Shown: positions 1 to 64,000 of the stretch, in pieces
Numbering within the stretch: the first letter of the stretch is position 1
How the letters are laid out: each line of letters begins with the position of its first letter
Source of the DNA: Candidatus Eiseniibacteriota bacterium
Lineage (GTDB): Bacteria; Orphanbacterota; Orphanbacteria; Orphanbacterales; Orphanbacteraceae
DNA length: 64,000 nucleotides
NCBI GenBank assembly: GCA_024276995.1
Contig: JAJRWB010000050.1
Coordinates: forward strand, 80,359 to 144,358
Direction: 5' to 3'
The notes under the pieces: generated by a model
The model's database searches: none
Told to the model about the DNA's origin: nothing
What the model saw: the letters and a program-made list of their open reading frames with translations, nothing else
Position numbers and translations under genes: made by a program

Positions 1-1329
1 CGGCACGGGTAGGAACGGATGCGCCTCGGGACTCACCAGGCCGCACGCGTCGAGTATTTTCCCCTTGAAGTAATAGCCGAAACTCCCGATCTCGGGAGCC
101 GCCGCCGTCTCGCCGGGAGAAAAGTGTTCGTTCAGGTACTCCGCCGCCTTTCGGTATTCCCGGATCCGCATATGCCCCGGCTTGTCGAGGAGGAGTGTTT
201 GCGGCGAGGGATTCTTCACGCATCTCGCGATGCCGGCGGCGATGATCGTCGCCACGAGCATCGTGTGTGGAATCGATGCCCACCGACCGCTTCCGCCGGC
301 GCGGCTCCGACCCGGCGCGGTCAACGGGAGCGCCGCGAAGATCGTGAGCGCCCACGTCGTGAAGATCGCCGGGAGATACCAGGGAAACATCATCGGGTTG
401 CCGGCGGCATAGAAGAGAACGAGAGCGGCGAAGAAGAGGGCGGGGAGAAAAGCCTTGCGCCGGCGAAACTCCGGGGCGAAAAGCGCCGCGGCGGTGACGA
501 GGAACGGCACGGTCATGGCGATCCACGAGGCCGCCCCTCCGCCGCGGCCGAGCGCGGCGCCGCCGATCCACGAGGCGACGCTTCCCGAGAGCCTTTCCAG
601 GGCGAAGCCGGGGGGCACCGGGTAGAGCGGTTTCGACTTGGCGATCACCGATAGCGGAATGATGCTGCCGTAGTAGAAGAGGGCGAAAACCGCCCACGGA
701 GCAATAGTGAGGAGGAAAGCGGACGCGCCGCGAAGGAGCGCCCGAGGGGACCGCACGAAAAACGCCGCGCCGATCGGAAGAAGGAGCGCACCCTCAGGGC
801 GGGTGAGACAGGCGAGGGCGGCGAGGGCGCCGAGCCACACCGGACGGCGCGACGCCGCCGCGAGAAGAGAGAAGAGGGCGAGAGAGACGAAAAGATACGA
901 CTCCATCCCGCCGAGCGAGAGGGCGAGGAGGGGCGGGTCGGTGAGGAGGAACGCGGCGGCGAGGAGGGCGACCGGCCGGCATCCTGTGATCTTCTCGAGG
1001 AGGAGCCACGCGGCGACGCCGGCGGCGGCGAAGGGGAGGAAATTGAACGCCACGGCAAGCACGGGGAGAGCCACTCCGCGAAAAACGGCCTTCAGCGCGG
1101 CGAGAAGGAGAAGATACAGGGGCGTCGTCGATCCGAGAACATGTTCCCCTGCGTTGTAGACGAGCCCCCGCCCGGCGACGACATTCTCCACGTATCGATA
1201 AGTGATGAACGCATCATCGAAGGGAGCGACCCGCGCCGTCCGGTGCACATGGAGCGCCCAGAGGAGCGGCGGAAGGAGAAGGAGCGGCAGGAATCGTCTC
1301 ATCCGGACGGCGATGGCGGTCGACTTCAT
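1..1329 (-). CDS. integral membrane glycosyltransferase-like protein (GT-C fold), C-terminal end cut by window edge
   Basis: Manual reverse-complement translation from ATG (1327-1329) is stop-free to position 1 (443 codons). It is absent from the ORF track only because it has no in-window stop. The product MKSTAIAVRMRRFLPLLLLPPLLWALH..DDAFITYRYVENVVAGRGLVYNAGEHVLGSTTPLYLLLLAAL.. is very hydrophobic with many predicted TM helices. The listed plus-strand ORFs here (19..654, 707..1159) are Arg-rich antisense artefacts. Confidence 0.55.
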   Translation of the reverse strand, partial: MKSTAIAVRMRRFLPLLLLPPLLWALHVHRTARVAPFDDAFITYRYVENVVAGRGLVYNAGEHVLGSTTPLYLLLLAALKAVFRGVALPVLAVAFNFLPFAAAGVAAWLLLEKITGCRPVALLAAAFLLTDPPLLALSLGGMESYLFVSLALFSLLAAASRRPVWLGALAALACLTRPEGALLLPIGAAFFVRSPRALLRGASAFLLTIAPWAVFALFYYGSIIPLSVIAKSKPLYPVPPGFALERLSGSVASWIGGAALGRGGGAASWIAMTVPFLVTAAALFAPEFRRRKAFLPALFFAALVLFYAAGNPMMFPWYLPAIFTTWALTIFAALPLTAPGRSRAGGSGRWASIPHTMLVATIIAAGIARCVKNPSPQTLLLDKPGHMRIREYRKAAEYLNEHFSPGETAAAPEIGSFGYYFKGKILDACGLVSPEAHPFLPVP

Positions 1330-1347
1330 CCCTCTCTTTCTCCCCCG

Positions 1348-2817
1348 TCAATGAGAACCGATGTATCCGAGCCCTCTGAAGATATCCTTCTCTTCGTCGG
1401 TTAGCGCATTCTTCTCCACCACCACCGTGTCCCTCCCCGCGGCGGCGGCCGCCGAATCGAGCCGCGCGGCGAGCCTTTCCAGAATGTCCGGCAACTTTCC
1501 CGACAGGTCCGATCTTTCCAGGGGATCGGTGGACAGATCGTACAGTTCGCGCTTCCCCTCCTTCTCATCGCGGATCAGCTTGTACTCCCCCTCGATCAGC
1601 CCCTTCTTCTTCGGTGAGAACGCGCCGCGACGCGGGTTGACCGACTGGAAATCGACGTCGAGAAGGATCGGTGCGGCGGCGCCGTCGTTCCAGGGCGGGA
1701 GGAGTGATATTCGGGTGTCGAGTCGTTCTTCTCCCACCCCCGCCAGGTGGAGAACGGTCCCGGGGAGCGAGACGAGCGACACCGGTTTCCGCACGACACG
1801 CGCCGGCGCACCGCCCGGCTCCCGGATGATGAGAGGAACGCGCATCAGCTCTTCGTAAAGGGATCGAGTATGTCCGATCCAGCCGTGTTCCAGGAACTCC
1901 TCGCCGTGATCGGAAGTGAAGATCACGAGCGTATTGTCCCGTGCGGTCGAGCGGTCGAGCGACCGGAGAAGCCGCCCCACGCCGTCGTCGGTGAAGCGGA
2001 TCTCGCCGTCGTAGAGATCGAGGAGGAAACGGCGCTCCTTCCCGGTGAGGGTGTCCATCATCCGCCTCACGATCGAGATGTCCTGTTCACCATCGAGGCG
2101 GCCCGCGCGGGGCGGGGCGAAGCCGTATTCCGGGTGGGCGATGTAATTGTAATGGGGATCGAAATAGTGGACGAAGAGGAAGAACGGCCGGTCGCCGGCG
2201 GCGAGGGTATCGAGAAGGGCGGCCGCTTTCTTCGTCACTCCCGGCGTGGAGAGGTAGCCGTGGCCCCGCGCCTCGTCTTCGTCGAAACGATCGAAGCCGT
2301 GATCGAACCCTCTCATGGCGCCGATCATCCTGTTGCTGACCACTGCCGCCGTGCGGTAGCCCGCCTCCGCGAAGACGGTCGCGAGGGTCGCCGTTTGTTC
2401 GGGAAGCCGCCGCCGGGGCCGTGTCACTCGGTGTTGCGCCGGGTAGAGTCCCGTCAGGATGGTCGCCACCGAGGGCATCGTCCAGGGCGCCACGGTGTAC
2501 GCCCGTTCATACCGGATCGACCCGGCGGCGAGAGCGTCGATGGCGGGCGATGTTTCGCGCTTCGCGCCGTAGCAGCCGAGGTGATCGGCTCGAAGCGTAT
2601 CGACCACTATGAGAAGAACATTCATCCGGCGGGGATGTCGTCCGCAACCGGCGGCGAGAACCACCGCACCCAGGAGCGCGAGGAGGGCGAGGCCGACCTC
2701 GATCTTCCAACGAATCCCGGCCGACGTCGCCGGCGCACGCCCGGAAGCATGCCATCCACGGCGGCGCCCCGACTTCCCGACCGCCGGACGAATCCGCTTT
2801 CGCTGACCACGGCTCAT
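1348..2817 (-). CDS. sulfatase-family lipoprotein (arylsulfatase/phosphoglycerol-transferase superfamily)
   Basis: The 489-aa ORF has the hallmark MNVLLIVVDTLRADHLGCYG sulfatase N-terminus, preceded by a signal peptide with lipobox LAAGC. The true start may be an internal start downstream of 2817. Confidence 0.8.
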   Translation of the reverse strand: MSRGQRKRIRPAVGKSGRRRGWHASGRAPATSAGIRWKIEVGLALLALLGAVVLAAGCGRHPRRMNVLLIVVDTLRADHLGCYGAKRETSPAIDALAAGSIRYERAYTVAPWTMPSVATILTGLYPAQHRVTRPRRRLPEQTATLATVFAEAGYRTAAVVSNRMIGAMRGFDHGFDRFDEDEARGHGYLSTPGVTKKAAALLDTLAAGDRPFFLFVHYFDPHYNYIAHPEYGFAPPRAGRLDGEQDISIVRRMMDTLTGKERRFLLDLYDGEIRFTDDGVGRLLRSLDRSTARDNTLVIFTSDHGEEFLEHGWIGHTRSLYEELMRVPLIIREPGGAPARVVRKPVSLVSLPGTVLHLAGVGEERLDTRISLLPPWNDGAAAPILLDVDFQSVNPRRGAFSPKKKGLIEGEYKLIRDEKEGKRELYDLSTDPLERSDLSGKLPDILERLAARLDSAAAAAGRDTVVVEKNALTDEEKDIFRGLGYIGSH

Positions 2818-3049
2818 CGCGCCTCTCCCGTTCCGCCCCGGCGCGGCGCGGATCGCCCGACCCGACGGCCGGGACGCCGATTGAGCATAGCCCAGGGGCA
2901 GAAGGTCATAAAGAGGAACGTTCGCCCGGGTGACGCGACGAAAGGATTTTTCGCCGACCAGCGGTTATGATGAAAGCCGTCGCCCGTGAGAACCTCTTTC
3001 CGCCGGCAACCGCCGGTCCGCCGGGAGCCGCATGGTGCCCTCTCCTCGA

Positions 3050-4243
3050 ATGAAGATTCTCTTCGCCCTCCCCGCCTTCGTGATCGCCCTTCTCTTCCTT
3101 CTCCCCTCGCTCTCGTCGTACGATTTCTTTCATCGCGACGAGGCGAACTGGATCATCACGGGGCGGACGTCGTTCCGCACCTTCTTCATCGACCACGACT
3201 TCGACGCGCCGTACTGGTCGGCGCCGATGAATTCGTTCGGCAGGTACAACCCCCAGATCGGCAAGTATCTCATCGGCGCGTCGCTTTGGCTTCGCGGAGA
3301 GCGGGAAGGACGAAAAGACGTGGTCCGGTGGAATCCGAAACGGAGTCTCGCATGGCATATCCGCGAAGGGATCGCGCCGGCGCCGGCGGAGCTTGCCGCC
3401 GCACGCATCCCGGCGGTTCTTCTCGGCGCCTTCGCCGTGGCGGCCCTCGTGCTGATGGTGCTCACCGTCGAGGGAGGGGTCGCCGGCGTGATCGGCGGAT
3501 ACGCCGCGGCCGCTGTTTTTCTCGCGAACCCGGTCGTCCGAAACGGCGCGCGGCGGGCGATGCTCGACATTCCCGCGCTGGCATTCTCGTTGGCGGCGAT
3601 CTTGTTCACCGAGGCGGCGTTCGACTCGTTCCGAACGCGCCGCGAAGGGAGAGGTTTCGCCCTCGCCGCCGCGGGATCGCTCTTCGCGGGGATCGCCCTT
3701 TCGACGAAGTTGAACGCCGGGATGATCGTCGCGGTGGTCGCGGCGGCGAATCTCGTCCTCCTGGCGGCCCGGCGAAACCGCCGGGCGGCGATGGCGCTCA
3801 CCGTAACGTACATTCTCCCGCCTCTCGTCTTCGTAGGACACAACCCGTACCTCTGGCATCACACGATCGACGGCATACGGGCGATGCTCCACTTCGGAAC
3901 CGCCGTTTCGCAAAGGACGACGATCTACCCGGACGAGGCGCTCCTCACCTGGACCGACCGGTGGGGGACGCTCTTTCGCATGGTATTCCCCCCACCGGCG
4001 CTCATCGTTCCCGCCGCCGTCGGCCTCGCCGCACTCCTTCGAGAAAGAAAGCGGCACGTTGCGCTCCTTCTCTGGTCGACTCTCGTTCCGGTCGCCGTCG
4101 CCGCCTGGACGCCGCTCGCGTGGGGACGTTACTACACGCCGGCGATCGCGGCGGGGGCCTTCCTCGCGGGATACGGTATCGCGGTGACCGCGGTCGTCGC
4201 TTTCCCACGGGCGGAAAATCGGGCCGATCTCGATCAAAGCTAA
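3050..4243 (+). CDS. GT-C family membrane glycosyltransferase (ArnT/PMT-like, carrier-lipid dependent)
   Basis: Polytopic membrane protein starting MKILFALPAFVIALLFLL (internal ATG of track ORF 3032..4243) with many TM helices and loop motifs typical of dolichyl/undecaprenyl-phosphate-sugar glycosyltransferases. Confidence 0.65.
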   Translation: MKILFALPAFVIALLFLLPSLSSYDFFHRDEANWIITGRTSFRTFFIDHDFDAPYWSAPMNSFGRYNPQIGKYLIGASLWLRGEREGRKDVVRWNPKRSLAWHIREGIAPAPAELAAARIPAVLLGAFAVAALVLMVLTVEGGVAGVIGGYAAAAVFLANPVVRNGARRAMLDIPALAFSLAAILFTEAAFDSFRTRREGRGFALAAAGSLFAGIALSTKLNAGMIVAVVAAANLVLLAARRNRRAAMALTVTYILPPLVFVGHNPYLWHHTIDGIRAMLHFGTAVSQRTTIYPDEALLTWTDRWGTLFRMVFPPPALIVPAAVGLAALLRERKRHVALLLWSTLVPVAVAAWTPLAWGRYYTPAIAAGAFLAGYGIAVTAVVAFPRAENRADLDQS

Positions 4244-4336
4244 ACTTTTTTCGAAACATTCCGATAATCCGTGAAGACCGATCTGGGACCGCGCGGGGGC
4301 GCAAGGCGCGGGAAACATCCCCTGGAGGTATGCTCG

Positions 4337-6040
4337 ATGAAGAGAATCCCGATGGCGGCCGCCGCCCTTCTCCTCTTGGCCGCCCTTTGCGTTCCATGCG
4401 AAGCGCGCATCATCGTTTCCCCCCTGGAACTGCACTTCGAGGTGAGTGAAGGCGACCGCGGGGGGATGCCGATCATCGTCACCAACAGGGGAAACCGTCA
4501 CGTCACGCTGAAGCTCTACTTCGGCGACAGCCGGCTCCTCCCCGACGGGTCGGAGGAGAACATGCTCGCCGGCGGCCATCGACGGAGCTGTGCGCCGTGG
4601 ATGCTCTTTGCAGACCAGATCCTCGAACTCGACCCGGGGAAATCAGAGGAGATCCCGGTGGTGCTCGAGGTGCCCGAGGGGGCGCGGGGTACTTTCTGGA
4701 CGAAACTCTATGTGGAAGAGATTTCGACGGGAGTGAACCCGCCCGGGGACGAAGCCTCGTTGCCCCCCGAACACCCAGGGGAGCGTGTCGCGGTAAGGCT
4801 CTTCGAAAACGTGCCGGGCACGATCCATCGGCTCGCACGGATCGAGGAGATCGCCGCGCCGCCCGCCACGGGCGACGTGCCCGCAACGGTGTCGGTGCGT
4901 GTGAAGAACACGGGAAACGCCCTCCTCCATTGCCGGGGGTGGGTCGAACTCCACTCGAGCGATGGATCGGTCGTCGACACGCTCCGGCTCGGAAGGGACA
5001 ACCGGTTTCTCCTTTATCCCGACAGCTACAGGAACCTGGTACTCGAATCGGAAAAGCCTCTCGATGAGGGAACGTACACCGCGCTCGCCATGATCGACAT
5101 GGGAGAGAGCGGCCTCCTCTCCGACGACGCCCTTCTTCTCGTCCGCCGAGGCATGCCCGGTGCGGTTTCTCCCGCACCGGTCGAGACGGTGACGCCCGTG
5201 GGCGTTCCCGAAGAGACGGCGGTGACGTCCGGGGAGGAGACGACGGCGGGAATGAAGATCGCCCCGCCGGTCGAGCGGCGGGCGGGGTTTTCGATCCAGG
5301 TGGAAGCGGACGCCCTCGAGGAGGAAGCTCTCAAGACGGTGGAAAGGCTCGCCGAAGTCCTCGACGAGGAACCGTATATCCACCGCTCCCGATCGTTCTA
5401 CAAGGTGCTCGTCGGTCGGTGCGAAGGACCCGCCGAGGCGGATATACTGCTCCGGAAGGTGACCTCGGCCGGTTTTCCCGGAGCGTTCGTCGTTCCCGCA
5501 GAAGCTGCGATCGAGACGCCGACCGAGGTGGTGGCCGACGACCGCGCGGCGACCGCGCCCGATGTCGTCGATGCCTCCGCCGGCCGACCGGATGGGGCCG
5601 AGGTCGGCGACCCGGAAAACGGCGCCGCGGCCACGGTCGAAACGGTGGAGGAGAACGGCCAAGCTATGAGCGACACGACGATCGGCGCCCCCGCCGCGAT
5701 CGAGGCGCTCGGTGAACTCCTTCCCGATTTGCGCCCACTTCCGGAGGCGGCCGGTTATCCCCCCCGGATCGCCGATTCCTCGTCCGCCGCCCCCGCCGCA
5801 TCCGGATGGCGGCTTCTCATCTTTTCGGCGTCCGACTCGGCGGGTGCGGCGGCGTACGCGGCGAAGATCGAGGCGAAATTCGCCGTCCGCACGGTGATCT
5901 CCGGAACAGGTTCATCGTGGAAGATCCACCTTGCCGGGGCGACCGACAGGGCGAGTGCCGTAAAGATGATGCATGAAATGATCACCGCCGGCATGGAAGA
6001 GTCGTGGATCGAAAGAGGCTCGATCCGCCTCGTGCCCTAA
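4337..6040 (+). CDS. secreted protein with two C-terminal SPOR (peptidoglycan-binding) domains
   Basis: Start taken at MKRIPMAAAALLLLAALCVPCEA (signal peptide) with GGAGG RBS 8 nt upstream. Two SPOR-like modules are present (FSIQVEA..FYKVLVGR.. and WRLLIFSAS..WKIHLAG..). The N-terminal about 300 aa domain is of unknown function. Confidence 0.65.
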   Translation: MKRIPMAAAALLLLAALCVPCEARIIVSPLELHFEVSEGDRGGMPIIVTNRGNRHVTLKLYFGDSRLLPDGSEENMLAGGHRRSCAPWMLFADQILELDPGKSEEIPVVLEVPEGARGTFWTKLYVEEISTGVNPPGDEASLPPEHPGERVAVRLFENVPGTIHRLARIEEIAAPPATGDVPATVSVRVKNTGNALLHCRGWVELHSSDGSVVDTLRLGRDNRFLLYPDSYRNLVLESEKPLDEGTYTALAMIDMGESGLLSDDALLLVRRGMPGAVSPAPVETVTPVGVPEETAVTSGEETTAGMKIAPPVERRAGFSIQVEADALEEEALKTVERLAEVLDEEPYIHRSRSFYKVLVGRCEGPAEADILLRKVTSAGFPGAFVVPAEAAIETPTEVVADDRAATAPDVVDASAGRPDGAEVGDPENGAAATVETVEENGQAMSDTTIGAPAAIEALGELLPDLRPLPEAAGYPPRIADSSSAAPAASGWRLLIFSASDSAGAAAYAAKIEAKFAVRTVISGTGSSWKIHLAGATDRASAVKMMHEMITAGMEESWIERGSIRLVP

Positions 6041-6123
6041 CCACCCCTTTGCGATTCCCCTTCCCAAGGTGTAACAATAGTAGTGATGATCGAACCGACC
6101 ATCGGCGGGCGGTTCGCGCATAT

Positions 6124-6148
6124 CCGGGCCGGACGTGTTCCGGCCCGG
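6124..6148. repeat. perfect 10-bp inverted repeat CCGGGCCGGA-cgtgt-TCCGGCCCGG
   Basis: Read directly in the intergenic region between the SPOR gene stop (6040) and the TPP-enzyme start (6175). No T-tract follows, so it is either an operator-type palindrome or a T-less terminator hairpin. Confidence 0.5.
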
Positions 6149-6174
6149 GCACTTCCGCCGAGGAAGGGGGCGAT

Positions 6175-7821
6175 TTGAACGCAGCGGAACTGATGGTGAA
6201 GTGCATCGAGGCGGAGGGAGTGGAGTACGTGTTCGGCGTTCCCGGCGAGGAGAACGCCGCTTTCATGATGGCGCTGGAGAAGTCGAAGATCCGGTTCATC
6301 CTCACGCGCCACGAACAGGGAGCCGCATTCATGGCGGACGTTTACGGGCGGCTCACCGGTAAGGCGGCGGTCTGTCTCGGCACGCTCGGTCCGGGCGCGA
6401 CGAATCTGGTGACCGGCGTGGCGGACGGCAACATGGACCGCGCGCCGATGGTGGTGGTCACCGGCCAAGCGGACATCACGCGCCAACACAAGGAAAGTCA
6501 CCAGGCGATGGATGTTGTCGGGCTCTTCAAACCGGTGACGAAGTGGGCCGCGCCCGTCATCCACCCCGACAACATCCCTGAGATGGTGAGCAAGGCGTTC
6601 AAGCTGGCGCAGATGGAAAAGCCGGGGGCATGCCACATCGAACTCGCCGACGATCTCGCCGAGACCGCGGCGAATGGCGACCCCCTCCCGGCGAAGCCCC
6701 CGCGCCGTCCCGTGCCCGACGACACGATCGTCGACCACGCGTGGGAGGCGATCCGTGGGGCGAAAAGTCCCGTGATCCTCGCGGGGAACGGCGCGATCCG
6801 CAAGAGGGCGAGCCGGCAGCTTCGCGCATTCGCCGAGAAGACGGGTATCGGCGTGATCAGCACGTTCATGGGTAAAGGATCCGTTCCCCGCAAGGCGAAG
6901 GAGTGTCTCTTCACCATCGGACTTCAATCCCGTGACCGCGTGGCGTGCGCCATCGACTCGGCGGACGTGGTGATCACCGTGGGATACGACCTCGTGGAGT
7001 ACCTTCCCCGTTTCTGGAACGGGAAGAAGAACAAGACGATCGTACACATCGATTTTCTTCCCGCCGGCGTGGACGATCATTACGACGTCGCCGTCGAGGT
7101 GACGGGCGATGTCGCCCATGCCCTATGGATGCTGAATGAACGCGCCGCGCGCGACGGCGTGCGCTTCGAACCGTCCGGCTGCCGCGATCTTCGCGCCGAG
7201 ATGCTCGCCGACTTCGCCGAATACAAGGACGACGACACCGAGGGGACGATCCGCCCCCAAAAGGCGATCTGGGATGTGCGCGAGGCGCTCGGCCCGCGCG
7301 ACATTCTCCTCAGCGACGTTGGCGCCCACAAGATGTGGGTTGGACGGTACTACAACTGCGACGAACCGAATACGTGCCTTATTTCAAACGGCTTCTGCTC
7401 CATGGGATTCGCGCTCCCCGGCTCGATCGCCGCGAAACTCGTTCACCCCGACAGGCGGGTTCTCGCTCTTTGCGGCGACGGCGGCTTCCTGATGAATGTG
7501 CAGGAGTTGGAGACGGCGAAGAGAATCGGCATGCCCGTCGTGATTCTCGTCTGGGAGGATCACGAGTACGGCCTTATCGCCTGGAAGCAGAGGAACCGCT
7601 ACGGGAGAAACGTCGATCTGCGCTTCGGAAACCCCGACTTCGTCATGCTCGCCGAATCATTCGGCTGCCGCGGGATCCGCGTGGAGAATTCGCGCGACCT
7701 CGCGGGCGCCTTGGAAAACGCGTTCCGGTGCGATCTGCCCACGGTGGTCGTTATTCCGATCGACTACAGAGAAAACGATCTGCTCACCGAAAGGCTCGGC
7801 ACGATATCGTGCCCCATTTGA
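6175..7821 (+). CDS. thiamine-pyrophosphate enzyme, acetolactate synthase (catabolic AlsS)-like / 2-oxoacid decarboxylase family
   Basis: Strong similarity to ALS large-subunit N-terminus (VKCIEAEGVEYVFGVPGEEN..RHEQGAAFMADVYGRLTGKAAVCLGTLGPGATNLVTGVADGNMDRAPMVVVTGQ) and C-terminal TPP-binding region (GDGGFLMNVQELETA). TTG start at 6175 has an AGGAAGGGGG RBS; ATG 6193 is the alternative. Confidence 0.8.
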   Translation: MNAAELMVKCIEAEGVEYVFGVPGEENAAFMMALEKSKIRFILTRHEQGAAFMADVYGRLTGKAAVCLGTLGPGATNLVTGVADGNMDRAPMVVVTGQADITRQHKESHQAMDVVGLFKPVTKWAAPVIHPDNIPEMVSKAFKLAQMEKPGACHIELADDLAETAANGDPLPAKPPRRPVPDDTIVDHAWEAIRGAKSPVILAGNGAIRKRASRQLRAFAEKTGIGVISTFMGKGSVPRKAKECLFTIGLQSRDRVACAIDSADVVITVGYDLVEYLPRFWNGKKNKTIVHIDFLPAGVDDHYDVAVEVTGDVAHALWMLNERAARDGVRFEPSGCRDLRAEMLADFAEYKDDDTEGTIRPQKAIWDVREALGPRDILLSDVGAHKMWVGRYYNCDEPNTCLISNGFCSMGFALPGSIAAKLVHPDRRVLALCGDGGFLMNVQELETAKRIGMPVVILVWEDHEYGLIAWKQRNRYGRNVDLRFGNPDFVMLAESFGCRGIRVENSRDLAGALENAFRCDLPTVVVIPIDYRENDLLTERLGTISCPI

Positions 7822-7834
7822 GAGGAATGTCCCG

Positions 7835-9277
7835 ATGAAAGAAACATATCCTTATTATATCGGCGGGAGCGCCGAGCGGCCGAACAGCGACCTCGCCGTG
7901 ATCGACAAGTACACCGGAAAGACGGCGAGTCGCGTCGCCCTCGCCGACGGCGAGGCGATCGACCGCGCCATCGCCATGGCGGTGGACGCCGCCCCGGCCA
8001 TGGCGACCATGGCGGCATGCGACCGCCGGGAAGTGCTGAACCATTGCGTCCGGCGCTTCACCGAACGCTCCGAGGAACTCGCTCTCGCCTTGTGCGTCGA
8101 AGCGGGCAAGCCGATCCGCGACAGCCGCGGCGAGGTGAGCCGCCTGATCGACACGTTCCGGATCGCCGCCGAGGAGGCGGTGCGCATCGGCGGCGAGGTG
8201 ATTCCCCTCGACATCAGTTCGCGGGCGAAAGGCTACACCGGGATGTGGAAGCGCGTGCCGATCGGACCGTGCTCGTTCATTTCACCGTTCAACTTCCCTC
8301 TCAACCTCGCCGCCCACAAGGTGGCGCCCGCCATCGCCGCGGGATGCCCCTTCGTGCTGAAGCCGGCGAGCCTGACACCGGTGGGAGCGATCCTCATCGG
8401 CGAGGTGCTCGCCGAAACCGATCTGCCCGCCGGAGCGTTCTCCATCCTTCCCGTCGGCCGCGACGGCGCGGGGGCGTTCACCACCGACGAGCGACTGAAG
8501 CTCCTTAGCTTCACCGGCTCCCCCGCCGTCGGCTGGGCGCTCAAGGCGAAGGCGGGGAAGAAGAAGGTGGTCCTCGAACTCGGGGGGAACGCGGCGTGCA
8601 TCGTCGACGAGGACGCCGATCTCGACGACGCGGTGGAGCGGATTCTCCACGGCGCTTTCTACCAGTCGGGCCAAAGCTGCATCAGCGTCCAGAGGATCAT
8701 GATTCATGAGGACGTGTACGATCGGTTCAAGGAAAGGATCGTCGCCGGAGCGTCCGCCCTGGTGATGGGCGACCCGAAGGAGGAGAGCACGTTCATCGGA
8801 CCGATGATCTCGGAGAAGGAAGCGGCGCGCCTCGAATCGTGGATCGCCGCGGCGAAGGAGAGGGGCGCATCGGTCCTCTGCGGCGGACGGCGCGAGGGGG
8901 CGATGCTCGAGGCGACGCTCCTCGAAAATGCCCCGGATGATCTCGATGTCTGCGCCAAGGAAGCGTTCGGGCCCGTGGCGGTGCTCTCGTCGTTCTCCGA
9001 TTACGACGACGCTCTCGCCGAGGTGAACCGGAGCGATTTCGGTCTCCAGGCGGGAATCTTCACGCGGGACATCTACAAGGCCCACCAGGCATGGGATACC
9101 CTCGAAGTAGGCGGGGTGGTGATCGGCGACGTCCCGTCGTGGAGGGTCGATCACATGCCGTACGGCGGCGTGAAGGAGAGCGGTCTCGGCAGGGAAGGGA
9201 TCCGCTTCGCCATTGAGGATATGACCGAAATCCGCCTCCTCGTGCTCAGGACACCGCAGCATAAGAAAGGCGCGTAG
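7835..9277 (+). CDS. NAD(P)-dependent aldehyde dehydrogenase
   Basis: 480-aa ALDH-family protein (FTGSPAVGW, ELGGNA, catalytic Cys context GQSCISVQRIMIHE), 14 nt after the TPP enzyme. Confidence 0.85.
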   Translation: MKETYPYYIGGSAERPNSDLAVIDKYTGKTASRVALADGEAIDRAIAMAVDAAPAMATMAACDRREVLNHCVRRFTERSEELALALCVEAGKPIRDSRGEVSRLIDTFRIAAEEAVRIGGEVIPLDISSRAKGYTGMWKRVPIGPCSFISPFNFPLNLAAHKVAPAIAAGCPFVLKPASLTPVGAILIGEVLAETDLPAGAFSILPVGRDGAGAFTTDERLKLLSFTGSPAVGWALKAKAGKKKVVLELGGNAACIVDEDADLDDAVERILHGAFYQSGQSCISVQRIMIHEDVYDRFKERIVAGASALVMGDPKEESTFIGPMISEKEAARLESWIAAAKERGASVLCGGRREGAMLEATLLENAPDDLDVCAKEAFGPVAVLSSFSDYDDALAEVNRSDFGLQAGIFTRDIYKAHQAWDTLEVGGVVIGDVPSWRVDHMPYGGVKESGLGREGIRFAIEDMTEIRLLVLRTPQHKKGA

Positions 9278-9282
9278 GGAGA

Positions 9283-9890
9283 GTGCCGGCGCTGGACATC
9301 CCGGCGTCATGCCGACTGCGCGGTCGCTCGGCGGCGCTTCGGAAGGGCCGCTCGCCGGCGGCGGCTTTCGCTCTCGGCCTGGCGTTTTTCATATGTTACA
9401 CCGTCTACGGGGCGAAAGTGGGGAAGGGCGTCGAGTTCCGGCCGTTCCGCGGCTGGGGCTACCACCTCCTCTCATTCGGCCAGCGGCCGCGATCGTTGTC
9501 GTACGGATTGATCCACGCGCGGCCCCTTTTCTTCTACACCTTCTTCTACGATCCCAATGTGATCCGGGTCGTGTGGGGGTGCTTCTCACGTTTCTCATCA
9601 TCCCGGTGACGCTCTATCCCTTCCTCGGCGGCAAGGTGTGGTGCCGTTACTGGTGTCCCCTGGCGAAGCTGATGGGTCTTTATTCGAGCTGGTTCGGCCG
9701 GTTCAACATCGCTTCGAACGAGAAACGTATCGCCTGCGGCGAGTGCAGCAGGAACTGCCAGGTGGGAATCGGCGTGATGGGCCACGCCCTCAGGCAACAA
9801 AGGATCGACAACACCAATTCATCGTGCATCGGGTGCGGCATCTGTGTCACCGTCTGTCCCATGGACGTGCTCCACTTCGGCGGGAAATGA
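9283..9890 (+). pseudogene. NapH/MauN-type membrane-bound 4Fe-4S ferredoxin, apparent frameshift at a G5 run (9575-9579)
   Basis: ORF 9283..9609 (frame 1: membrane N-terminus AFALGLAFFICYTVYG..FFYTFFYDPNVIRVVWG) and ORF 9309..9890 (frame 0: VLLTFLIIPVTLYPFLGGKVWCRYWCPLAKL..CGECSRNC..CIGCGICVTVCP) overlap. Together they form one NapH-like protein if one G is added or removed in gtgtGGGGGtgc. GTG start sits right after the ALDH stop. Confidence 0.5.
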
Positions 9891-10039
9891 AAAGAAGAGC
9901 CGGCGGCCGAAACGCCCGCCGAACCGGAACCGTTGAAGACGATAAGCGTCGGAATGTAACATCTTCCTTCCGGCGGCGACCCAATAGGGAGAATGAACCT
10001 TCCGCCCCGACCCGGCGACTTCCCTCGGAGGATCGATGG

Positions 10040-10831
10040 ATGACGAACAAAACGCGGCCTGTCTGCATCTTTTCCCTTTTCGCGCTGGCGGCGCTTCTCC
10101 TTTTCCCGCCGGGGACATGTTCGGCGGACGAGAGACTGCATTCTCTTTTCGACGGGCTATTGAAAAAGTACGTGCGAGGCGGCGAGGTGAGTTACGCCGG
10201 CTTCAAGGAGGACGAGGCGACCTTCGACGCGTACCTCGATATTCTGGCGCGCACCGATCCGGACACCCTCGATCGGAACGGGAAGTTCGCTTTCTGGATC
10301 AACGCCTACAACGCGTTCACGATTAAACTGATCCTGGGCCGCTATCCCGGTATCGAGAGCATCCGTGACATTCCCCGGGGCGACCGGTGGAGATGGAAGG
10401 GTTGGGTGGTGAACGGGAAGAAGCTGAGCCTCGATACGATCGAGCACAAGATTCTTCGTCCCATGGGCGATGCGAGAATCCACTTCGCCATCGTGTGCGC
10501 TTCGAAGTCGTGTCCCGACCTGGTGCCGGACGCGTACAGCGCCGACTCTCTCGACGCGCAGCTCGACGCCGCCGCGAGGCGCTTTCTCGCCGACGAAACG
10601 AAAGGTCTTCGCGTGGCCGACGAGAAGGGAAGGTTCGGAGGGGTGAACCATACCGCCTACATTTCGGAGATTTTTCACTGGTTCGAAGATGATTTCAAGA
10701 AAAGCGCCGGGTCGAGAATCGATTTCATCATCCCGAGGGCGCCGGAAGATGCGAAACGCTTTCTGAAAAAAAATCGTTACGACCTGAAAGTCAAGAAACT
10801 CGATTACGACTGGTCGCTCAACGGCAAGTGA
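10040..10831 (+). CDS. DUF547 domain protein with signal peptide
   Basis: Internal ATG gives MTNKTRPVCIFSLFALAALLLFPPGTCSA. The DUF547-like core is FWINAYNAFTIKLIL..IHFAIVCASKSCP. Confidence 0.65.
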   Translation: MTNKTRPVCIFSLFALAALLLFPPGTCSADERLHSLFDGLLKKYVRGGEVSYAGFKEDEATFDAYLDILARTDPDTLDRNGKFAFWINAYNAFTIKLILGRYPGIESIRDIPRGDRWRWKGWVVNGKKLSLDTIEHKILRPMGDARIHFAIVCASKSCPDLVPDAYSADSLDAQLDAAARRFLADETKGLRVADEKGRFGGVNHTAYISEIFHWFEDDFKKSAGSRIDFIIPRAPEDAKRFLKKNRYDLKVKKLDYDWSLNGK

Positions 10832-10966
10832 CTTGCGTCATCGCGACCGGCGTGGTAAGCTGCCCGCGGCTCGCGATTCGCGGCGACGGCCGCCGACGCG
10901 AAGCGTCTTGGCCCCTTCTTAGATAACGGACAGATATATCGATATATACCTGAAAAACCGGGGAGA

Positions 10967-11971
10967 GTGACCATGGAAACCACCACGGTGGAAAACCGTT
11001 TCACATTGATCGTCCAGGGGCCGGATGGGGGACCCGGGGAATTCGCCGACGCCGTGGCAAAAGGGCTTTCCGGGGAACGGAAATCGATTCCCTGCCGTTA
11101 TCTCTACGACCACCGAGGATCGCTTCTTTTCGAGGATATCTGCGCTCTCGATGAGTACTACCCGACACGCGCCGAAAGGGAGATTCTCGAAACGAGAGCC
11201 GACGAGATCGCATCCCTCCTTCCGGAAAACGCCGAAATCGTCGAGCTGGGAAGCGGGAACGCGAGAAAGACAACGCTCCTGATCGAATCGTTTCTTAGGA
11301 AGAACGGCCGCCTCAGCTATAACCCTATCGACATTTCGCGGAAGATGATCGAAGGGAGTTCGATCAGTCTGCTGAAGCGTTATCCCGACCTGGAGATCCA
11401 GGCGATCGCGGGAGATTACGGCGACGGGCTCGAGTTGATGCGGACATCGGGAGAGGGCGTGAAACTGATCCTATGGCTCGGCTCTTCGGTGGGGAATCTC
11501 GATCGGGAGGAGGCGGCCGAGTTCCTTTCCGACGTGAGAGGCCACATGGGCGCGAACGACCGGCTTCTCATCGGCATCGACCTTCGAAAGTCGAAGAAAG
11601 TGCTCGAAAAAGCTTACGATGATCGCACCGGGATCACGGCGAAGTTCAACATGAATCTCCTCCGTCGGATGAACGACGAACTGGGCGCTTCCTTCGACAT
11701 CAGGAAATTCGCCCACCGGGCGACATACCACGAGGAGGAGGGTCGGGTTGACATGGAACTCGTCTCCGTCGAGGCCCATACGGTGCGCATCGAATCGATC
11801 GATCTCGACGTGGCGTTCCGCGAAGGGGAGACGATTCACACCGAATCGTGCTATAAATACTCCCCCGAAGAGATCGACGCTCTGTTCGCGGCATCGGGTC
11901 TGGAAAACGTAAGGCGTTGGCTCGATTCGCAGCACCGGTTCAGTCTCTCCCTCGCCGCCCCGCTTCCATGA
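10967..11971 (+). CDS. egtD: EgtD-family SAM-dependent histidine N-alpha-methyltransferase-like protein
   Basis: Hallmark EgtD/Methyltransf_33 N-terminal motif YLYDHRGSLLFEDICALDEYYPTRAEREIL and a GSGNARKT SAM-binding loop. No egtB/egtC are visible in the window. Confidence 0.7.
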   Translation: MTMETTTVENRFTLIVQGPDGGPGEFADAVAKGLSGERKSIPCRYLYDHRGSLLFEDICALDEYYPTRAEREILETRADEIASLLPENAEIVELGSGNARKTTLLIESFLRKNGRLSYNPIDISRKMIEGSSISLLKRYPDLEIQAIAGDYGDGLELMRTSGEGVKLILWLGSSVGNLDREEAAEFLSDVRGHMGANDRLLIGIDLRKSKKVLEKAYDDRTGITAKFNMNLLRRMNDELGASFDIRKFAHRATYHEEEGRVDMELVSVEAHTVRIESIDLDVAFREGETIHTESCYKYSPEEIDALFAASGLENVRRWLDSQHRFSLSLAAPLP

Positions 11972-12001
11972 GGTCCGGCTGAGGAGCGCGTCGCCGGCGC
12001 G

Positions 12002-13354
12002 TCAGGCCGTGGACAGGGCGTCCGCCGTCTCCGGTGCTTCGGACGACGAATGCTCGTTGTCGCCGCCTTCCCCGTCATCGCCGTCCGGATTCTCCAGCGG
12101 AAGTCGTATGTGGAACGTCGTCCCCTTCCCGACTTCCGAATCGAAGGTCAACTCCCCCGAGAGCTTGTCCACCACCACCGACCGGGCGATGGCGAGTCCC
12201 TGCCCCGTTCCCTTCCCCACTTTTTTCGTTGTGAAGAACGGATCGAGAATGCGATCGCGTATCTCCTCGGGAATGCCTGCGCCCGTATCGGAAATGCTCA
12301 CCACGGCGTACCCTTCCTCGAGCTTCGTCGATACGACGATCTTTCCCTTCTCCACCGGCGATTCACCCAGCTTCTCCCCGATGGCGTGGGCGGCGTTGAC
12401 GACGAGGTTCAGCACCACTTGGTTGAACTCTCCGGGAAGACACGGCACGAGGGGAAGATCGGGATCGAGATCGAGCTCCAGGTCGGACACATACTTCCAT
12501 TCGTTTCGCGCCACCGTGACGGTGCTTCCGATCGCTTCATTCAGGTTGAACGGCGTGATCTCCTTCGTGCTCGGATGGGAGAATTCCTTCATGGCGAGAA
12601 CGATTTCCGAAACCCTGTCGGTCCCTTCGATCGACTGCTTCAGTGCCTTCGGAATCTCCTCGCTCAGGTATTCGATGTCGGCGTTCTCCATCTCCTCACG
12701 ACAGGTGGCGAGCATTTCATCGGTGACGGGTCCCTCTTTCGCCTTGTCGAGCATTTCGCGGAACACCTTTACACATTCGAGAATGTCGGCGAAGGAGGTG
12801 TTCAGGAAACGGAGGTTGTCTCCCACGTACTGCGTGGGCGTGTTGATCTCGTGGGCCACTCCGGCGGCGAGTTGGCCGATCGACTCCAGCTTCTGCGCCT
12901 GGAGGAGCTGCGCCTGGAGGATGCTCTGCTCGGTAACGTCGGTGGCGAGAAAGAGAAACTCCGACTGGACGCCCACTTCCTCATTTCCGCCGCGGATCGG
13001 GCTGATCCGGATGTCGAGGAAACCATCCGACCCGTCGGGTCTCTTGTAGCTCACGTTGTTCGCGCTCAGTCCCGAATCGCCGCCTCCGTTTTCGGGGAGC
13101 GATTCGAGCACTCTCGACCAATCCCACTGGACGCCGCATTCGAGGAAGGGGCGGCCGATCACGTCATTCGCCGGAATACCGAAGAGCTTCTCCGCCGCCG
13201 GGTTCCACTGACCGACCGTCTGGTCTTTGCCCACGCCGATCAGCGCGGACGATATGGAAGCGAGGAGTCTTTTCGTCCACTCGTGCGCCTGGCTAAGTCG
13301 ATCATTCGCGTCTTTCGCGTCGACCGTGCCGCTCCAGTCATTTTCCACGGTCAT
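12002..13354 (-). CDS. PAS-domain sensor histidine kinase
   Basis: HisKA H-box (AAGVAHEINTPTQYV) and HATPase_c (DTGAGIPEE..GTGQGLAIARS) with an N-terminal PAS-like region. Confidence 0.85.
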   Translation of the reverse strand: MTVENDWSGTVDAKDANDRLSQAHEWTKRLLASISSALIGVGKDQTVGQWNPAAEKLFGIPANDVIGRPFLECGVQWDWSRVLESLPENGGGDSGLSANNVSYKRPDGSDGFLDIRISPIRGGNEEVGVQSEFLFLATDVTEQSILQAQLLQAQKLESIGQLAAGVAHEINTPTQYVGDNLRFLNTSFADILECVKVFREMLDKAKEGPVTDEMLATCREEMENADIEYLSEEIPKALKQSIEGTDRVSEIVLAMKEFSHPSTKEITPFNLNEAIGSTVTVARNEWKYVSDLELDLDPDLPLVPCLPGEFNQVVLNLVVNAAHAIGEKLGESPVEKGKIVVSTKLEEGYAVVSISDTGAGIPEEIRDRILDPFFTTKKVGKGTGQGLAIARSVVVDKLSGELTFDSEVGKGTTFHIRLPLENPDGDDGEGGDNEHSSSEAPETADALSTA

Positions 13355-13552
13355 AACCCTCCGAATCCGCGTGATTCACGGCGCGCATCGTGCCGCGCCG
13401 CGGGAGATGATCTTCCCGCACCGTTGTTTCGGCCGGCCCGGCTTTTTCCTTTAGTGCCGGCATCGCCGCATTCAAGTCGACCTCCCTTCCGGGCGATTCT
13501 TCGTTAGGACGGTTCGCGCCGCGGCGGCGCGCCCTGGTCCCCGGAAGGAGCC

Positions 13553-14737
13553 GTGTCCGTGGCCGGAAAGACGAAGTCGCCCCCCGGTGAAGACGCTCTC
13601 AGCGCGGCGCACCGGGCCGCGATCAGCGAAAACATGGGGGCGCTTCTCGTCGACGCCGTGCTCCGGGAAAACGACCGCCGCGGCCATAGCGTGCCATGGC
13701 TCCGCCGGAGTGGTCGGCGCTTCCGGTTCCGGCGCCCGGGAAGGGAAGGCGTTTCGCCGGGCCGCCTGCCGGCGGGACTCATCTGGATGATCCCCGCGCT
13801 CGGCGGACTCCTCCTACAGCCCGAAGCGGGCACATGGGTCGCCGCCGCATCGATCGTCGCCCTCGGTGCCGCGTACCTTCTTCTCCACACAAGAGAAAGA
13901 AAGGGACGCTCCCTCCTCAACGCCGAGATCGCCGACCGGGTGGCCGCGGAAAAGAAGCTGATCCACAGCGTGGGGGAACTCGCCCGCTCGAACCGGGAAC
14001 TCGACGACTTCGCCTACATCGCGAGCCACGATCTGAAGGAACCTCTCCGGGGAATCAGCAGCTACTCCCGCTTTCTCCTCGAGGACTACGCCGGCGTGCT
14101 CGACGATGAAGGTGTGGAAATGCTCCGAGCCCTCCCCGATCTCACCGGCCGCATGGAGAAACTGATCGAAGAGCTGCTCCATTATTCACGGGTGGGAAGA
14201 GTGGAACTGGCGCGGGAAGAGACCGACCTGAACGCCGTGCTCGACGAGATCCTCCTCTCCCTCGCCATCGGGCTGGACGAGAAGAAGGTGGAACTCCGCA
14301 AAGCATCGCCGCTGCCGGTGATCGTGTGCGACAGAGTGCGCATCGGCGAGGTCTTCCGGAACCTGATCACCAATGCGATGAAATACAACGATTCCGATTC
14401 GAAGTGGATCGAAATCGGAACGGCCGCGGTCGATCCGGGCGGGCGCGGCGCGACGATCTATGTGAAGGACAACGGCATCGGCATTCCTCCCGAGCGCAGG
14501 GACGACGTGTTCACCATTTTCAGAAGGCTTCACGGTAGGAATGAGTACGGTGGAGGCACCGGCGCCGGCATGAGCATCGCGAGGAGAATCGTGGAGCGCC
14601 ATCACGGAAAAATCTGGTTCGACTCGACCGAAGGGGAGGGAACGACCTTCTACTTCTCCATCGGCCCCGGCGTCGATCCCTCTTCTCCGCCGGCGCCGTC
14701 GTCCGCGCAGTCTCGCACGAGGTCGATGGCCCGCTGA
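13553..14737 (+). CDS. membrane-anchored sensor histidine kinase
   Basis: H-box FAYIASHDLKEPLRGI and HATPase_c (DNGIGIPPER..GGGTGAGMSIARR). The true start may be the internal MIPALGGLL (about 13787). The C-terminal tail overlaps trmB convergently. Confidence 0.75.
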   Translation: MSVAGKTKSPPGEDALSAAHRAAISENMGALLVDAVLRENDRRGHSVPWLRRSGRRFRFRRPGREGVSPGRLPAGLIWMIPALGGLLLQPEAGTWVAAASIVALGAAYLLLHTRERKGRSLLNAEIADRVAAEKKLIHSVGELARSNRELDDFAYIASHDLKEPLRGISSYSRFLLEDYAGVLDDEGVEMLRALPDLTGRMEKLIEELLHYSRVGRVELAREETDLNAVLDEILLSLAIGLDEKKVELRKASPLPVIVCDRVRIGEVFRNLITNAMKYNDSDSKWIEIGTAAVDPGGRGATIYVKDNGIGIPPERRDDVFTIFRRLHGRNEYGGGTGAGMSIARRIVERHHGKIWFDSTEGEGTTFYFSIGPGVDPSSPPAPSSAQSRTRSMAR

Positions 14738-15612
14738 ACACCCACCGTCGGAATGTAGATCCCCCCCGGTTCGGGCCGAATGAACCAGTCTTTTTCGGTG
14801 CGAACGATTTCGACCCACACCGTCTGGCGAAGGTCTTGCTCGGCGATAAAGGCCTTCGCCATCCCCTTGCGCCGCAGCGGATCGTAGAGAAATTCCTTGA
14901 ACACCACCACCACCTCCCCCCTGCAGCCGGCGGGTTCGAACGACTCGGGGACGAAGCGGTCCACGTGATATGTCTTCAACGATACGTCCTCCTTCAACGG
15001 AACGTCGGTGTGCGTCTCCTTGACCAGGCGGATGTCGAAGAAATCGCTCTGCCCCCTGGCGCGCCACTTCCGCTCGTACTTCGTGTCGAAAGCCGCCGCC
15101 GCGCTCTTCCAGCTCATCGCGAAACCGGTGCCGCCCGCCCGGTCGGCGATCCACCGGAGATACGGCTCATGATCGGTAACGATTCTCGCCTCGGCGCCGT
15201 CGATGAGCCGACTGTTCATGAGTCGCAGGAACGGCCGGCCGAAGAGCCTATGTTTTTCGTGGCGGTCCTTCGGCCAGGGACAGGGAAAAAGGGAATAGAT
15301 CGCGCCGGTCGACCGCGGCTCGAAAAGCCGCTCGAGCACCACTTTCGCGTCGCCGAGAAGAACGAGCACGTTCGTCGCCCCGCAATGGTCGATCCGCCTG
15401 AGGAGGCGTTTCACCGATTCCCAGTGCAGTTCGATGCCGATGAAGTTCCGCTCGGGATGTTCGAGAGCCTCGCGGACGAGAAACTCGCCGTTCCCGAACC
15501 CGATTTCCACCGAAACGGGGGCGATCCTCCCGAAGCGCGCGCTCCAGTCAACGGGGCGTTTCTCCTGCCGCCACAAAACGAGCGGTTTCAGCGTGCGGTA
15601 GCTCTCCTTCAT
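14650..15612 (-). CDS. trmB: tRNA (guanine46-N7)-methyltransferase TrmB with C-terminal extension
   Basis: TrmB core motifs (VEIGFGNGEFL, NFIGIELH, LFPCPWPK) followed by an extra domain of about 90 aa. Confidence 0.8.
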   Translation of the reverse strand: MKESYRTLKPLVLWRQEKRPVDWSARFGRIAPVSVEIGFGNGEFLVREALEHPERNFIGIELHWESVKRLLRRIDHCGATNVLVLLGDAKVVLERLFEPRSTGAIYSLFPCPWPKDRHEKHRLFGRPFLRLMNSRLIDGAEARIVTDHEPYLRWIADRAGGTGFAMSWKSAAAAFDTKYERKWRARGQSDFFDIRLVKETHTDVPLKEDVSLKTYHVDRFVPESFEPAGCRGEVVVVFKEFLYDPLRRKGMAKAFIAEQDLRQTVWVEIVRTEKDWFIRPEPGGIYIPTVGVQRAIDLVRDCADDGAGGEEGSTPGPMEK

Positions 15613-15788
15613 GGCGCCATTCTACCAGATTCGGGCCTTCCTCTCCCGGGGCGTCTCCCACGCCGGGCCTGCAGGGAAACCCGGTCGATGACGATGCTTC
15701 GAGCAGCACCGGTCGCTCCGGCCGGGCGGCCGCGCTGACCGCCGTGATGGAGATCGGCGGGCGAACGGGGTATGTTCCGGGAATAGTG

Positions 15789-16598
15789 ATGAACCACTCG
15801 CGCGGGAACGCCATGATATCGATCGACGGACTCCTCCACGGGAAGAACGCGCTCGTCACCGGGGCGGGAAGGAATATCGGCGCCGCCGTCGCGCGGGAGT
15901 TGGTTTCCCACGGCGCGACACTCTTCTTCACCGAGATCGACGAGACGCTCGTCGCCGAAACGAAGCGGTCTCTTCACGCCGCCGGTGTCGATGGGCGCGG
16001 TTTCGTCTCGGATATCACCAATCCGAAGGCGAACGACCTGCTCTGTTCCACGTTGAGAAACGAACGGATCGTGATCGACCTGCTCGTGAACAACGTGGGC
16101 GTCGACGGCGTGGAACAAGGGGGCGGACTCGACGGTCTCCGGCCCGAGGTGATCCGCTCACTGTTCGACACGAACCTGTTCGGTCCGCTCGACCTGACCC
16201 GACGAATCGCCGAGACAATGGTGGAGAAATCGACGGAAGGTTCCATTCTATTCCTGTCGTCGATCCATCAATGGACGGTGCGTACCCTGCCCGCATACAG
16301 CGCATCGAAGGCGGCGACGGGCATGATCATCCGGGAACTCGCCGTGGAACTCGCCCCGCACCGGATCCGGGTGAACGGGATCGCCCCCGGATACGTCGCA
16401 CTTGATCGCCGGAAACGGCCGGTCCGGCACAGGTACACCCTTCTCCACGGTACCGCCGTCGACCCCGCCCATATCGGGAGGGCCGCCGTCTACCTCTCCT
16501 CCGATTACTTCTCGAAACACACCACCGGAACGGTGCTCACCATCGACGGCGGCCTTTCGCTGAACAACCATCTCACCGGCGCCGCCGGGGGAAAGTGA
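15789..16598 (+). CDS. SDR-family short-chain dehydrogenase/reductase
   Basis: Rossmann motif GKNALVTGAGRNIG and catalytic YSASKAA. The start is ambiguous (GTG 15744, ATG 15789 or ATG 15813). Confidence 0.8.
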   Translation: MNHSRGNAMISIDGLLHGKNALVTGAGRNIGAAVARELVSHGATLFFTEIDETLVAETKRSLHAAGVDGRGFVSDITNPKANDLLCSTLRNERIVIDLLVNNVGVDGVEQGGGLDGLRPEVIRSLFDTNLFGPLDLTRRIAETMVEKSTEGSILFLSSIHQWTVRTLPAYSASKAATGMIIRELAVELAPHRIRVNGIAPGYVALDRRKRPVRHRYTLLHGTAVDPAHIGRAAVYLSSDYFSKHTTGTVLTIDGGLSLNNHLTGAAGGK

Positions 16599-17683
16599 TG
16601 GATTCCGGGGACGGGGCGCGACGTCTGCCGGTCACGCTCTGCATGATCAACCACAATGGAGAAGCGATCCTGGAACAGTCGGTGGGCGCGGCCGTGGCGC
16701 GCTCGCATCTGTTCAGCCGAATCATCATCGTGGACAACCGCTCGAGCGACGGCAGCATCGCCCTCGTGAAGAGGCTCTTCCCGTCGGTCCGGATCGTTTC
16801 GATGGACAAGAACCGGGGCGCCGCGGCGGCACGGAACAGGGCGTGGCGGGAAGCGGGGGGCGGCGGTACGATTCTCTTTATCGATAACGACGTTATTCTC
16901 GAGGACGGGTGCGTGGAACGCCTATCGGCCGCCCTCGACGATCACCCGGCCGCCGTGGCGGCGATGCCCGCGGTGCTATACGCCGCGGACCGGGAGCGGG
17001 TACAGTATGATGGGGCGGATTCCCATTATATCGGCGTCGTCTCTCTCCGTCATGCGGGGAGAGCGGCGGCGGAACTCGACGGCGCGGTCACGCCGATCGG
17101 TTCGCTCATCACGGCGTGTTTTCTCTTCGACGGCGACCGGTGGGGGAAAGACGAACCGTTCGATGACGCGTTCTTCATCTACCTGGAAGATCACGACCTG
17201 GGTCTGCGTATCCGTATGAGGGGAGGAACGATCCTCTCGGTGCCGGCGGCGCGCTGCCTCCACGGCGAAGGAGCGGTGGATCTATCGCTTCGCTCCACAG
17301 GGCGACAAACCCCTTTGCGAATAAAAGAGCTGGTCCGGAACCGGTGGCAAATCATCTGGAAGAACTACTCGGCGAAGACGATCGTTCTCCTCCTCCCGAT
17401 GTTCGCGATCTATGAAATCGCCCAGATCGGAGGGGTGATCGCCGGGGGATGGATCGGGCCGTATTCCCGCGCGGCGACGTGGTTCATCCGGAATTTGCGC
17501 TCCATCGCACGCCGGCGGCGGGAAGCGCAGCGAAGACGCGTCGTGCCGGACGGCGAGCTTCTCACCGGTGGACCGCTCCCATTCGCCGGGGAATGGAAAC
17601 CGGGCGGGCCCGAGCGGGTCGCGCGATCACTTCTCGATTCGTTCAGCCGCCTGTACTGGCGGATTATCCATCGGGCGGTGTAG
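16595..17683 (+). CDS. GT2-family glycosyltransferase
   Basis: GT-A N-terminal domain (IIIVDNRSSDGS..ILFIDNDV) with a C-terminal membrane-associated region. The start overlaps the SDR stop. Confidence 0.8.
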   Translation: MMDSGDGARRLPVTLCMINHNGEAILEQSVGAAVARSHLFSRIIIVDNRSSDGSIALVKRLFPSVRIVSMDKNRGAAAARNRAWREAGGGGTILFIDNDVILEDGCVERLSAALDDHPAAVAAMPAVLYAADRERVQYDGADSHYIGVVSLRHAGRAAAELDGAVTPIGSLITACFLFDGDRWGKDEPFDDAFFIYLEDHDLGLRIRMRGGTILSVPAARCLHGEGAVDLSLRSTGRQTPLRIKELVRNRWQIIWKNYSAKTIVLLLPMFAIYEIAQIGGVIAGGWIGPYSRAATWFIRNLRSIARRRREAQRRRVVPDGELLTGGPLPFAGEWKPGGPERVARSLLDSFSRLYWRIIHRAV

Positions 17684-17685
17684 CC

Positions 17686-19209
17686 GTGTCGATCAGCCCA
17701 CAGGGAAGAGCGACCGCCACGGCGACGCTCCTTATCGCCGCCGGGTTCTTCATCCGGCTTCACGGCCTCGGCGCCGAAAGCCTCTGGATCGACGAGGCGC
17801 ACACCGCCGCGGTCGCCCGCATGCCGGTGCTCGAATTGCTGAAAACGGTCGCCCTCGACAACCATCCTCCGCTCTCGTTTCTCGTGGAACGGGGGGCGCT
17901 CCTTCTCCTCGGCGATTCCGAGGCGGCGCTCCGCCTCCCATCGCTCCTCTTCGGAACGCTCACCATCGTGGCGGCCGGAGCGGTCGCGAAGCGTCTCTTC
18001 GGTGAAACGGCGGGATTGATCGTCGCGCTGATCACGGCGCTCTCCCCGTTCCAGCTCCATTATTCCCAGGAAGCCCGATCGTACGAGCTTCTCGCGCTCC
18101 TCACGGCGTGTTCATTCCTCTCTCTCATCCGCTTCGCCGAGCGGCCCACAGCGAAACGGGCGGCGACATACACGGCCGCCACGGTGCTTCTCCTCTACAC
18201 CCACTACTACGGCTTCTTCGCCGTGGCCGCGCAGAACGTTCTCTTCTTCGCGGGCGTCGCCGCCGGTGCGCGCGGATACCGGCGCGGTGTGGCGACGTGG
18301 CTCCTCGTGCAGGGCACGGTGCTTCTCCTTTTCGCGCCGTGGGCCGGCGCCGCGATCCGCGCCGTGAGTGATCGTCTCAGCACCGGCCCGATCCTTCCGC
18401 GTCCGACGGCGCGAAAACTGATCGGTCCGTTCATCTCGTGGGCCGGATCACCGCTCTCGTTTCTCCTTTTCGGCGTACTTTCGTTGAACGCGCTATCCCT
18501 TCCCTTCCGTTCGCCGAGTGACGACCGGACGATGAAATCGCTCTTCCTTCCCATCGGTGAACCGCCCGACAAGGAAAGACGCTCCGACCCTGCGCGGGTA
18601 TTCCTTCTCGCCGTCTGGATCACCATTTCCCTTTATGTACCCATCGTCATGTCGTGGTTCGTTTCTCCCTTCTTCGTCACCCGCTACGCCATCGGCGGTT
18701 CGATCGCCTTCTATATTCTCGTCGCCGCCGGAATCATCTCGATCGGAAGGAGCGGCGTGAGAAAGGCGGTGATCGGCGCGGTGATCCTCCTCTCCCTCGC
18801 CGGCATCCGGCGTTACCATCACGCCGTGAACAAGGAGCCGTGGCGGGAAATCGCCGCCATGGTCGACGCGCGGGCACAAGAAGGCGATCTACTCCTGTTC
18901 AACGCACCGTTCTGCGAGCCTCCCTTCGATTACTATTCGAAGCGGGCCGGCCTGAGACGGGCGAGCTTTCCCGACCCTTACGGCGCGGTGGAGCGATCCG
19001 ACCTCGGGAAGCTCGACACTCTCATCGCCCCATTCGACCGGATCTGGTTCATCGACGCGTACTCCCGCGACAAGGACGGTCTCGTTCGCGACCGGCTCGA
19101 CGAAGCGAGACGGTTCACCGCCGAAAACCTCTTCCCGAGCGAGGCGAGCGCCACGGGGAAGAAGGTGACCGTCGACGTCCGCCTTTATGACGGGGAAAAG
19201 ACGCCATGA
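17686..19209 (+). CDS. GT-C family membrane glycosyltransferase (GT39/GT83-like)
   Basis: GTG 17686, in frame with track ORF 17449..19209 and 3 nt after the GT2 stop, gives VSISPQGRATATATLLIAAGFFIRLHGLGAESLWIDEAHT.. This is a polytopic protein with a DE-containing first loop typical of ArnT/PMT-type enzymes. Confidence 0.7.
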   Translation: MSISPQGRATATATLLIAAGFFIRLHGLGAESLWIDEAHTAAVARMPVLELLKTVALDNHPPLSFLVERGALLLLGDSEAALRLPSLLFGTLTIVAAGAVAKRLFGETAGLIVALITALSPFQLHYSQEARSYELLALLTACSFLSLIRFAERPTAKRAATYTAATVLLLYTHYYGFFAVAAQNVLFFAGVAAGARGYRRGVATWLLVQGTVLLLFAPWAGAAIRAVSDRLSTGPILPRPTARKLIGPFISWAGSPLSFLLFGVLSLNALSLPFRSPSDDRTMKSLFLPIGEPPDKERRSDPARVFLLAVWITISLYVPIVMSWFVSPFFVTRYAIGGSIAFYILVAAGIISIGRSGVRKAVIGAVILLSLAGIRRYHHAVNKEPWREIAAMVDARAQEGDLLLFNAPFCEPPFDYYSKRAGLRRASFPDPYGAVERSDLGKLDTLIAPFDRIWFIDAYSRDKDGLVRDRLDEARRFTAENLFPSEASATGKKVTVDVRLYDGEKTP

Positions 19210-20474
19210 GCGGGGAGAAGATCCGGGTCGACACGATGATCGCCTACCTTTCACAGGCGTTTTACAAGCTCACCGGGTTTCTCATTCTTGCGCTCCTGGC
19301 GCGGTACCTTGCGAAGGACGACATGGGTGCGTTCTTCTTCGCCGCCACGTTCACCTCCCTCGGTGCACTTCTCACCGAGTTGGGAACGAACGCGCACCTG
19401 ACGAGAAGCATCTCCGCCGATCCGGCCGGAGCGCGCCGCGCCGTGAGCGACGTACTCTCTCTCAGGATTCCCCTGGCGGCGACCTGCTTCGTCGCGATCA
19501 CCCTCTTCGCACTTCTCTTCCGCCGGGAGATCTGGATCCTCGTTCTCCTCTCGTCGATCTACGCCCTGATCGAACAGATCTACCATTCCTTCGGCGCTCT
19601 CTTTCTCGGATCGAGGCGGGTCGTGTTCAACGTGACGAGCGGCATGATCTCCCGGGGACTTCTCGTGGCGCTCATCCTGTTCGCCGTGCGCCACCGGTTC
19701 GACGTGCTCGGCGTGGCGGCGTGCTATATCACCGCCGACACGGTGATGCTTGTCATCGCCGTCGCGTTGTCGCGCCGTATCGTTCCCGGCATCCGCCCGC
19801 ACTGGGCGCCCCGGGCCGCGCTCTCCCTCGCACACATCACGTTCCCGCTTTTCGCCATGCAGCTTCTCACGATGATCCATTTCCGGATCGACTCCGTGAT
19901 GATCGGATTCCTGAGGGACTATGCCGACGTGGCCACGTATGAATCGTCGTTCCGCCTTCTCGAGGCGTCACGCTTCATCGTTCTCCCGCTGAGCATGATC
20001 TTCTTTCCCCTCTTTTCCGAAATCGCGGGCAAGGGGAACTGGTACGAACTGAAGCGGTTCGTCTTTCGCCTCACCGGTGCGGCAGCGCTCGCAGGGGGGG
20101 TGATGGCGATAACGGTGATCGCCGGGGCGGCGGTGATCATCCCGGCGGTGTTCGGCAACGGATACGGTGAGTCGATTCCGGTCCTCCGGGTGCTCTTCCT
20201 GTCGGTGCCGATGATCTTCGCCGCCCGGGTCGCCACCTTCTCGGCGAACGCCATGCACCTGGAAAAAAGGTGCGTCCCTGTTCTGCTCGCTTGTACGATG
20301 ATCAACGTGGCGCTCAACGGAGCGGCCATTCCGATTTGGGGCGCCGGGGGCGCCGCGGTGACCACCGTGATTTCCGAAACGATTCTCGCGGTATGGCTGA
20401 TCGTTCTCGTCCGCAACGAAGCGGACCGGCGCATCGCCGGTGCGACGAATGGAGGTGCCGTCGGTGGCCGTTGA
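19206..20474 (+). CDS. polysaccharide/oligosaccharide flippase (MOP superfamily, Wzx-like)
   Basis: 422-aa 12-TM protein. The start overlaps the preceding stop by 4 nt (operon coupling). Confidence 0.7.
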   Translation: MSGEKIRVDTMIAYLSQAFYKLTGFLILALLARYLAKDDMGAFFFAATFTSLGALLTELGTNAHLTRSISADPAGARRAVSDVLSLRIPLAATCFVAITLFALLFRREIWILVLLSSIYALIEQIYHSFGALFLGSRRVVFNVTSGMISRGLLVALILFAVRHRFDVLGVAACYITADTVMLVIAVALSRRIVPGIRPHWAPRAALSLAHITFPLFAMQLLTMIHFRIDSVMIGFLRDYADVATYESSFRLLEASRFIVLPLSMIFFPLFSEIAGKGNWYELKRFVFRLTGAAALAGGVMAITVIAGAAVIIPAVFGNGYGESIPVLRVLFLSVPMIFAARVATFSANAMHLEKRCVPVLLACTMINVALNGAAIPIWGAGGAAVTTVISETILAVWLIVLVRNEADRRIAGATNGGAVGGR

Positions 20475-21504
20475 AACGCTTCATTTCGATTTCCACGGAA
20501 CCGCGGTGACGGTGACGACGAACGATGCCGAAACGGCGCGTTTCGTCGAGTCCGATTTTTCCTGGTTCCTCGTGGAAGAACCGCGCCGAGCCGGTCCCCC
20601 CTCGATCACTGTGGATCTTCATTTCAGCGAAGTTCCCTTCGACAGGATCCCCGAGGGAAAAGTGGCGGCGTACCACACGAAAGACGCCGTGGTATACAAG
20701 GAGGGGAGCACGGCGTTCTACGACTCGGGCGAGGCGCTCGTAATCTACGATTTCGCGGCGCGAAGGGCGGAGGTGCACAGCCTATCGAGAGACCTTCTCT
20801 TCGAGCGGGCGTACTTGATGATCTCGAGCCGCGTGGGCGACGCCATGGATCGGCGGGGACTTCACAGGATCCATGCCATGGGTGTTGCGTACCGGGGCCG
20901 CGGGGTGGTCTGCCTGATGCCTTCGGGCGGCGGCAAGACGACGCTCACGCTCTCGCTCATGAAAGACGAGCGCTTTCAGCTTCTTTCCGAGGAGATCCCC
21001 CTGGTCACGCGGCGGGGCGAGCTCCTTCCCTTCCCGATACGTATGGGCGTCCGCCCCGGCGAGAGCCTGTCGATTCCCGTTGAATTCCTGAAGCCCTTCG
21101 AGCGCACCCACTACGGCCCGAAGACACTCATCGATGTTCGCTGCTTCGCCGGGCGCATCGCCGGTATCACCGAACCGGGAATCGTATTCGCCGGAAAACG
21201 GATTCACTCCGACCGTCCCGCCGTGGTGCCCATTTCACGCATGAAGGCTTTCATGGCGCTTTACCGCTGCTGTGTCGCCGGCGTCGGGTTGCCGCAGATG
21301 CTCGAGTACATCCTCCGGTTCGACCTGTCCGATATCTTCCGGAACACCCCCGTGATTCTCTCGCGCCTGGTCGCGTCGATCCGGCTCATCGGTCGAAGCC
21401 AAACCTACGAGCTTCGCCTCGGGCGGGACCGCGAGGCGAATGCGCGCTGCGTGGCGGATTTCGTCGCGTCCATCTTTTCCGGCGAGAGGAGGGAGCGGAA
21501 GTGA
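20440..21504 (+). CDS. HPr-kinase-like P-loop kinase (HprK C-terminal-domain family)
   Basis: P-loop LMPSGGGKTTLTLSLM in an HprK/P-like C-domain context (GVAYRGRGVVCLMPSGGGKTT). It is embedded between the flippase and the GT4 gene with overlapping boundaries. Confidence 0.65.
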   Translation: MRRMEVPSVAVETLHFDFHGTAVTVTTNDAETARFVESDFSWFLVEEPRRAGPPSITVDLHFSEVPFDRIPEGKVAAYHTKDAVVYKEGSTAFYDSGEALVIYDFAARRAEVHSLSRDLLFERAYLMISSRVGDAMDRRGLHRIHAMGVAYRGRGVVCLMPSGGGKTTLTLSLMKDERFQLLSEEIPLVTRRGELLPFPIRMGVRPGESLSIPVEFLKPFERTHYGPKTLIDVRCFAGRIAGITEPGIVFAGKRIHSDRPAVVPISRMKAFMALYRCCVAGVGLPQMLEYILRFDLSDIFRNTPVILSRLVASIRLIGRSQTYELRLGRDREANARCVADFVASIFSGERRERK

Positions 21505-22685
21505 TCCGCCCGTTTCGAATCGCCATGGTGGCCGCCTGCCCCTTCCCGTGGCCCCGGGGAACGCCGATCCGGATCCTGCGCATGGCGGAGGTCCTGGCGG
21601 CGCGCGGACACGAGGTTCACGTGGTGACATATCATCACGGAAGAGATGACGACCGTTCGATCGATACCCTGCATATCCACAGGACACGGAAAGTCCCGTT
21701 TTGCGGGAAGTATGCTCCCGGCCCGACGTACGGCAAGCTCTTCCTTCTCGATCCCCTTCTCGCCCGACTTCTAGGGCGGGTCATCCACCGCCGGGGGATC
21801 GACGTGGTGCACGCCCATCACTACGAGGGTCTTCTCGCCGGCGCCTTTGCCGTGAGAAGGACGAAACTCCCCCTCGTCTACGACGCCCACACGCTGCTCG
21901 AATCGGAGCTTCCGTCGTACGGCCTCGGTCTTCCCCGGCGTGTGAAAAGAGCGCTCGGGCGCGCCATCGACGAGAGGCTTCCCCCCATGGCGAACCACGT
22001 CGTGAGCGTGACGGCGAGGATCCGGGAGAAGCTGATCGCCATGGGCCGAATCGACGAGGGGGCCGTTACCGTGGTGCCGAACGGCGTCGAGTTCGACCGC
22101 TTCGCGGCGATTTCGCCGGCGGGCGGCGGAAAAGACCGGTCGAACCGTCTCGTGTTCGCGGGGAATCTCGCCCCCTACCAGGGAATCGAGAAAATGCTCG
22201 CCGCGCTGCGCGACGTCGCCCGCGCCGTTCCCGGCGTGCGCCTCCGCTTGGTGACGAATTCCTCGTTCGCGCCGTACGAGCGCCTTGCGCGCGAACTCGG
22301 CGTCCGCCGCGCCGTCGAGCTGATCCCCTCGTCCTTCGCCGACCTTCCCCGCCAACTCTCCGAGGCTGCGGTGGCGCTCAACCCGCGCACCGGATGCGAC
22401 GGCATTCCGCAGAAGCTTCTCAACTATATGGCGGCCGGTCTGCCCACCGTTTCCTTCGAGAGTTCCGCCCCGTGTGTCGATCATGGGAAGACCGGCTGGG
22501 TCGCCCCGGACGGCGACACCGCCGCCTTCGCCGCCGGGATCGTCCGCCTGCTGGGCGACGGCGATCTGGCGGGGCGTCTCGGCGCGGGTGGGCGTGAATT
22601 CGTCCGTACCCGCCACACGTGGGAGGAGAGCGCGGCGGCGCTCGAGAGGATCTACGACGATCTCACAGGAGGCGATGCGCGCTGA
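21501..22685 (+). CDS. GT4-family glycosyltransferase
   Basis: GT-B fold with typical GT4 C-terminal region (LVFAGNL..LNPRTGCDGIPQKLLNYMAAGLPTV). The start overlaps the kinase stop (ATGA). Confidence 0.85.
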   Translation: MIRPFRIAMVAACPFPWPRGTPIRILRMAEVLAARGHEVHVVTYHHGRDDDRSIDTLHIHRTRKVPFCGKYAPGPTYGKLFLLDPLLARLLGRVIHRRGIDVVHAHHYEGLLAGAFAVRRTKLPLVYDAHTLLESELPSYGLGLPRRVKRALGRAIDERLPPMANHVVSVTARIREKLIAMGRIDEGAVTVVPNGVEFDRFAAISPAGGGKDRSNRLVFAGNLAPYQGIEKMLAALRDVARAVPGVRLRLVTNSSFAPYERLARELGVRRAVELIPSSFADLPRQLSEAAVALNPRTGCDGIPQKLLNYMAAGLPTVSFESSAPCVDHGKTGWVAPDGDTAAFAAGIVRLLGDGDLAGRLGAGGREFVRTRHTWEESAAALERIYDDLTGGDAR

Positions 22686-22744
22686 ACCGGTTCTCGCCCA
22701 GGCTGTTTCTGAGGAGGTTCGTGCTCGCCACGTCCTTCCCCCCG

Positions 22745-24301
22745 ATGCTCCAGCTCTACACGCTGGCGTACACGGCGGTCACCCGCATCGCCCTTCGTCT
22801 TTTCCGCCGCTACGACGCCGTGAGAGCGGTCTACCTCCGCCGCGGGGGCGCCAGAGGCGAGATCCTCCCGCTGGTGAGCGACATCGATTTCGCCCTGATC
22901 AGTGAGAACCTCGACGACGCCGACCGCAACGAACTTCTCGATGGCTACGAGGTCCTCGTGCGGCGAACCACTTTGCTCGACAAGACCCTCGAGATCTACG
23001 ACGAAGAACAGTTCTTCGACGCGTATCGCACGAACGATTACGCCCGCTACCGTTTCGCCGAGGGAAAGAAAACGTGGAAACTCCTCTACGGCCGTGACTA
23101 CGTCGCCGAGCTGCCCGACCTGCCGGACGAAGAGATGGCGGCCGGATACTATACCGAGATCAAGGTGTGGTGGGCGCTCTTCGCGTGGCGCTTCTTCCGG
23201 AGGGGAAAGTACTCCGGCGAACGGGTGACGGAAAACAACGCCTGCTTCAAGACGGTGAGCGAAATTCTCAAGATGGAGACGGCGCTGACGAGAGGGGAGT
23301 GGATCGTTTCGCGCGCCGAGGCGCTCGAACGGGCGGCGGAATTCCTGGATGGAGCCGAGCGCGAGTTCGTCCGGGCGCTGAGCCGGATCGCCGGGCACCG
23401 CTTCCGGCCCAGGCGAAACGGGGTGGTGGACGAGACGCTTTCCTTTCTTCTCGCGAGGCTCGATCGGCTCTACGGAGAACTGCGCTCCCACCCGATCGCC
23501 TCACCCCTGGACGAGCGCTCCCATCTGCTCGACTACGAGAGGAGCGAATCGCCGGGCGCGAAGGAAGAGGATCGCTTCTTCGAAAGGACACTGTCGTTCA
23601 TCGAAAAGAGGTGGGCGGTCCCCGTGCGGGCCGCCCGCGCCGTGCCGGGAGCATACTTCAACATCGACGAGCGTCTCCTCGTCCTCGAAATCGACGGCCA
23701 CAGGCCGCCGCCGGTGAGCGACCTCCTCGCGCTGAACGACCACCTTGCATCGGAGACGGCCCATGTGCGCGGGCGGATCCCGATTTTCCTGCGCATCGGG
23801 AACGCGGCTCTTCGCATCGACCCGGATGACCTGATGCGAAGCTGGCAATCGATCCTCTTTCCACCGTGCAACCCGGACGTTTTCGATCTTCTCGCCCGCG
23901 ACGACTCGCTCGTCGCCGGCCCGCCGTCACGCTCGCCGGCACCGCCGGCCGGTCCGGCGTGGACGCCGCTGGTGCGCCACTTCTTCGATGAAGAGGAGAT
24001 GCTCTTCTACGAACTTCTCCGCAACAAGGCGGTGTATAAATTGAACACGCTCGACTTCTGCCGCATTTTCTGGAAAACAGCGCAGCTCGTCGTGCTGAAC
24101 CGATCGGCTTCGGAGGGAACGATCCGCTACGCCATGACACCCGCGGCCATATCGAGGGAACTCTCCCGCATCGGCGCGGCGATACCGTCGAACCTCCTCG
24201 CCCTAGACCCGATCTATGCGGAGGCGATCTTTGGCGGGGAGAGCGACGTGGGGGAGTTCATTCCGCCGGCGCTCGACTACCTCATGGAGATCGAACGATG
24301 A
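22745..24301 (+). CDS. nucleotidyltransferase-domain protein (Pol-beta-like NTase fold) with large C-terminal domain
   Basis: Internal ATG (MLQLYTLAY..) of track ORF 22619..24301. NTase signature G-x-RG-[ED]-x-x-P-x-SDIDFAL (GGARGEILPLVSDIDFALIS). 519 aa. Confidence 0.6.
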   Translation: MLQLYTLAYTAVTRIALRLFRRYDAVRAVYLRRGGARGEILPLVSDIDFALISENLDDADRNELLDGYEVLVRRTTLLDKTLEIYDEEQFFDAYRTNDYARYRFAEGKKTWKLLYGRDYVAELPDLPDEEMAAGYYTEIKVWWALFAWRFFRRGKYSGERVTENNACFKTVSEILKMETALTRGEWIVSRAEALERAAEFLDGAEREFVRALSRIAGHRFRPRRNGVVDETLSFLLARLDRLYGELRSHPIASPLDERSHLLDYERSESPGAKEEDRFFERTLSFIEKRWAVPVRAARAVPGAYFNIDERLLVLEIDGHRPPPVSDLLALNDHLASETAHVRGRIPIFLRIGNAALRIDPDDLMRSWQSILFPPCNPDVFDLLARDDSLVAGPPSRSPAPPAGPAWTPLVRHFFDEEEMLFYELLRNKAVYKLNTLDFCRIFWKTAQLVVLNRSASEGTIRYAMTPAAISRELSRIGAAIPSNLLALDPIYAEAIFGGESDVGEFIPPALDYLMEIER

Positions 24302-25463
24302 ACGAGGAGAAACGTCTCACCACGTCGGTGGTGGTGGTCACGAAGGACCGCCCCCGCCTGCTCGGCGGACTCCTTCGTTCACTCGTCGCCCAGACGCTTC
24401 CTCCCGACGAAGTGCTGGTGGTGGACAACGGATCGTCGAGAAGCTACAATGAAGTGTTTCGCGAATTCGCGCCGCTTCTCCCGCTCCGAACGGTGGTGGA
24501 GACGAAGCCGGGCATTCCCGCGGCGAGAAACCGCGGCGTCCGGGAAGCGACGGGAGAGATCATCCTGTTCACCGACGATGATTGCGCCGCCGATCCGCGA
24601 TGGGTGGAATGTCTGGTGAAACCGTTCTACAGGAACCCCTATATCGGCGCCGTGGGCGGGGAGATCGATTCTGTCGAGAAGGCGGGCGGTATCGTGGAAG
24701 AGTTCTGCATTTCGGAAACTCTCATGCGAATGGGAAAACGGCCGGACGGCGGGCGATGATCATCGACATCTCGAAAAGCGGCTACCAGCGCGGCTACCTC
24801 CCCGGGAAGGGCATCGGTGTGTTCCACCCCTTCTTCGCCACGGCGAACGCGGCGTTCCGAAAGGAGGCGATCGAAAAGGCGGGCGGCTTCGACCCGAAGT
24901 GCTCCACCGGAGAGGATGTCGATCTTTCGATCCGTGTCGCCCGCGCCGGGTACGAGCTCTGGTTCGAACCGTCGGCACGAATCGTCCATTTCCACCGCTA
25001 TACGCTTAAAGGACTTCTCGTGCAGTGGTATCGGTACGGTCTCGGCCACGCGTATCTCTTCAAGAAGCATTCGCGCCGGAAGAGGCTCGAGTTCTACCGG
25101 TACGACCTCTCACCGAAGAACACCGACCCGTTCGGCATCGCCCGGGTGGCGCGCTTCCCCTTCCCCGTTCACGGTATGATCTTCCTGAGCAGCTTCCACT
25201 TCATGAACGCCGGCGCTCTCGCGGGCGTGGCCGCGTGGCGATTCCTCTCCCCCGCCGCGGCGGCCGTTCCTCTCGCCGTGGCGCTCATCGCCGGATGCTG
25301 GTACTTCTCGATCCGCTTCGACCGGCGCCGCCCGCTCAAATCGACGATCCTCTCCGCCTTGCGGTATGCGGCGGACGGCGCCTACGTACTCGGAGGATTC
25401 GCCGGCGGGATCCGCGAGAGGATGATCTACATCGAGGCGACACGCACCAGACGCCGCCCCTGA
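24298..25463 (+). pseudogene. GT2-family glycosyltransferase, apparent frameshift near 24735-24758
   Basis: ORF 24298..24759 carries the GT-A N-terminus (VVVVTKDRP..VLVVDNGSS..ILFTDDDCAADPRW). ORF 24582..25463, in another frame, carries the GT2 C-terminus (GKGIGVFHPFFATANAAFRKEAIEKAGGFDPKCSTGEDVDLSIRVARAGYEL) plus TM helices. Together they make one normal-length GT2. Confidence 0.5.
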
Positions 25464-25637
25464 CGGTTCGAAGGAAACCGCCATTGAAGGGCGCGTCTCT
25501 CCCGCACGAGCATTGCGTAACTCCTTCCATTATTCGTGTGATTGTGTTATGATCTTATCGCGTTGTCATACGCGCATGGCCGTCGCGCCCCCCCGGCTGT
25601 TCAGCACGATCCATGGAAAACATAAGGAGGATTTCTG

Positions 25638-26693
25638 ATGAAGTTCCGCGCCCTCGTGATCCTCGGCCTGATCGCCGTGACGGCGATTCCCGCCGCAGGA
25701 GCGCAACGGAAAGTGCTCGTCGAGTACTTTTCGAACGATACGTGACCGTACTGCGACGACATCGATCCGGGCATGGAGGCCCGTTTCGGATCGATGTACG
25801 CGGGGCAGGTTGCTCCGATCGAGTGGCACGTCAACTGGCCGAACTCCGCCGACCCGGCCTACCTGTATAATCCTACGGAGGTAGAGGACCGGCGAACTTG
25901 GTACGTCCCGGTGACCTACGTTCCCCAGTTCCGTTTCGACGGGAAGGATATCATCCAGTATAACGGCGTCGACACGACCGCATGGTTCGCCGATTTCGAA
26001 AGAGTGGTCGACAGCCTCCTGCTTCTTTCGAGTCCCATCGCGGTCGATCTCATCCACACGCGGGACGCCGATTCGGTGTATATCACCGTGGTGGTGACCG
26101 TCGAAAACGTACCGAGCGGATCGCTCAACCTCTTCGTAACCGCTTCCGAAGAATGGTATCGCGACTCCCCGTTCGGAAAGCAGTGGTACGTCTTCAGGGA
26201 TATGCTCACCGGCGCCACGGGCGACCCGATTTCGCTCACTACGCCGGGGGAGATCGTATCGATGCAGTACTCTTATCCGATCGATACGCTCTATCATCCC
26301 GCCAGGCTGATCACCACCGCCTGGGTGCAGAAGTCGAGCACCAAGAAGGTGCTCAACTCGGCGAGCGAACTCGTTCCTCTCTACACGGTGGGCGTGCCGG
26401 GGAGCGAGGTGCCGGTGCGGATCGTTCTCGATCAGAACACGCCGAACCCGTTCAACCCGACTACCTCTATCGGCTTCTCCCTCGACAGGGAAAGTCGCGT
26501 GCGGTTATCGGTCTACTCGCAGGCGGGACGGCTCGTCACGAACCTCGTGGACGGCCGGGTCACGCCCGGTTCCCACTCGGCGACGTGGAACGGCACGGAC
26601 CTCACCGGGAAGGCGGTGGGAAGCGGCGTCTACTACTACCGCCTCGACACGGACAAGAACTCTCTCACGGGGAAAATGATCCTCGTTCGCTGA
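25638..26693 (+). CDS. secreted thioredoxin-fold candidate selenoprotein (UxxC motif) with FlgD-Ig/T9SS-type C-terminal sorting domain
   Basis: ATG 25638 with a perfect AAGGAGG RBS 7 nt upstream gives MKFRALVILGLIAVTAIPAAGAQRKVLVEYFSNDT-[TGA 25743-25745]-PYCDDIDPG. This continues in frame into track ORF 25773..26693. The TGA sits where the first Cys of a Trx CxxC motif would be (VLVEYFSNDT-U-PYC), and a cis-Pro region (VTYVPQFRFDGKD) follows. The C-terminus is QNTPNPFNPTTSIGFSL..SGVYYYRLD..KMILVR. Confidence 0.7.
25761..25795 (+). promoter_or_regulatory. SECIS-like stem-loop 15 nt downstream of in-frame UGA
   Basis: AUCGAUCC-GGGC-[AUGGAG]-GCCC-guuuc-GGAUCGAU has an 8-bp lower stem, a 5-nt 3' bulge, a 4-bp upper stem and a 6-nt G-containing apical loop. 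Read directly from the sequence. Confidence 0.5.
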
Positions 26694-26729
26694 CGGCGGA
26701 GCGAACGTCCTGCACTATCGGCCTCCGGA

Positions 26730-26766
26730 GCCCGGGAATCGAACGATCCCGGGCTTTTTTCCTTTT
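26730..26766 (+). terminator. rho-independent terminator after selenoprotein paralog 1
   Basis: GCCCGGG-aatcgaacgat-CCCGGGC followed by TTTTTTCCTTTT. Confidence 0.65.
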
Positions 26767-26792
26767 CAAAACTGTTCACTCCGTTGTATAAT
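26765..26792 (+). promoter_or_regulatory. sigma70-like promoter for paralog 2 (TTCAAA-16 nt-TATAAT)
   Basis: -35 TTCAAA at 26765-26770, a 16-nt spacer, and a perfect -10 TATAAT at 26787-26792, about 70 nt upstream of ATG 26865. Confidence 0.45.
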
Positions 26793-26864
26793 GCATGTTG
26801 TGAATACCTGTGGAATTCACCCGCTCCCGAAAGCCGCAATAGACTCGAACAAAGGAGGAGTACG

Positions 26865-27941
26865 ATGACGAGACGGGCATGGATGGTCCCTGCTCTCCTG
26901 GCACTGCTGGCGCTTCCCGCCACTGCCGCCCAGCGGACGGGTGTTCTCTACGAGGACTTCACCAATGTAGGGTGACCCACGTGCGAAACGATTCGCGACA
27001 GCATGGACGCCATCCTGATGTCGCGTTTCCCGGGGCAGGTTGCTCCGGTACGATACCACGTGAACTGGCCCGACGGGACGGACCCGTATTACGCTTTCAA
27101 CCCGACACAGGTGAACGAGCGGAGAACGTATTACGACTCGACGGTCAACGGCGTGCCGATGATGTTCTTCGAGGGGCAGTATCTCTCCCAGGTGTGGGAC
27201 GGCTCCTTCGCGACCTACACCGACTGGTACAACTGGGTGCGCGCCACCCTCGACAGTCTGTACCTCATCCCAAGCCCCGTGAGGATCAATCTCCAACAGG
27301 TGAGGGACAACGATTCGGTCTATGTCGCCATCGACGTGATTTCCGAAGATACTCTCGGAAGCGCCCCGAACATTTTCGTCTGCTACGAAACGACGTGGGA
27401 CCGGTATCCCGGGAAGGGGAAGTATCGCTACGTCTTTAGGAGCATGGACCCGAACTCCGTCGGGGGAACTCTTCTCGGACTCACCTTACCGGGCGATTCG
27501 GTTCACGTCGAATACACGTATTACATGGATCCCGCGCTGAACAAGAGCCGCATGATGACCACAGTGTGGGTGGAAAGCAACAACGTCGGGGGCGGAGTGC
27601 TCAACTCGATCTCCGAGGAGGTGCCCGCCTACACGGTCGGTGTGCCCGGAGGCGCCGCACCGGTGCGGATCGTGCTCGATCAGAACGCGCCGAACCCGTT
27701 CAATCCGACTACGACGATCGGCTACTCCCTCGACAAGGAGAGCCTCGTGCGCCTTTCGGTCTATTCGCAGGCGGGACGGCTCGTTACGAATCTCGTGAAC
27801 AGCCACATGCCGGCCGGATCGTACTCCGTTCCCTGGAACGGCACCGACCTTTCCGGCAACCCCGTGGGGAGCGGCGTCTACTACTACCGCCTCGACGCGG
27901 AGAAGAGTTCGCTCACCAACAAGATGATCCTCATCCGGTAA
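26865..27941 (+). CDS. secreted thioredoxin-fold candidate selenoprotein paralog 2 (UxxC motif) with the same C-terminal sorting domain
   Basis: Track ORF 26784..26975 ends at TGA 26973-26975, and ORF 27003..27941 continues in the same frame. ATG 26865 with RBS AAAGGAGGA gives MTRRAWMVPALLALLALPATAAQRTGVLYEDFTNVG-[TGA]-PTCETIRDS.. The TGA aligns exactly with the TGA of paralog 1 (G-U-P-T-C vs T-U-P-Y-C). The C-terminal domain is about 85% nt-identical to paralog 1. Confidence 0.7.
26994..27025 (+). promoter_or_regulatory. SECIS-like stem-loop 18 nt downstream of in-frame UGA (paralog 2)
   Basis: CGCGACA-[GCAUGGACGCCAUCCUGA]-UGUCGCG is a 7-bp stem whose loop contains an AUGG/CCAU sub-helix. 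It lies at the same relative position as in paralog 1. Confidence 0.4.
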
Positions 27942-27968
27942 CCGCCCGAGAGGTTCGATCGGCCTGAA

Positions 27969-27998
27969 AGCCCGGGGAGGGACAATCCCCGGGCTTTT
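27969..27998 (+). terminator. rho-independent terminator after paralog 2
   Basis: GCCCGGGGA-gggacaa-TCCCCGGGC followed by TTTT. It is near-identical in architecture to the terminator after paralog 1. Confidence 0.6.
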
Positions 27999-28078
27999 CC
28001 ACGGCCGTGCTGTATAATACGCCTGCCGGCGGGAAGAACCGGCGGTTTGAACCACACCGCTCACCCCGATGGAAGACG

Positions 28079-29425
28079 ATGAAGCTCATTTCATTCAGGG
28101 AGATTTTCCGCTTCTACGTTCCATTGCTGCTCACGTCGCAAATGATGACGCTCTCCGGACCGCTCATCAATGTAGCGGTCGGCCGTGCATCGGACCCGAA
28201 GCTCGATCTCGCCGCCTACTGGATCGGCTTTTCCATCCTCATGTTTATTGAAAGCCCCTGCCTGATCAGCCAGCAGGTGACGGCCACGCTGACCACGGGA
28301 TATCGTTCACTATTCAAAATTTTCTTCACGGCCCTCGCCGTCGGCATCTTGGCCGGGATCACCTCCGTCCTCGTCGCCGTCACACCGCTTGGCGACATCG
28401 TCTTCCTCAGGTTGATCCACACGACCGCCGAGGTGGCCGCTCGGGCGGGGCACGTGCTTCTGCTCCTCTCACCGCTTCCGCTGCTCATCGCCCTGCGCGG
28501 CGTGGGGAACGGGCTTGCCATACGGGAAAGGAAGACGGTGATCATCGCGCGGGCCACTGCGTTTCGCGTGCTCGTCCTCGCGTCGGTGGTCGGCGCGGTG
28601 GTGGCGCTCAACACCGGGTCGGGCGCCCTCGCCGGCGCGGCGGCACTCCTCACCGGGCTCGTGGTGGAGACGACGCTCGTTCTCATCGGCGTCATGCCGT
28701 TCGTCCGCCGATTCCGCGCCGCACGGGACGGCGACAACACCGACCTTTCGATCGCCGATATCTTCCGTGTCGCCATGCCCCTCGCCGTCGCCGCGTATGT
28801 GTGGACCGTCTCGAGACCGATCGTAAACGGCATCCTCGGACGCCTTCCCGATCCGGTGCTCGCCCAGGCGGGATTCGGCGTGGTGGCACCCGTGGTGCTC
28901 CTCACCTGTTCCCCCCTCTGGGCGCTGCAGAACGTGTCGCTCATCCTGGTGAAGACGAAAAGCGACCTCGCTCGGGTGCTCCGTTTCTCCGTGGTGCTGG
29001 CGGTTTTCTTCTCCATCGCCATCTTCATCGTTCTCATCACGCCGCTGCGCGACCTGGTGCTCGAGGGCGCATTCACCCTTTCACCGGAAATGGTCCGGGA
29101 GGTGACGCCCGCCCTCTTCCTGATCGTGCTCGAACCGTATTTTCTCGGGTGGCGCTCCATCGCACAGGGTCTCCTGATGAAAGCGAAGAGGACCGGCATC
29201 ATCGGATCGGTTTCGCTGATCAAGCTGGTGGTGATCCTGGCGGTGGGTATCTGGTTCGCCCTCTTCCGGCCCGGTGTGAACGGCACGGTGCTCGGTACGG
29301 CGCTTTTCATCGGCGGCGATTTGCTCGATGCCCTCTTTTGCGGATGGCAGGCGTCGAGGATCGTCCGGCGCGGGCCTCTCCTCGACGAACCGGCGACCGT
29401 GGGGGGCATGGCAATTCGCCCGTGA
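28079..29425 (+). CDS. polytopic membrane protein, MATE/MOP-superfamily-like transporter
   Basis: Internal ATG MKLISFREIFRFYVPLLLTSQMM.. About 12 predicted TM helices. The family assignment is tentative. Confidence 0.5.
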   Translation: MKLISFREIFRFYVPLLLTSQMMTLSGPLINVAVGRASDPKLDLAAYWIGFSILMFIESPCLISQQVTATLTTGYRSLFKIFFTALAVGILAGITSVLVAVTPLGDIVFLRLIHTTAEVAARAGHVLLLLSPLPLLIALRGVGNGLAIRERKTVIIARATAFRVLVLASVVGAVVALNTGSGALAGAAALLTGLVVETTLVLIGVMPFVRRFRAARDGDNTDLSIADIFRVAMPLAVAAYVWTVSRPIVNGILGRLPDPVLAQAGFGVVAPVVLLTCSPLWALQNVSLILVKTKSDLARVLRFSVVLAVFFSIAIFIVLITPLRDLVLEGAFTLSPEMVREVTPALFLIVLEPYFLGWRSIAQGLLMKAKRTGIIGSVSLIKLVVILAVGIWFALFRPGVNGTVLGTALFIGGDLLDALFCGWQASRIVRRGPLLDEPATVGGMAIRP

Positions 29426-29459
29426 GACACCGCCGAGGCCGTCGCTCTCGGCTCCACTC

Positions 29460-30476
29460 CTACCTCGCCCCCGCCGACCTCCTTCTCCTGCAAATAAGAA
29501 GGTAGAGGAAGAAGGGGCCGCCCAGCAACGCGGTGACGATCCCCACGGGCAGTTCGCTTCCCCCCACCACATTCCTTGCCACCGCGTCGCACGCCACGAG
29601 AAAGGGGCCGCCGAGAAGGAGCGAGCCGGCGATCAACTTGCCGTGACTCTCGCCGAGAAGGAGGCGGAGCACGTGGGGTACCACGAGGCCGACGAAACCG
29701 ATCGGCCCGCACGCCGCCACCGTCACGGCGGTGAGAATCGATGCGACGAAGTAGAGCTGCTTCCTCAGGTAATCTACAGGCACTCCCCTGCTCCTGGCGA
29801 TCTCCTCGCCGCATAGAAGAAGATCGAGTTCCCGCCTGTTGATCAGCAAGATGGCGACGCCGTAGAGAAGCGCGGGAAGGAGCGCCAGGGCGGGAGCGTA
29901 ACCGATGGTCTCCAGGTTTCCCATAAGCCAGCGGACCATGCGGAAGGTTTGGGTGAAGTCGGCGGCGTACTGGGCGAAAAGAAGCAGGGAAGAGAAGAAG
30001 TAGGAGAGCGCCACTCCGGCGAGGAGGAGATGAAGCGTGGAGAGTCCGCTCCCGGAGCGGGCGAGACGGTAGAGGATGATCACCACGAGAAACGCTCCAC
30101 CCAGGGCGAACAGGGGCGTCGCCTCGAAGCTCGACATCATCAGCCCTCCCGAAAGACCGGTGAGCACCGCCACGGAGACGCCGAACGCCGCGCCCGACGA
30201 TACGCCAAGGGTGAACGGCGTGGCGAGGGGATTGCGAAAGAGCGTCTGGAACGACATTCCGGCGAGAGAAAGCGCCGCGCCGGCGAACAGACCGAGGAGA
30301 AGACGGGGAACGCGCAGCGTCCAGAAGATGAACAGCCGCGTCGTGCTGCCGCCGCTGAACAGGTCTCCCGGGCCGATCGACTCGGGGCCGATGAACGGCG
30401 CCGCGAAAAGGACCGCCAGAAAGAAAAGAAAGAAGGCGGTGAGCGTCCTTCCCGGGCGGCGGACCGGCGCCATCAC
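29460..30476 (-). CDS. ABC transporter permease, FecCD/BtuC family (iron-siderophore/cobalamin type)
   Basis: Typical FecCD motifs (LLLGLFAGAALSLAGMSFQTLFRNPLATPFTLGVSSGAAFG.. and C-terminal GPIGFVGLVVPH). The start overlaps the ATPase stop. Confidence 0.85.
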   Translation of the reverse strand: MMAPVRRPGRTLTAFFLFFLAVLFAAPFIGPESIGPGDLFSGGSTTRLFIFWTLRVPRLLLGLFAGAALSLAGMSFQTLFRNPLATPFTLGVSSGAAFGVSVAVLTGLSGGLMMSSFEATPLFALGGAFLVVIILYRLARSGSGLSTLHLLLAGVALSYFFSSLLLFAQYAADFTQTFRMVRWLMGNLETIGYAPALALLPALLYGVAILLINRRELDLLLCGEEIARSRGVPVDYLRKQLYFVASILTAVTVAACGPIGFVGLVVPHVLRLLLGESHGKLIAGSLLLGGPFLVACDAVARNVVGGSELPVGIVTALLGGPFFLYLLICRRRRSAGAR

Positions 30477-31258
30477 CCTTCCTCCCCGCCGATACGCGGA
30501 AGCACCATGGGACGACCGCTGACCGGGTGCGCCGCGAGGAGGAATTCGCTGCCGTACACTTCGCGCAGCACGCCGGCGGTGGCCACTTCACCGGGGACGC
30601 CGTCGCTCACCACCCGCCCTTCACGCAGAGCGACGATCCGGTCGGCGCAGACGCTGGCGCGGTTGATGTCGTGGGTCACCACCAGGAGGGCGATCCCCCA
30701 CCGGCGGCGCGCCCCCTCCATGAGGCGGAAGATCTCGTCCTTCCCCGGGGGATCGAGGAAGGTGGTCGGTTCGTCGAGGAGGAGGATCGAGGCGTCCTGG
30801 GCGATCGCGGCGGCGAGGAGAACCTTCTGCTGCTCTCCGCCGCTCAGTGTGGCGAAGACCCGATCCGCCATCGCGTCGATACCGACCTCCTCCATCGCCG
30901 CGGCGGCGCGACGCCTGTCTTCTTCCGTCTGGCGGCCCCAGGTGGAGAGGCGGGGATAGCGCGCCTGGAGTACGATCTCGCCGGCGGTGAACGGAATGTC
31001 CGGCTCGCGCGCCTGCGGCACGTAAGCGGCGATTCGTGCCGCCGTACGCGCATCGAGATCGCTTCTATCCCTACCGTCGAGAAAGAGGGTCCCCCGCGGC
31101 GGAGGGAGCACGCCCGCGGCATGACGGAGAAGGGTCGACTTCCCGGCGCCGTTCGGGCCGATGAGGGCGACGAACTCACCCTTGCCGACCGACAGGGAGA
31201 CATGGTCCAAAATCAGCGCACCCGCCGGGGCGTACGAGAGGTTTCTCACGTCGAGCAT
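30473..31258 (-). CDS. ABC transporter ATP-binding protein (FepC/BtuD-like)
   Basis: Walker A GPNGAGKST, signature LSGGEQQKV, Walker B ILLLDEPT. Confidence 0.9.
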   Translation of the reverse strand: MLDVRNLSYAPAGALILDHVSLSVGKGEFVALIGPNGAGKSTLLRHAAGVLPPPRGTLFLDGRDRSDLDARTAARIAAYVPQAREPDIPFTAGEIVLQARYPRLSTWGRQTEEDRRRAAAAMEEVGIDAMADRVFATLSGGEQQKVLLAAAIAQDASILLLDEPTTFLDPPGKDEIFRLMEGARRRWGIALLVVTHDINRASVCADRIVALREGRVVSDGVPGEVATAGVLREVYGSEFLLAAHPVSGRPMVLPRIGGEEG

Positions 31259-31262
31259 CGGG

Positions 31263-32156
31263 TCACCTCACCTTTTCGAGGAGAGCGCCGATCTCGTCGA
31301 TCGCCCTTCCCACCCTCGGTCCCGGAACGAGGAGTTCGTCCCCCGTAAGGATGAATACACGTTTCGCCGCCGCCGCGTCCAGCCCGGGAAGGCGGGCCCA
31401 GTCGGCGAGACGCTCCGTCTCCTCCCCCGGTCGGATCGTGCGGCCCGGCTGCAGCTCGATGATCACCTCGGGATTCCGGTGGAGCACTTCCTCCACGCCG
31501 GGCGACGGGTAGCGACCGAGGGCGTCGCCGAAAGCGTTCTTTCCGCCGTTGAGACGGATCACCTCGTCGAGGTAGGTACCCGGACCGGCGACATAGAAGC
31601 CGGTGAGAGATCCGGCGACACGGTCGACCACGATCATCACGGTCCACTCCTTCACCGGCTTCCGGGCACGTGCCCGCTCCACGGCGCCACGGATCTTCCC
31701 GGCGAGCCGGCCGGCGGCCTCTTCCCGCCCGGTGGCGGCGCCGATCGCCTCGATGGCGCCGATCACGTCGTCCACCGTGTCGTTCGGCAGGGTGATCGTC
31801 GCGATCCCTCTCCTTTCGAGCTTCGCCGCCAGCGCCGCGTGGGCGGGGAGCATGATGGCGAGCGTCGGCTCGAGAGAGAACATTCTTTCCACGTCCGGGT
31901 TGAGGAGACCACCGATTCTCGGCTTCCTTGCCGCCTCCTCCGGATAGCGGCAGAAGTCGGTGACGCCGACGACCTCGGCACCGGCGCCGAGGGCGAAGAG
32001 CGTCTCGGTGATATTCGGCGCCAGAGAGAGGATCCTCATCGAACCGGCCGGCGGTGCCGGAGAACGCCCCTCCCCGTCATCGCCGCACGAAAGGAGCGGC
32101 GGAAGCACCACGAGCGCCGCGACGACGGCGGCCGACCGTAACTTGTTAAATATCAA
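31263..32156 (-). CDS. ABC transporter periplasmic substrate-binding lipoprotein (BtuF/FepB class)
   Basis: Binding-protein core (MRILSLAPNITETLFALGAGAEVVGVTDFC) preceded by a lipoprotein signal (AALVVLPPLLSCGDD). TTG start at 32156 is assumed; the track ORF extends to 32438 with an implausibly long leader. Confidence 0.7.
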   Translation of the reverse strand: MIFNKLRSAAVVAALVVLPPLLSCGDDGEGRSPAPPAGSMRILSLAPNITETLFALGAGAEVVGVTDFCRYPEEAARKPRIGGLLNPDVERMFSLEPTLAIMLPAHAALAAKLERRGIATITLPNDTVDDVIGAIEAIGAATGREEAAGRLAGKIRGAVERARARKPVKEWTVMIVVDRVAGSLTGFYVAGPGTYLDEVIRLNGGKNAFGDALGRYPSPGVEEVLHRNPEVIIELQPGRTIRPGEETERLADWARLPGLDAAAAKRVFILTGDELLVPGPRVGRAIDEIGALLEKVR

Positions 32157-32358
32157 CGAATTTAACCCTCGCTCGGCGCCGTGCCGGCGCGCAACAGGTT
32201 GAAATCGATTGCCGCAATACATTACATACTTTAGTATGGAGGATCGCTCCCGTAGCGTCCCGGCTCCGGGAACGATTGTAACGCCCTCCCCGGGGGGGCG
32301 CATCATCGAATCCCCTGCCCGCCCGATCCGGCGATCCGGGCGGGAAGTCTGAGGAACC

Positions 32359-34479
32359 GTGGGAAGAACGAGGACGAAGAACGGTACGGGGACGAAACCG
32401 GCCCTCGGGAAGTTGAGCCGCGAGCAATGCCTCGACATCTATAGGCTCATGTATACGTCGAGGATGATCGACGACACCGAGATCAGGCTGAAGCGGAAGA
32501 ACCAGATCTTCTTCCAGATCAGCAGCGCCGGACACGAGGCGGTCACCGTGATGGCGGGCCTCGCCCTCAGGCCGGGCTACGACTGGTTCCACACGTACTA
32601 CCGCGACCGAGGACTCTGCCTCGCCCTCGGCGTCACCCCCTACGAGATGTTTCTTTCATCGGTGGGTGCCGTCGACGATCCCGCCTCCGGCGGCAGGCAG
32701 ATGCCCTCCCACTGGGGCCACCGGCGGCTTAACATCGTCTCCGTTTCGAGTCCCACGGGCACGCAGGTGCTCCAGGCTGCGGGCATCGCCGAGGCGTGCC
32801 GCTATGGCCACGCCGCGGACGGGGTGGAGGGGGACTTCCCGCGCGACGCCGTGGTGCTCGCCTCTCTCGGCGACGGGACGACGAGCGAGGGAGAATTCTG
32901 GGAGGCGATGAACACGATCTGCAACAACCGCCTCCCGGTGCTCATCCTGGTGGAGGACAACGGATACGCCATTTCCACGCCCGTGAAGGAGCAGACCGCG
33001 GGGGGCGATATTTCCATGCTTTTCCGGAGCTATCCGAATCTTCTCCTTCATAAGGTCGACGGCTGCGACCCGGTGGCATGCCATGATGTCTTCGAGGAGG
33101 TGACCGCCCATATTCGCGCCGGCAGGGGTCCGGCACTGGTGCACGCGTCGGTGATCCGCCCCTACTCCCACTCGATGTCCGACGACCACCGGTCGTACAG
33201 GACGGAAGAGGAGATCGAAGCGGAATTGAAGCGCGACCCGATCCCCTCGTTCGCGCGGCGGATGGTGGACGCGTCCGTCGCCACCGAGGAGGAGCTTTCC
33301 GCCATCCGCGCAGCGGTGCACACCGAAATCGCCGAAGCGGAAGAACGGGCGGTGGCCGCTGTCAAGCCGGCTCCGGAGGATGCCCCCCTCTACCTATATT
33401 CCCCCGACGTCGACCCTTCGTCGGACCGGTTCGATACGGTGCCGGAGGACGGAGGGAGCCCGCTCTCCATGGTGGAGCTGATCAACCGCTGCCTCCGAGA
33501 CGAAATGAGCCGCGACCCTCGGATCGTCCTCTTCGGCCAAGATGTGGCCGACGCGAGCCGGGAAAGGGCGAAGGGAGATGTGAAGGGGAAGGGGGGGGTC
33601 TTCAAGGTCACCGCCGGACTCCAGAGAGAATTCGGCAAGGAGAGGGTCTTCAATTCGCCCCTCGCGGAAGCGAATATCGTCGGACGTGCGATCGGATGGG
33701 CGACGCGGGGCCTCAAACCGGTCGTAGAGATACAGTTTTTCGATTATATATGGCCGGCCTATATGCAGATTCGATGTGAAGCGGCGATGCTCAGATGGCG
33801 TTCACGGAATATGTGGAGCTGTCCGTTGGTGATTCGCGTACCGATCGGAGGATATCTCCAGGGAGGGGCGATCTACCACAGCCAGTCGGGCGCCGTGCTG
33901 ATGACCCACAACCCGGGGCTGCGGGTGGTGATGCCCTCGAATGCCCGAGACGCCAACGGCTTGCTCCGCACGGCGATACGGTGTGACGATCCGGTTGTTT
34001 TCCTGGAGCACAAACACATATACCGCCAGCCGTATGCGAAGTCAGCCTACCCGGGCCCCGACTACATGATCCCCTTCGGAAAAGCGAGAATCCATCGTGA
34101 GGGCGATGACGTGACGGTGGTGACCTATGGCGCCTTGGTAAGGCGGAGCGAGATGGCCGCCAGGAAGCTGGAGAAAGAAGGGATTTCGATCGAAATCATC
34201 GATCTCCGCTCACTCTCCCCCTGGGATACCGATACCGTCGCCCAATCGATCCGGAGGACGGGGAAGGTGATCGTCGCTTACGAGGACTGCCGCAGTTTCG
34301 GCTACGGCGCCGAGATCGCCGCCTGGATCGCGGACAACCTCTTCGAGGATCTTGACGCCCCTGTCAGCAGGGTCGCCGCCCTCGACACGCCGGTCGGCTA
34401 CTTCCCCACCCTCGAAGACGCCATCCTTCCCCAGATCGATGATATCGCCGGAGCGGCTCGAGAACTCCACCGGTTCTGA
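32359..34479 (+). CDS. 2-oxoacid dehydrogenase E1 component, fused alpha and beta subunits (TPP-dependent)
   Basis: The N-half has an E1-alpha TPP motif ([37 protein letters not shown]). The C-half is E1-beta/transketolase-like ([21 protein letters not shown]..). Single 706-aa ORF. Confidence 0.8.
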
Positions 34480-34708
34480 TAGTCATATAATCCAATCGGC
34501 ATATATATCTCCTCGGATGTCGTTGTTTCCCGAACGAAGGGCGGCGCGGTTTTTCCCCGCCACCCCGATGCCCCCCTTCAAGAAAAGGCTTCGATCTGCC
34601 GATTCACCCTGCAGAGTGAGTTATTGCCCACCGGCGTCGGCACGGCGGCCGGCATCTCTTCACCACGACGAGCGGCGATCGACCAGGAAGGAAACCCGAG
34701 GCCCGACT

Positions 34709-44303: not shown

Positions 44304-45378
44304 TCGGAAGAGAGTGCATTCTCCCGCCGGGCGGAAGGATGCGGATACGGCCGACGCGGCCCGTCACCGATTCGAGGAGCGTCGCGCGTTTCTGAAGCGC
44401 GCCGGCGTTGCCGCCGTCCTCGCGGCAGGATCGACGTGGCCGGCGCTCGCTCCACCCGGATGGATCTTCTCGCTCCGCGATCCGGACGGAAAACGGGGGG
44501 CACCGAAAGAGAAGACCTTCCGCCTCCCCGAGGGGGGGTTCATCGTCGAGAAGCCGGCGACGGCGGCTGATCTGGGCGTGGCGCGCGGAACGGACATTCG
44601 CGCCATGATCCGCTCCGCGGTGGACGGCATCGGCGGTATCGCCCATTACATTCGAAAGGGCGACATCGTCGTGGTGAAGCCGAATGTCGCATTCGAACGG
44701 CCGGCGCTTCTCGGGGCGACGACGAATCCGGAAGTGCTCGCCGAACTGATCCGTCTCGTGAAGGAGGCGGGAGCCTCCGAGGTTCGCGTAGCGGACAATC
44801 CGATCGAGACGCCGGAGAACTGCTTCGCCCGGAGCGGCATCCGTGAGGCGGCCCTCGCGGCGGGCGCGAAGGTCTACCTTCCCTCACCCGCCGACTTTCA
44901 AGTTCTCAACGTGCCGGGCGCCGCGCTCATCGAGAAATGGCCCTTCTTCCGGCGGCCGTTCAAGGACGCCGCCAAGGTGATCGGCGTGGCGCCGGTGAAG
45001 GATCACAACCTGTGCGGCGCCTCGATGACGACGAAGAACTGGTACGGTCTTCTCGGCGGACGACGCAACCAATTCCATCAGAAAATCGATACGATCATCG
45101 CCGACCTGGCGCTCATGCTCCGGCCGACATTCGTTCTTCTCGACGGGACACGCGTCCTCTTCCGGAGCGGACCGACGGGCGGTTCTCTCTCGGACGTGCG
45201 CCCCGGCCGGACGGTTGTCGCCGCCGTGGACTCTCTCGCCGCGGATGCGTTCGGCTGGGAGGATCTTCTCCGCCGCGATCCCGGCCGGCTCCCCCGCTAC
45301 TTCGCCGAAACGGCGAAGCGCGGCCTCGGCAATCCGAATTGGCGGGAGACGGTAATCCGGGAGACGAGAATCGGATGA
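44293..45378 (+). CDS. DUF362-family protein with twin-arginine (Tat) signal
   Basis: Internal [28 protein letters not shown] (Tat motif) and a DUF362-like core ([14 protein letters not shown]..). The upstream part of track ORF 44107..45378 is junk. Confidence 0.65.
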
Positions 45379-47123
45379 GCGACGTGGGGAAAATGGGAAG
45401 GCCCTCCGGCCTCTTCCGGCCGAACCGGGACGGTACGCCGTGGTACGCCCGGGTTCTCCGGATCACCACGACGCGCATCGTCGCCCAAACGTTCTTCTTC
45501 ACGTTGTTCGTTTTTCTCCTTTGGGTCACGTGGTTCAGCCGGATGGGCGGCTATCCCGTTTCCCTCTTTCTCGAAATCGATCCTCTCGTCGGTATCGCCA
45601 CCGCCCTTTCGACGCACACCGTCTACCGTTGGCTTTGGCGGGGCCTATGGGTGCTCGTACCGACGCTCGTCGTCGGCCGCGTCTTCTGTAACTGGGTCTG
45701 CCCCTACGGCACGCTTCACCACTTCTTCGCATGGGTCTTCAATATCCGCGGCAACAGGAACAATATCGACAAGAACCGGTATCGGGACGCGCAGCAGATC
45801 AAGTACATCATCCTGGCGATCTTCCTGGTGCTCGCCCTGTTCGGCTCGCTCCAGATCGGCCTGCTCGACCCGATCTCCCTTCTCGTGAGAAGTATGACCA
45901 CGACCATCGCGCCCGCCGCCGACCTCGCACTCATCTCGCTCCCAGGGGCTCTCGCCGATACGGGACTTCGCGTGCCGAGCCTCACGTTCCTCTCCTCGTC
46001 CCCCGGCGCGGCGGAGCAGCGGGTCTTCGCCGGCGCATGGTTCATCGGACTGACAATCATCGGACTCGTCGGGATGAACCTGGTGATTCCCCGTTTCTTC
46101 TGCCGCGTGCTCTGTCCCCTCGGCGCGCTTCTAGGCGTGCTCTCGCGATTCTCCCTCTGGCGAATCGACCGGGATATCACGAAGTGCACCGATTGCGATC
46201 TATGCCTCAAGCACTGCGAGGGGGCTTCCGATCCGCAGGGCGCCCTTCGCAAGAGCGAGTGTTTCGTCTGCTTCAACTGCATCGACGACTGCCCCGAAGA
46301 CGCCCTCTCGTTCCGCGCTTCGCCGCTCCCCGCGACGGATCGGATCCGCGGTTCGCTCCGAGATGGAAGGGCGACGCTTTTCGGGAAAAAAGTGATCAGC
46401 CGCAACGCCGAGACCGTTGTCCGCCATGTCGACCTCCCCCGGCGGCGCTGGCTCTTCTCCGCCATGGCGGGCGTGCTCGCCTACCCCTTTCTCAGGCTCT
46501 CGCGCGCCGTGAACAAGCGCGGTTACAGTGAAAAGGCGATCCGGCCTCCCGGGACGGTGGAGGAGAGCGAGTTTCTCGAACGGTGCATCAAGTGCGATCA
46601 GTGTATCAACGTCTGCCCCACCAACGTGCTTCAACCCTCGCTGCTCGCCGAGGCGGGCCTCGAAGGCTTCTGGGCACCGGTGATGGACTTCAGCGTCGGC
46701 TTCTGCCAGTACAACTGCGTTCTCTGCTCCGAGGTGTGCCCCACCGGCGCGATACGCACGATCACGACGGACGAGAAACTCGGCAGTGGAAGGTTCGCCG
46801 GAAACGGACCGATCCGCGTGGGAACCGCGTTCTTCAACCGGGGCCGATGCCTTCCCTGGGCGATGGAAACGCCGTGCGTCGTGTGCGAGGAAGTGTGTCC
46901 CGTCAGTCCGAAAGCGATCGAAACGTACCGCGAACAGGCCGTCCGCTCGGACGGCTCGAAGGTGATTCTCAACAAGCCGTATATCCGTCCCGAGCTTTGC
47001 ATCGGCTGCGGGATCTGTGAACATGAGTGCCCGGTGATGGACGACGCCGCCGTTTACGTCACCGTGGCGGGTGAAACACGATCGAAGGAACGATCGCTCC
47101 TTCTCCTGCAAGGGGAAGGGTGA
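45375..47123 (+). CDS. NapH/MauN-type membrane polyferredoxin (two CxxxCP membrane motifs plus multiple 4Fe-4S clusters)
   Basis: ATG overlaps the DUF362 stop (ATGA). Motifs [12 protein letters not shown] and [12 protein letters not shown], then [53 protein letters not shown] and [12 protein letters not shown]. Confidence 0.75.
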
Positions 47124-47163
47124 TCATGAAGCCGCGGAGAACGCCGCGGGGAAGGGGAGGCTC

Positions 47164-48369
47164 GTGAGGAAAGCGGACAAGAAGATCAGCCGCCGGGAGA
47201 TGTTGAAGCTGAGCGCCGCCGCCGGGGCGATGGCGGCGACATCGGGTGTTCTCGGGGCGGAAAAGCTCTTCGCCGGGGAGGAGGAGGGTCTTCCGCAGAT
47301 CCCGCGGCGCGTGCTCGGGAAGACGGGCAGCACCATTCCGATTCTCCTGTTCGGGGCGGCCGTCCAGCTCGACCCCGATTTCGATCCGAAAATCGCCGAA
47401 GGTCTCCGCTACGGCTTGAACTACATCGACGCGGCCGATTGCTACGGCGGGGCGACGTGCGAAATGGCGGTGGGAAACCTGGTCGCGAAGCTCGATGCCC
47501 GCGAGGACGTGTGGATCACGAGCAAGAGCGACCGACACGATCCGAAAGGCCTCGAAAAGACGCTTCAGCGCGGGCTGGAACACCTGCAGACCGATTACGT
47601 CGATCTTTACTTCATGCACAACTTGAAGGAGGCGAAGTACCTGAGCGACGACATGCGGAGGATGGCGGAGAAATTGAAGAAGGAAGGAAAGATCCGCTAT
47701 TTCGGATTCTCCACCCACGCGCCGGCGTGCGCCCAGCTTCTCACCGCGGCGGCGGAAGCGGGCTGGATCGACGCGATCATGTTCCGGTACAACTTCCGCA
47801 TATACGGCGAGAAGGAGCTGAACGACGCCATGGACGAGTGCGTGAAAGCGGGTGTCGGCCTGATCGCCATGAAGACGCAAGGTTCGGAAGCATCGTTCCG
47901 TGACGCGTGGAGGAAGTACACGAGCGAGGGAAGGTGGACGAAACACCAGGCGGTGCTGAAGGCGGTCTGGGCGGACAGCCGGATCACGGCGGCCGTCTCC
48001 TCGATGGAATCGTTCACCCAGCTGAGAGAGAACATCGCCGCCGCCGTCGACCGGGAGGAACTCGGCCGGGCGGACTGGGAGGCGATCGAGCGATACGCCG
48101 CGGAGACGCGGCGGTACGCGTGCGACGGATGCGACCATATCTGCAACGCCGCGGTGGACGCACCGGTGAGAATCGGCGACACGATGCGTTTCTTGATGTA
48201 CCACGAGGTCTACGGCGAGCGGGAAAAGGCGAAGCGGCTTTTCGCCGGACTTCCCGGTGAGGCGAAACGGCTGCGCGGCGTCGACTTCAGCGGCGCCGAT
48301 TCCGCCTGTCCCCACGGAGTCGACGTGGCGGCGCACATGGCCCGATCGGCGGAGGTGTTCAACGCGTAG
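47164..48369 (+). CDS. aldo/keto reductase with Tat signal peptide
   Basis: GTG 47164 with GGAGG RBS gives VRKADKKISRREMLKLSAAAGAMAATSGVLGA (Tat). AKR motifs are present (YIDAADCYGG, DYVDLYFMHN). The C-terminal Cys cluster CDGCDHIC..ACPHG suggests an extra Fe-S/metal site. Confidence 0.75.
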   Translation: MRKADKKISRREMLKLSAAAGAMAATSGVLGAEKLFAGEEEGLPQIPRRVLGKTGSTIPILLFGAAVQLDPDFDPKIAEGLRYGLNYIDAADCYGGATCEMAVGNLVAKLDAREDVWITSKSDRHDPKGLEKTLQRGLEHLQTDYVDLYFMHNLKEAKYLSDDMRRMAEKLKKEGKIRYFGFSTHAPACAQLLTAAAEAGWIDAIMFRYNFRIYGEKELNDAMDECVKAGVGLIAMKTQGSEASFRDAWRKYTSEGRWTKHQAVLKAVWADSRITAAVSSMESFTQLRENIAAAVDREELGRADWEAIERYAAETRRYACDGCDHICNAAVDAPVRIGDTMRFLMYHEVYGEREKAKRLFAGLPGEAKRLRGVDFSGADSACPHGVDVAAHMARSAEVFNA

Positions 48370-48494
48370 GACTTCCGGCCGTCATCGAGACACTGTGGGA
48401 GGAGCGGGAGAATTTCTCCGACTCTTGGCGCTCGGATTTCGCATGAAGGGGAAGGCGCCCGCCGATCTCATTCGCGTAGCGCGCCGCCCCATGA

Positions 48495-51400
48495 TCACCT
48501 CAGGAGCGTGAGCCGCTTCGTCACTTCCTCGCCGCCGGCGCGCACCCTGAGGAAATAGATTCCCGTGGCCGCATCGCGGCGGTTGGCGGTTTCGCCGTTC
48601 CACCGCAACGTGTGCGGGCCGGCATCGAGCGGTCCGTCGTGAAGCACCCGGACGAGGGCGCCGCGGATGTCGAAGATCTCGACGGTCGCGCGATCGTTTC
48701 GGGGGAGGGCGAAATCGATGGTGACGAGCGCGTTGAACGGGTTCGGCCTGACGGCGCTCACCATGAGGCGGGACGGAATGTCCGCGGGAACGAGTGACGT
48801 GTTATCCAGCTGTGGGCGCCACGTTCCGTTTTTCGTATCGAGAAGTTCCACGGCGATCGGGCGGAAATCGACCCGGCCGGTCTTCGCCGCCGGGGCGATA
48901 CCGCCCAGGCGGAAGAGGGCGAGTTCGGTCCTGCCGCGCGGATCGTCATCGTACCAGAAAAGAGAGAGCCGGCCGGGCGAGTCGCCTTCCAGGTTCAGCA
49001 TGGTGGACGAGCGATCGATGGGAACGGCGAGGGCGTCGGCGACCGTGCCGTGAAGGCGCAGCGCCCGGAACGGTTCCTCCGACCGGAGAGCGATCACGGC
49101 GGCGCCGTCACCGGTGAGGAAGAACGAAACGGTCGGACCGTCCCCGGACCGGGCGATCTCCCCCTCGGCGAGCTCGCCGCCGAGAAAGACGAGATCGGCC
49201 ACGGTGATCCTTCCATCGCCGTTCGCGTCGGCGCCGAGGCTCTCCGCCGCAGCGGGCGAGGCGAGACCGAGAAGCACATCGAGAAGAGAACCCGCGTCGT
49301 CGAGACCGGCGGCGCAATCCCAGTTGTAATCGCCGGCGGGACGGGGCACCGGTGTAAAGCGTGGGAAGAGCCTGACGGGAGGACGACCCTCGCGGGGCGG
49401 GTCGATCTTCACTTCCACCGTCTCATCGTAGGCGACGCCGCACCGCCAGCTCGCCACGGAAGCGCTGATACGGATCGAATCGCCCCCCGCGAGGGTTCCG
49501 GAATCAGGCTCGAAAGCGACCCACGCCGGGGTGGGTTCGATCCACCAGTCGAGCGTATCCCTTCCCATGTTCCGGATGACGAACACGGAATCGGCGAAAG
49601 TGGTGTCCGTCCCGTTTCCGAAAGGAAGATCGGGCGAGCCGGCGGTCAGTTCGACTCCCGGTGCCACGTCCACTCCGAATGTTCTCGTGGGTGACGGATC
49701 GCCGGAACCGCACTTGTTCATCGATGAAACTCTCCAGAAATACTGATCGTCGAAATCGATCTCTCCGATGGAAATGATCGTGTCGGCCATGAGCGTGTCG
49801 ATCACGATTTCGGCGAAGGCGCTATCCCGGGCGACAAGCAGGGTGTAGCCGGTGGCTTCCGTTTCGCGTGACCAGGAGAATATCACGGGCAGATCGAGGC
49901 CGGATGCCTCATCATCCGGCTGCAGGAGGGCCGGCGCCGGGCGGGGGGCCATGATCGATCCCTGAACCTGGCACGCCCCCACGGTTTCGCCGCACGTGTT
50001 CACCGAAGCGACGCGGTAGAGATACGAACGTGCGATCTCCACTTCCATATCATTCCAGCTGTTCTCCCCGAGCGCGGGACCGACGGCGGCTCGAAGCTCG
50101 AACGATCCCGAGGACTGGGAGAGTTTCCTGTAGATCTTGAACTGTGAAATCCCCTCATCCACACCGGCCGCGGGCATATTCCACGTGACGGTGATCCTGT
50201 CGCAAAGATCCGACGACGCGGAGCAGCCCTCCGGGGCGGACGGGAGCGGCGGACGAGCACCACTGACCGTGCACATCGCCGCCGATACGTAGCATCCGTT
50301 CCCCGCTTCGATGGCGTACGACGACGTATCGCCGTACGCGATCTGCGTATCGATCCATTCGGTCACACCGGCGCCGACCGAGTCGAGCACGATTCCCTCG
50401 GGCAGGCTGTAGATCCGGAACCATTCCACGTCCGATCCACCGGTGACCGGAGGCGACCAGGAGAGATAGACGCCCCCGCACGAATCGGAAGACGCGGTGC
50501 ACAAGCTGTCGGGTAGGGATCCCACGGGCCCGGGAATCCGCGCCGTCACGGTGCACGCCTCCGCCGACCACCCGCAGCTGTTCAGGGCGTAGATGAGATA
50601 GCGGTAGTCGACGCCGTCCTGGGGCGGAGCGTCCGACGTGGAGAGAACGCCTTGCCCCACCGAATCGATGCGAACCAGACCGTCGCGAAGGACGACATAT
50701 CCTTCGGTGGCCGTGGGCGAGGCAGCCCAGGTGATTCTCAGCGTATCGCAGTCGATCACCTCTACGGTACAGCTCTCCGGCGGAGAGGGGATCGAGCCGA
50801 CGGTGCGGCCGGTATCGATCACGCCCGCCGATTCTTCGCAGTTGAACGCTCGTAATGTATAAATGAGTTCCGTGTCGGTGGGAACGTCGGTGTACTGAAA
50901 CACATCCGGACCGACCTCGGTGACCACCGGCGGTGCGCCGCGGGTGATCCTGTAACCGTCCACGATTCCTCCCGCGACGGGCGGCCCCCAGGTAAGCACC
51001 ACCTCACCACACCCCTCTTTCGTAGCGGAGAAGAGAGTCGGAGGCCCGGGAGCGGTGAGCGCCCGCCCCGAGTCGGAGCACGACCCGATGGAACGACCGC
51101 ACTGGTTCCATGCAATCACCTCGTAGTTGTGCGTGACGTTGCTGTCGGCGCCAGCGTCGATCACCTGGTAGGGAGGGCTGACGAGCGTATCGATCGGCAC
51201 GCCGTCACGCTCTACCACGTAGAAATCGACGATACTCGGGTCGGTCGCCCCGCTCCAGGTCACCGTCACCCGGCCGCAGAAACTGTCCGACGCGGAGCAC
51301 GCCGTCGCGGTCGGCGGGAGACCGAAACGCCTTCCCGAATTCGACGCTCCGTTCAGCGAGTATCCGCACGTGCTCTTCGTGCGGAGCCAATAACTCGAGA

Positions 51401-53387
51401 TCACCATCGAATCGACAAGGGAGTCGACGAACACCGTGGGGCTCCCCTTCGCCACCACCCCGATCGAGTCACCCTCCCTGTAGATGATGTACTCCTGGAA
51501 GGCGCCCGCCGTGGTGTCCCAGCTGAGACTCACGAAGGAGCAGAGCGAGTCGCTCGCGGTGATCGCCCCGGGCATGGGGGGCGCCTCTCCCATGACGCCC
51601 GAATCGGAACACGACGATATCGCCGCGCCGCAGCCGCTTCGGGATTGCACCGAGTAGAGATGGACCGAATCGACGGTGGCGAAGGAATCGCGGAACGAAT
51701 TGCCCGGATCGGCGACCGTGCCGATCGAATCGTCGTCCCTGAAGATCACATATTCATCGACGCTTCCCGATGCCGTGACCGGGATCCAGCTGACGAGCAC
51801 CTCCTGGCAGAGGTTGTCCGACGCGGTGCACGAGTCGACCGAAGGGGGAAGACCGATCCGCATGCCGGTATCGGTGGAGATGATGTTCGAGAGGCCGCAC
51901 GCGTTGCGCGTGCGCACCGTATAGGTATACACGACCTGTGAATCGACGACGTCGTCGTACCATTCCGTGGGTGCGGTCGGGCTCACGGTGCCGATGGAAT
52001 CGACGCCGCGATAGACGACATAGTAGTCGAATGAACCGGCCACCGCCTGCCACCGGACGAAGATATCGGCGCATCGATCATCACTGACAGGAAAGAGCGA
52101 CACATCCGGAGGCAACTCGATGCTGAAGCCGTTGTCGGGGATCGCCCACACCGTATCGCACGGCGTTATGGCGGCGACGTTGTACTCGTAGATCACCCCC
52201 GGCACGGCGAGGCTGTCGGCGTAAAACTCCGTGCCCGGAGGGAGAGAGTCGATGACGTCGCTGTCCCGGGTGAGGATGTAGTAGTTCCCCTCCGGCATGT
52301 TCGCAATCCACGACACGTTCACCGCGCCGCACGTGCTGTCCGAGGCGATCACCGATCCCGGCGCGGCCGGAGACTGGGGCGCGGTTCCGGTATCGATGTT
52401 GGACGGGCCGCTCGGGCCGCACGTGGAAACCGCCCAGACCCAGTAATCGTAGACAACTCCCGGAACGGCGAAGGTGTCGACAAAAGCGGGCCCCGCCGCA
52501 TCGACGACGATCGTATCGGTCGACACCGTCCCCGGATCGTACCGGCCGATGTAGTACGTGATTCCCCCGGCGGTCGAGCTGTCGCTCCAGCTCAGGGATA
52601 CGCCTCCGCACGCCGTGTCGCTCGCCGTGAAGTTGTAGGGCGGATAGAGACTGTCGCACGCGATCGTCATGTCGTCGATCATCCACCCTCGAAACCCGTT
52701 CCGCGCGCTGTCCACCGTGGCGAAGATGAAGCGAAACTGCATCCGTCCCCCGGCGGCGGAATTGACGATATACTTCTTTCGGATCCATACGCCGTCGGCG
52801 CTTAATCCGCCCGACGAATACGGGACCGCGGGATCGGTGGCCTCCGATTCGAGCGTGTCCACCAACACGTCGAGAAATGTGAAATTCCGCCCCCCGTCGG
52901 TGGAAAAATCGATGGTCATCAGGTCCTTCGAATAGAAACTGAAACCCTCCACTTCCCACCATGTCTGAAAGGAGAGGACCACGTCGGAATACGAATTCAT
53001 CGCCATGATCGGCGTGAAAAACGTGTCCGCCCTGGCGGCGAAGGAGAGTCCCCCATTCCCGGCGCTCTGCGCCGCCGGATCCCACGGGGCGACATATGTC
53101 CCCGTCGATTCTCCCGAGAGGGTGATATAGCCGTTTCCGCTGGGAGCGGGAGGCCAACTCGATGTGCCGGGAAAATTGACAAGGCTGTCCTTGACGGCGC
53201 CGATGACGAACACCGTGTCGGGCGCACGGGTCACGTGCCAGCCACCGAGCAGCATGAAAGACGGCGCGGTGACTCCCTCGAACGATTCGAAGAGGGGAAC
53301 TTCGAGGGTATCGTTTACAGCCCGGACTGGGGCGGCACTGAGAGCGACCGCGGCGAAGACGACGAGAAGACGTTTCAGTAGATCCAT
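48495..53387 (-). CDS. giant (1630 aa) secreted cell-surface protein: more than 10 tandem FN3/Ig-like repeats, dockerin-like Ca-binding loop, FlgD-Ig/T9SS-type C-terminal sorting domain
   Basis: Signal peptide MDLLKRLLVVFAAVALSAAPVRA. Repeats have the recurring pattern C..V.LSW......YY.V.R......D. The loop is DANGDGRITVADLVFL. The C-terminus RPNPFNALVTIDFALP..GIYFLRV..KRLTLLR is the same domain class as the two selenoproteins. Confidence 0.85.
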   Translation of the reverse strand: MDLLKRLLVVFAAVALSAAPVRAVNDTLEVPLFESFEGVTAPSFMLLGGWHVTRAPDTVFVIGAVKDSLVNFPGTSSWPPAPSGNGYITLSGESTGTYVAPWDPAAQSAGNGGLSFAARADTFFTPIMAMNSYSDVVLSFQTWWEVEGFSFYSKDLMTIDFSTDGGRNFTFLDVLVDTLESEATDPAVPYSSGGLSADGVWIRKKYIVNSAAGGRMQFRFIFATVDSARNGFRGWMIDDMTIACDSLYPPYNFTASDTACGGVSLSWSDSSTAGGITYYIGRYDPGTVSTDTIVVDAAGPAFVDTFAVPGVVYDYWVWAVSTCGPSGPSNIDTGTAPQSPAAPGSVIASDSTCGAVNVSWIANMPEGNYYILTRDSDVIDSLPPGTEFYADSLAVPGVIYEYNVAAITPCDTVWAIPDNGFSIELPPDVSLFPVSDDRCADIFVRWQAVAGSFDYYVVYRGVDSIGTVSPTAPTEWYDDVVDSQVVYTYTVRTRNACGLSNIISTDTGMRIGLPPSVDSCTASDNLCQEVLVSWIPVTASGSVDEYVIFRDDDSIGTVADPGNSFRDSFATVDSVHLYSVQSRSGCGAAISSCSDSGVMGEAPPMPGAITASDSLCSFVSLSWDTTAGAFQEYIIYREGDSIGVVAKGSPTVFVDSLVDSMVISSYWLRTKSTCGYSLNGASNSGRRFGLPPTATACSASDSFCGRVTVTWSGATDPSIVDFYVVERDGVPIDTLVSPPYQVIDAGADSNVTHNYEVIAWNQCGRSIGSCSDSGRALTAPGPPTLFSATKEGCGEVVLTWGPPVAGGIVDGYRITRGAPPVVTEVGPDVFQYTDVPTDTELIYTLRAFNCEESAGVIDTGRTVGSIPSPPESCTVEVIDCDTLRITWAASPTATEGYVVLRDGLVRIDSVGQGVLSTSDAPPQDGVDYRYLIYALNSCGWSAEACTVTARIPGPVGSLPDSLCTASSDSCGGVYLSWSPPVTGGSDVEWFRIYSLPEGIVLDSVGAGVTEWIDTQIAYGDTSSYAIEAGNGCYVSAAMCTVSGARPPLPSAPEGCSASSDLCDRITVTWNMPAAGVDEGISQFKIYRKLSQSSGSFELRAAVGPALGENSWNDMEVEIARSYLYRVASVNTCGETVGACQVQGSIMAPRPAPALLQPDDEASGLDLPVIFSWSRETEATGYTLLVARDSAFAEIVIDTLMADTIISIGEIDFDDQYFWRVSSMNKCGSGDPSPTRTFGVDVAPGVELTAGSPDLPFGNGTDTTFADSVFVIRNMGRDTLDWWIEPTPAWVAFEPDSGTLAGGDSIRISASVASWRCGVAYDETVEVKIDPPREGRPPVRLFPRFTPVPRPAGDYNWDCAAGLDDAGSLLDVLLGLASPAAAESLGADANGDGRITVADLVFLGGELAEGEIARSGDGPTVSFFLTGDGAAVIALRSEEPFRALRLHGTVADALAVPIDRSSTMLNLEGDSPGRLSLFWYDDDPRGRTELALFRLGGIAPAAKTGRVDFRPIAVELLDTKNGTWRPQLDNTSLVPADIPSRLMVSAVRPNPFNALVTIDFALPRNDRATVEIFDIRGALVRVLHDGPLDAGPHTLRWNGETANRRDAATGIYFLRVRAGGEEVTKRLTLLR

Positions 53388-54595
53388 TGGAGAGTCACCG
53401 CCGCGTCAAAGCCGCTCATGTCGACGGCGCCTTCCTCGGCGTTTCCGGTAAGATACGCGCCGTCGAGGGTGACGGTCGTCTTGTCGGCGATGTAGTAGAT
53501 CACTCCGGCGCCGAGATCGAGGAGGTTCGCCGATCCAAGAAGTCTTTGGGCCGGCTCCTCTCCCGGGAAGGCGAATTCACTGAAATGGGAGTAGCTCGTG
53601 AAAAGACGGATGTCGAAGCGATCGGAGAGTTCACGGCCGTAACGGACCATCGCCTGCTGCATCCCTCCCGGCAGTCCCTGCTGGAGGTACTCCTCGAGGG
53701 TCATCGTTTCGATGTCTCCCTCGCCCACACCCTCCACGTCGGTGCCCTTCCCCTTGACTACGAAAAAGAGCTGTCCGTCGAGCCGTTGCCGCTCCGCGAT
53801 CCGCAGGCCCGCCGATGCGAGAAACTCGACCTGGTCGCCCTCCTCGTAGATCACCTCACCGTTGCGCTCGTCTTTCGAAAAAAGCCTGTAGCGGAGATCG
53901 CCCTTCCATTCGAACCGGGCGCTTCCGGCGCCGAGAGCGCCGCTCACGCCGGCGGCGAAGAACGCCTCGTTGCCCGGCTTGATACGCACCGTCTCGTCGC
54001 CCTCCTCGCCCTTCAGGTAGTCGTACTCTCCCTTGTACTGGAAGCCGGCGCCCAGCGAAGCCGTAATACTTCTCGTCACAGTGAACGCCCTGGCGCCGCT
54101 CGCGAAAAGACCGGGGCCTTCGCCGAAACGCTTCAACCTCAGACCGAGAATCCTGTTCGCCACCACGCCGGTGACGACCACCTGATTCGCTTCGATCAGC
54201 GCTTTCCCCGTGGGAAGAGTCACGCCGCCGCCGATCCAGTAACGCCCCGAGTCGAAACGTTTCGAGCCGGAAAGCTCCACGTCGGTGAAACCGCTCAGGT
54301 CGGAATCGGTCAGGTCGCCGTTACTCGTCGCCGATCCACCGGAAAGATAGATCGAAACCTCCCCGTCCCGGCCGATCGGCTTGCGCACGAAGAGGGGAGA
54401 GACGAACTCGCTCACTTTCAAATCGGCCGAACCGGCCTTGCTGAGCGTGATGCTCCGCGTGGAAAAGGACGTCCTTCCGATCACGCCGGGCGGCGGCTCG
54501 AGAACCACCTCCGCCGCCCAAGAAAACGGGGGAAGAATCGCCGTTGCGGCAAGAATGAAAAAGACGAACGCCCGGGAAAATGAAATACCCTTCAT
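53375..54595 (-). CDS. outer-membrane beta-barrel protein (porin-like)
   Basis: Signal peptide MKGISFSRAFVFFILAATAILPPFSWA, amphipathic beta-strand periodicity, C-terminal aromatic (..TLQWIY). Overlaps neighbours by 4 and 13 nt (operon). Confidence 0.65.
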   Translation of the reverse strand: MKGISFSRAFVFFILAATAILPPFSWAAEVVLEPPPGVIGRTSFSTRSITLSKAGSADLKVSEFVSPLFVRKPIGRDGEVSIYLSGGSATSNGDLTDSDLSGFTDVELSGSKRFDSGRYWIGGGVTLPTGKALIEANQVVVTGVVANRILGLRLKRFGEGPGLFASGARAFTVTRSITASLGAGFQYKGEYDYLKGEEGDETVRIKPGNEAFFAAGVSGALGAGSARFEWKGDLRYRLFSKDERNGEVIYEEGDQVEFLASAGLRIAERQRLDGQLFFVVKGKGTDVEGVGEGDIETMTLEEYLQQGLPGGMQQAMVRYGRELSDRFDIRLFTSYSHFSEFAFPGEEPAQRLLGSANLLDLGAGVIYYIADKTTVTLDGAYLTGNAEEGAVDMSGFDAAVTLQWIY

Positions 54596-55881
54596 GGCTC
54601 ATTCACCCTTATAGTGACCGTGCCGCTTCCCAGGCCGAGGGGCCTCACCGTCGAGAGATCCCTCCCCTCTCCGACGTCGGGAAGCGGGGTGGGCGAGAGG
54701 AAGGAGGCGGTCGTTTCGAGACGGCTCAGCCGGCGATCGAGAACGGGAGCTTCCATCTCCGTCTTCGCGATGTCGGTGACCATCTCCTTCGTTCCCGCCG
54801 TCCGCTCTCCCCTCTCCTGGGCGAGGAAGAAAATCGGGTCGAGCCGGACCGCTTCGTCGAAGAGATTCGCCGCGCGTACGAAATCACCTTCGTCCTCGGC
54901 CGCCAAGGCGTCGCAATACGCGAGGAACGCCTGGAAGCTCGATGTCGGGATCTCGCCGATCGCCTCCCGCTCGGTGCTGCCGAGCGTGTAACCGAGTTCT
55001 TCCGCCACCGAGTAGACGATCCTCTTTTCCAGCTCGAAGAAATCGTCCAGCCGGCCGCTGATCGAAGAGGGCGTCCCGATTTCGCCGGTAATATTATTTA
55101 CAATGTAATAATCGAAGCGAATCTCGTCTTTTCCCTCGAGCGGGGTGATCGTCCCGCCGAGGGACCATCCGGCGCCGAGCATGGCGTCGAGAGAGAGGGC
55201 GGCGAGAGGATCGAATCCGGCGGAGCGGGATTTCTCGATCTCCCGGGTAAGCGCCTCGAACCGGAGCCGCTCCACGAGGAAGAGCCCCTCCACATGCGAG
55301 AGGTCGTTGATCAGCTGCTCGGCGAGACCTTTCCCCAGGTTCCCGTACGTCTCCACCTCGGCGAGGACGTCGAAATAGCGGACCGCGAGGACGTCGGGCG
55401 CCATGCGCGCCGGTTCGGCCATGTCCTCTTTCGCTCTTTCGGCGTACACTTTCCGAACGAGCCGGGTGATCCGCCCGCGCATGGCGCGCGCCACGTGGGT
55501 TCGCCCCATGGTGCGGGGGTACGAACGGTACGCCTCGATCGCCTTTTCCCACTCCCCCTTTCCCTCCCAGGCGAGACCCAGGAGAAGAGGTAGCGAGTCG
55601 TCGTCGGGAGAGAGGGTCTGCGCCCGGGTGAGAGCGTCGACGGCACCGTCGTAGTTTCCCTGCTCGAGGCGCACCCTCCCGAGATCGCGCAGGAGGGAAC
55701 CGTCGGAAGGATCGGTCTCGATCCGCTCGACGAGGAGCGACTCCGCCTCGGACCAGCGGCCGCCGTCCAGAGCATCGTCCAGAGGCCCCCTCCCGGAGAA
55801 GCCGCACGAGAGCATGAGCGTGCCGGCAACGAGGGCACCGGACACGCCGAGCGCCTTCAGGAATCGCGAACCTCTTTTCAT
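54592..55881 (-). CDS. lipoprotein with N-terminal TPR repeats and C-terminal CsgG-like domain
   Basis: The real gene is the C-terminal 429 codons of track ORF 54592..56676 (MKRGSRFLKALGVSGALVAGTLMLSCG, lipobox). CsgG-like motif RYFDVLAEVETYGNLGKGLAEQLINDLSHVEGLFLVERLRFEALTREIEKS. The upstream 265 codons of the track ORF are Arg-rich junk. Confidence 0.6.
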   Translation of the reverse strand: MKRGSRFLKALGVSGALVAGTLMLSCGFSGRGPLDDALDGGRWSEAESLLVERIETDPSDGSLLRDLGRVRLEQGNYDGAVDALTRAQTLSPDDDSLPLLLGLAWEGKGEWEKAIEAYRSYPRTMGRTHVARAMRGRITRLVRKVYAERAKEDMAEPARMAPDVLAVRYFDVLAEVETYGNLGKGLAEQLINDLSHVEGLFLVERLRFEALTREIEKSRSAGFDPLAALSLDAMLGAGWSLGGTITPLEGKDEIRFDYYIVNNITGEIGTPSSISGRLDDFFELEKRIVYSVAEELGYTLGSTEREAIGEIPTSSFQAFLAYCDALAAEDEGDFVRAANLFDEAVRLDPIFFLAQERGERTAGTKEMVTDIAKTEMEAPVLDRRLSRLETTASFLSPTPLPDVGEGRDLSTVRPLGLGSGTVTIRVNEP

Positions 55882-57017
55882 CGGTCCTCCAGCGGCTCTT
55901 CGCCCGCGGCGACGCGCCGACCGTACAACCACGCCTCGAGGGAGAGAATCCGGGAGGCGATCCGTTCGTCGCCCGGCCGGCGTGCCGCGGCCGACTTCCA
56001 CTTCTCGAGGGCGGCCGTGTAGTCGCCATCCTCTTCGAAACGGATCGCTTCCCCCGTTTCGAGAAGAAAGGGAAGATACCCCTTGCCGGCGCCCCACACC
56101 AGTTCCTTCTCGTCGAACAGGTCGTTCATGGCGCGGCTCGCCGATTTCTTCTTGCCATTGTAGGCTTCCACCACGCCGTCGATTTCCGGCCCGAGGAGAT
56201 CGACCACGAGGCGCCTCTCCAGGGCGATCACATCCCGCCCGTTTCGGACCTTGCCGTCCACCTTGTCCGCGAGAAGGACCTCTCCCGTCGCCGTCGCCAC
56301 GAGGCGCACGCCGATGCGGATCCGTTCCGGGTCGACCATCATCACACTGCCGAAGAGAAACGCGTGGGCACCGCACAGTCTTCCCGCGGCGACGCGCAGA
56401 TCGTCGTCGAGCGCCTCTTCTCCCTTCGACCGGGCGATCTCCCGCTCCAGACCGAGGAGCCGGGCCCTGTCCACCAAGTCGATATCGGTGACCGCGGACA
56501 GGTCGTATTGCACAAGCTGTCCGAGACCTGCGGCGAATCGATCGATATCGAAAGGGGGCTCTCTCCCGGTGAGTACCGAATGATTCCAGAACTCCCCCAC
56601 GGCGATCGTGTTGATCCGGCGGCCCGTGCCGCCTTCCCCCCTTCCGGCGAGACTGTCCCGCGCCTGGTAGAAGCATTGTACCACCGGCGCGGCGTATCGG
56701 CGAGGGGGCAGAAGCGAGGCGGCCGGGGTGATCCGGAGCATGGCGGCCACGTCACGCGCCACCTGCGCCGTCTCGCCGAGGGAACAATGGATCGCCACGA
56801 GGGTGCTCAGCGCGCGAAGCCGGGAACGCTCCGGCTCGCCGTCGCGCTCGAGCAGCGCGCGGGCACACGATTCGGCGAGATCGAAGCGCAATTCATGATA
56901 AAAGGCGAGATTGTCCCGGCGGAAACGGGAGATCGCTTCATCGTCTACCGGCGCGGCACCGGCCGGCAAGGCGACACCGGCGAAGAGCACCGCCATGACG
57001 AAAAAAGCAACGGCCAT
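55878..57017 (-). CDS. CsgG-like domain protein paralog 2 (secreted, TPR-like helical ends)
   Basis: Signal peptide. Motif INTIAVGEFWNHSVLTG..FAAGLGQLVQYDLSAVTDIDLVDRARLLGLEREIARS matches the CsgG pattern (xIAVxxFxN..; ML..L..S..F.VVER..L..L..E). Confidence 0.6.
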   Translation of the reverse strand: MAVAFFVMAVLFAGVALPAGAAPVDDEAISRFRRDNLAFYHELRFDLAESCARALLERDGEPERSRLRALSTLVAIHCSLGETAQVARDVAAMLRITPAASLLPPRRYAAPVVQCFYQARDSLAGRGEGGTGRRINTIAVGEFWNHSVLTGREPPFDIDRFAAGLGQLVQYDLSAVTDIDLVDRARLLGLEREIARSKGEEALDDDLRVAAGRLCGAHAFLFGSVMMVDPERIRIGVRLVATATGEVLLADKVDGKVRNGRDVIALERRLVVDLLGPEIDGVVEAYNGKKKSASRAMNDLFDEKELVWGAGKGYLPFLLETGEAIRFEEDGDYTAALEKWKSAAARRPGDERIASRILSLEAWLYGRRVAAGEEPLEDR

Positions 57018-57023
57018 AAATGA

Positions 57024-58109
57024 TCATCCCCCGAGGAGGAGCGGTATGATGCGCACTTTCCGCGACGCCACTTCGTTCCCCGGATCGAGGGAGAGGACTT
57101 CCTTCCATTTCTCGAGCGCGGCACGGTAGTCCTTCCGGTCTTCGAGGGCGAGCGCCTCGGAAACCGCGAGCGTCGATTCCACATAGCCGTTCCACGCTTC
57201 GCGGGAGGCGGATCTCTCCTCGAAGAAGAGGGCCATTTCCCGGGCGATGCCCGACGGTTCACCCGCCACATCGACGATTAGGGAGTCGATCGACTCGGCG
57301 ATTTCGAGGACGAGCTTCTTCTCCAGGTCGAGGAATCGGCGCGGATCGCCGCCGAATTCACCCTCCACCTGGTGGACGGAAAGAATCTTCCCGGTGGCGG
57401 TGTGCACAACGCGGGCGGTGATGATCACTTCCTTCCCGGAAATGATCATGTACTGGCCGTAGATGAAACAGTGGGCACCGAGGAAGCGGCCCGCTTTGAC
57501 GGCCGCCTTTGGATCGGCAAAACCGCCCTGGTTCATCTCGATCTCGCCGAGAAGCTGGTTCACCCTCTGGCGGTCGACCACCTCGAGCGACGTGGCCCGC
57601 GAGAGATCGTACATGATCAGGTGCTGGAACGCTCCGCGAAAGAGATCGAAATCGAGCTTGTGAAAATCACCCTTGTAGATCGAATTGTTCTCGAAATCGC
57701 CCACCGCCACCGTCCGGATATCCATGGTGCCCGGGTAGAGGGAATCGCGCACCGTGTGGAAAAGCTCGATCACGGCGGGTGGATACTCGTAGTCGGGGGA
57801 GAAGCGCGCGCGGCGGTCGGCATCGAGCATCCGCGCCACTTCTTCCCGGGCGGCGGCGGCGTCTCCCATGGCGACGAGCGCCGAGGCGCGCCACTTCCGT
57901 GCCTCGAGGGCGTTCGGCGATGCGGCGGGCTCGCCGTCGATGAGTGGCGCGGTGAGTTCGAGAACTTCCGCGTATTCGCCCGCCCAAAATGCTTCCGCCG
58001 CGCGGCTCACCCGAGCCTCCGGCCCGGCCGAGACGCCCGGCGAATAGAGGAGAAACGCAAGGAGGAGGAATGCCGCGCCGGCGACCGTCCTCGGGATGGT
58101 GCTATTCAT
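57024..58109 (-). CDS. CsgG-like domain protein paralog 3
   Basis: Signal peptide. Motif IRTVAVGDFENNSIYKG..FRGAFQHLIMYDLSRATSLEVVDRQRVNQLLGEIEMNQ. The architecture is clearly paralogous to 55878..57017. Confidence 0.6.
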   Translation of the reverse strand: MNSTIPRTVAGAAFLLLAFLLYSPGVSAGPEARVSRAAEAFWAGEYAEVLELTAPLIDGEPAASPNALEARKWRASALVAMGDAAAAREEVARMLDADRRARFSPDYEYPPAVIELFHTVRDSLYPGTMDIRTVAVGDFENNSIYKGDFHKLDFDLFRGAFQHLIMYDLSRATSLEVVDRQRVNQLLGEIEMNQGGFADPKAAVKAGRFLGAHCFIYGQYMIISGKEVIITARVVHTATGKILSVHQVEGEFGGDPRRFLDLEKKLVLEIAESIDSLIVDVAGEPSGIAREMALFFEERSASREAWNGYVESTLAVSEALALEDRKDYRAALEKWKEVLSLDPGNEVASRKVRIIPLLLGG

Positions 58110-58186
58110 GTCGGCTCCTTTCCATCGGTTCCACGCGATGCCACTCTAGCACTTCATAACGGAAGGACACAAAGAAAAGGATAGAT

Positions 58187-59233
58187 TCATCGCACCCGCG
58201 CCTGCTCCAGAAGCGACGCGATCGTCTTCGCCACGACGGCGCAACCGGCCGGCGAGGCGTGGATGTGATCGAGAAGGGGCTCCTCGGCGGCCTCGATGAA
58301 CGGTTCGATCAGGCTGATCACGGGGGAGCCGGTTTCGCTCCCCACACGAGCGATGAGAGGCTGGTAGACGATCAGTTGCGCATCCCCCTTTCTCACCTGG
58401 TTCCGGTACGGCCAGATGAGGAAGATCACAGGCACCCCCCGCGCGGCGCATACTTCATGGATCGCCCGGAGATTCTCCTCGAATTCCTCCGGCGTAACGC
58501 GCGGTTCCTTCCCCCGCCGGTCTCCCTCCACCGTCTTCCCACCGGCCACGGCGCCCGAGCGGCGAAGGAGATCGGTGAGGAGGCGGTAGAAACGGCTTTT
58601 TCCGAGGACCGACCGCACCGTCCCCATCCGGAGGAGCCGTCCCGTTTCGGCGTCGGTTCTCGATCCCCATACATCGGAATCATTGAAGCCGAAAGTCGCG
58701 ATCACGAGATCGGGCTTGAGATCGAAGCCGGCCCCTTCGAGGTATTTCAAGCCCTGGTATGAACTGTATCCGGGCACGCCGGCGTTGATCACCTCCACGC
58801 CGTCGCCGAGGGTGCGGCTCATCTCTTCTCGCAGCCGCGCGGGCCACGTCTGGGAGTCGTCCACACCGAGACCGAAGGTGCACGAATTCCCCACGGCGAG
58901 CACGCGAAAACCGCGCTTCCTTTCCCGCACCTCGGGCGACCTCAATCCGAGGCTGTTCGTCGTTACCTCGAAGTCGACACGTCGATCCTTCATCCGGCCC
59001 TGCACGCGAAACGAATCGAGGCCCGGCCTTAGTTTCCAGAAGAGAACCGGGTCGAAGAGCATTGTTTCGTTCAGCCCGGGAAGCCCGAGAACATCGATGA
59101 TCTGCCGGTGCTCCTCGTAGAGCGTTCCCTTCCCCGGTTTCCAGACGAGTCGGGCGCCCCCCTCGAAGAGAGTCGCCGCCGCCAGGAGGACGACGATCGA
59201 GTAGAGAAACCGTCTCTTTCGGGAGATGTCCAT
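58187..59233 (-). CDS. SGNH/GDSL-family hydrolase (acyl-esterase/O-acetyltransferase partner)
   Basis: Block I GNSCTFG (catalytic Ser), block III GVPGYSS, block V near DHIHASP. N-terminal membrane anchor. Divergent from the MBOAT gene. Confidence 0.75.
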   Translation of the reverse strand: MDISRKRRFLYSIVVLLAAATLFEGGARLVWKPGKGTLYEEHRQIIDVLGLPGLNETMLFDPVLFWKLRPGLDSFRVQGRMKDRRVDFEVTTNSLGLRSPEVRERKRGFRVLAVGNSCTFGLGVDDSQTWPARLREEMSRTLGDGVEVINAGVPGYSSYQGLKYLEGAGFDLKPDLVIATFGFNDSDVWGSRTDAETGRLLRMGTVRSVLGKSRFYRLLTDLLRRSGAVAGGKTVEGDRRGKEPRVTPEEFEENLRAIHEVCAARGVPVIFLIWPYRNQVRKGDAQLIVYQPLIARVGSETGSPVISLIEPFIEAAEEPLLDHIHASPAGCAVVAKTIASLLEQARVR

Positions 59234-59361
59234 GGATGTCAGTAAACCACAGCGGCGGGCGGGCCGTCGAGTGGCGGCGGGACGGCATCTTGGAAATCGG
59301 GCGCACGGTGGGTTACAATCGCCATTCGACTCTTCAAAACGATCACCCGCGGGGAACGACG

Positions 59362-60774
59362 TTGCTCTTCAACACGTGGACTTTTTTCGCTTTCGCCCTC
59401 GTGGTGTTCCCTCTCTATTATAAGGCGTCTTTCCGCTGGCAGAATCGGCTCCTCCTCGCGGCAAGCTACGTTTTCTACGGAGCCTGGGACTACCGGTTCC
59501 TTTCGCTCATCCTGTTCTCCACCGTGGTCGACTACATCGTGGGGAGGAGAATCGCCACCACCGAGGTAGCGTCCGCGCGAAGACGCCTCCTCCTGGTCAG
59601 CTGCGTCGTCAACCTCGGTCTTCTCGGCGTGTTCAAGTACTTCAACTTCTTCGCCGACGGCTTCCAGTCGATGCTCGGGATGGCCGGTATCCACACGTCG
59701 CCCGTTTCCCTTTCCATCGTTCTTCCCGTCGGCATCTCGTTCTACACGTTTCAGACGATGAGCTACACGATCGACATCTACCGCCGCAAACTCGAACCGG
59801 TGAGGAACTTCACCGATTTCGCTCTTTTCGTGGCGTACTTCCCCCAGCTGGTCGCCGGGCCGATCGAGCGGGCGAAGAATCTTCTTCCCCAGATCGTTTC
59901 CCCCCGAACGGTGTGCCGCCGCCAGATCATCGAGGGAGCATGGCTCATCGGATGGGGCCTGTTCAAGAAGGCGATCATCGCCGACAACATCGCGATTTTC
60001 GTCGACGAGGCGTTTTTTCCCGGAAACCATTGGGCATCGGGATCGCTCTGCCTCTTCGCGATCTATGGATTCGCCATCCAGATCTACTGCGACTTCAGCG
60101 GCTACTCCGACGTGGCGCGGGGCCTGGGCAAGCTGATGGGCATCGAGATCATGCAGAATTTCAACCTTCCCTACATGGCGACGAGCCCGCAGGAGTTCTG
60201 GCGGCGCTGGCATATCAGTCTTTCCACGTGGCTGCGCGACTACCTTTACGTCTCGCTCGGCGGAAACCGCCACGGCAGATGGATGACGTACCGAAACCTG
60301 ATGCTCACCATGGTTCTCGGCGGACTGTGGCACGGCGCGGCGTGGACTTTCGTCCTATGGGGCGTCTACCAAGGAGCGCTCCTCGCGGTGCATCGTTATC
60401 TTTTCGTCGATCTCGGCTTGGCCGGGCCGGGCGGGAAGGCGGGGCGGTGGATTTCCCGGTTGGTGATGTTCCATCTCACCTGCTTCGGATGGCTGATCTT
60501 CCGCGCCGGCAGCGTCGCTCAAATCGGCAGCTTTCTTCGCAGGATCTTCACGAGTTTCATCCTCGACCTGAACGAGGCGCGGACCGTGTTCGCCGTTCTC
60601 TTCTTCGGTGGAATCCTCGCGCTGGTGGAAATGTGGATTCGAAATGTCGATGACCCGCGGGTTCGTCCCGGGTGGAACGGCCCGATCGGCGCGGCGGCGG
60701 CGACGATCCTCCTGATCGTGGCGCTCATCTTCTGGCCCCCCCAGATCAAGGAGTTCATCTATTTCCAGTTCTGA
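59362..60774 (+). CDS. MBOAT-family membrane-bound O-acyltransferase (AlgI/DltB/PatA-like)
   Basis: TTG 59362 gives MLFNTWTFFAFALVVFPLYY (the classic MBOAT start). The conserved His region is WRRWHISLSTWLRDYLY..LWHGAAW. Confidence 0.8.
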   Translation: MLFNTWTFFAFALVVFPLYYKASFRWQNRLLLAASYVFYGAWDYRFLSLILFSTVVDYIVGRRIATTEVASARRRLLLVSCVVNLGLLGVFKYFNFFADGFQSMLGMAGIHTSPVSLSIVLPVGISFYTFQTMSYTIDIYRRKLEPVRNFTDFALFVAYFPQLVAGPIERAKNLLPQIVSPRTVCRRQIIEGAWLIGWGLFKKAIIADNIAIFVDEAFFPGNHWASGSLCLFAIYGFAIQIYCDFSGYSDVARGLGKLMGIEIMQNFNLPYMATSPQEFWRRWHISLSTWLRDYLYVSLGGNRHGRWMTYRNLMLTMVLGGLWHGAAWTFVLWGVYQGALLAVHRYLFVDLGLAGPGGKAGRWISRLVMFHLTCFGWLIFRAGSVAQIGSFLRRIFTSFILDLNEARTVFAVLFFGGILALVEMWIRNVDDPRVRPGWNGPIGAAAATILLIVALIFWPPQIKEFIYFQF

Positions 60775-60823
60775 GAAAAAGCCGCTCCCGTTTCACGGGC
60801 CGCTCGTCTGGATCGTCGCACCG

Positions 60824-61867
60824 ATGATCGTCTTCCTCGTCGCCGAGTTCACCGTCCGCGCCCTCGATGCGCGGCGTGTCGATCCGACCACCTACCCCGG
60901 GGCGATGAAGATCGCCGCACGCGAGAGCATCGACTTCATCTTCACCGGGACGTCCCGGACCGCCGGAGGGATCGCTCTTTCCGTATGGGACGAGGAACTT
61001 TCCCGTCACGAAGGGCGCGCGGTGCGTTCCCTCAACCTGGCGCAGCCGTACTCGGGCGGCGCACCGAACTATTTCGGACTGCGGGAACTCGCCGACCGAC
61101 GAGCACGGAGTCTTGCCGGCTGCACCGTTTTTTTCGAACTCTCGGCGGGCCTTCCCGCGTTCACACGGAAGTGGGACGATCCGTGGTATTTCGAGGGGAA
61201 CGCGCAGATCGTCGTCGACTACATGCGTCCCGCCGATCTCGCCCGCTTCCTCTCCACCGACGAACCGTTCGACCGGAAGGCGGATATCGTCTTCCGCTAC
61301 TTCACGAGGACGTCACGTCTGTTATCGCTCCGCCGGTCGCTCCAGCGCTCCGTCTCGTGGCGCGGCCTCGCGATCACGCGACGGCTTCTCACCGCGCTCG
61401 GAGGGGAGTACCGCGAGAATCTTCTCGGCGCGAAGCTTCCGCCGATCCGCGTGCTTCGCACCGACGAGCATGGCGTCCGGTTGCAGAGAGAACGGATCCG
61501 CGCGAGAACGAGCCGGGACGCGCTCGCCCGGCAGAAACCGCTCCGGCCGTGGAAGGAAACCATCGTCTGCGCCGCGGCGATCATGCTGAAGGAGAGGGGA
61601 ATCGCCGTGGCGTTTCACGAGGTGCCCGCGCCGTCGTTCGCGTGGACGGTGAACGAAACGGAAACGAGGCGCCTCGACCGCGCCGACTTCGAGGCATGGG
61701 CGAAGGGAAACGACATCCCGATCATCCGAAGCCACATCGCCGTGACGGACGACGACTTTCCCGACCTCTCCCACCTCGCGCGAAGCAGGCGAGAGGAGTA
61801 TACCCGCGCGCTGGCGGCGGATTTCGTCGCCCGAGAGGGGAAAGGGGGACGGGAGCCGCCTGATTGA
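60824..61867 (+). CDS. hypothetical protein, possible accessory to the O-acyltransferase pair
   Basis: 347-aa ORF 50 nt after the MBOAT stop, moderately complex composition, N-terminal hydrophobic segment. No family recognized. Confidence 0.4.
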   Translation: MIVFLVAEFTVRALDARRVDPTTYPGAMKIAARESIDFIFTGTSRTAGGIALSVWDEELSRHEGRAVRSLNLAQPYSGGAPNYFGLRELADRRARSLAGCTVFFELSAGLPAFTRKWDDPWYFEGNAQIVVDYMRPADLARFLSTDEPFDRKADIVFRYFTRTSRLLSLRRSLQRSVSWRGLAITRRLLTALGGEYRENLLGAKLPPIRVLRTDEHGVRLQRERIRARTSRDALARQKPLRPWKETIVCAAAIMLKERGIAVAFHEVPAPSFAWTVNETETRRLDRADFEAWAKGNDIPIIRSHIAVTDDDFPDLSHLARSRREEYTRALAADFVAREGKGGREPPD

Positions 61868-62003
61868 CGAACCGTATTCTACGACCAATCCACCGATACG
61901 TTTCTTGCTCTTGTGGCCGCCGGGTGACCCTTCCCCGCACCGATTTCCTGCTATAATCCCCCTCTCGCCGTAAAGATACGGCCGGCGGAGAGGAGGGTAT
62001 CGA

Positions 62004-63476
62004 GTGACATGGCATCGCGATTCCGGTTTATCCCGCATATCGATTGTCGCTCTTGCCGCCTCGGCCGCGCTTTTCGCGACGCCGCCGACCGCCGGCGCGG
62101 GGGAGGGCGCTGACATGATCGATCCGGCGGCGACATACCGCGACCAGGCGGCCCGGCTGATCGGTGAGGCGATCGTCTCGAACCACGCATACGACAACCT
62201 CGAATACCTCTGCGACCGGATCGGCAATCGGTTGAGCGGATCGACCGCCCTGGAAGAGGCGGTGCAGTGGGCGGCCGATCTGATGAAGAGAGAAGGCCTC
62301 TCCAATGTGAGGCTCGAGGAGGTCCCCGTCCCGGTCTGGGTTCGCGGCGCCGAGAGCGCGCGGATCGTGACACCCGTTTCGCTCGACCTGAATCTTCTCG
62401 GCCTCGGCATGAGCGTCGGCACGCCGCCCGGCGGGATCGAGGCGGAAGTGGTCGTGGTCCGTTCGTTCGATGAACTCGACACTCTCGGCGAGGATGGCGT
62501 TTCGGGGAAGATCGTCCTCTACGACGTTCCGTACGAAGGATACGGCGCCACGGTGACATACAGGATGGACGGCCCCTCCCGCGCCGGTGCTCTCGGCGCC
62601 GTGGCCGCCCTCGTCCGCTCGATCGGTCCGATCAGCTACGACACGCCGCACACCGGCACGCTTCGTTACAGCGACGACGCCCCGAAGATTCCCGCGGCAG
62701 CGATCACCATCGAAAACTCGGCTCTTATCGGCAGGCTCGTCGATAACGGAGAGAAAGTGACGATCCATCTCGAGATGGAAGCGCGTACTCTGGACGACGC
62801 AATATCGGCCAACGTGATCGGCGAGATTCCCGGCTCCGAGAAACCCGGCGAAATCGTTCTTCGCGGCGCACATCTCGACTCGTGGGACGTCGGCCAGGGG
62901 GCGCAGGACGACGGCGTGGGTTGCGTGATCGCCCTGGAAGCGGCGAGGTTGATCGGCACGCTCGGTCTTTCGCCGCGCCGGACGATCCGCGTGGTGTTCT
63001 TCACCAACGAAGAGAACGGGACGCGCGGCGGGAAGAAATATCTCGAGGAACACGGCTGGGAACTCTCACAGCACGTGGCGGCGATCGAATCCGATTCGGG
63101 AAACGGCCCGGCGGAAGGATTCCACCTCGACCTGAGGGCGCGGGAAGGACGCGACGACGGTGAAGCCGAGAACGAGCGCGCCGAAGCGCTCGCCACGATG
63201 AGGTCGATCGGCTCGCTTCTCGAACTCACGGGCTCTTCGACTATGAAGAAAGGGTGGTCGGGTGTCGACATCGGGCCGATCGTCGCCGCCGGTGTCGTCG
63301 GGCTCGGTCTCGCCCACGACACGAGCGCCTATTTCAACGTCCATCATACGAGGGCGGACACTTTCGAAAAGATTGATCGCGGTGACCTGGCGAAGAACGT
63401 TGCCGCCATGGCGGTGATGGCTTATGTTCTCGCCGACATGCCGGAACGGCTGGCGCCGCCCGCAACGAACCGATGA
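62004..63476 (+). CDS. M28-family zinc aminopeptidase with PA domain, secreted
   Basis: GTG start with GAGAGGAGGG RBS. Signal peptide. M28 metal ligands are in context (GAHLDSWDVGQGAQDDGVG, FTNEENGTRGG, HHTRADT). Confidence 0.8.
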   Translation: MTWHRDSGLSRISIVALAASAALFATPPTAGAGEGADMIDPAATYRDQAARLIGEAIVSNHAYDNLEYLCDRIGNRLSGSTALEEAVQWAADLMKREGLSNVRLEEVPVPVWVRGAESARIVTPVSLDLNLLGLGMSVGTPPGGIEAEVVVVRSFDELDTLGEDGVSGKIVLYDVPYEGYGATVTYRMDGPSRAGALGAVAALVRSIGPISYDTPHTGTLRYSDDAPKIPAAAITIENSALIGRLVDNGEKVTIHLEMEARTLDDAISANVIGEIPGSEKPGEIVLRGAHLDSWDVGQGAQDDGVGCVIALEAARLIGTLGLSPRRTIRVVFFTNEENGTRGGKKYLEEHGWELSQHVAAIESDSGNGPAEGFHLDLRAREGRDDGEAENERAEALATMRSIGSLLELTGSSTMKKGWSGVDIGPIVAAGVVGLGLAHDTSAYFNVHHTRADTFEKIDRGDLAKNVAAMAVMAYVLADMPERLAPPATNR

Positions 63477-63491
63477 AAAGGATATGAACCG

Positions 63492-64000: not shown

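Follow-up and report, generated by a model that had tools for sequence, protein, structure and literature searches.

In lasso peptide clusters, a kinase phosphorylates a C-terminal Ser residue, and the nucleotidyltransferase (NTase) PsmN is needed for the addition of one or more hexoses to this phosphate (PMC8498205, PMC6993621). The succession of an HprK-family kinase and an aminoglycoside NTase-like protein yields Ser-phosphate-hexose(1-2), and mutation of the NTase aspartates abolishes the hexose-adding activity (PMC6993621). The clusters carry either the kinase alone or both the kinase and the NTase (PMC8498205). As of 2025, in vitro activity had yet to be obtained for PsmN (PMC11912497). 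Neighbourhoods of HprK-related kinases and NTases, which the initial annotation of the present locus considered devoid of an assigned function, have nevertheless been assigned one in part in these clusters (PMC8498205, PMC6993621). The PsmK/PsmN pair (and PadeK), responsible for phosphorylated and phosphoglycosylated lasso peptides (paeninodin, pseudomycoidin), is the closest precedent for the system described here. Two glycan pathways also come to mind. Kennedy/Lic-type decoration involves the choline kinase LicA, the cytidylyltransferase LicC and the phosphotransferase LicD, and the mammalian O-mannose pathway involves the POMK kinase and the NTase-fold ribitol-phosphate transferases FKTN and FKRP, all in the secretory lumen.

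The window, i.e. the whole stretch of 64,000 nucleotides that was analysed, contains a single tightly packed operon of nine genes on the plus strand (15744-25463). They code for a short-chain dehydrogenase/reductase (SDR), a GT2 glycosyltransferase (GT2a), a GT-C, a Wzx flippase, a kinase, a GT4, an NTase and, split over two ORFs (GT2N and GT2C), a second GT2. The gene positions and order initially proposed (GT2, GT-C, flippase, kinase, GT4, NTase, GT2) were borne out, and the overlaps of 4-35 nt described at the same time are found at most junctions. Thus, 4-nt overlaps (xTGA) join SDR/GT2, GT-C/Wzx, kinase/GT4, NTase/GT2N and GT2N/GT2C, and the Wzx/kinase overlap is 35 nt long if the kinase starts at GTG 20440, and 26 nt if it starts at ATG 20449. 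The exceptions are the GT2/GT-C junction, a 2-nt gap if GTG 17686 is the GT-C start, and the NTase, which overlaps the preceding gene by 67 nt if it starts at GTG 22619. Promoter- or terminator-like matches within the operon are no more numerous than in shuffled controls, which is compatible with one transcription unit, without proving it. An AT-rich intergenic region lies downstream of 25463.

The first gene (15744..16598) codes for a classical SDR (Pfam adh_short, 1.4e-38) whose best NCBIfam matches, glucose 1-dehydrogenase and FabG-like proteins, are all under their cut-offs; homologues are encoded within or close to the cassettes of loci L003, L005, L012 and L013. GT2a (16595..17683; Glycos_transf_2, 5.3e-21) has one C-terminal hydrophobic helix (residues 262-283), and the position of its gene is kept in the loci that we called type I. 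It is followed by a GT-C-fold membrane glycosyltransferase of the PMT_2/ArnT type (17686..19209; PMT_2, 1.1e-11), with numerous hydrophobic segments and an uncertain start codon. Its counterparts belong to the cassettes of L003, L013 and L014 and lie a few kb away in L001. The multi-spanning flippase of the Wzx/MOP type (19206..20474; Polysacc_synt, 6.5e-19) precedes the kinase. Between the kinase and the NTase is a GT4 of GT-B fold (21501..22685; Glyco_transf_4, 2.5e-27; Glyco_trans_1_4, 9.6e-21); its best NCBIfam match is TIGR04063 (98.7 bits, under its cut-off), and its closest solved structures are PimA (4.7e-12), MshA and BshA. Pfam and NCBIfam searches revealed in the operon neither an initiating phosphoglycosyltransferase nor LicD, LicC or TagF-type transferases.

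The kinase gene (20440..21504, plus strand, alternative start ATG 20449) codes for a soluble P-loop kinase of the PEPCK/HprK superfamily, in a family that has no name. In the family alignment, its catalytic core (20860..20994) is made up of LHRIHAMG, the P-loop LMPSGGGKTT already recognized in the initial annotation (residues 159-168, nt 20914-20943) and an acidic pair after the P-loop (consensus LLSEE). Residues R143, H145, G163, G165 and K166 are invariant, and S183 is almost so. This layout presumably parallels the LHG..GxSGxGKSE..DD pattern that we take to be that of HprK/P. In HMM searches the kinase fell into no other P-loop family, and its closest relatives were HprK_rel_A, HprK_rel_B, ScmC and HprK; its score against HprK_rel_A/B is 22 bits, for family cut-offs of 200. 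In contrast with HprK/P, it lacks an Hpr_kinase_N domain, and the operon does not include ptsH. It resembles PEPCK over its full length, across both domains. However, it is only about two-thirds the size of ATP-dependent PEPCK, and a match at the sequence level was obtained for a single member of the kinase family (E 1.8e-3).

The soluble NTase (22619..24301, plus strand) has an uncertain start. Candidates are GTG 22619, CTG 22682 (4-nt overlap, with AGGAGG 9 nt upstream) and GTG 22721; the public annotation uses the last, and residues conserved in homologues lie upstream of it. The active-site motif GGARGEILPLVSDIDFAL (residues 76-93, nt 22844-22897) is present as first noted, and together with a strand carrying a third carboxylate (LLDKT) it spans 22844..22987. 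In an alignment of 40 sequences, R75, G76, A78, D88, D90 and D121 are invariant throughout, and D121 is probably the third catalytic carboxylate. Judging from these conserved active-site residues, both the kinase and the NTase look catalytically competent. The NTase has no match in Pfam or NCBIfam and, like the kinase, belongs to a family without a name; members of this family match no NTase Pfam families beyond NTP_transf_2 and Polbeta. Over its N-terminal half the window NTase matches the aminoglycoside adenylyltransferases AadA and AAD(9), with residues ~45-290 forming an AadA-like unit of an NTase and a helical domain. The '400-aa unknown C-domain' initially described therefore shrinks to ~270 residues of alpha/beta plus helical fold, which match no solved structure. 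Its nearest structural relatives act on hydroxyls of sugar-like molecules. Nevertheless, the window NTase is only 14-16% identical to AadA (ANT(3'')(9)) and AAD(9) and twice as long; instead of a resistance context, its family has a conserved place in a biosynthetic operon and shows fusions to GT2 domains.

The last GT2 does follow the NTase, as initially reported, but it is made of two ORFs joined by an ATGA overlap. GT2N (24298..24759, 153 aa) is soluble, carries a DDD motif and matches positions 1-114 of the 168 of Glycos_transf_2 (1.9e-24). GT2C (24756..25463, 235 aa) harbours a GEDVDL motif, is hydrophobic towards its C-terminus (segment at residues 162-188) and matches positions 71-195 of the 198 of Glyco_trans_2_3 (1.3e-14). 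As the GT2 is split in every related type-I locus, a sequencing frameshift is excluded; GT2N is a separate ORF in L001, L003, L005 and L007-L016 as well, and GT2C is likewise kept separate. GT2N alone is fused to the NTase in proteins P0296, P0299, P0301, P0303 and P0314, where it follows the NTase C-terminus, and in L036; in L003, L017 and P0182 the NTase is fused to a whole GT2. More generally, the NTase gene is directly followed in most loci by a glycosyltransferase gene, whose product varies in fold. Type-I loci have the split GT2 at this place, L029 an undivided GT2, L028 a GT4 and seven Acidobacteriota loci a GT1.

The kinase and NTase families occur only in metagenome-assembled genomes and metagenomes. 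The two genes are at most 10 kb apart in 21 of the 23 loci with adequate flanks, which belong to uncultured bacteria carrying five or more phylum-level labels (Gemmatimonadota, Eisenbacteria, Ignavibacteriales, Acidobacteriota and others). All these loci code for glycosyltransferases and most for a membrane exporter, and the kinase-GT4-NTase order is kept in about 12 type-I loci. Kinase and NTase remain paired even in distant loci of Acidobacteriota, where NTase identity is no more than 26-31% and the accompanying genes are different ones, coding for a GT1, a 256-aa protein with a DDDD motif and an ABC exporter (L025). This conservation and the placement of the kinase among P-loop families, the two points on which the initial annotation could have been refuted, both came out in its favour. 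Wzx is replaced by ABC_membrane+ABC_tran exporters in L025 and L029 and by a Wzm/Wzt-like ABC-2 pair in L030. All these types of exporters (Wzx, half-transporters, Wzm-like permeases with an ABC ATPase) are known for lipid-linked glycans. Our searches yielded a larger family for the kinase than for the NTase, and L004 and L030 have a kinase with no detectable NTase; in L030 the kinase is next to a GT4 and beside a sulfotransferase.

As in the PsmK/PsmN clusters, an HprK-superfamily kinase and an aminoglycoside NTase-like protein are thus encoded together, the kinase may lack an NTase partner and a membrane exporter is present. In contrast, the window encodes neither a lasso cyclase and protease nor a PqqD-like protein or a precursor peptide, and its kinase and NTase are from different protein families. 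The NTase is outside the PsmN family as far as can be tested with Pfam (NTP_transf_2 and Polbeta only); at ~540 aa, it has an additional half at the C-terminus. In addition, the pair is found among GT2, GT4, GT-C and Wzx proteins, with the NTase fused or adjacent to glycosyltransferases.

We tentatively favour a relay from kinase to NTase to glycosyltransferase acting on a lipid-linked glycan. The operon would assemble a glycoconjugate on a lipid at the cytoplasmic face of the membrane for export by the Wzx flippase, and the GT-C would probably transfer the exported glycan, or further lipid-carried sugars, on the outer side. The kinase and NTase would be soluble tailoring enzymes working in sequence with the glycosyltransferases. 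They are probably cytoplasmic, since they have no hydrophobic segments; these are also absent from GT4 and GT2N but present in GT2a and GT2C. The kinase would place a phosphate on a hydroxyl group, either in the growing glycan or in the first sugar of the latter, the NTase, physically attached to the two-piece GT2, would activate this phosphate using an NTP (or an NDP-sugar), and the GT2 would attach the next sugar. The net result, a sugar linked via a phosphate bridge, would be the same as in pseudomycoidin, where the kinase also acts before hexose is added to the phosphate. Kinases without a detectable NTase indicate that the phosphate alone can be the end product. In favour of the relay are the conserved folds and active sites of both enzymes, their constant association with glycosyltransferases and, in most loci, exporters, the NTase-GT2 fusions, the action of the nearest NTase relatives on sugar-like hydroxyls and the PsmK/PsmN precedent. 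Its substrate, its chemistry and the sequence of its steps are inferred, as is the phosphorylation or nucleotidylylation of a 'sugar or lipid carrier' initially envisaged.

Against the relay, the full-length resemblance of the kinase to PEPCK, a small-molecule enzyme, would also suit a small soluble substrate and suggests a closed cleft. The lack of an initiating phosphoglycosyltransferase gene in the operon, the position of the NTase outside the PsmN family as far as Pfam can tell and the missing in vitro activity of PsmN also count against it. SDR, Gfo/Idh/MocA, SGL lactonase-like and AGE-type epimerase proteins, which recur in or near several cassettes, are from families that often act on free sugars and suit such a substrate too. 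It is possible, and nearly as likely as the relay, that the cassette activates a special building block, itself soluble, in the manner of the Leloir or Kennedy pathways. In this case the kinase would phosphorylate a free sugar or polyol, possibly the SDR product, the NTase would convert it with an NTP to an NDP-donor, and the fused or adjacent GT2 would use this donor directly, both activation steps being catalysed by non-canonical folds. Kinase, NTase and glycosyltransferase is the textbook order, matched here by the gene order. The N-terminal, DxD-bearing half of GT-A enzymes binds the nucleotide-sugar, and it is to this half of the GT2 that the NTase is fused. Moreover, the fold of the partner glycosyltransferase varies by lineage while the NTase is constant, as expected if the latter makes a shared donor. 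However, to our knowledge sugar-1-phosphate nucleotidylyltransferases and anomeric kinases have other folds, which counts against this activation, as do the kinase loci devoid of a detectable NTase. Kinase and NTase were never found fused and are seldom adjacent, whereas NTase-glycosyltransferase fusions are common, and the HMM relatives of the kinase are linked to peptides or proteins, not sugars.

Those relatives, all peptide- or protein-directed or found in RiPP cassettes, would rather suit a RiPP-like or protein phosphoglycosylation system, in which the kinase phosphorylates Ser/Thr, the NTase and glycosyltransferases build a glycan there and the transporter exports the product. The peptide substrate of PsmK/PsmN argues in the same direction, as do the best NCBIfam match of both window GT2s, the mycofactocin glycosyltransferase MftF (under cut-off), and the ABC half-transporters of L025 and L029, which are as similar to peptide exporters as to glycolipid flippases. 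In L036, two radical-SAM/SPASM genes, with ScmF among the top matches, separate NTase-GT2 and kinase, but L036 is the only locus with SPASM genes. We consider such a substrate unlikely. Neither a PqqD-like ORF, which the initial annotation proposed to look for elsewhere in the genome, nor any other small conserved ORF outside the large genes accompanies the cassette in 31 loci, no convincing precursor gene was discerned between the genes of L025, L029 and L036, and the neighbour lists contain no lasso cyclase, protease or PqqD-like gene. Furthermore, the window operon is contiguous from gene to gene, and Wzx and Wzm/Wzt exporters and GT-C are hallmarks of lipid-linked glycan pathways. Finally, it is highly improbable that the kinase and NTase are regulators switching the neighbouring glycosyltransferases by Ser phosphorylation and Tyr/Thr AMPylation, on the model of HprK/P and GlnE/DrrA/MNT-type enzymes, which modify protein targets, as small-molecule aminoglycoside NTases match the NTase best and are alone in spanning both domains, its covalent fusion to half a catalytic GT2 fold fits poorly with reversible regulation, the pair persists when the partner glycosyltransferase family changes, and no PADLOC or toxin-antitoxin features were found.

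The logic of the cassette is presumably that of the Lic and O-mannose pathways, in which kinases and NTase-fold enzymes make phosphate-linked substituents within a glycan pathway, and we take the co-occurrence of GT-A enzymes and a PMT-type GT-C to be a further likeness. Every protein family differs, however, and POMK, FKTN and FKRP are luminal, unlike the probably cytoplasmic kinase and NTase of the window. Together, the kinase and the NTase point to an undescribed phosphate-dependent step in the synthesis of an exported glycoconjugate.

Nine genes on the + strand (15744-25463) follow each other without real gaps and make up the operon. It opens with a classical SDR (15744-16598; adh_short 1.4e-38), a GT2 with one C-terminal hydrophobic helix (GT2a, 16595-17683; Glycos_transf_2 5.3e-21), a GT-C enzyme (about 17686-19209; PMT_2 1.1e-11) and a Wzx-type flippase (MOP/Wzx, 19206-20474; Polysacc_synt 6.5e-19). 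These are followed by the kinase, a P-loop protein of an unnamed family (20440-21504), a GT4 (21501-22685; Glyco_transf_4 2.5e-27) and the nucleotidyltransferase (NTase, 22619-24301), which has the invariant NTase-motif residues and an AadA-like fold. The last two genes code for the N-terminal half (24298-24759; Glycos_transf_2 1.9e-24) and the C-terminal half (24756-25463; Glyco_trans_2_3 1.3e-14) of a GT2. Five of the gene junctions are 4-nt xTGA overlaps, and the flippase and kinase genes overlap by 35 nt, or by 26 nt if the kinase begins at ATG 20449. The kinase, the GT4, the NTase, the GT2 N-half and the SDR are devoid of hydrophobic segments; GT2a and the GT2 C-half each have one hydrophobic region.

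With an MOP/Wzx flippase and GT2, GT4, GT2-half and GT-C genes in a single operon, this is a recognisable glycan-assembly locus of the Wzx type. No initiating phosphoglycosyltransferase, Wzy polymerase or chain-length regulator was matched among the nine products in Pfam and NCBIfam. The GT4 is closest to PimA, MshA and BshA, at only 36-49 bits, and the GT2s match generic GT2 structures only; these similarities are too weak for an acceptor to be named from the glycosyltransferases. PADLOC returned no anti-phage defence family for the kinase, the GT4, the NTase, both GT2 halves or GT2a.

A TrmB-like methyltransferase gene in divergent orientation lies 5' of the operon. A promoter and terminator scan of the operon gave matches no better than shuffled controls. 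Further away, a DUF547 protein and then an EgtD-like SAM-dependent histidine methyltransferase (Methyltransf_33, E 3e-107) are encoded at 9638-11971 (+), 5' of two sensor histidine kinases, and are apparently unrelated to the operon. On the 3' side, an AT-rich spacer is followed by genes for secreted Omp28-like paralogues with FlgD_ig/T9SS-type tails, at 25638-26693 (+) and about 26864-27941 (+). Each of the two is interrupted in frame by a TGA, at matching positions just past the signal peptide and within a thioredoxin-like UxxC motif (VLVEYFSNDT-TGA-PYC, with the TGA at 25743-25745, in the first gene; VLYEDFTNVG-TGA-PTC in the second), and ORF lists show each gene without the stretch up to the TGA. 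The first TGA is followed, at a distance of 14 nt, by a strong hairpin (-25.3 kcal/mol, z -2.8), the second by a weaker one (z -1.0). The two proteins are candidate selenocysteine proteins. The window harbours no tRNA gene.

Both motifs quoted in the initial annotation, the kinase P-loop and the NTase motif, were found in place. The kinase had been described there as HprK-C-like. This holds for its P-loop, its acidic pair and its C-terminal-domain fold, but the protein fails the thresholds of Hpr_kinase_C (PF07475) and of the HPr kinase family TIGR00679. Pfam returned nothing for it even at E<=10. In NCBIfam, only HprK-related kinases B (22.8 bits) and A (21.7 bits) matched, far from the curated cut-off of 200 bits for these families (TIGR04355 and TIGR04352, respectively), and the matches are restricted to residues 130-199, the P-loop region. 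Among 54 aligned relatives of the kinase, 48 weakly match HprK-related kinase A (best E 5e-10) and 29 HprK-related kinase B (best E 3e-8); TIGR00679 is matched by only eight (best E 3.9e-4) and ScmC by six. These sub-threshold matches indicate a sister family of HprK-related kinases A and B rather than a member of either.

Residues R143, H145, G163, G165 and K166 are invariant in the kinase family, and the consensus beyond the P-loop is LLSEE, which contains the acidic pair. The AlphaFold model is confident (pLDDT 93.4), and the protein as a whole has the two-domain fold of ATP-dependent PEP carboxykinase (PEPCK). Pfam detected no Hpr_kinase_N domain; the N-terminal domain instead aligns with PEPCK (288 residues aligned). 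At 354 residues, however, the kinase is much smaller than full-size PEPCK, which has over 500, and it has no PEPCK match in Pfam or NCBIfam; one of the 54 relatives has one (E 1.8e-3). No PTS gene was found among the operon genes scanned. Taken together, the weak matches, the conserved residues and the confident model set the kinase apart as a new family within the PEPCK/HprK P-loop superfamily, with an HprK-like core and the two-domain shape of a reduced PEPCK. It misses the curated thresholds of HprK, HprK-related kinases A and B and PEPCK, and fits no named family. The new family comprises more than 138 clusters; a metagenome scan with its profile gave only five loci, mostly short.

The NTase gave no match at all in Pfam or NCBIfam. 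Of its relatives, 21 of 40 weakly match NTP_transf_2 (best E 0.005) and 12 of 40 Polbeta (best E 4e-4). The Pol-beta superfamily motif hG[GS]-x(9-13)-Dh[DE]h is present as RGGARGEILPLVSDIDF, and G76, D88, D90 and D121 are invariant across 40 sequences of the family, D121 presumably providing the third carboxylate. The Pol-beta fold proposed in the initial annotation is borne out by the motif and the probable third carboxylate, although the window protein does not reach the gathering scores of NTP_transf_2 or Polbeta. In the model (pLDDT 88, confident), the NTase domain and a helical domain in one chain are superposable on the ANT(3'')(9) enzyme AadA. Unlike AadA, the window protein belongs to a biosynthetic operon and carries an extra half of 270 residues, an alpha/beta unit and a helical bundle that match no solved structure. 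An internal duplication was considered for this protein and is not detectable (residues 40-295 versus 296-560, hhalign probability 4.5%). A profile search of 1.84 billion representatives yielded 648 relatives at E<=1e-3, of which 148 reach E<=1e-30. Below every Pfam and NCBIfam threshold, the NTase also fits no named family. PDB searches with the kinase and NTase profiles gave nothing meaningful, the best hit being guanylate kinase (E 0.009, P-loop only). Both proteins nevertheless fall clearly within known superfamilies.

The start of the NTase may be non-canonical. Public annotation of an identical protein (526 residues) implies GTG 22721; the segment FSPRLFLRRF, just upstream of it, is conserved among homologues. 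The other candidates are CTG 22682, with a 4-nt overlap with the GT4 stop and AGGAGG 9 nt upstream, and GTG 22619, with a 67-nt overlap with the GT4 gene.

The kinase and NTase families were seen in MAGs and metagenomes only. The NTase served as the anchor for collecting loci: a one-genome-per-species scan contributed 22, and exact-protein look-ups and the window supplied the others. Of the 23 loci whose flanks are long enough, 21 encode a kinase homologue within 10 kb of the NTase; the two others are L017, whose genome has a full cassette at a different locus (L014), and L020. In cassettes of the window type, the order is GT2a, sometimes a GT-C, Wzx, kinase, GT4, NTase, GT2 N-half and GT2 C-half, often with an SDR. 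Their carriers are unclassified bacteria and MAGs labelled Gemmatimonadota, Candidatus Eisenbacteria, Ignavibacteriales and Spirochaetia; Thermodesulfobacteriota are also among the named hits. The adjacency of kinase and NTase to glycosyltransferases, on which the initial annotation had hinged, is thus kept in related loci, with the window-type cassette itself found across several phylum labels.

More distant arrangements exist as well. In Acidobacteriota, the NTase (only 26-31% identity) is followed by a GT1 (UDPGT-like), a 256-residue protein with a DDDD motif and the kinase; L025, one of these loci, has an ABC_membrane+ABC_tran exporter adjoining these genes. All named hits of the search with the Acidobacteriota-type NTase are labelled MAG, with no cultured host among them. 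Another locus (L029) has the order GT2, NTase, GT2, kinase, ABC exporter. Others have the kinase alone, either with a GT4, a Wzm-like permease, an ABC ATPase and a sulfotransferase, in that order and without an NTase (L030), or with GT2s and a flippase and no detectable NTase (L004, Omnitrophica). The stable core therefore consists of the kinase, usually the NTase, at least one glycosyltransferase and, in most loci, a membrane exporter.

In three other lineages, genes for a Gfo/Idh/MocA oxidoreductase and then a gluconolactonase-like SGL protein are located directly or a few kb 3' of the cassette (L003, 12790-14953; L012, 17051-19210; L014, 12500-14901). A fourth locus (L013, 9055-10002) has only the Gfo/Idh/MocA homologue, at the contig end, and in L003 an AGE-type epimerase is encoded upstream of the cassette. 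None of these three proteins has a homologue in the window, and no second copy of the cassette was found there.

The glycosyltransferase encoded immediately 3' of the NTase varies in fold: window-type loci have the split GT2 there, L029 a whole GT2, L028 a GT4 and seven Acidobacteriota loci a GT1. Fusions also occur. An Eisenbacteria MAG and an unclassified MAG each have a second paralogue in which the NTase is fused to a complete GT2, as it also is in protein P0182; in five further proteins (P0296, P0299, P0301, P0303 and P0314) the fusion partner is just the GT2 N-half, the exact counterpart of the NTase and GT2 N-half gene pair of the window. No kinase-NTase fusion was seen among family members. 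A 791-residue ORF on the minus strand of the window (28216-30591) was considered as a relative of these fusions and discarded: it has no family match, the opposite strand carries an overlapping ANKH-like membrane gene, and the length of the ORF, the same as that of the Eisenbacteria fusion, is a coincidence.

The split GT2 has a GT-A fold, with a soluble N-half containing the DxD motif and a C-half containing a GEDxD motif and the membrane segment. The split is kept in L001, L003, L005, L007-L016 and L036, MAGs under several phylum-level labels. In some lineages, the N-half is joined to the NTase instead of being separate, as in L036, where the fusion gene overlaps a separate GT2 C-half gene by 4 nt. 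Such fusions explain why the GT2 is conserved as two ORFs, and they argue for a single working assembly of the NTase with both GT2 halves, the soluble and the membrane-anchored one. Both a naturally split GT2 and NTase-GT2 fusions are unusual in themselves.

The nearest precedent for the cassette is the PsmK/PsmN kinase/NTase pair of lasso-peptide clusters. In such clusters, an HprK-family kinase puts a phosphate on the C-terminal Ser, and in the case of pseudomycoidin the aminoglycoside-NTase-like PsmN is then required for the addition of one or two hexoses on the phosphate; mutations of PsmN aspartates abolish hexose addition, and the chemistry is still not settled (PMC8498205, PMC6993621, PMC11912497). 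The cassette similarly co-encodes an HprK-superfamily kinase and an aminoglycoside-NTase-like protein (PMC6993621), and its kinase-only loci parallel kinase-only lasso clusters. In contrast, the lasso core genes (cyclase, B1/B2, precursor) are absent from the operon and related loci, and the cassette, which lacks peptide machinery, has neighbours of the kinds that typically serve lipid-linked glycans, both enzymes and exporters. The literature search yielded no paper joining HprK with a glycosyltransferase, a nucleotidyltransferase and a flippase. A kinase and NTase tailoring or activation pair is a known kind of system; what is new are the two families, the glycan rather than peptide context and the integration with a split GT2.

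We tentatively favour a cytoplasmic tailoring relay acting on a lipid-linked glycan. The kinase would add a phosphate, the NTase, docked on the GT2, would activate that phosphate, the GT2 would add a sugar to yield a phosphate-bridged sugar, and Wzx would export the product. Pointing to this relay are the PsmK/PsmN superfamilies, the lipid-linked-glycan setting without peptide machinery, the existence of kinase-only loci like those of lasso clusters, the consistent coupling of the NTase to a glycosyltransferase, and exporters that differ in type by locus yet all serve lipid-linked glycans. The substrate, the order of the steps and their chemistry are inferences.

Alternatively, the cassette might follow a canonical activation logic with non-canonical folds, kinase and NTase acting in turn to make an NDP-activated donor that is handed to the fused GT2. 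This is the main rival, only slightly less probable than the relay. In its favour, the half of the GT2 to which the NTase is fused is the one with the DxD motif, the closed shape of the kinase resembles that of PEPCK, and an SDR, Gfo/Idh/MocA and lactonase-like genes and an epimerase of the AGE type are repeatedly encoded close to cassettes.

HprK-related kinases A and B have PqqD-like proteins or peptide-maturation genes in their neighbourhoods, and the named relatives of the kinase could suggest a peptide or protein substrate. One MAG locus, L036, is alone in hinting at a peptide or cofactor-type substrate: two radical-SAM/SPASM genes (6287-8531), with generic maturases including ScmF as best matches, lie between the NTase-GT2 fusion and GT2 C-half genes and the kinase gene. 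We consider this reading unlikely, as neither peptide machinery nor a conserved small ORF accompanies the cassette. Apart from the SPASM genes of L036, neither peptide-maturation genes nor a PqqD-like protein, which the initial annotation had proposed to look for elsewhere in the genome, turned up in the neighbour lists of 11 loci, and no conserved small ORF was found outside the large genes. In a precursor-peptide search of 31 loci, the conserved small ORFs were all antisense or other-frame shadows of large genes, and the intergenic gaps of L025, L029 and L036 yielded no convincing precursor gene. A regulatory role for the kinase and NTase fits poorly with the NTase-GT2 fusions and is very improbable.

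Regarding the tailoring relay and donor activation together, the kinase and the NTase might, with the two-piece GT2, possibly constitute a membrane-docked relay with chemistry as yet undescribed in glycan assembly. Either a sugar would be attached via a nucleotide-activated phosphate on the acceptor and end up linked by a phosphate bridge, or the PEPCK-fold kinase and the AadA-fold NTase would replace the canonical sugar kinase and pyrophosphorylase to activate a building block. In both cases, the NTase would hand its product straight to the GT2 half to which it is fused. The conservation and the fusions are solid and the system is directly testable; its function is what we infer.

Two unnamed enzyme families are thereby each modelled structurally with confidence, given a conserved partner and placed in a pathway, which is enough for assay design. 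Soils and sediments are rich in Gemmatimonadota, Eisenbacteria, Acidobacteriota and Ignavibacteriales, which are poorly cultured, so that the cell-surface chemistry of these carrier lineages is largely uncharted; a conserved phosphate-dependent glycan module would offer a concrete way into it. The parallel with PsmK/PsmN also ties the cassette to a puzzle of RiPP biosynthesis, namely by what means a protein with an NTase fold brings about hexose addition to a phosphate. If true, the membrane-docked relay would also account for how PsmN works.

Follow-up and report, generated by a model that had tools for sequence, protein, structure and literature searches.

Two tandem genes in the window, the 64-kb stretch of DNA analysed here, very probably encode real, unannotated, exported HBP35/Omp28-like selenoproteins in which an in-frame UGA is read as selenocysteine (Sec). 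In both genes the UGA occupies the position of the first Cys of a CxxC motif, after the signal peptide and the first beta-strand, and the frame stays open beyond it to 26693 in gene 1 and 27941 in gene 2, as an earlier, sequence-only reading of this DNA had proposed. The features of the gene pair are as follows, the Shine-Dalgarno sequences and terminator-like hairpins being taken from the sequence and the signal peptide from the translation.

25624..25630, + strand: Shine-Dalgarno sequence of gene 1, AAGGAGG, 7 nt before the ATG at 25638
25638..26693, + strand: coding sequence of gene 1 read through UGA, 351 codons plus stop (stop at 26691-26693)
25638..25703, + strand: signal peptide of gene 1, MKFRALVILGLIAVTAIPAAGA followed by Q, without a lipobox cysteine
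25743..25745, + strand: UGA of gene 1 (U36), motif U-P-Y-C, context VLVEYFSNDT-TGA-PYC
26730..26760, + strand: terminator-like hairpin after gene 1, GCCCGGGA, 9-nt loop, TCCCGGGC, then TTTTTT
26763..26792, + strand: promoter-like site of gene 2, TTTTCA, 18 nt, TATAAT (10/12 consensus positions)
26851..26859, + strand: Shine-Dalgarno sequence of gene 2, AAAGGAGGA, with the ATG at 26865
26865..27941, + strand: coding sequence of gene 2 read through UGA, 358 codons plus stop (stop at 27939-27941)
26973..26975, + strand: UGA of gene 2 (U37), motif U-P-T-C, context VLYEDFTNVG-TGA-PTC
27970..27998, + strand: terminator-like hairpin after gene 2, GCCCGGGGA, 7-nt loop, TCCCCGGGC, then TTTT

The strong ribosome-binding sites with ATG starts that had been assigned to both genes are present, and each translation begins with the signal peptide that had been called on each paralog. 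Both signal peptides are of the AxA type, with a hydrophobic core followed by AGA and TAA, respectively, before Q, and Cys homologs of gene 1 share its N-terminal region. The sole cysteine of the gene 1 protein is C39. The two read-through products are 51% identical overall, with 75% identity in the C-terminal domain and about 40-44% in the N-terminal domains. The databases hold just a 306-aa part of gene 1 starting at 25773 (P0001) and a 312-aa part of gene 2 starting at 27003 (P0178), both of them truncated calls. Genes 1 and 2 very probably form separate transcription units. The terminator-like hairpin at 26730..26760 was missed by the terminator scan, which has a loop limit of 8 nt, one less than the loop of this hairpin. 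The GT2 gene near the pair appears frameshifted.

Homologs were retrieved by an exhaustive profile search, a single-sequence word-indexed search having matched only the query protein. At least 20 distinct homologs (the two window genes, L001-L006, L013, L014, L017-L019, L021-L024, and second copies in L005, L019, and L023) have TGA exactly at the first-Cys codon, and none has TAA or TAG there. These genes are drawn from independent NCBI MAGs, JGI metagenomes, and ENA assemblies, and with TGA standing at one aligned codon in so many of them, chance does not account for the pattern. TGC or TGT stands at this codon in L007-L011, L015, L020, and L025-L027, and the Cys form of L015 is sister to the Sec form of L003. 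At the protein level, C-x-x-C is present at the aligned site in P0008, P0010, P0012, P0019, P0021, P0022, P0153, P0156, and P0158, and U36 of gene 1 aligns with Cys in P0008, P0010, P0012, P0022, P0153, P0156, and P0158. The aligned residue in homologs without Sec is Cys, never Trp or Gly. Both residues that the sequence-only reading had envisaged for homologs at this site, Cys and Sec, are therefore represented.

The codons on the 5′ side of the UGA align with the signal peptide and beta1 of full-length Cys homologs. Furthermore, the start codon of the truncated database ORF is replaced by GTC or GTA in 3 of 12 relatives, which indicates that there is no separate start at this position. TGA ends 28 of the 46 coding-like ORFs in the window and is their commonest ordinary stop, and therefore no reassignment of the code has taken place; the GT4, E1, and kinase genes, given earlier as examples of ordinary termination at TGA, do end with this codon.

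Each UGA is followed by a hairpin resembling a bacterial SECIS element.

25759..25797, + strand: SECIS-like hairpin of gene 1, with a 13-bp lower stem, a bulged C, a 4-bp upper stem, and the apical loop AGGC
26994..27025, + strand: SECIS-like hairpin of gene 2, with a 7-bp lower stem (CGCGACA/UGUCGCG), a short upper stem, and the apical loop CGCCA

The apical loop begins 31 nt 3′ of the UGA in gene 1 and 32 nt 3′ of it in gene 2. The gene 1 hairpin has an MFE of -32.4 to -34.9 kcal/mol with a z-score of -3.7 (1 of 200 shuffles as good), and a z-score of -4.6 in a second comparison. The gene 2 hairpin has an MFE of -22 to -24 kcal/mol and a z-score of -0.5 over 73 nt, at which length it is, taken alone, not exceptional against shuffles, and of -2.8 over nt 13-57. 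The published bSECIS model describes a loop of 3-9 nt with a G in the first two loop positions, an upper stem of 4-16 bp, a UGA-loop spacing of 16-37 nt, and an MFE of -7.5 kcal/mol or lower (PMC13188914). With loop positions taken from the MFE folds, the model fits both gene 1 (loop AGGC, spacing 31, MFE -32.4) and gene 2 (loop CGCCA, spacing 32, MFE -22.1), the 3-bp run that closes the gene 2 loop reaching 4 bp or more only with one bulge.

An alignment of 12 sequences shows that the hairpin covaries: 76% of cells pair, compared to 25-48% with the partner columns slid, 7 pairs are changed on both sides, and none of 500 shuffles reached the covariation score. RNAalifold recovers the same helix independently. 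Within the same clade, z-scores range from -2.0 to -6.4 for Sec forms (n = 11) and from +1.1 to -2.7 for Cys forms (n = 4), indicating that the Sec forms fold more stably. Conservation of the hairpin could in part be due to the conserved peptide I-K-D-S-M-D-x-I-F. A strict perfect-stem SECIS scan, which is crude, did not separate Sec from Cys forms (p = 0.11). The window has no Rfam match at gathering thresholds, and a permissive Rfam scan of 25600-27100 gave chance-level matches only. As judged from these sequence comparisons, the selenocysteine reading of the UGA, which was the core of the earlier proposal, is strongly supported by the conservation of TGA, the Cys homologs, and the covarying SECIS-like hairpin.

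The domain boundaries of the read-through proteins were placed as follows.

25704..26042, + strand: thioredoxin-like domain of gene 1, with beta1, U-x-x-C, alpha1, and a candidate cis-Pro in VPQF, aligned to the AlphaFold model of P0156
26043..26384, + strand: middle beta-sandwich (Ig-like) domain of gene 1, from structure models, with Omp28 and NF045500 matches extending to residue 244
26442..26684, + strand: C-terminal sorting domain of gene 1 (TIGR04183 29.3 bits, PF13860 33.5, PF18962 20.5)
27690..27929, + strand: C-terminal sorting domain of gene 2 (TIGR04183 27.4 bits, PF13860 36.2, PF18962 19.4)

The Cys homolog P0156 shares 41% identity with gene 1. Its AlphaFold model (pLDDT 86.7) is made up of a thioredoxin-like domain followed by a beta-sandwich and a C-terminal sorting domain. 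It places the CxxC between beta1 and alpha1, in agreement with the thioredoxin fold that the sequence-only reading had assigned. The top PDB match of this model in Foldseek, over about its whole length, is HBP35 (5y1a; E 1e-13, TM 0.51/0.58). When the post-UGA fragment from the window itself, which lacks beta1, was modelled, the thioredoxin region came out poorly and the matches were to generic beta-sandwiches only. The HBP35-like architecture is thus found on the P0156 model and is not reproduced by the window fragment; HBP35 was not retrieved with the latter, and the match is that of the Cys homolog. Sequence matches of the gene 1 domain and of the family to DsbA and thioredoxin are weak.

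The FlgD-Ig/T9SS-type C-terminal domain claimed at the outset is also recovered, as both proteins pass the cut-offs of TIGR04183 (T9SS type A sorting domain, 23 bits) and PF13860 (FlgD_ig, 27 bits). Both fall under the 27-bit cut-off of Pfam Por_Secre_tail (PF18962), at 20.5 and 19.4 bits. TIGR04183 is carried by 77 of 102 relatives, and the family profile matches solved C-terminal domains of T9SS cargo (8glk_D, 8glj_D, and the RgpB CTD). A second large protein of the window ends in the same C-terminal domain.

Exported thioredoxin-fold selenoproteins with a UxxC motif are no new concept, and the window pair is a distant relative of GOS_C, known since 2008. GOS_C was predicted as a selenoprotein family by Zhang and Gladyshev (2008; PMC2398784), is listed in PMC13188914, and corresponds to the curated NCBIfam NF045500, ‘Omp28-related selenoprotein’. 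NF045500 matches both window proteins (E 1e-10 and 6e-8, 41.5 and 32.4 bits), far under its cut-off of 200 bits, compared to 336.7 for a true GOS_C read; 0 of 102 close relatives reach this cut-off. The N-terminal regions are homologous (pairwise E 6e-7, 22% identity), and in the pairwise alignment the U of the GOS_C read pairs with U36, so that Sec is found at the same site. Both also share the local motif V-x-V-E-x-F-[ST]-x-x-x-U-P-Y-C and an N-terminal hydrophobic leader. However, the window proteins have a T9SS-type C-terminal domain, which is undescribed for GOS_C, occur in tandem pairs, and come from Eisenbacteria-like lineages rather than from surface-ocean plankton.

Like the window proteins, the 35-kDa hemin-binding protein HBP35 of Porphyromonas gingivalis has, after its signal peptide, a thioredoxin-like domain with an N-terminal CxxC, an Ig-like domain, and a T9SS C-terminal domain. 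HBP35 is a T9SS cargo whose thioredoxin activity requires C48 and C51 (PMC2907840, PMC3120885), and its disulfide reductase activity and hemin binding are known (PMC2907840). It matches the family profile weakly (E 7e-6), but differs in having Cys instead of Sec and in a sequence identity of only about 15%. Hemin binding and A-LPS attachment have been demonstrated for HBP35 only.

Homology to Omp28 (PF11551; NF033782, Omp28 family outer membrane lipoprotein) spans the thioredoxin-like and beta-sandwich region. Gene 1 scores 29.6 bits against the PF11551 gathering score of 34.9, and gene 2 gives no match. Likewise, the proteins reach 16.2 and 13.6 bits with NF033782, against a cut-off of 150 bits, and have no Cys at the signal-peptide cleavage site; NF033782 is matched by 63 of 102 relatives. 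Unlike Omp28, the window proteins begin with an AxA signal peptide and, in place of a lipid anchor, have a sorting domain at the C terminus. With exported proteins of the DsbA type they share a signal peptide, the thioredoxin fold, the U-x-x-C with a Pro after its first residue, and a candidate cis-Pro loop, and a weak match aligns CPHC of DsbA with U-P-x-C. However, they lie outside both the DsbA and Thioredoxin Pfam families, carry two extra beta-sandwich domains, and are predicted to leave the periplasm. Their likeness to T9SS type A cargo consists in both proteins passing the TIGR04183 cut-off and in the family-profile matches to solved C-terminal domains of such cargo.

The remark in the sequence-only reading that no secreted selenoprotein family sorted through such a domain was known to it was overstated as a claim of novelty, as both the Sec homolog (GOS_C/NF045500) and the Cys architecture (HBP35) had been described. 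For a link between Sec and T9SS-type cargo, no paper was found in the literature searched, mentions of selenoproteins together with the T9SS being incidental only. Literature searches combining Omp28 with selenoprotein, or Eisenbacteria with selenocysteine or with type IX secretion, also returned no paper.

The nearest named relatives of the source organism are Candidatus Eisenbacteria and Latescibacterota. An aldehyde dehydrogenase at 7835-9277 has 74-81% identical proteins in many phyla and is therefore uninformative for taxonomy. Neither selA, selB, selD, nor tRNA-Sec was found in the 64-kb window or in any homologous locus retrieved, the search for tRNA-Sec covering the window and 24 loci, and no T9SS components were recognised in the 64-kb window. 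Only the close relative L002 shares the genes surrounding the window pair, so that no operon-based function can be derived for the window. In a sister clade the gene pair is immediately followed by genes for a periplasmic TlpA-like redoxin and a DUF6029 protein; both are found downstream in L004-L006, L013, L014, L016, L017, and L025-L027, and the redoxin alone, without DUF6029, in L007. These neighbours fit an envelope redox relay.

In the mechanism we propose, each gene would yield a protein of about 350 aa composed of a Sec-pathway signal peptide, a thioredoxin-like U-P-x-C domain, an Ig-like beta-sandwich, and a T9SS type A/FlgD-Ig domain. In translation, codon 36 of gene 1 and codon 37 of gene 2, both UGA, would be recoded as selenocysteine, with the mRNA hairpin, its apical loop about 31 nt past the UGA, recruiting SelB with Sec-tRNA(Sec) in the manner known from other selenoprotein genes of bacteria. 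The protein would probably be exported across the inner membrane, and by analogy with HBP35 its C-terminal domain may deliver it to the cell surface or outside. There it could act as a thiol/selenol-disulfide oxidoreductase, cycling via a Se-S bond between U and C.

Gene callers treated both UGA codons as ordinary stops (P0001 and P0178), in which case each locus would encode a 35-aa peptide and a separate protein of about 310 aa from an internal ATG, or both would be pseudogenes. We consider this highly improbable. TGA usually acts as a stop in this genome, and no Sec machinery is seen within the window, but the arrangement repeats in at least 20 genes, always with TGA, and the 35 codons before it correspond by homology to the signal peptide and beta1 in Cys homologs. 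A protein begun at the internal ATG would have a secretion domain but no signal peptide, neither the ATG at 25773 nor that at 27003 is preceded by a Shine-Dalgarno sequence, GTC or GTA replaces the start codon in a quarter of the 12 relatives, and the fragment without beta1 models poorly in the thioredoxin region. Decay into pseudogenes is at odds with the reading frames of the two paralogs, which both remain intact for about 1 kb. It is also very unlikely that the UGA is read as another residue, whether as Cys via a tRNA-Sec-like tRNA or as Trp or Gly via a suppressor or code variant. Although Cys works at this position in many homologs and the missing Sec machinery within the window would suit such a reading too, TGA ends most ORFs of the window, and homologs never show Trp or Gly. 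Furthermore, a covarying structure at SECIS distance is a requirement of SelB-dependent recoding, and no motif is commoner among selenoproteins than UxxC in a thioredoxin fold (PMC2398784). Sequencing or assembly errors for TGC or TGT, which the apparent frameshift in the GT2 gene might bring to mind, would have to have struck two paralogs and at least 18 other genes from unrelated assemblies in the same way; with TGA recurring at the same codon in such assemblies, this explanation is effectively refuted and has a negligible probability.

A weightier alternative, though still an unlikely one, accepts selenoproteins and dispenses with type IX sorting: the FlgD-Ig-like domain would be structural or anchoring, and the proteins would be periplasmic or reach the outer membrane by another route. 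To our knowledge, the T9SS has been established experimentally only in Bacteroidota, and the nearest named relatives belong elsewhere. Por_Secre_tail stays under its cut-off while FlgD_ig passes, no T9SS component is recognised within the window, and the sister-clade neighbour is a periplasmic TlpA-like redoxin. Against this, both proteins pass the curated TIGR04183 cut-off, the family profile matches the C-terminal domains of known cargo (8glk_D, 8glj_D, and the RgpB CTD), and a T9SS cargo, HBP35, ranks first among the full-length structural matches. A second large window protein ends in the same domain, which is also the most conserved part of the paralogs (75% against about 40%). Selenoproteins exported and then sorted through this domain therefore remain our preferred reading. 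A broader view, which we hold as tentative but quite possible, is that the pair represents a widespread, undescribed selenoprotein clade that is surface-displayed or released via a T9SS-type C-terminal domain, with tandem pairs in at least three separate lineages.

If this is true, these would be the first selenoproteins with a predicted function beyond the outer membrane. On the selenoprotein reading itself, dozens of database entries for this family are N-terminally truncated, lacking the signal peptide and the catalytic residue and named after the sorting domain only, and the GOS_C superfamily, known only as “hypothetical protein GOS_C”, extends to a large HBP35-like group with a sorting domain. 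The finding also implies selenocysteine decoding in uncultured Eisenbacteria-like lineages, of which no earlier report was found in the literature searched. Moreover, it suggests that selenium-dependent redox reactions take place at the outer membrane or outside it, where there is no cytoplasmic reductant to repair over-oxidised cysteine, and thus would offer a concrete, testable case for Sec replacing Cys.

The two tandem genes carry an in-frame TGA at the first cysteine codon of a CxxC motif, and the layout proposed in the sequence-only reading (ribosome-binding site, ATG, in-frame TGA and an open frame beyond it) was confirmed for both. Each gene has its own Shine-Dalgarno sequence and terminator-like hairpin, and gene 2 additionally has a promoter-like site.

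Features of the two genes in the window (Shine-Dalgarno sequences and hairpins read from sequence)
25624-30, + strand: Shine-Dalgarno sequence AAGGAGG of gene 1
25638, + strand: ATG of gene 1
25743-45, + strand: in-frame TGA of gene 1, the frame then open to 26693
26730-60: terminator-like hairpin of gene 1
26851-59, + strand: Shine-Dalgarno sequence AAAGGAGGA of gene 2
26865, + strand: ATG of gene 2
26973-75, + strand: in-frame TGA of gene 2
27939-41, + strand: stop of gene 2
27970-98: terminator-like hairpin of gene 2

Read through the TGA, the products of genes 1 and 2 are 351 and 358 aa long and share 51% identity, which ranges from 39-44% in the N-terminal domains to 75% over the C-terminal 100 residues. 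The sole cysteine of the gene 1 protein is C39, three residues past the UGA. TGA also serves as an ordinary stop in this DNA, closing 28 of the 46 coding-like ORFs in the window, and the GT4, E1 and kinase genes do terminate in TGA as previously claimed; the code is therefore not reassigned. The 64-kb window was found to contain neither genes for Sec decoding nor tRNA-Sec nor any T9SS component.

A profile built from the two post-UGA sequences recovered 1377 relatives (E <= 1e-3) from 1.84 billion representative proteins. Full-length relatives have C-x-x-C at exactly the site of U-x-x-C in the window proteins. The nearest relatives start at a methionine aligned with residue 10 past the UGA, and are therefore truncated gene calls, as are approximately 24 of the best 150 relatives. 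NCBI labels these truncated products, given for Candidatus Eisenbacteria and Latescibacterota, as "T9SS type A sorting domain-containing protein" or "FlgD immunoglobulin-like domain containing protein". The DNA of two of them contains the same 35-codon upstream ORF up to the TGA (FTNVN-TGA-PGC and FTNDG-TGA-PSC). The alternative that the homologs exist as separate short ORFs, which the sequence-only reading had itself raised, is contradicted by the codon at the database start of the truncated ORF. Of 12 close relatives, 3 have GTC or GTA there, which rules out an independent gene downstream of the UGA.

Scanning GTDB genomes and JGI metagenomes yielded further loci. Among all loci read, this codon is TGA in at least 20 distinct genes, TGC or TGT in seven loci, and TAA or TAG in none; three additional Cys forms came from look-ups. 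In a neighbour-joining tree the Cys forms are nested within the Sec forms, with locus L015 beside L003 and loci L025-27 beside the L004 clade. Such nesting is the usual pattern of Sec/Cys exchange.

RNA folding places a hairpin after the UGA in both window genes. The gene 1 hairpin (MFE -32.4 to -34.9 kcal/mol, z -3.7) has the apical loop AGGC from 31 nt past the UGA, and that of gene 2 (MFE -22 to -24 kcal/mol) has the loop CGCCA from 32 nt past the UGA and, on its own, does not stand out over 73 nt (z -0.5). Both fit the bacterial SECIS model, which requires a loop of 3-9 nt with a G in the first two loop positions, a spacing of 16-37 nt and an MFE <= -7.5 kcal/mol (PMC13188914). Twelve Sec forms were aligned without gaps, a small related sample in which the peptide encoded at the hairpin is itself conserved. 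A helix with its centre at the same position forms pairs in 76% of cells, vs 25-48% when the 3' partners are slid. Changes on both sides occur at seven pairs in this alignment (among them columns 24/43, from A-U to G-C), and none of 500 shuffles matched the observed covariation score. The core helix was recovered independently by RNAalifold. A marine subclade (L019, L023 and L024) features a different hairpin, with the loop CGUGU, a spacing of 32 and two compensatory pairs. Within one clade, and again in small related samples, Sec forms are more stably folded relative to shuffles (z -2.0 to -6.4, 11 forms) than Cys forms (z +1.1 to -2.7, four forms).

RNAalifold also proposed pairing between window positions 25752-25754 and 25805-25808, in the same alignment columns in relatives. 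The partners are the invariant UGC (the Cys codon of UxxC) and, approximately 50 nt downstream, GCAG of the conserved GGGCAGGU (Gly-Gln-Val). No pair here changed on both sides, and the pairing may merely reflect conserved amino acids.

Pfam and NCBIfam searches give weak matches to Omp28 and to NF045500 ("Omp28-related selenoprotein") over residues 19-244. The T9SS-type/FlgD-Ig C-terminal domain previously claimed for both proteins was borne out, FlgD_ig and TIGR04183 scoring above their cut-offs and Por_Secre_tail slightly below its own; a T9SS-type domain is present in 77 of 102 close relatives. An AlphaFold model was made for the Cys homolog P0156, which is 41% identical to gene 1 (pLDDT 86.7). 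In the model, beta1 (26-32) leads to the CxxC (residues 36 and 39), where helix 37-55 starts, followed by beta2, an invariant proline ahead of beta3, and a closing helix, a predicted thioredoxin-like fold. A beta-sandwich (142-256) and a C-terminal sandwich (273-360) complete the model. Its top PDB match in Foldseek is HBP35 of Porphyromonas gingivalis (5y1a), aligned over the whole length (E 1e-13), and the family profile also finds HBP35 from sequence (E 7e-6), along with thioredoxins, FlgD and solved C-terminal domains of T9SS cargo. HBP35 is a T9SS cargo whose C-terminal part binds hemin. It reduces insulin more effectively than E. coli thioredoxin, and the C48S/C51S mutant has lost this activity (PMC2907840; PMC3120885). 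The homolog model and the profile match therefore point to the window proteins as Sec-containing proteins of HBP35 architecture.

A 1630-aa protein (window 48495-53387, - strand) joins fibronectin type III repeats to a FlgD_ig/Por_Secre_tail C-terminal domain. This is the C-terminal domain of the selenoproteins, and the organism therefore uses the sorting domain on other large proteins too.

GOS_C, described in 2008 from 74 Sec sequences and 312 Cys homologs (PMC2398784), is curated as NF045500. A GOS_C read from the supplement of that paper scores 336.7 bits on this model. Aligned with gene 1 (22% identity, E 6e-7), the read has its U opposite the U of the gene 1 product (VMVEDFTGLN-U-PYC vs VLVEYFSNDT-U-PYC). 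The model has a cut-off of 200 bits; the window proteins reach 41.5 and 32.4, and none of 102 close relatives approaches this value (best E 2e-24). Low scores combined with the U-on-U alignment thus place the pair on a distant branch of a superfamily already holding one described selenoprotein family, outside GOS_C itself.

A polysaccharide-synthesis cluster precedes the pair. A family 2 glycosyltransferase (window 24298-25463, + strand) is split over two overlapping frames, with the N-terminal part of its domain in 24298-24759 and the C-terminal part in 24582-25463. The frame change must fall between approximately 24660 and 24830, and may reflect a sequencing error, a pseudogene or a true frameshift.

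Downstream, an ANKH-like gene for a membrane protein separates the pair from a convergent importer of the iron-complex, haem or B12 type (window 29460-32438, - strand), composed of a FecCD permease, an ABC ATPase and a Peripla_BP_2 binding protein. HBP35 being hemin-binding, a functional link between importer and pair was considered, and no evidence for one was found here. This neighbourhood is common to only one close relative, L002 (1-4042 vs window 26865-31258), in which the ANKH-like, FecCD and ABC neighbours are 67-79% identical and the selenoprotein approximately 38-40%. The selenoprotein therefore evolves unusually fast, as surface proteins frequently do.

Tandem pairs recur in at least three lineages: Sec pairs in the L004/L005/L014/L016 and marine L019/L023 clades, and a Cys pair in L008. 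The neighbour-joining tree suggests separate duplications, each probably predating species splits. Among the L004 clade and the Cys forms sister to it, a TlpA-like redoxin (AhpC-TSA/Thioredoxin_8, WCKPC motif) that the window lacks comes after the gene, whether paired or single, and eight loci then have a DUF6029 protein; in the more distant Cys form L007, only the redoxin is present.

Tandem genes and TlpA-like redoxins in loci of relatives from other assemblies or metagenomes
L004: TGA genes at 10040 and 11323; redoxin 12437-13145; DUF6029
L005: TGA genes at 9707 and 11021; redoxin 12136-12444
L014: TGA genes at 5040 and 6318; redoxin 7332-8142; DUF6029
L016: TGA genes at 5040 and 6354; redoxin 7469-8180; DUF6029
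L019: TGA genes at 2190 and 5040
L023: TGA genes at 1889 and 4730
L008: TGC genes at 7317 and 10040
L006: redoxin 2040-2748; DUF6029
L013: redoxin 1377-2085; DUF6029
L017: redoxin 1524-2334; DUF6029
L026: redoxin 1961-2754; DUF6029
L027: redoxin 2261-3092; DUF6029
L025: redoxin 1787-2293
L007: redoxin 3352-3759

Conserved for Sec and Cys forms alike, this neighbourhood speaks for a redox role of the family in the cell envelope.

Elsewhere in the window, an outer-envelope electron-transfer-like module (39758-47123, + strand) contains DUF3373, a multihaem cytochrome (Cytochrome_cB/C7), DUF6599 and a protein with several 4Fe-4S clusters. An EgtD-type histidine-specific methyltransferase (10967-11971, + strand; Methyltransf_33, E 3e-107) neighbours DUF547 and a PAS histidine kinase, and no EgtB-like partner was found among the ORFs scanned. 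An aldehyde dehydrogenase (7835-9277, + strand) is 74-81% identical to proteins annotated in many groups (Chloroflexota, Myxococcota, Planctomycetes, Gammaproteobacteria and others); it would be either exceptionally conserved or widely transferred, and gives no taxonomic placement for the window.

Comparative selenoproteomics takes as its standard a conserved UGA, its pairing with Cys in homologs and a SECIS-like element, and to this standard the interpretation of both tandem genes as selenoprotein genes is supported; localisation, substrate and selenium content of the proteins are predicted. The novelty originally claimed holds in part. Exported UxxC thioredoxin-fold selenoproteins, GOS_C and the HBP35 architecture were already known, and no paper was found linking selenoproteins with Omp28, T9SS cargo or Eisenbacteria. 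What is new is the combination: tandem pairs, in Eisenbacteria-like bacteria, of HBP35-like proteins that join predicted Sec to a T9SS-type sorting domain, in a family that is mis-annotated throughout the databases.

Follow-up and report, generated by a model that had tools for sequence, protein, structure and literature searches.

A probable bacterial SECIS hairpin behind an in-frame UGA in tandem genes for secreted thioredoxin-like proteins

The locus described here raises the question of whether an in-frame UGA is read as selenocysteine (Sec) under the direction of an RNA hairpin that follows it, or whether it is an ordinary stop codon beside a hairpin that has some other origin. The gene concerned, gene A, lies at 25638–26693 on the + strand of a 64-kb stretch of DNA (the window, to which all coordinates refer), and its translation gives a full selenoprotein open reading frame (ORF), 351 codons long and closed by a TGA stop. 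It opens at ATG 25638, seven bases on from a Shine-Dalgarno sequence, AAGGAGG, at 25624–25630; the frame then reads MKFRALVILGLIAVTAIPAAGAQRKVLVEYFSNDT, TGA at 25743–25745 and PYCDDIDPGMEARFGSMYAGQVAP, and continues, with 315 more codons, to the stop at 26691–26693. The in-frame TGA is codon 36 and is predicted to encode Sec at the first position of a UxxC motif, of which the partner cysteine codon is the TGC at 25752–25754 (+ strand). The hairpin, AUCGAUCCGGGCAUGGAGGCCCGUUUCGGAUCGAU at 25761–25795 of the + strand, starts exactly 15 nt past this in-frame TGA (nucleotides 25746–25760 lie between), just as an earlier sequence-only reading of this DNA had placed it.

In the predicted product a signal peptide is followed by a thioredoxin-like domain, which carries the motif T-U-P-Y-C, then by an Ig-like domain and, for sorting, a FlgD_ig/T9SS C-terminal domain; the Pfam matches are to Omp28 and to FlgD_ig (PF13860; 33.5 bits, cutoff 27). 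Beside it in tandem lies a paralogue, gene B (26865–27941, + strand), of the same architecture but with the motif G-U-P-T-C; downstream of the UGA the two genes are 52% identical. Gene B's own in-frame UGA, also predicted to encode Sec at the first position of UxxC, is at 26973–26975, the partner cysteine codon is at 26982–26984, and a candidate SECIS hairpin follows at 26994–27026 (all + strand). Gene B scores 36.2 bits against the same PF13860 cutoff of 27, and in NCBIfam both genes match TIGR04183 (29.3 bits for gene A and 27.4 for gene B; cutoff 23). The signal peptides, read from the sequence, are hydrophobic N-termini ending AAGA/Q in gene A and ATAA/Q in gene B, and both proteins thus combine a C-terminal domain above cutoff with an N-terminal signal peptide, as T9SS cargo does.

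The assignment of 25761–25795 draws on folding, ensemble, recoding, and window-background tests. The minimum free energy (MFE) fold of the 35-mer alone has −18.5 kcal/mol and a z-score of −2.9 against dinucleotide shuffles, while the 68-nt context gives −34.9 kcal/mol and z −3.7, so that the stable hairpin proposed from the sequence is indeed predicted by folding. In the MFE fold a lower helix of 11 bp, G-U pairs included, joins 25761–25771 to 25785–25795 and is followed by a bulged C at 25772, an upper helix of 4 bp (AUGG/CCGU; 25773–25776 with 25781–25784), and an AGGC tetraloop at 25777–25780; flanking pairs lengthen the helix to 25759–25797 and 25751–25803. The sequence-only reading had described an 8-bp lower helix, a 5-nt asymmetric bulge, a 4-bp upper helix, and a 6-nt apical loop. 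Its lower helix, AUCGAUCC/GGAUCGAU, is common to all of the low-energy structures, while the upper part as it was drawn (a GGGC/GCCC helix with the loop AUGGAG at 25773–25778 and a GUUUC bulge) is a suboptimal conformer of −16.6 kcal/mol that makes up about 5% of the ensemble, and the upper part of the hairpin is thus ambiguous between two apical conformers. The stability is unusual for the window as a whole: the 48 nt after the UxxC codons of gene A rank by stability within the top 0.7% of all 48-nt windows in this sequence (63.5% GC), and within the top 0.4% when the comparison is with windows that follow any TGA triplet. The hairpin of gene B, which has a CGCGACA/UGUCGCG lower helix, a short interrupted upper helix, and a CGCCA loop 32 nt after the UGA, folds with −14.9 kcal/mol and z −2.8 against shuffles; against the genomic background its stretch is unremarkable, falling in the top 16% of 48-nt windows.

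The bacterial SECIS (bSECIS) model of Zhang and Gladyshev, in the account of it given in PMC13188914, has a loop of 3–9 nt on an upper stem of 4–16 bp, a G at one or both of the first two positions of the loop (usually as G[G/U]), a distance of 16–37 nt from the UGA to the apical loop, and an MFE of −7.5 kcal/mol or lower, and the MFE fold of gene A agrees with all four of these constraints as stated there. The AGGC loop sits on the 4-bp AUGG/CCGU stem 31 nt from the UGA, and has a G at position 2 followed by another G; at −18.5 kcal/mol the energy is far inside the limit. The alternative fold also has an allowed loop and stem (6 nt on the 4-bp GGGC/GCCC) and an allowed distance, 27 nt, although its AUGGAG loop carries Gs at positions 3–4 and none in the first two. 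The loop position of the MFE conformer also agrees with that of gene B, which, together with the G at loop position 2, speaks for this conformer as the functional one. The hairpin of gene A is moreover an in-ORF stem-loop just downstream of an in-frame UGA, and it shares with bacterial SECIS elements, of which Escherichia coli fdhF is the prototype, its place within the coding sequence, a small G-containing loop, a 4-bp upper stem, and its stability. The minimal fdhF SECIS consists of a 5′ bulged U, four base pairs, and a GGUC tetraloop, an apical geometry very similar to that of the MFE fold, which shares the layout of a 5′ bulged pyrimidine, 4 bp, and a tetraloop. The hairpin departs from such elements in its unrelated primary sequence, its long lower helix (11–13 bp), and the position of its loop, which at 31 nt from the UGA lies towards the far end of the allowed range.

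If the UGA encodes Sec, then homologues should pair it with cysteine, and this is what is seen. A profile search of 1.84 billion representatives gave 1375 homologues; in the full-length ones a signal peptide is followed by ExFTNxxCxxC, and the TGA of gene A aligns with the first cysteine of that motif. Genome scans recovered homologues in two MAGs, one of Ca. Eisenbacteria (L001) with TGA at this position and one of Zixibacteria (L002) with TGC. An initial scan of metagenome loci with a two-sequence alignment confirmed no relatives; a scan blind to the hairpin used a degenerate DNA pattern for E-x-F-T-N-x-x-[TGA/TGC/TGT]-x-x-Cys, with matches kept if they scored against the family HMM. Among the matches listed, the codon at the position of the gene A UGA is TGC or TGT in L002, in the close homologues L012 and L013, and in about 30 metagenomic homologues, and it is TGA at 19 or more other distinct sites, gene B included. 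After removal of duplicates the set comprises at least 20 distinct TGA forms (genes A and B included) and at least 33 Cys forms. The pattern scan, which made no use of the hairpin arms, supplied six of the former and most of the latter. An AlphaFold model of one full-length Cys homologue, P0010 (pLDDT 92.7), has a thioredoxin fold followed by two beta-sandwich domains, with strand beta-1 before the CxxC and the N-terminal end of helix alpha-1 after it. Because the CxxC lies just before helix alpha-1 in this model, the hairpin falls within the codons for that helix.

The most serious alternative is that the UGA does encode Sec and that the hairpin is a by-product of the peptide and of GC-rich composition, the recoding signal being elsewhere or not needed. 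There is some substance to this. The family consensus at the RNA level is RUCAARGAY ... AUGGA ... AUCUUUGAY, which encodes I/V-K-D ... M-D/E ... I-F-D, and in its two arms the codon triplets are reverse complements of each other. At the codon level, self-complementarity is inherent in the family peptide I-K-D...I-F-D (AUCAAAGAU against AUCUUUGAU). The close Cys homologues L012 and L013 keep weakened, partial hairpins, from which it follows that a part of the complementarity comes with the peptide, and the unremarkable rank of the gene B stretch within the window points the same way. We therefore compared nucleotides 13–60 after the codon in each sequence with 400–1000 synonymous recodings that preserve the peptide and follow the gene's own codon usage. 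Gene A has z-scores of −2.4 to −2.5 (p ~0.02) and gene B has −2.5. For the 20 TGA forms among the matches listed, the mean ΔG is −16.6 kcal/mol and the mean z −2.44, with a negative z in every one; for the 33 Cys forms among those matches the corresponding means are −9.2 kcal/mol and −0.04 (Mann-Whitney p = 8e-9, although such p-values overstate independence because the sequences compared are related to one another). Among these matches, then, it is the UGA forms and not the Cys forms whose RNA exceeds its synonymous recodings in stability; of individual Cys homologues, L002 has no hairpin and L081 shows no significant excess stability.

Covariation argues in the same direction. All 20 distinct TGA forms among the matches listed have a hairpin whose apical loop lies 25–32 nt after the UGA (31 nt in gene A, 32 nt in gene B, and 25–29 nt in the homologues), and the look for compensatory stem changes in orthologues that the sequence-only reading had suggested came out in its favour, with a hairpin at the same place in each of the 18 other distinct UGA homologues among those matches. 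These 18 hairpins, from Ca. Eisenbacteria MAGs and metagenomes, were aligned codon by codon and without gaps (alignment A4). In the 12-bp structure 80% of the cells are paired, as against 28–46% when the partners are slid by 1–3 columns; double changes occur in 7 of the 12 pairs (21 cells), the covariation score was reached in none of 500 column shuffles, and RNAalifold independently recovers the same lower helix. The structure is thus conserved and covaries where there is a UGA, and is relaxed in the Cys forms. Against a by-product we can also set the fact that genes A and B have rewritten the peptide and kept the hairpin, and we consider it improbable that the peptide and base composition account for the structure.

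The relationship of the two window hairpins to the other 18 is one of place and shape. Genes A and B keep the start point of the homologues (codons 6–7). The hairpin of gene A begins, as theirs do, at codon 6 after the U (Ile/Val), lies in the same codons of helix alpha-1, would have the same role, and shares the AUG-GA(G) codons at nucleotides 31–36; the AUGGAG is exposed there in the alternative conformer of gene A, and many homologues expose AUGGA at the same position, which speaks for that conformer as the functional one. The homologues have a 30-nt hairpin, whereas that of gene A is AUCGAUCCGGG/UUCGGAUCGAU and 35 nt, and that of gene B is CGCGACA/UGUCGCG and 33 nt, with the 3′ arm in both ending 5–6 nt further downstream than the arm of the homologues. 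The sequence-only reading had held that the helix overlaps codons for conserved residues, DIDPGMEARFGS; this holds only in part, since the family consensus (I/V-K-D-x-M-D/E-x-I-F-D) agrees with them at I, M, and F and nowhere else. The peptide has diverged at the gene A hairpin while a hairpin was retained. The covariance model R1, derived from the homologues' 18 hairpins, found neither 25761–25795 nor 26994–27026 in the window at E ≤ 10, its best match there being an unrelated palindrome at 29350–29389. Rfam gave no match in the window at gathering score and none of relevance in 25600–27200 at E ≤ 10, and may lack a model suited to bacterial in-ORF SECIS elements. The scoring with a covariance model that had been suggested as a check therefore does not retrieve the window hairpins, although their position and structure are conserved; because R1 and Rfam miss them, what is conserved is place and shape and not sequence, and because R1 misses them we do not claim that they belong to the homologues' hairpin family at the sequence level.

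This departure of both window hairpins from the family sequence consensus leaves some room for a different RNA function, such as ribosome pausing for SelB-independent read-through or stabilisation of the mRNA, the more so as SelB binding is something that we infer. The position, size, loop Gs, and spacing nevertheless fit the SelB-dependent bSECIS model, and the strict tie, among the matches listed, to a UGA at the position of a redox cysteine is the signature of Sec decoding; we regard such another role as very unlikely.

Just as unlikely, in our view, is that the UGA is a genuine stop, whether in a pseudogene, through an assembly error, or at the end of a 35-residue leader that precedes an independent 306-residue ORF, with the hairpin incidental or an attenuator. 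Public gene calls do divide the genes in this way, into an ORF of 31–43 aa and then one of 302–319 aa; the database copy of gene A, found as a self-match and as the sole match in a word-indexed protein search, consists only of a 306-aa product starting at Met 25773, and many of the best homologue matches are ORFs that start at a methionine ten codons past the UGA position. In all eight of such ORFs with DNA examined, however, the upstream stretch holds a short ORF or an open frame that runs into a TGA 27 nt ahead of the called start; read-through restores both the signal peptide and ExFTNxxUxxC. Pseudogenes and sequencing errors are rejected on the grounds that the TGA is conserved at the same codon in at least 20 distinct sequences from many samples, and among the matches listed only Cys codons take its place; conservation moreover runs straight across the TGA. 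A Shine-Dalgarno sequence and a signal peptide are present at the upstream ATG 25638 and at the downstream ATG there is neither, and since proteins that carry a T9SS C-terminal domain depend on a signal peptide, this supports initiation at ATG 25638. Nor is 25761–25795 a transcription terminator, there being no U-tract behind it.

That UGA is a general sense codon here (genetic code 4 or 25), so that no signal is needed, has nothing specific in its favour and has a negligible probability, because TGA is a common stop in the window, ending 9 of the 16 confident (Pfam-supported or long) genes, gene A included, and a search for additional in-frame TGAs with high-GC3 coding segments on both sides gave no further convincing selenoprotein gene in the window. 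ARAGORN found no tRNA-Sec, nor any other tRNA, in the 64-kb window, and selA, selB, and selD are absent among the ten neighbouring ORFs scanned against Pfam.

It is very probable, then, that 25761–25795 is a genuine bacterial SECIS and that the UGA is read as Sec in a secreted thioredoxin-like protein. Translation would start at ATG 25638 behind its strong Shine-Dalgarno sequence, and at the UGA SelB would deliver selenocysteine in competition with release factor 2, to yield a secreted protein of 351 residues. We infer SelB binding to one or other of the apical conformers, the insertion of Sec, and the presence of selA, selB, selC, and selD elsewhere in the genome. In the thioredoxin fold the UxxC redox motif would stand where helix alpha-1 starts, with Sec as its N-terminal residue and the one that attacks. 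After this domain would come an Ig-like domain and then the C-terminal domain for type IX secretion, in the architecture of Porphyromonas gingivalis HBP35; gene B would work likewise with a hairpin of its own. Because the hairpin is written into the codons of helix alpha-1, RNA and protein constrain each other, and the locus may serve as a clean natural example of such mutual constraint in the active-site helix of a thioredoxin.

The SECIS mechanism itself is textbook and the hairpin is an element of a known kind, in a probable UxxC selenoprotein gene that had not been annotated as one. The best NCBIfam match of gene A, over residues 19–244, is NF045500, 'Omp28-related selenoprotein' (41.5 bits, E 1e-10), which corresponds to the hypothetical protein GOS_C of the GOS metagenome, with a UxxC motif and a Trx-like fold (PMC13188914, PMC2398784). 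The window proteins share with it a UxxC (U-P-Y-C and U-P-T-C), a thioredoxin-like fold, and an Omp28-related domain, and they differ in that their clade has a FlgD_ig/T9SS C-terminal domain and comes from FCB-group candidate phyla and not from marine plankton. Neither gene A nor gene B (32.4 bits) reaches the NF045500 cutoff of 200 bits, and other members of the Sec clade score 22–38 bits (at most 37.6) or have no match; because these scores are so far below the cutoff, we take the window clade to be a separate subfamily, and on sequence grounds it appears to be a distinct Sec-containing branch of an Omp28/HBP35-like superfamily. A search of PDB by sequence gave no match, while a fold search with the P0010 model found HBP35 (5y1a) as the best PDB match, across all three domains (E 3e-12; TM 0.52/0.59). 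HBP35 of P. gingivalis is a T9SS cargo protein with a thioredoxin motif and a C-terminal domain (PMC2907840), and in this combination it resembles the window proteins, although it has Cys and not Sec and shares 13% sequence identity. In the literature searched, no paper ties HBP35, Omp28, or Eisenbacteria to selenoproteins.

These comparisons raise the possibility, which we put forward tentatively, of an uncatalogued selenoprotein clade: thioredoxin-fold proteins related to HBP35 and Omp28, exported by the T9SS to the cell surface in Eisenbacteria-like FCB candidate phyla, often encoded in tandem, and served by a lineage-typical SECIS with both arms in the palindromic peptide (I-K-D ... I-F-D) of helix alpha-1. 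If this is correct, the window copies illustrate that the peptide can be rewritten provided that there is still a hairpin whose loop lies about 30 nt from the UGA. With the UGA read as Sec, a clade of secreted and probably cell-surface UxxC proteins joins the selenoproteome of FCB candidate phyla, which are poorly known, and selenium use by these organisms is implied. That reading also bears on annotation, since both window genes and at least 12 public homologues (for example MFH1278158.1) have been called as truncated 'FlgD Ig-like domain' proteins, gene calls that lose both the signal peptide and the active site and that would now be corrected.

Some features around the two genes may be noted. 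The neighbours among the ten ORFs scanned with Pfam include glycosyltransferases, an ANKH-like membrane protein, and a FecCD/ABC/binding-protein transporter. Another hairpin, GGAGCCCGGGA...UCCCGGGCUUUUUU at 26727–26763 (+ strand), lies 3′ of the gene A stop and resembles an intrinsic terminator (−21 kcal/mol, z −3.4); a consensus terminator scan did not pick it up, probably because its stem, GCCCGGGA/UCCCGGGC, encloses 9 nt and the scan is limited to loops of 3–8 nt. At 26763–26792 (+ strand), upstream of gene B, there is a sigma-70-like promoter match (TTCAAA/TTTTCA ... TATAAT) that agrees with the consensus at 10 of 12 positions, a match to consensus only.

In the homologous hairpins aligned codon by codon (18 hairpins from loci outside the window, L001 to L125; alignment A4), the codon triplets of one stem arm, AUC-AAR-GAY, are reverse-complementary to those of the other, AUC-UUU-GAY, and the arms consequently encode the peptide I-K-D ... 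I-F-D. The homologous codons in the window are those of the gene A hairpin, 25761-25795. This peptide, which lies within thioredoxin helix alpha-1, resembles an imprint left by the RNA helix at the protein level. RNAalifold adds a further pairing, between C-UGC at the Cys codon and GCAG in the conserved Gly-Gln codons (columns 9-12 with 63-66 of alignment A3, corresponding to 25751-25754 with about 25805-25808 in the window). Of its four pairs, two are invariant in A3 and in the remaining two nearly all variation is confined to one side; the alignment is therefore of little use as evidence either way on this outer helix.

L012:1534, a Cys-form homologue in a Latescibacterota MAG, encodes a peptide (NDIKDSVDKIFGEFAG) almost the same as those of the Sec forms L001:2992 and L125; the same 66 nucleotides are also present in L015. 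The L012 hairpin is a degraded version of the L001/L125 hairpin (z of -1.8), and this locus may represent a recent replacement of Sec by Cys.

The top match of R1, the covariance model built from the 18 hairpins, is on both strands of a GC-rich palindrome, GGCGUCGAGGA...UCCUCGACG, at 29350-29389, within the 3'-terminal part of the ANKH-like gene and just before the convergent FecCD gene. It is unrelated to SECIS elements, and it may be a bidirectional terminator.

Gene A is followed in tandem by a paralogue, gene B (26865-27941), with its own Sec-UGA (TGA at 26973-26975) and its own hairpin at 26994-27026, which is unrelated in sequence to the hairpin of gene A. Tandem selenoprotein genes are also present at L006 (two copies) and L009 (three copies). 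In GenBank, the records for the gene A product (P0001) and for its counterpart at L011 (P0016, MFH1278158.1) describe 302-306-residue 'FlgD immunoglobulin-like domain containing' proteins; the annotated start in both is a Met after the UGA, and neither includes the signal peptide or the UxxC active site.

In both the window (at 28007-32438) and the closest relative, L003 (1209-4042), the selenoprotein gene is followed by the gene for an ANKH-like membrane protein and next, encoded on the opposite strand, by those for a FecCD permease and an ABC ATPase; the window has a Peripla_BP_2 binding protein in addition. Because HBP35 of Porphyromonas gingivalis, the best structural match to the modeled Cys homologue, is a hemin-binding protein, it is conceivable that this neighborhood is linked to heme or iron uptake. 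Other thiol-redox genes adjoin the selenoprotein gene at two homologous loci, L005 (DsbA/Thioredoxin_4, 18-881) and L007 (AhpC/Redoxin, 1796-2353). Just upstream of gene A, a family-2 glycosyltransferase is split between two overlapping forward-strand ORFs in different frames, 24298-24759 (N-terminal part, PF00535) and 24582-25463 (C-terminal part, PF13632), which may reflect a frameshift, a pseudogene or a sequencing error.

Follow-up and report, generated by a model that had tools for sequence, protein, structure and literature searches.

Two conserved hairpins downstream of an in-frame UGA suggest a candidate bipartite selenocysteine signal in genes for secreted thioredoxin-fold proteins

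A gene on the plus strand of a 64,000-nt stretch of DNA from Candidatus Eiseniibacteriota bacterium (the whole of this stretch is called the window in what follows) is interrupted by an in-frame UGA, and shortly beyond this codon the transcript can fold into a hairpin which the first-pass annotation had described as SECIS-like and as the counterpart of a hairpin in a paralog. This raises the question whether the UGA encodes selenocysteine (Sec) and, if so, whether this hairpin is the signal by which the codon is recoded. That the UGA is a Sec codon and the flagged hairpin (H1) a part of its signal is, taken as a joint claim, highly probable. Our main reading goes one step further: H1 and a second hairpin immediately downstream (H2) may together form a bipartite signal that recodes the UGA as Sec in a secreted, HBP35-like thioredoxin-fold protein, a reading to which we assign a probability of roughly one half.

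Translated through the UGA, the gene (paralog 2, 26865..27941, plus strand) runs from an ATG at 26865 to a TAA stop at 27939-27941, and this frame contains one in-frame TGA only, which is codon 37 (26973..26975, plus strand). An SD sequence (AGGAGG, 26853-26858) lies upstream of the ATG at 26865; the sequence upstream of the internal ATG at 27003 was checked as well and holds none. Paralog 1 (25639..26693, plus strand), which ends in a TGA stop and is recognized by Pfam and NCBIfam matches, carries its own in-frame UGA at 25743..25745 (plus strand), located by translation and family comparison, and shares 40% identity with paralog 2 over the N-terminal domain. The order of parts is the same in both proteins: a signal peptide, a domain with the motif FTNxx-U-xx-C, a beta-rich middle part, and a C-terminal domain of the FlgD_ig/T9SS type A kind. 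The redox motif reads G-U-P-T-C in paralog 2 and T-U-P-Y-C in paralog 1.

FlgD_ig is matched by the window paralogs with 36.2 and 33.5 bits (Pfam, cut-off 27), and the T9SS type A sorting domain TIGR04183 at the C-terminus passes its cut-off of 23 with 27.4 and 29.3 bits. Against Pfam PF11551 (Omp28), paralog 1 scores 29.6 bits, below the gathering threshold of 34.9, and paralog 2 has no match. The best named match of both proteins is NCBIfam NF045500, with an alignment that spans the Sec position (residues 25-166 and 19-244) and scores of 32.4 bits for paralog 2 and 41.5 bits for paralog 1, at a cut-off of 200. Such scores place the window proteins outside NF045500; judged from sequence, they appear to constitute an unannotated subfamily, a distant sister of GOS_C/NF045500 rather than members of it. 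In public databases both are present only as truncated ORFs, P0001 (paralog 2) and P0003, which begin at an internal Met ten residues past the UGA.

Positions 17-62 of the family profile, which include the CxxC motif, match thioredoxins (E 1.7e-4 to 7e-3). A structure model was considered for the Cys homologue P0002 (CPPC) rather than for a window protein (AlphaFold, pLDDT 92.7). It displays a strand at 26-32 and the CPPC motif (36-39) at the N-terminus of a helix (37-55), within a thioredoxin-like core; after this core come a beta-sandwich and, at the C-terminus, an Ig-like domain. The closest solved structure to this model is HBP35 (PDB 5Y1A; E 2.8e-12, TM 0.53/0.59). By this model, the first domain is predicted to be a thioredoxin fold in which the redox motif lies where helix 1 begins.

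An exhaustive HMMER search returned 2709 relatives. The UGA takes the place of the first Cys of FTNxxCxxC, so that FTNxxUxxC of the window proteins aligns with FTNxxCxxC of the Cys homologues, among them P0002 with its CPPC. Within the best 152 of the 2709 relatives, 104 carry a CxxC-type motif (Cys forms), and 14 begin at a conserved Met just past the UGA position. At the level of DNA, TGA occupies the aligned codon in 16 distinct homologous loci, a sample that covers only about 9-10 independent lineages, and the Cys homologues have TGY at this codon; pairwise identity is 31-46% for most proteins of the 16 loci. The retention of TGA in 16 loci at such divergence excludes sequencing errors and pseudogenes. 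A UGA opposite a conserved Cys, in a protein conserved on both flanks, is the pattern of a Sec/Cys pair, and from this pattern we infer that the codon at 26973, the first position of UxxC, is read as Sec. Reassignment of UGA in the genetic code was considered and ruled out: TGA is the commonest ordinary stop in the window, being used by 26 of 38 long ORFs, paralog 1 among them, hence the recoding would be site-specific. A scan of the window and of the family loci found no genes with an in-frame TGA beyond this Sec family, which has second tandem Sec paralogs in the loci L007, L009/L011, L014 and L018.

H1 of paralog 2 lies at 26994..27025 (plus strand). The first-pass annotation had placed 18 nt between the UGA and a first arm CGCGACA (26994-27000), pairing over 7 bp with UGUCGCG (27019-27025), and had noted AUGG/CCAU pairing in the 18-nt interval between the arms, which reads GCAUGGACGCCAUCCUGA; sequence and MFE folds confirm this description in every detail. 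The helix comprises 7 + 5 interrupted bp (-14.2 kcal/mol), and its apical loop of 5 nt (CGCCA, with G as second nucleotide) begins 32 nt past the UGA. The 7-bp stem is part of the MFE structure in contexts of 32, 68, 75 and 90 nt, and three further contexts give pair probabilities of 0.89-1.0 for it. In comparison to dinucleotide shuffles, the 32-mer alone reaches a z of -3.24 (1/200), the hairpin in its 68-nt context only -0.87; synonymous-codon resamples that follow the codon usage of the gene give a z of -2.50 (4/300). H1 of paralog 1 (25759..25797, plus strand) is longer and stronger, with 13 bp and an additional 4-bp hairpin, an AGGC loop and a z of -4.57. Taken by itself, the single hairpin of paralog 2 is moderately unusual; what decides in its favour is the evidence from the family.

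A hairpin is found at the H1 position in 14/14 Sec loci of the main clade, with compensatory changes among them. These helices (n=14) consist of 12-20 interrupted bp, start 7-15 nt past the UGA, and open into an apical loop that starts 25-32 nt past the UGA in every case. RNAalifold predicts the H1 core unaided. In alignments of 12 sequences, 5-7 of 10 pairs are changed on both sides, a degree of covariation reached by none of 500 shuffles, and sliding the partner columns lowers pairing from about 85% to 35-52%. Synonymous sites are under selection as well: the median z in synonymous resampling is about -2.3 for Sec forms vs about 0 in five Cys forms, and at the Phe codon of the 3' arm, 5/5 Sec forms with Phe use UUU but 3/3 Cys forms use UUC, at a gene-wide UUU share for Phe of about 16%. 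The earlier suggestion that the hairpin is functional and SECIS-like thereby finds support, namely in the compensatory changes within the family and in the synonymous-site selection in Sec forms.

It had also been claimed that position and overall shape are preserved between the two paralogs. A hairpin is indeed present at this place in both, but the same aligned columns are not paired. The window paralogs deviate from the family consensus, and their H1 registers are offset by about 1.5 nt relative to one another and by 3-4 nt relative to the consensus; in the covariance-model alignment, paralog 2 forms 7 of 10 consensus pairs, and its much stronger flagged stem uses columns that are shifted by a few nt. 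In a similar manner, the shared apical segment AUGGA(G/C) is present as described (AUGGAG in H1 of paralog 1, AUGGAC in H1 of paralog 2) but loses its value as RNA evidence: it encodes a conserved Met-Asp/Glu codon pair which is present in the Cys homologues too, hence it provides no RNA-specific evidence, and the AUGGA apex was ruled out as an RNA signal. A long-range closing stem involving the Cys-codon region and the Y-H-V codons appeared in several single-sequence folds; this candidate was rejected, being unsupported by RNAalifold with 14 sequences.

Adjacent to H1 lies a hairpin that is far better conserved, and which the first-pass annotation, right about H1 being real, had missed. In paralog 2, H2 is located at 27031..27047 (plus strand), 5 nt past H1, and reads CGGGGCA-GGU-UGCUCCG over the codons P-G-Q-V-A-P. 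It has 7 bp, or 8 bp if taken as 27030-27048; its GGU loop (27038-27040) is 62 nt past the UGA, and the 19-mer folds with -12.2 kcal/mol and pair probabilities of 0.9-1.0. Paralog 1 has the same CGGGGCA-GGU-UGCUCCG at 25801..25817 (plus strand), and the H2 core motif matches the window at these two sites only.

Within the main clade, the 17-nt H2 is present in all 14 sequences, 0-7 nt beyond H1. It is 98.8% paired in 12 sequences, and three of its pairs show compensatory changes. The outermost pair, which joins a second codon position with the third position of a Pro codon, has switched from C-G to A-U in L003, L004 and L009a (a GAG codon with CCU or UCU); L007a, the closest relative of L009a, retains C-G, hence at least two of these switches are independent. 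L003 has, in addition, U-A at an inner pair. Codon choice within H2 is strongly skewed towards rare codons, with GTT for 9 of 11 Val (vs about 15% gene-wide) and GGG for 10 of 11 Gly (vs about 20% gene-wide). The loop reads A-GGU-U in 10/14 with an invariant GG dinucleotide, and the helix always contains one G.U wobble.

H2 is restricted to Sec forms. Its coding motif of the GQVxP type, [GVT]Q[VA][AV][PS], is found in 14/14 Sec-form proteins and in 0/104 Cys forms (among the best 152 of 2709 relatives), and the Cys forms have GK[IV]xP or other sequences at this site. Six Cys-form DNAs lack H2, including the closest one (L023, with GRIAP there, although a strong hairpin still folds in its H1 region), as do three divergent Sec forms (L015, L017 and L018b), of which L017 has a single proximal hairpin whose loop, a canonical GUCC, is 24 nt away from the UGA. 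The association of H2 with Sec forms may reflect a single clade. A covariance model of H1 and H2 that was built solely on loci of other genomes matches the window at exactly the two sites in question, 26973-27056 (44.1 bits, E about 4e-11) and 25743-25826 (39.4 bits, E about 1e-9). H1 and H2 fold as separate helices, and selection on synonymous sites is seen in both.

In paralog 1, H1 can extend outward at the expense of H2 as long as the first 11 nt past the UGA are unoccupied. The probability of H2 is 0.3-0.6 if these 11 nt are free and about 1.0 if they are removed, a behaviour that is consistent with the positioning mechanism considered below.

Three other explanations have to be weighed against a bipartite signal. 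The UGA might be read without Sec, by near-cognate Trp or Cys read-through aided by the hairpins, or it might be a true stop or mark a pseudogene. In line with this, no selA, selB, selC or selD was found in the 64-kb window (ARAGORN; Pfam on about 40 window ORFs for SelA, SelB and SelD) and no tRNA of any kind, tRNA-Sec included (ARAGORN), and public gene callers give two separate ORFs. However, the UGA stands at the catalytic Cys of UxxC, the classic signature of a Sec/Cys pair, and its presence in 16 loci across deep divergence speaks against pseudogenes and sequencing errors alike. The part upstream of the UGA, whose start is preceded by the SD sequence, would by itself encode a signal peptide and the first beta-strand only, and the downstream part by itself would have neither signal peptide nor SD. 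In addition, the related NF045500/GOS_C is an accepted predicted UxxC selenoprotein, and H2 resembles a SelB-binding loop. We regard a UGA without Sec as very improbable. It is also quite improbable that H1 is a by-product of a conserved peptide (I-K/R-D...M-D...I-F/L) and GC-rich codons and has no RNA function. Conserved residues do encode the H1 arms in the consensus register of the main clade, the Cys forms L020, L022 and L023, which share the peptide, can form partial hairpins, and the z of paralog 2 in its 68-nt context is modest. Yet resamples that preserve the peptide fold less stably than the natural sequences (z -2.5 for paralog 2 and about -2.3 for Sec forms, as opposed to about 0 for Cys forms), and neither the compensatory changes in H1 nor the UUU preference for Phe in Sec forms fits a by-product. 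Moreover, paralogs 1 and 2 differ in peptide at this place and have strong hairpins in both cases.

The third explanation is a classical SECIS with one hairpin, in which H1 alone would bind SelB and recode the UGA, and H2 would be accessory (for example as a stabiliser of the H1 fold, a barrier between H1 and the sequence downstream, or a ribosome pause site) or have an unrelated RNA role. According to the bacterial SECIS model of Zhang and Gladyshev, as given in PMC13188914, such elements have a loop of 3-9 nt, a stem of 4-16 bp and an MFE <= -7.5 kcal/mol; a G stands in the first two loop positions, usually within N1-G-[G|U]-N-N2 with N1 and N2 paired, and the spacing from the UGA to the apical loop is 16-37 nt (PMC13188914). 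H1 of paralog 2 fits this model in every respect, with a loop of 5 nt, G as second nucleotide, a spacing of 32 nt and -14.2 kcal/mol, and is therefore sufficient in principle as a one-hairpin explanation. The loop spacing of 25-32 nt in 14/14 main-clade loci, the placement of H1 where E. coli has its minimal SECIS, and the divergent members with a proximal hairpin only point in the same direction. On the other hand, the H1 loops range from 4 to 10 nt and are variable in sequence across the family, a loop G as in the model is seen in 9/14, roughly the level of chance, and the pairing register shifts between lineages. It is H2 and not H1 that displays an invariant G-G/U loop pattern and an fdhF-like GCAGGU: H2 fits the model with its 3-nt loop, 7-8 bp, -12.2 kcal/mol and A-GGU-U pattern. 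Its loop, however, is 59-62 nt from the UGA, beyond the range of 16-37 nt. We consider a single-hairpin signal to be a realistic if somewhat doubtful alternative, nearly as likely as a bipartite SECIS.

Returning to the bipartite signal, the canonical A-GGU-U loop on the far better conserved H2 suggests that the flagged hairpin is probably only half of the signal, and the half that binds SelB may be the other one. Provided that the UGA is read as Sec and H1 belongs to the signal, H2 would be the SelB site with an even chance or slightly better. With the UGA in the A site of the ribosome, about 11 of the following nucleotides lie inside the ribosome, hence H1 would stand at the channel entrance, the place of the E. 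coli SECIS. We tentatively propose, at somewhat less than even odds, a split SECIS in which an fdhF-like H2 about 60 nt downstream binds SelB and a folded H1 delivers H2 to the ribosome. While the UGA is in the A site, H1, a long helix that begins 11-18 nt past this codon and ends in a variable loop, would be located at the mRNA channel mouth. Its folding would loop out about 40 nt of coding sequence, and H2, joined to the 3' end of H1 by a linker of 0-7 nt, would be held beside the channel entrance. SelB would recognise the loop of H2, and H1 would act as the positioning helix. Between the UGA and H2, about 11-20 nt of single strand would then remain, near the geometry in E. coli. A SECIS grafted onto the 16S rRNA helix h16 still supports Sec insertion in E. 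coli, which suggests that spatial proximity and not linear distance is decisive (PMC10945757).

The locus adds an unannotated and widely scattered subfamily of secreted, T9SS-tagged, predicted thioredoxin-fold selenoproteins, often encoded as tandem pairs. Gene calls that start from the internal Met drop the signal peptide and the active site of such proteins. If H2 is the SelB site, SECIS-based gene finders with the 16-37 nt rule would miss these genes, the arrangement would represent a distinct structural class of bSECIS, and natural bacterial mRNAs would bring a SECIS to the ribosome through RNA folding instead of linear distance, a kind of delivery for which support so far comes mainly from engineered constructs.

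Among known proteins, GOS_C, which comes from the GOS metagenome, is a predicted selenoprotein with UxxC and a Trx-like fold (PMC2398784; PMC13188914) and corresponds to NF045500, "Omp28-related selenoprotein". The window proteins are likewise thioredoxin-like with UxxC, and differ by the FlgD_ig/T9SS-type C-terminal domain and by the truncated ORF calls in public databases. HBP35 of Porphyromonas gingivalis, a cargo of the T9SS, has thioredoxin activity (PMC2907840, PMC3120885) and consists of the same three parts, i.e. an N-terminal thioredoxin-like domain of the CxxC type, a beta domain in the middle and, at the C-terminus, a T9SS domain. However, HBP35, which has a haem-binding role, uses Cys and not Sec, sequence identity is 14%, and the comparison made here is one of fold and architecture. 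In our literature search, Omp28, T9SS, FlgD or HBP35 were not found linked with selenoproteins. On present sequence data, the protein appears to be a new subfamily within a known kind of predicted selenoprotein.

With respect to the RNA, H1 is like a bacterial SECIS in being a stem-loop within the ORF, immediately 3' of an in-frame UGA. Rfam gave no match at gathering thresholds for the whole window, and no SECIS family at E <= 10 for 25600-27100. A two-hairpin bacterial SECIS was not found described in the literature searched; Su et al. reportedly dealt in 2005 with a SECIS in the 3'-UTR in E. coli. The minimal SECIS of E. coli fdhF is GGUUGCAGGUCUGCACC, 17 nt (PMC3834832), with G23 and U24 of the loop and the bulged U17 as determinants for SelB, and 11 nt separate the hairpin from the UGA (PMC8659212). 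At 17 nt, H2 is equally long, and GCAGGU is common to both. In contrast to fdhF, H2 has a G.U wobble in place of the bulged U and falls outside the fdhF type in the strict sense, and 52-55 nt lie between the UGA and its base as compared to 11, a distance that would come near 11 only with H1 looped out. Some predicted bSECIS elements misfit the bacterial model and may constitute distinct classes (PMC13188914). The known bacterial SECIS is a single hairpin, whereas here two hairpins are conserved, and the loop of the proximal one is variable. Two covarying hairpins with the canonical SelB-type loop on the distal one would, as far as these comparisons go, represent a new arrangement.

In paralog 1 (25746-25830), an outer extension of the first hairpin after the UGA (H1, 25759-25797), formed by CUGCG pairing with CGCGG, competes with the second, GGU-loop hairpin (H2, 25801-25817). 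The pair probability of H2 rises from 0.3-0.6 to about 1.0 once the 11 nt directly following the UGA are omitted, and a ribosome standing on the UGA would likewise take these 11 nt out of folding. H2 is absent from the divergent selenocysteine (Sec) forms at the homologous loci L015:1465, L017:524 and L018:1032. Behind the UGA, each of these instead has only one hairpin, of a different kind: in L015 it has an AUCCUA loop, in L017 it has 9 bp and a GUCC loop that lies 24 nt from the UGA, and in L018b it has 13 bp and starts 3 nt after the UGA. Remodelling of the recoding structure has thus taken place within one protein family.

Recurrent tandem pairs of Sec-containing paralogs are also seen in other genomes (L007:2962 with L007:4245; L009:2551 with L009:3865, identical to L011:1471 with L011:2785; further L014:1084 and L018:1032). 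The distance from UGA to UGA within such pairs is 1283-1314 nt in the other genomes, versus 1230 nt in the window. Identity between paralogs is only 40% for the window pair and 53-59% for the L007 and L009 pairs, which makes the duplications old. Between the window paralogs (26730-26792) lies a strong terminator-like hairpin, GCCCGGG...CCCGGGC with an 11-nt loop and a T-run (-18.2 kcal/mol), followed downstream by a sigma-70-like -35/-10 pair (-35 TTTTCA or TTCAAA; -10 TATAAT, with its last base at 26792), and this arrangement makes the two genes look separately transcribed.

The only versions of both window genes in public protein collections are open reading frames from an internal Met, namely P0001 (312 aa, 27003-27941) and P0003 (306 aa, 25773-26693), in which signal peptide, first strand and UxxC motif are all missing. 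At least 12 further clusters of the subfamily are truncated likewise.

In related loci, genes of the family are adjoined by thiol-redox proteins (L005:1796-2353; L019:1761-2092; L004:18-881), either AhpC-TSA/Redoxin downstream or DSBA/Thioredoxin_4 upstream. The window paralogs have neighbours of other kinds: genes for glycosyltransferases and polysaccharide synthesis (17449-25463) and one for a periplasmic binding protein (31263-32438). The FlgD_ig/Por_Secre_tail C-terminal domain of the Sec paralogs is shared by a 1630-aa protein with fn3 repeats (48495-53387, minus strand); hence, this sorting tail also serves the organism for other cargo. A cluster encoding DUF3373, a multihaem cytochrome c (Cytochrome_cB/C7), DUF6599 and a 728-aa 4Fe-4S protein (39758-47123) may represent an extracellular or periplasmic electron-transfer module. 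A 485-aa open reading frame without a Pfam match (12050-13507) follows a gene strongly matching the histidine-specific SAM methyltransferase family (Methyltransf_33, EgtD-like; 10967-11971, E 3e-107), and the region 10967-13507 may be an ergothioneine-type locus.

Follow-up and report, generated by a model that had tools for sequence, protein, structure and literature searches.

The conserved unit in the 64-kb window (the whole stretch of 64,000 nucleotides analysed here) is a pair of adjacent genes, G3 and G4, encoding a predicted lipoprotein and a barrel of the outer membrane. We suggest, with a probability of roughly 0.4, that the two proteins act as a cargo-dedicated outer-membrane receptor or anchor for G5, the giant surface protein encoded immediately downstream. 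On a broader scale, we put forward only tentatively that G3-G4 could be a two-component outer-membrane machine of wide occurrence among candidate phyla (Eisenbacteria, KSB1-like, and others) that has so far escaped recognition, and in which a 16-stranded barrel would be combined with TPR-bearing, pore-less CsgG-fold lipoproteins. It would be either an export/anchoring device dedicated to giant adhesins with a C-terminal sorting domain (CTD), replacing PorE/PorP without homology to them, or a protein-handling version of PelBC. If so, other phyla would have arrived at the "lipoprotein plus barrel next to cargo" logic of Bacteroidota PorE/PorP using unrelated components, and the alpha/beta fold of CsgG, PelC, and LptE would have found yet another use as the periplasmic partner of a separate barrel. 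This would also provide a working hypothesis for the large unannotated outer-membrane protein family of G4.

Gene organisation and conservation

The open reading frame (ORF) listing and the translations confirmed five co-directional minus-strand genes, G1 to G5, spanning positions 58109-48495 (Table 1). They are as tightly packed as the first-pass annotation had claimed: G2/G3 and G3/G4 overlap by 4 nt each and G4/G5 by 13 nt, the 6 nt between G1 and G2 being the sole gap in the set. The start of G3 was set at MKRGSR, based on its lipobox and on 16 homologues (the mechanical ORF extends to 56676). The GDSL/SGNH hydrolase gene may belong to the transcription unit as its sixth gene; its orthologues (54-58% identity) occupy the same upstream place in loci L003 and L004, and it was not found at more distant loci. 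A promoter and terminator scan of positions 48000-59600 gave counts no different from those of shuffled sequences, and neither Rfam nor a tRNA scan detected any RNA gene in the window.

Table 1. Coordinates and domain layout of the gene cluster.
Feature	Position	Strand	Length	Description
GDSL/SGNH hydrolase gene	58187-59233	-		Lipase_GDSL_2, 2.6e-17; 77 nt upstream of G1, same strand
G1	57024-58109	-	361 aa	N-terminal helical/TPR region; CsgG/TolB-N-fold alpha/beta domain, aa ~125-275; C-terminal TPR pair
G2	55878-57017	-	379 aa
G3	54592-55881	-	429 aa	TPR, aa 33-119; long helix, 129-155; CsgG/TolB-N-fold domain, 161-295; TPR-like, 302-360; helix, 365-395; disordered linker leading to conserved terminal strand, 399-429
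G4	53375-54595	-	406 aa
G5	48495-53387	-	1630 aa	signal peptide; N-terminal domain, aa 24-246; ten FN3-like repeats, aa 247-1150; further FN3/BACON-like region; dockerin-like Ca-loop motif, aa 1385-1402; C-terminal sorting domain
G5 C-terminal domain, aa 1548-1630	48498-48746	-		T9SS type-A sorting domain / FlgD-Ig fold

In each of the 16 distinct loci for which upstream sequence was available, we recovered G3 followed by an adjacent G4; the G3 stop codon overlapped the G4 start codon in most loci checked. These loci span Eisenbacteria, KSB1-like, and other lineages; the genome scan and the metagenome scan yielded four loci each. The order G3-G4-G5, in which the barrel gene adjoins the gene of the CTD cargo, was present in eight other independent contigs at 37-74% protein identity, and its arrangement in the window is thus not due to chance. 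A full-length G5 orthologue followed G4 in nine Eisenbacteria-type loci (the window, L003, L004, L005, L006, L009, L018, L019/20, and L021), with 41-58% identity over the full length in L003-L006. Other large proteins with a FlgD_ig CTD were encoded after G4 in L012 (1342 aa) and L015 (2162 aa, with PKD found ten times). In several distant loci (L013, L016, and L017), the gene after that of the barrel coded instead for a lipoprotein of small size or for some unrelated product. One MAG carried two paralogous modules (L003/L007 and L010), each near a different giant CTD protein.

G1, G2, and G3 are mutually paralogous (BLASTP, E = 8e-46 and 6e-14), and G2, which has the architecture of G1, is 34% identical to it over 311 aa (E = 8e-46). 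A G1-type gene was located upstream of the G3-type gene in L004, L012, L013, L014, and L016; G2 had an orthologue only in L004 among the loci examined, and only in this close relative did both genes stand beside the triad. The idea that the five genes are kept elsewhere as a unit thus held for G3-G4 and for G3-G4-G5 but, outside L004, not for G1 together with G2, which are best explained as additional periplasmic paralogues gained in this lineage. The persistent linkage of G3-G4 to a giant CTD protein, together with the second module (L010) near another, fits a cargo-dedicated apparatus. To this extent the first-pass proposal of a dedicated export/anchoring apparatus survives, although neither G1 nor G2 has a lipobox and a CsgG-type pore is absent (see below).

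The lipoprotein, the barrel and the giant protein

Cys26 of G3 is a conserved lipobox cysteine, and the protein was accordingly predicted as an outer-membrane lipoprotein. It showed strong TPR matches in Pfam, and its alpha/beta domain resembles the TolB N-domain in the AF2 model, where strands 237-248 and 253-262 are linked via a 4-residue turn and a helix comes directly after the last strand. Profiles of the G3 and G1 families over their full length picked out TPR proteins in the PDB. One G3-type protein (in L013) carries a PG_binding_1 domain.

The AF2 model of G4 (pLDDT 83.6, pTM 0.77) corroborated its assignment as an outer-membrane beta-barrel and gave it about 16 strands. G4 has a signal peptide, after which the first strand begins at aa 39 without a POTRA domain, and ends with an aromatic residue (…LQWIY). 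The most conserved residues of its family lie in the long loop 3 (aa 128-161). This family comprises at least 1,100 clusters at 50% identity and has no Pfam or NCBIfam model; G4 itself matched no Pfam family. We obtained no match to PorP_SprF or DUF560 for G4 or its family, and no POTRA, ShlB, or TPS Pfam domain in G4 or G5. The closest structures were CdiB, PelB, and FhaC, the 16-stranded barrel having the PelB/PgaA/BcsC fold. PorP, SprF, and PorV are 14-stranded barrels of the FadL family. The proposal of a PorV-like shuttle was thus contradicted by the strand number, the missing PorP_SprF match, and the nearest structures, PorV not being among them.

The earlier description of G5 as an FN3-repeat protein with a T9SS-type CTD proved accurate. 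Pfam detected fn3 (1.7e-18) and, weakly, BACON_2; the ten repeats are about 88 aa long and contain cysteines, with 34 Cys in the repeated domains. The CTD scored 34.5 bits with FlgD_ig, 29.3 with Por_Secre_tail PF18962 (cut-off 27), and 29.1 with TIGR04183 (cut-off 23). G5 thus has the features of a type-A T9SS cargo, a CTD above cut-off (aa 1548-1626) and an N-terminus, MDLLKRLLVVFAAVALSAAPVRA, that is signal-peptide-like on inspection. Two other proteins of the window carry the same CTD. A search of the PDB with the G5 sequence gave no match, and the pre-CTD region showed no similarity to the cohesin-like small lipoproteins encoded 3' of the barrel at distant loci.

A proposed receptor or anchor for G5, and the alternatives

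In the reading that we favour, the module would be dedicated genetically to G5. This giant FN3-repeat surface protein, exported through Sec, would cross the outer membrane via a T9SS-type pathway encoded elsewhere in the organism. Our data establish the gene structure, the folds, the paralogy, and the synteny; from them we infer the presence of this T9SS, a complex between G3 and G4, and a contact of both with G5. The complex would then receive or anchor this specific cargo at the outer membrane, G4 keeping it there and G3 (plus G1/G2) scaffolding the barrel from the periplasmic side via TPR and alpha/beta domains; the tail strand of G3 may dock into or onto the G4 barrel.

The PorE-PorP(SprF) units of the Bacteroidota T9SS similarly consist of a TPR outer-membrane lipoprotein and a barrel beside a large CTD surface protein, with paralogous copies per genome (PMC9143113, PMC12618676). 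G3-G4 may follow the same logic with non-homologous parts. The TPR lipoprotein and the barrel adjoin G5, and the two modules in one MAG, each by its own CTD giant, behave as porP/sprF paralogues do; the PG_binding_1 domain on the L013 protein parallels the peptidoglycan-binding PorE. However, PorE has a beta-propeller and OmpA_C where G3 has the CsgG/TolB-N-fold domain, PorP, SprF, and PorV differ from G4 in strand number, and the host belongs to Eisenbacteria instead of Bacteroidota. Several points count against an anchor: the CTD of G5 is of type A, whereas known PorP-type shuttles serve type B; the barrel of L013, L016, and L017 is followed by no CTD giant; and, as already pointed out in the first-pass annotation, no T9SS core gene lies within the window (SprA/Sov, PorK/L/M/N, PorU, and PorV families searched in 47 ORFs). 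We found no literature on T9SS in Eisenbacteria or on the G3-G4 module.

It seems unlikely to us that G4, capped periplasmically by G3 (plus G1/G2), is an autonomous translocon that itself exports G5 or another adjacent protein, whether as an equivalent of PelBC for proteins or as a TpsB- or Slam-like system lacking POTRA.

The overall architecture and the 16-stranded barrel fold recall PelBC (PDB 9H80), but the TPRs are on the barrel in Pel and on the alpha/beta lipoprotein here, G4 being a barrel alone; PelC is a small single-domain lipoprotein assembling as a 12-mer, whereas G3 is multi-domain with TPRs. The product linked to G3-G4 is a protein, and pel-like biosynthesis genes (pelA, pelD-G) were adjacent neither in the window nor in the 16 related loci. 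In two-partner secretion systems (CdiB, FhaC; Omp85 superfamily), one or more POTRA domains precede the 16-strand barrel and the partner carries a TPS domain, both of which are missing from G4/G5. In Slam/type 11 secretion, a single protein combines N-terminal TPRs with a DUF560 barrel of 14 strands, unlike G4, which is without DUF560; TPR_Slam matched weakly in 4/29 G1-family members (best E 0.0035). The bona fide type-A CTD of G5 and its 34 Cys argue for a folded T9SS-type cargo and against threading through a 16-strand barrel.

A housekeeping role of the BamD/BamA type was ruled out: G4 is without POTRA, the BamD-like match reaches only E~0.08-0.1, and two copies are present in one MAG (L003/L007 and L010).

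In a further reading, TolB-like domains combined with TPRs in the periplasm would be sensor or adaptor modules, and G1-G3 with G4 might report the state of the cell surface to kinases, G5 being a co-regulated neighbour. Ser/Thr kinase genes, some with PEGA, do immediately precede the module in L014, L016, and L017, T6SS genes occur no more than 10 kb away in L013 and L016 and next to a G1 homologue in L001, and JGI labels some homologues "TolB-like protein". In addition, aa 235-386 of G3 weakly resemble TIGR04510, a cyclase family with the same domain pair (E = 4.6e-8, far under the cut-off), a similarity at the domain level only. We nevertheless regard such signalling as rather improbable: the module has no kinase, cyclase, or regulator gene next to it, either in the window or in the Eisenbacteria loci examined, and the strict G4-G5 adjacency with codon overlap at nine loci would be left unexplained.

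A role in exopolysaccharide export or modification appears very doubtful, although G3/G4 could be seen as a split version of the TPR-plus-porin exporters PelBC, PgaA, BcsC, and AlgK-AlgE, acting together with the GDSL hydrolase and an MBOAT acyltransferase encoded nearby. No glycosyltransferase or synthase gene is adjacent in the window or the 16 loci, the closest polysaccharide genes are ~30 kb off, the MBOAT is not kept across loci, and it is a protein that is consistently encoded beside the module.

The resemblance of G1-G3 to CsgG

The first-pass annotation had described three CsgG-like lipoproteins, one of them fused to TPRs, and had pointed to the secretion pores that CsgG-family proteins form for curli. 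CsgG was indeed the best Pfam match of the ~140-aa alpha/beta domain of G1-G3, but only G1 passes the PF03783 cut-off of 20.8 bits (26.1 bits, covering profile positions 7-96 of 210 only, along with TPR_19), G2 (14.4) and G3 (17.7) scoring below. The TPR fusion and the lipobox of G3 were correctly recognised, and G3 is lipidated as CsgG is; G1, predicted to be periplasmic, has a cleavable signal peptide without Cys, and G2 a signal peptide without lipobox, so that neither is a lipoprotein. LpoB- or FlgT-like families had been named as possible better matches. CsgG remained first, matching 29/29 members of the G1/G2 family at E<=0.1 (best E 1e-13) against 14/29 for LpoB and 7/29 for FlgO.

In CsgG, two transmembrane beta-hairpins per subunit build a 36-strand pore (PMC13631591). 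The hairpin region appeared as an insertion missing from G1-G3 in both pairwise and profile alignments, the former using an E. coli CsgG sequence verified only in the segments shown by the PDB profile alignment. G1-G3 further differ from CsgG in their TPR extensions. A trimmed core-domain profile had CsgG as its sole PDB match, at a non-significant E of 0.13, and a Pfam scan of the 47 window ORFs detected no csgA/B/E/F- or hfaA/D-like genes. Despite the family scores and an NCBI label on one homologue, the missing membrane hairpins effectively refute the idea of true CsgG-type pores for the secretion of amyloid (curli or holdfast anchor), and the two unlipidated paralogues and the neighbourhood speak against them as well. 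G1 has 28 homologues, some labelled "TolB-like" or "CsgG/HfaB family", and no curli-type pore should be inferred from the latter annotation when it is given to TPR proteins of this kind.

Gene organization and conservation of the cluster

The five consecutive minus-strand genes described in the first-pass annotation (G1 to G5 in transcription order) were confirmed, with a gap of 6 nt between G1 and G2, overlaps of 4 nt at both G2/G3 and G3/G4, and an overlap of 13 nt between G4 and G5. A GDSL hydrolase gene lies upstream of G1, and the genes downstream of G5 converge on it. G+C content ranged from 58 to 68% in 2-kb windows (60-66% in most), third-position GC was high in all five genes, and a scan for consensus promoters and terminators gave no signal above chance. 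The mechanical ORF holding G3 reaches up to 56676, and its start was placed at the methionine of MKRGSR at 55881, based on the 4-nt overlap with the G2 stop, the N-termini of 16 homologues and the conserved lipobox cysteine that follows. Two long, Arg/Gly-rich minus-strand ORFs that overlap real genes in this high-GC DNA were dismissed as frame artefacts: 55094-56029, and the 694-aa ORF 54592-56676, in which G3 is prolonged across G2 in a different frame.

Coordinates of the genes, protein regions and neighbouring features (window positions unless a locus or aa is indicated)
Feature	Position	Strand	Remark
G1, TPR and CsgG-like	57024-58109	minus	361 aa
G2, TPR and CsgG-like	55878-57017	minus	379 aa
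G3, TPR and CsgG-like	54592-55881	minus	429 aa
G3 TPRs	aa 33-119		AlphaFold2 model
G3 long helix	aa 129-155		AlphaFold2 model
G3 alpha/beta domain	aa 161-295		AlphaFold2 model
G3 further TPR-like helices	aa 302-360		AlphaFold2 model
G3 helix	aa 365-395		AlphaFold2 model
G3 disordered tail	aa 399-429; 54595-54687		AlphaFold2 model
G4, barrel	53375-54595	minus	406 aa
G5, giant surface protein	48495-53387	minus	1630 aa
G5 dockerin-like Ca-loop motif	aa 1385-1402; 49182-49235		
GDSL hydrolase gene	77 nt upstream of G1	minus	
Omp28-like CTD paralogues	25773-26693; 27003-27941	plus	~310 aa each, 51% identical
MBOAT acyltransferase	59236-60774	plus	AlgI/DltB-like
Protein without Pfam match	60824-61867	plus	347 aa
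Redox gene row	39758-47123	plus	
Glycan-related cluster	17449-25463	plus	~30 kb from operon
Ser/Thr kinase genes	L014 3914-5809; L016 4713-6542; L017 6023-7597		upstream of module
T6SS gene, L013	11015-12607		VipA/VipB fusion
T6SS genes, L016	15123-19146		TssF/G/K
Full T6SS cluster, L001	1-7223		
Cohesin-domain proteins	L016 10168-11322; L012 14811-15533; L015 17642-19194		
G3-type protein, L013	7379-9004		541 aa
Split barrel gene, L010	9824-11051		ORFs 9824-10558 and 10446-11051

The database records of the window's proteins lie on a 193-kb NCBI contig; their named homologues belong to MAGs of Candidatus Eisenbacteria. The fetched loci (L numbers), studied by context look-ups, tblastn and HMM searches, firmly supported a co-translated lipoprotein-barrel pair, G3-G4, as the core of the cluster. 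In all 16 distinct loci where the sequence upstream of a G4-family barrel could be read, a G3-type gene lay directly in front of the barrel gene, and the G3-type stop and G4-type start codons overlapped in most loci checked. Also firmly supported was the tie of this pair, in Eisenbacteria, to one giant surface protein bearing a C-terminal sorting domain (CTD). A full-length G5 orthologue followed the barrel in the window, L003, L004, L005, L006, L009, L018, L019/20 and L021, with 41-58% identity in L003-L006 and fewer repeats in L019. This part of the earlier interpretation stood; its curli-type pores and PorV-like barrel did not.

L004, a close relative, was the only other locus with both G1 and G2. 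Other Eisenbacteria loci have, in the place upstream of G3, a ~310-360-aa Omp28-like CTD protein, whose gene immediately precedes the G3-type gene in L003, L005, L018 and L019 and is thus a cluster member there; its two window orthologues sit 27 kb from the operon. As the distant, non-orthologous loci L012 (KSB1-like), L013, L014 and L016 have a G1-type gene ahead of the G3-type one, the order G1-G3-G4 is probably ancestral. The genes downstream of the barrel vary among distant loci: a 1342-aa CARDB/BACON/FlgD_ig protein (L012), a 226-aa lipoprotein (L013), a lipoprotein followed by a 2162-aa PKD x10/FlgD_ig protein (L015), a 384-aa cohesin-domain lipoprotein (L016) and an unannotated 391-aa protein (L017). 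In one MAG a second module (L010) lies next to another CTD protein, which has 1564 aa and is transcribed divergently. The paralogous barrel gene of L010 (MAG LQ108M_Bin_12) is broken up into a pair of overlapping ORFs and is thus either a frameshifted pseudogene or the product of an assembly error.

The CsgG-like proteins

G1 matched Pfam CsgG (PF03783) at 26.1 bits (cut-off 20.8 bits) over profile positions 7-96 of 210 only, and G2 (14.4 bits) and G3 (17.7 bits) scored below the cut-off. G1 was 34% identical to G2 over 311 aa (E=8e-46) and 29% identical to G3 across the core domain plus the TPR pair behind it (E=6e-14); the three are true paralogues. No other lipoprotein family scored better than the CsgG proposed at first, since CsgG was matched by 29/29 members of the G1/G2 family (best E 1e-13), versus 14/29 for LpoB and 7/29 for FlgO.

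The secretion pores proposed with that assignment were not borne out. Each CsgG subunit gives two membrane hairpins to a 36-stranded pore (PMC13631591); the CsgG-like domain of G1-G3 has only ~140 residues. In the AlphaFold2 model of G3 (pLDDT 81.8, from an alignment of 17 sequences), the central strands 237-248 and 253-262 of the alpha/beta domain are linked by a four-residue turn and its last strand passes directly into a helix; as modelled, the domain has no room for the two hairpins. A trimmed core-domain profile had CsgG as its sole PDB match, at a non-significant E=0.13, and HMMER split the alignment, CsgG segment ~129-138 and the following strands being an insertion relative to the profile. 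The same deletion appeared in a pairwise alignment with a CsgG sequence that was verified only in part, by the segments shown in this profile match. G3 is the only lipoprotein of the three, G1 and G2 having ordinary cleavable signal peptides. G1-G3 are periplasmic or membrane-tethered TPR proteins with a pore-less alpha/beta core common to CsgG, PelC, LptE and PqiC, not secretion pores. A genuine curli-type role is effectively ruled out.

In all lineages the G3 tail closes with a conserved motif that resembles a strand, G-T/S-G-T and then alternating hydrophobic residues (GSGTVTIRV, GTGTINIHV, STGTIVVTG, GTGTVIIQG), kept among the G3-type proteins of L010 and L012-L017 even between lineages <35% identical overall; it may dock into or onto the barrel. 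The G3-type protein of L013 contains an inserted PG_binding_1 peptidoglycan-binding domain.

The barrel and its family

G4 matched no Pfam or NCBIfam model. Its C-terminal residue is aromatic, and it modelled confidently as a barrel (pLDDT 83.6, pTM 0.77) with 16 membrane strands, counted by reading the DSSP string. Two long extracellular loops, L3 (aa 128-161) and L6 (aa 282-308), each contain a helix in the model. Most invariant family residues sit in L3 (P128, G130, R156, G158, E159, G160), which suggests an inward-folded plug or constriction. Among known structures, G4 scored highest with CdiB (20.6), the PelB barrel of PelBC (19.1) and FhaC (18.9), with lower scores for BamA (17.6), OprB (17.3) and FadL (14.4) and PorV at rank 58 (12.2). 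On this ranking we rejected a PorV/PorP-type 14-strand FadL barrel, and with it the PorV-like shuttle suggested earlier. Unlike Omp85/TpsB proteins, G4 has no POTRA domains.

The G4 family is large and unannotated. A profile search of 1.84 billion representatives recovered 1177 clusters at E<=1e-3 and 768 at E<=1e-10, with members nearly all 370-430 aa long. The named ones, from Candidatus Eisenbacteria (Eiseniibacteriota), candidate division KSB1 and 'Chlorobi bacterium CHB1', were all annotated as hypothetical, and 48 members searched against Pfam gave sporadic generic OMP matches only and no PorP_SprF.

The giant protein and the possible role of the module

G5 comprises a signal peptide, a ~220-aa N-terminal domain without a family match, ten FN3-like repeats of ~88 aa that all contain conserved cysteines (34 Cys in G5 overall), a further FN3/BACON-like region, the Ca-loop motif and the CTD. 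The latter exceeded the curated thresholds of FlgD_ig, Por_Secre_tail and TIGR04183, corresponding to a T9SS type-A sorting domain. The same FlgD_ig/T9SS-type CTD was present on two other window proteins, the Omp28-like paralogues, which combine it with an Omp28-like N-domain; CTD proteins are thus common in the source organism. As noted in the first-pass annotation, T9SS core families were absent from the window (none in 47 ORFs scanned).

The genuine type-A sorting domain and the Cys-rich repeat domains make a T9SS-type route the most likely exit of G5 from the periplasm, and G3-G4 would act as its dedicated outer-membrane receptor or anchor. A precedent is the TPR lipoprotein PorE with the barrel PorP/SprF and an adjacent type-B CTD cargo, porP-like genes adjoining their cargo genes and often also porE-like genes (PMC9143113, PMC12618676). 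The parts are not homologous: the PorP/SprF barrel has 14 strands and G4 16, PorE has a beta-propeller whereas G3 has a CsgG-fold domain, and the CTD is of type B in that cargo and of type A in G5. We read the locus as a variant of the known cargo modules that pair a lipoprotein with a barrel, one that uses non-homologous parts and a barrel family without annotation.

Alternatively, the module could be an autonomous exporter, a reading kept alive by its architectural similarity to PelBC, in which TPRs and a ring of pore-less alpha/beta lipoproteins accompany a barrel of 16 strands (PMC12141448). We gave lower weight to a signalling role. Ser/Thr kinase genes (two with PEGA) lie upstream of the module in three loci, T6SS genes lie within 10 kb of it in two, and a full T6SS cluster adjoins a G1 homologue and a PEGA protein in L001, but such kinase and T6SS neighbours of the module were seen in distant loci only. 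A polysaccharide role also received lower weight, since no synthase gene was linked to the module in the window or in the 16 related loci.

The dockerin-like motif 'GADANGDGRI(N/T)VAD' is kept in G5 and its orthologues, and cohesin-domain proteins recur beside the module (25.3 bits, above cut-off, for the L016 lipoprotein; weak in L012 and L015). These sequence matches hint at surface assembly of the cohesin-dockerin kind; when the pre-CTD region of G5 was compared directly with the small cohesin-like proteins, no homology was found.

Elsewhere in the window, the glycan-related cluster encodes a PMT_2 glycosyltransferase, a Wzx-type flippase (Polysacc_synt), three proteins without Pfam match and a GT2. 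The MBOAT gene and the 347-aa gene that follows are both divergent from the GDSL gene, and no other locus keeps the pair beside the module. The redox gene row looks like an extracellular or periplasmic electron transfer cluster and encodes, in succession, a DUF3373 outer-membrane protein, a multihaem cytochrome c, DUF6599 and a large 4Fe-4S protein; DUF6599, Fer4 and Aldo_ket_red genes are likewise found around the module in L004.
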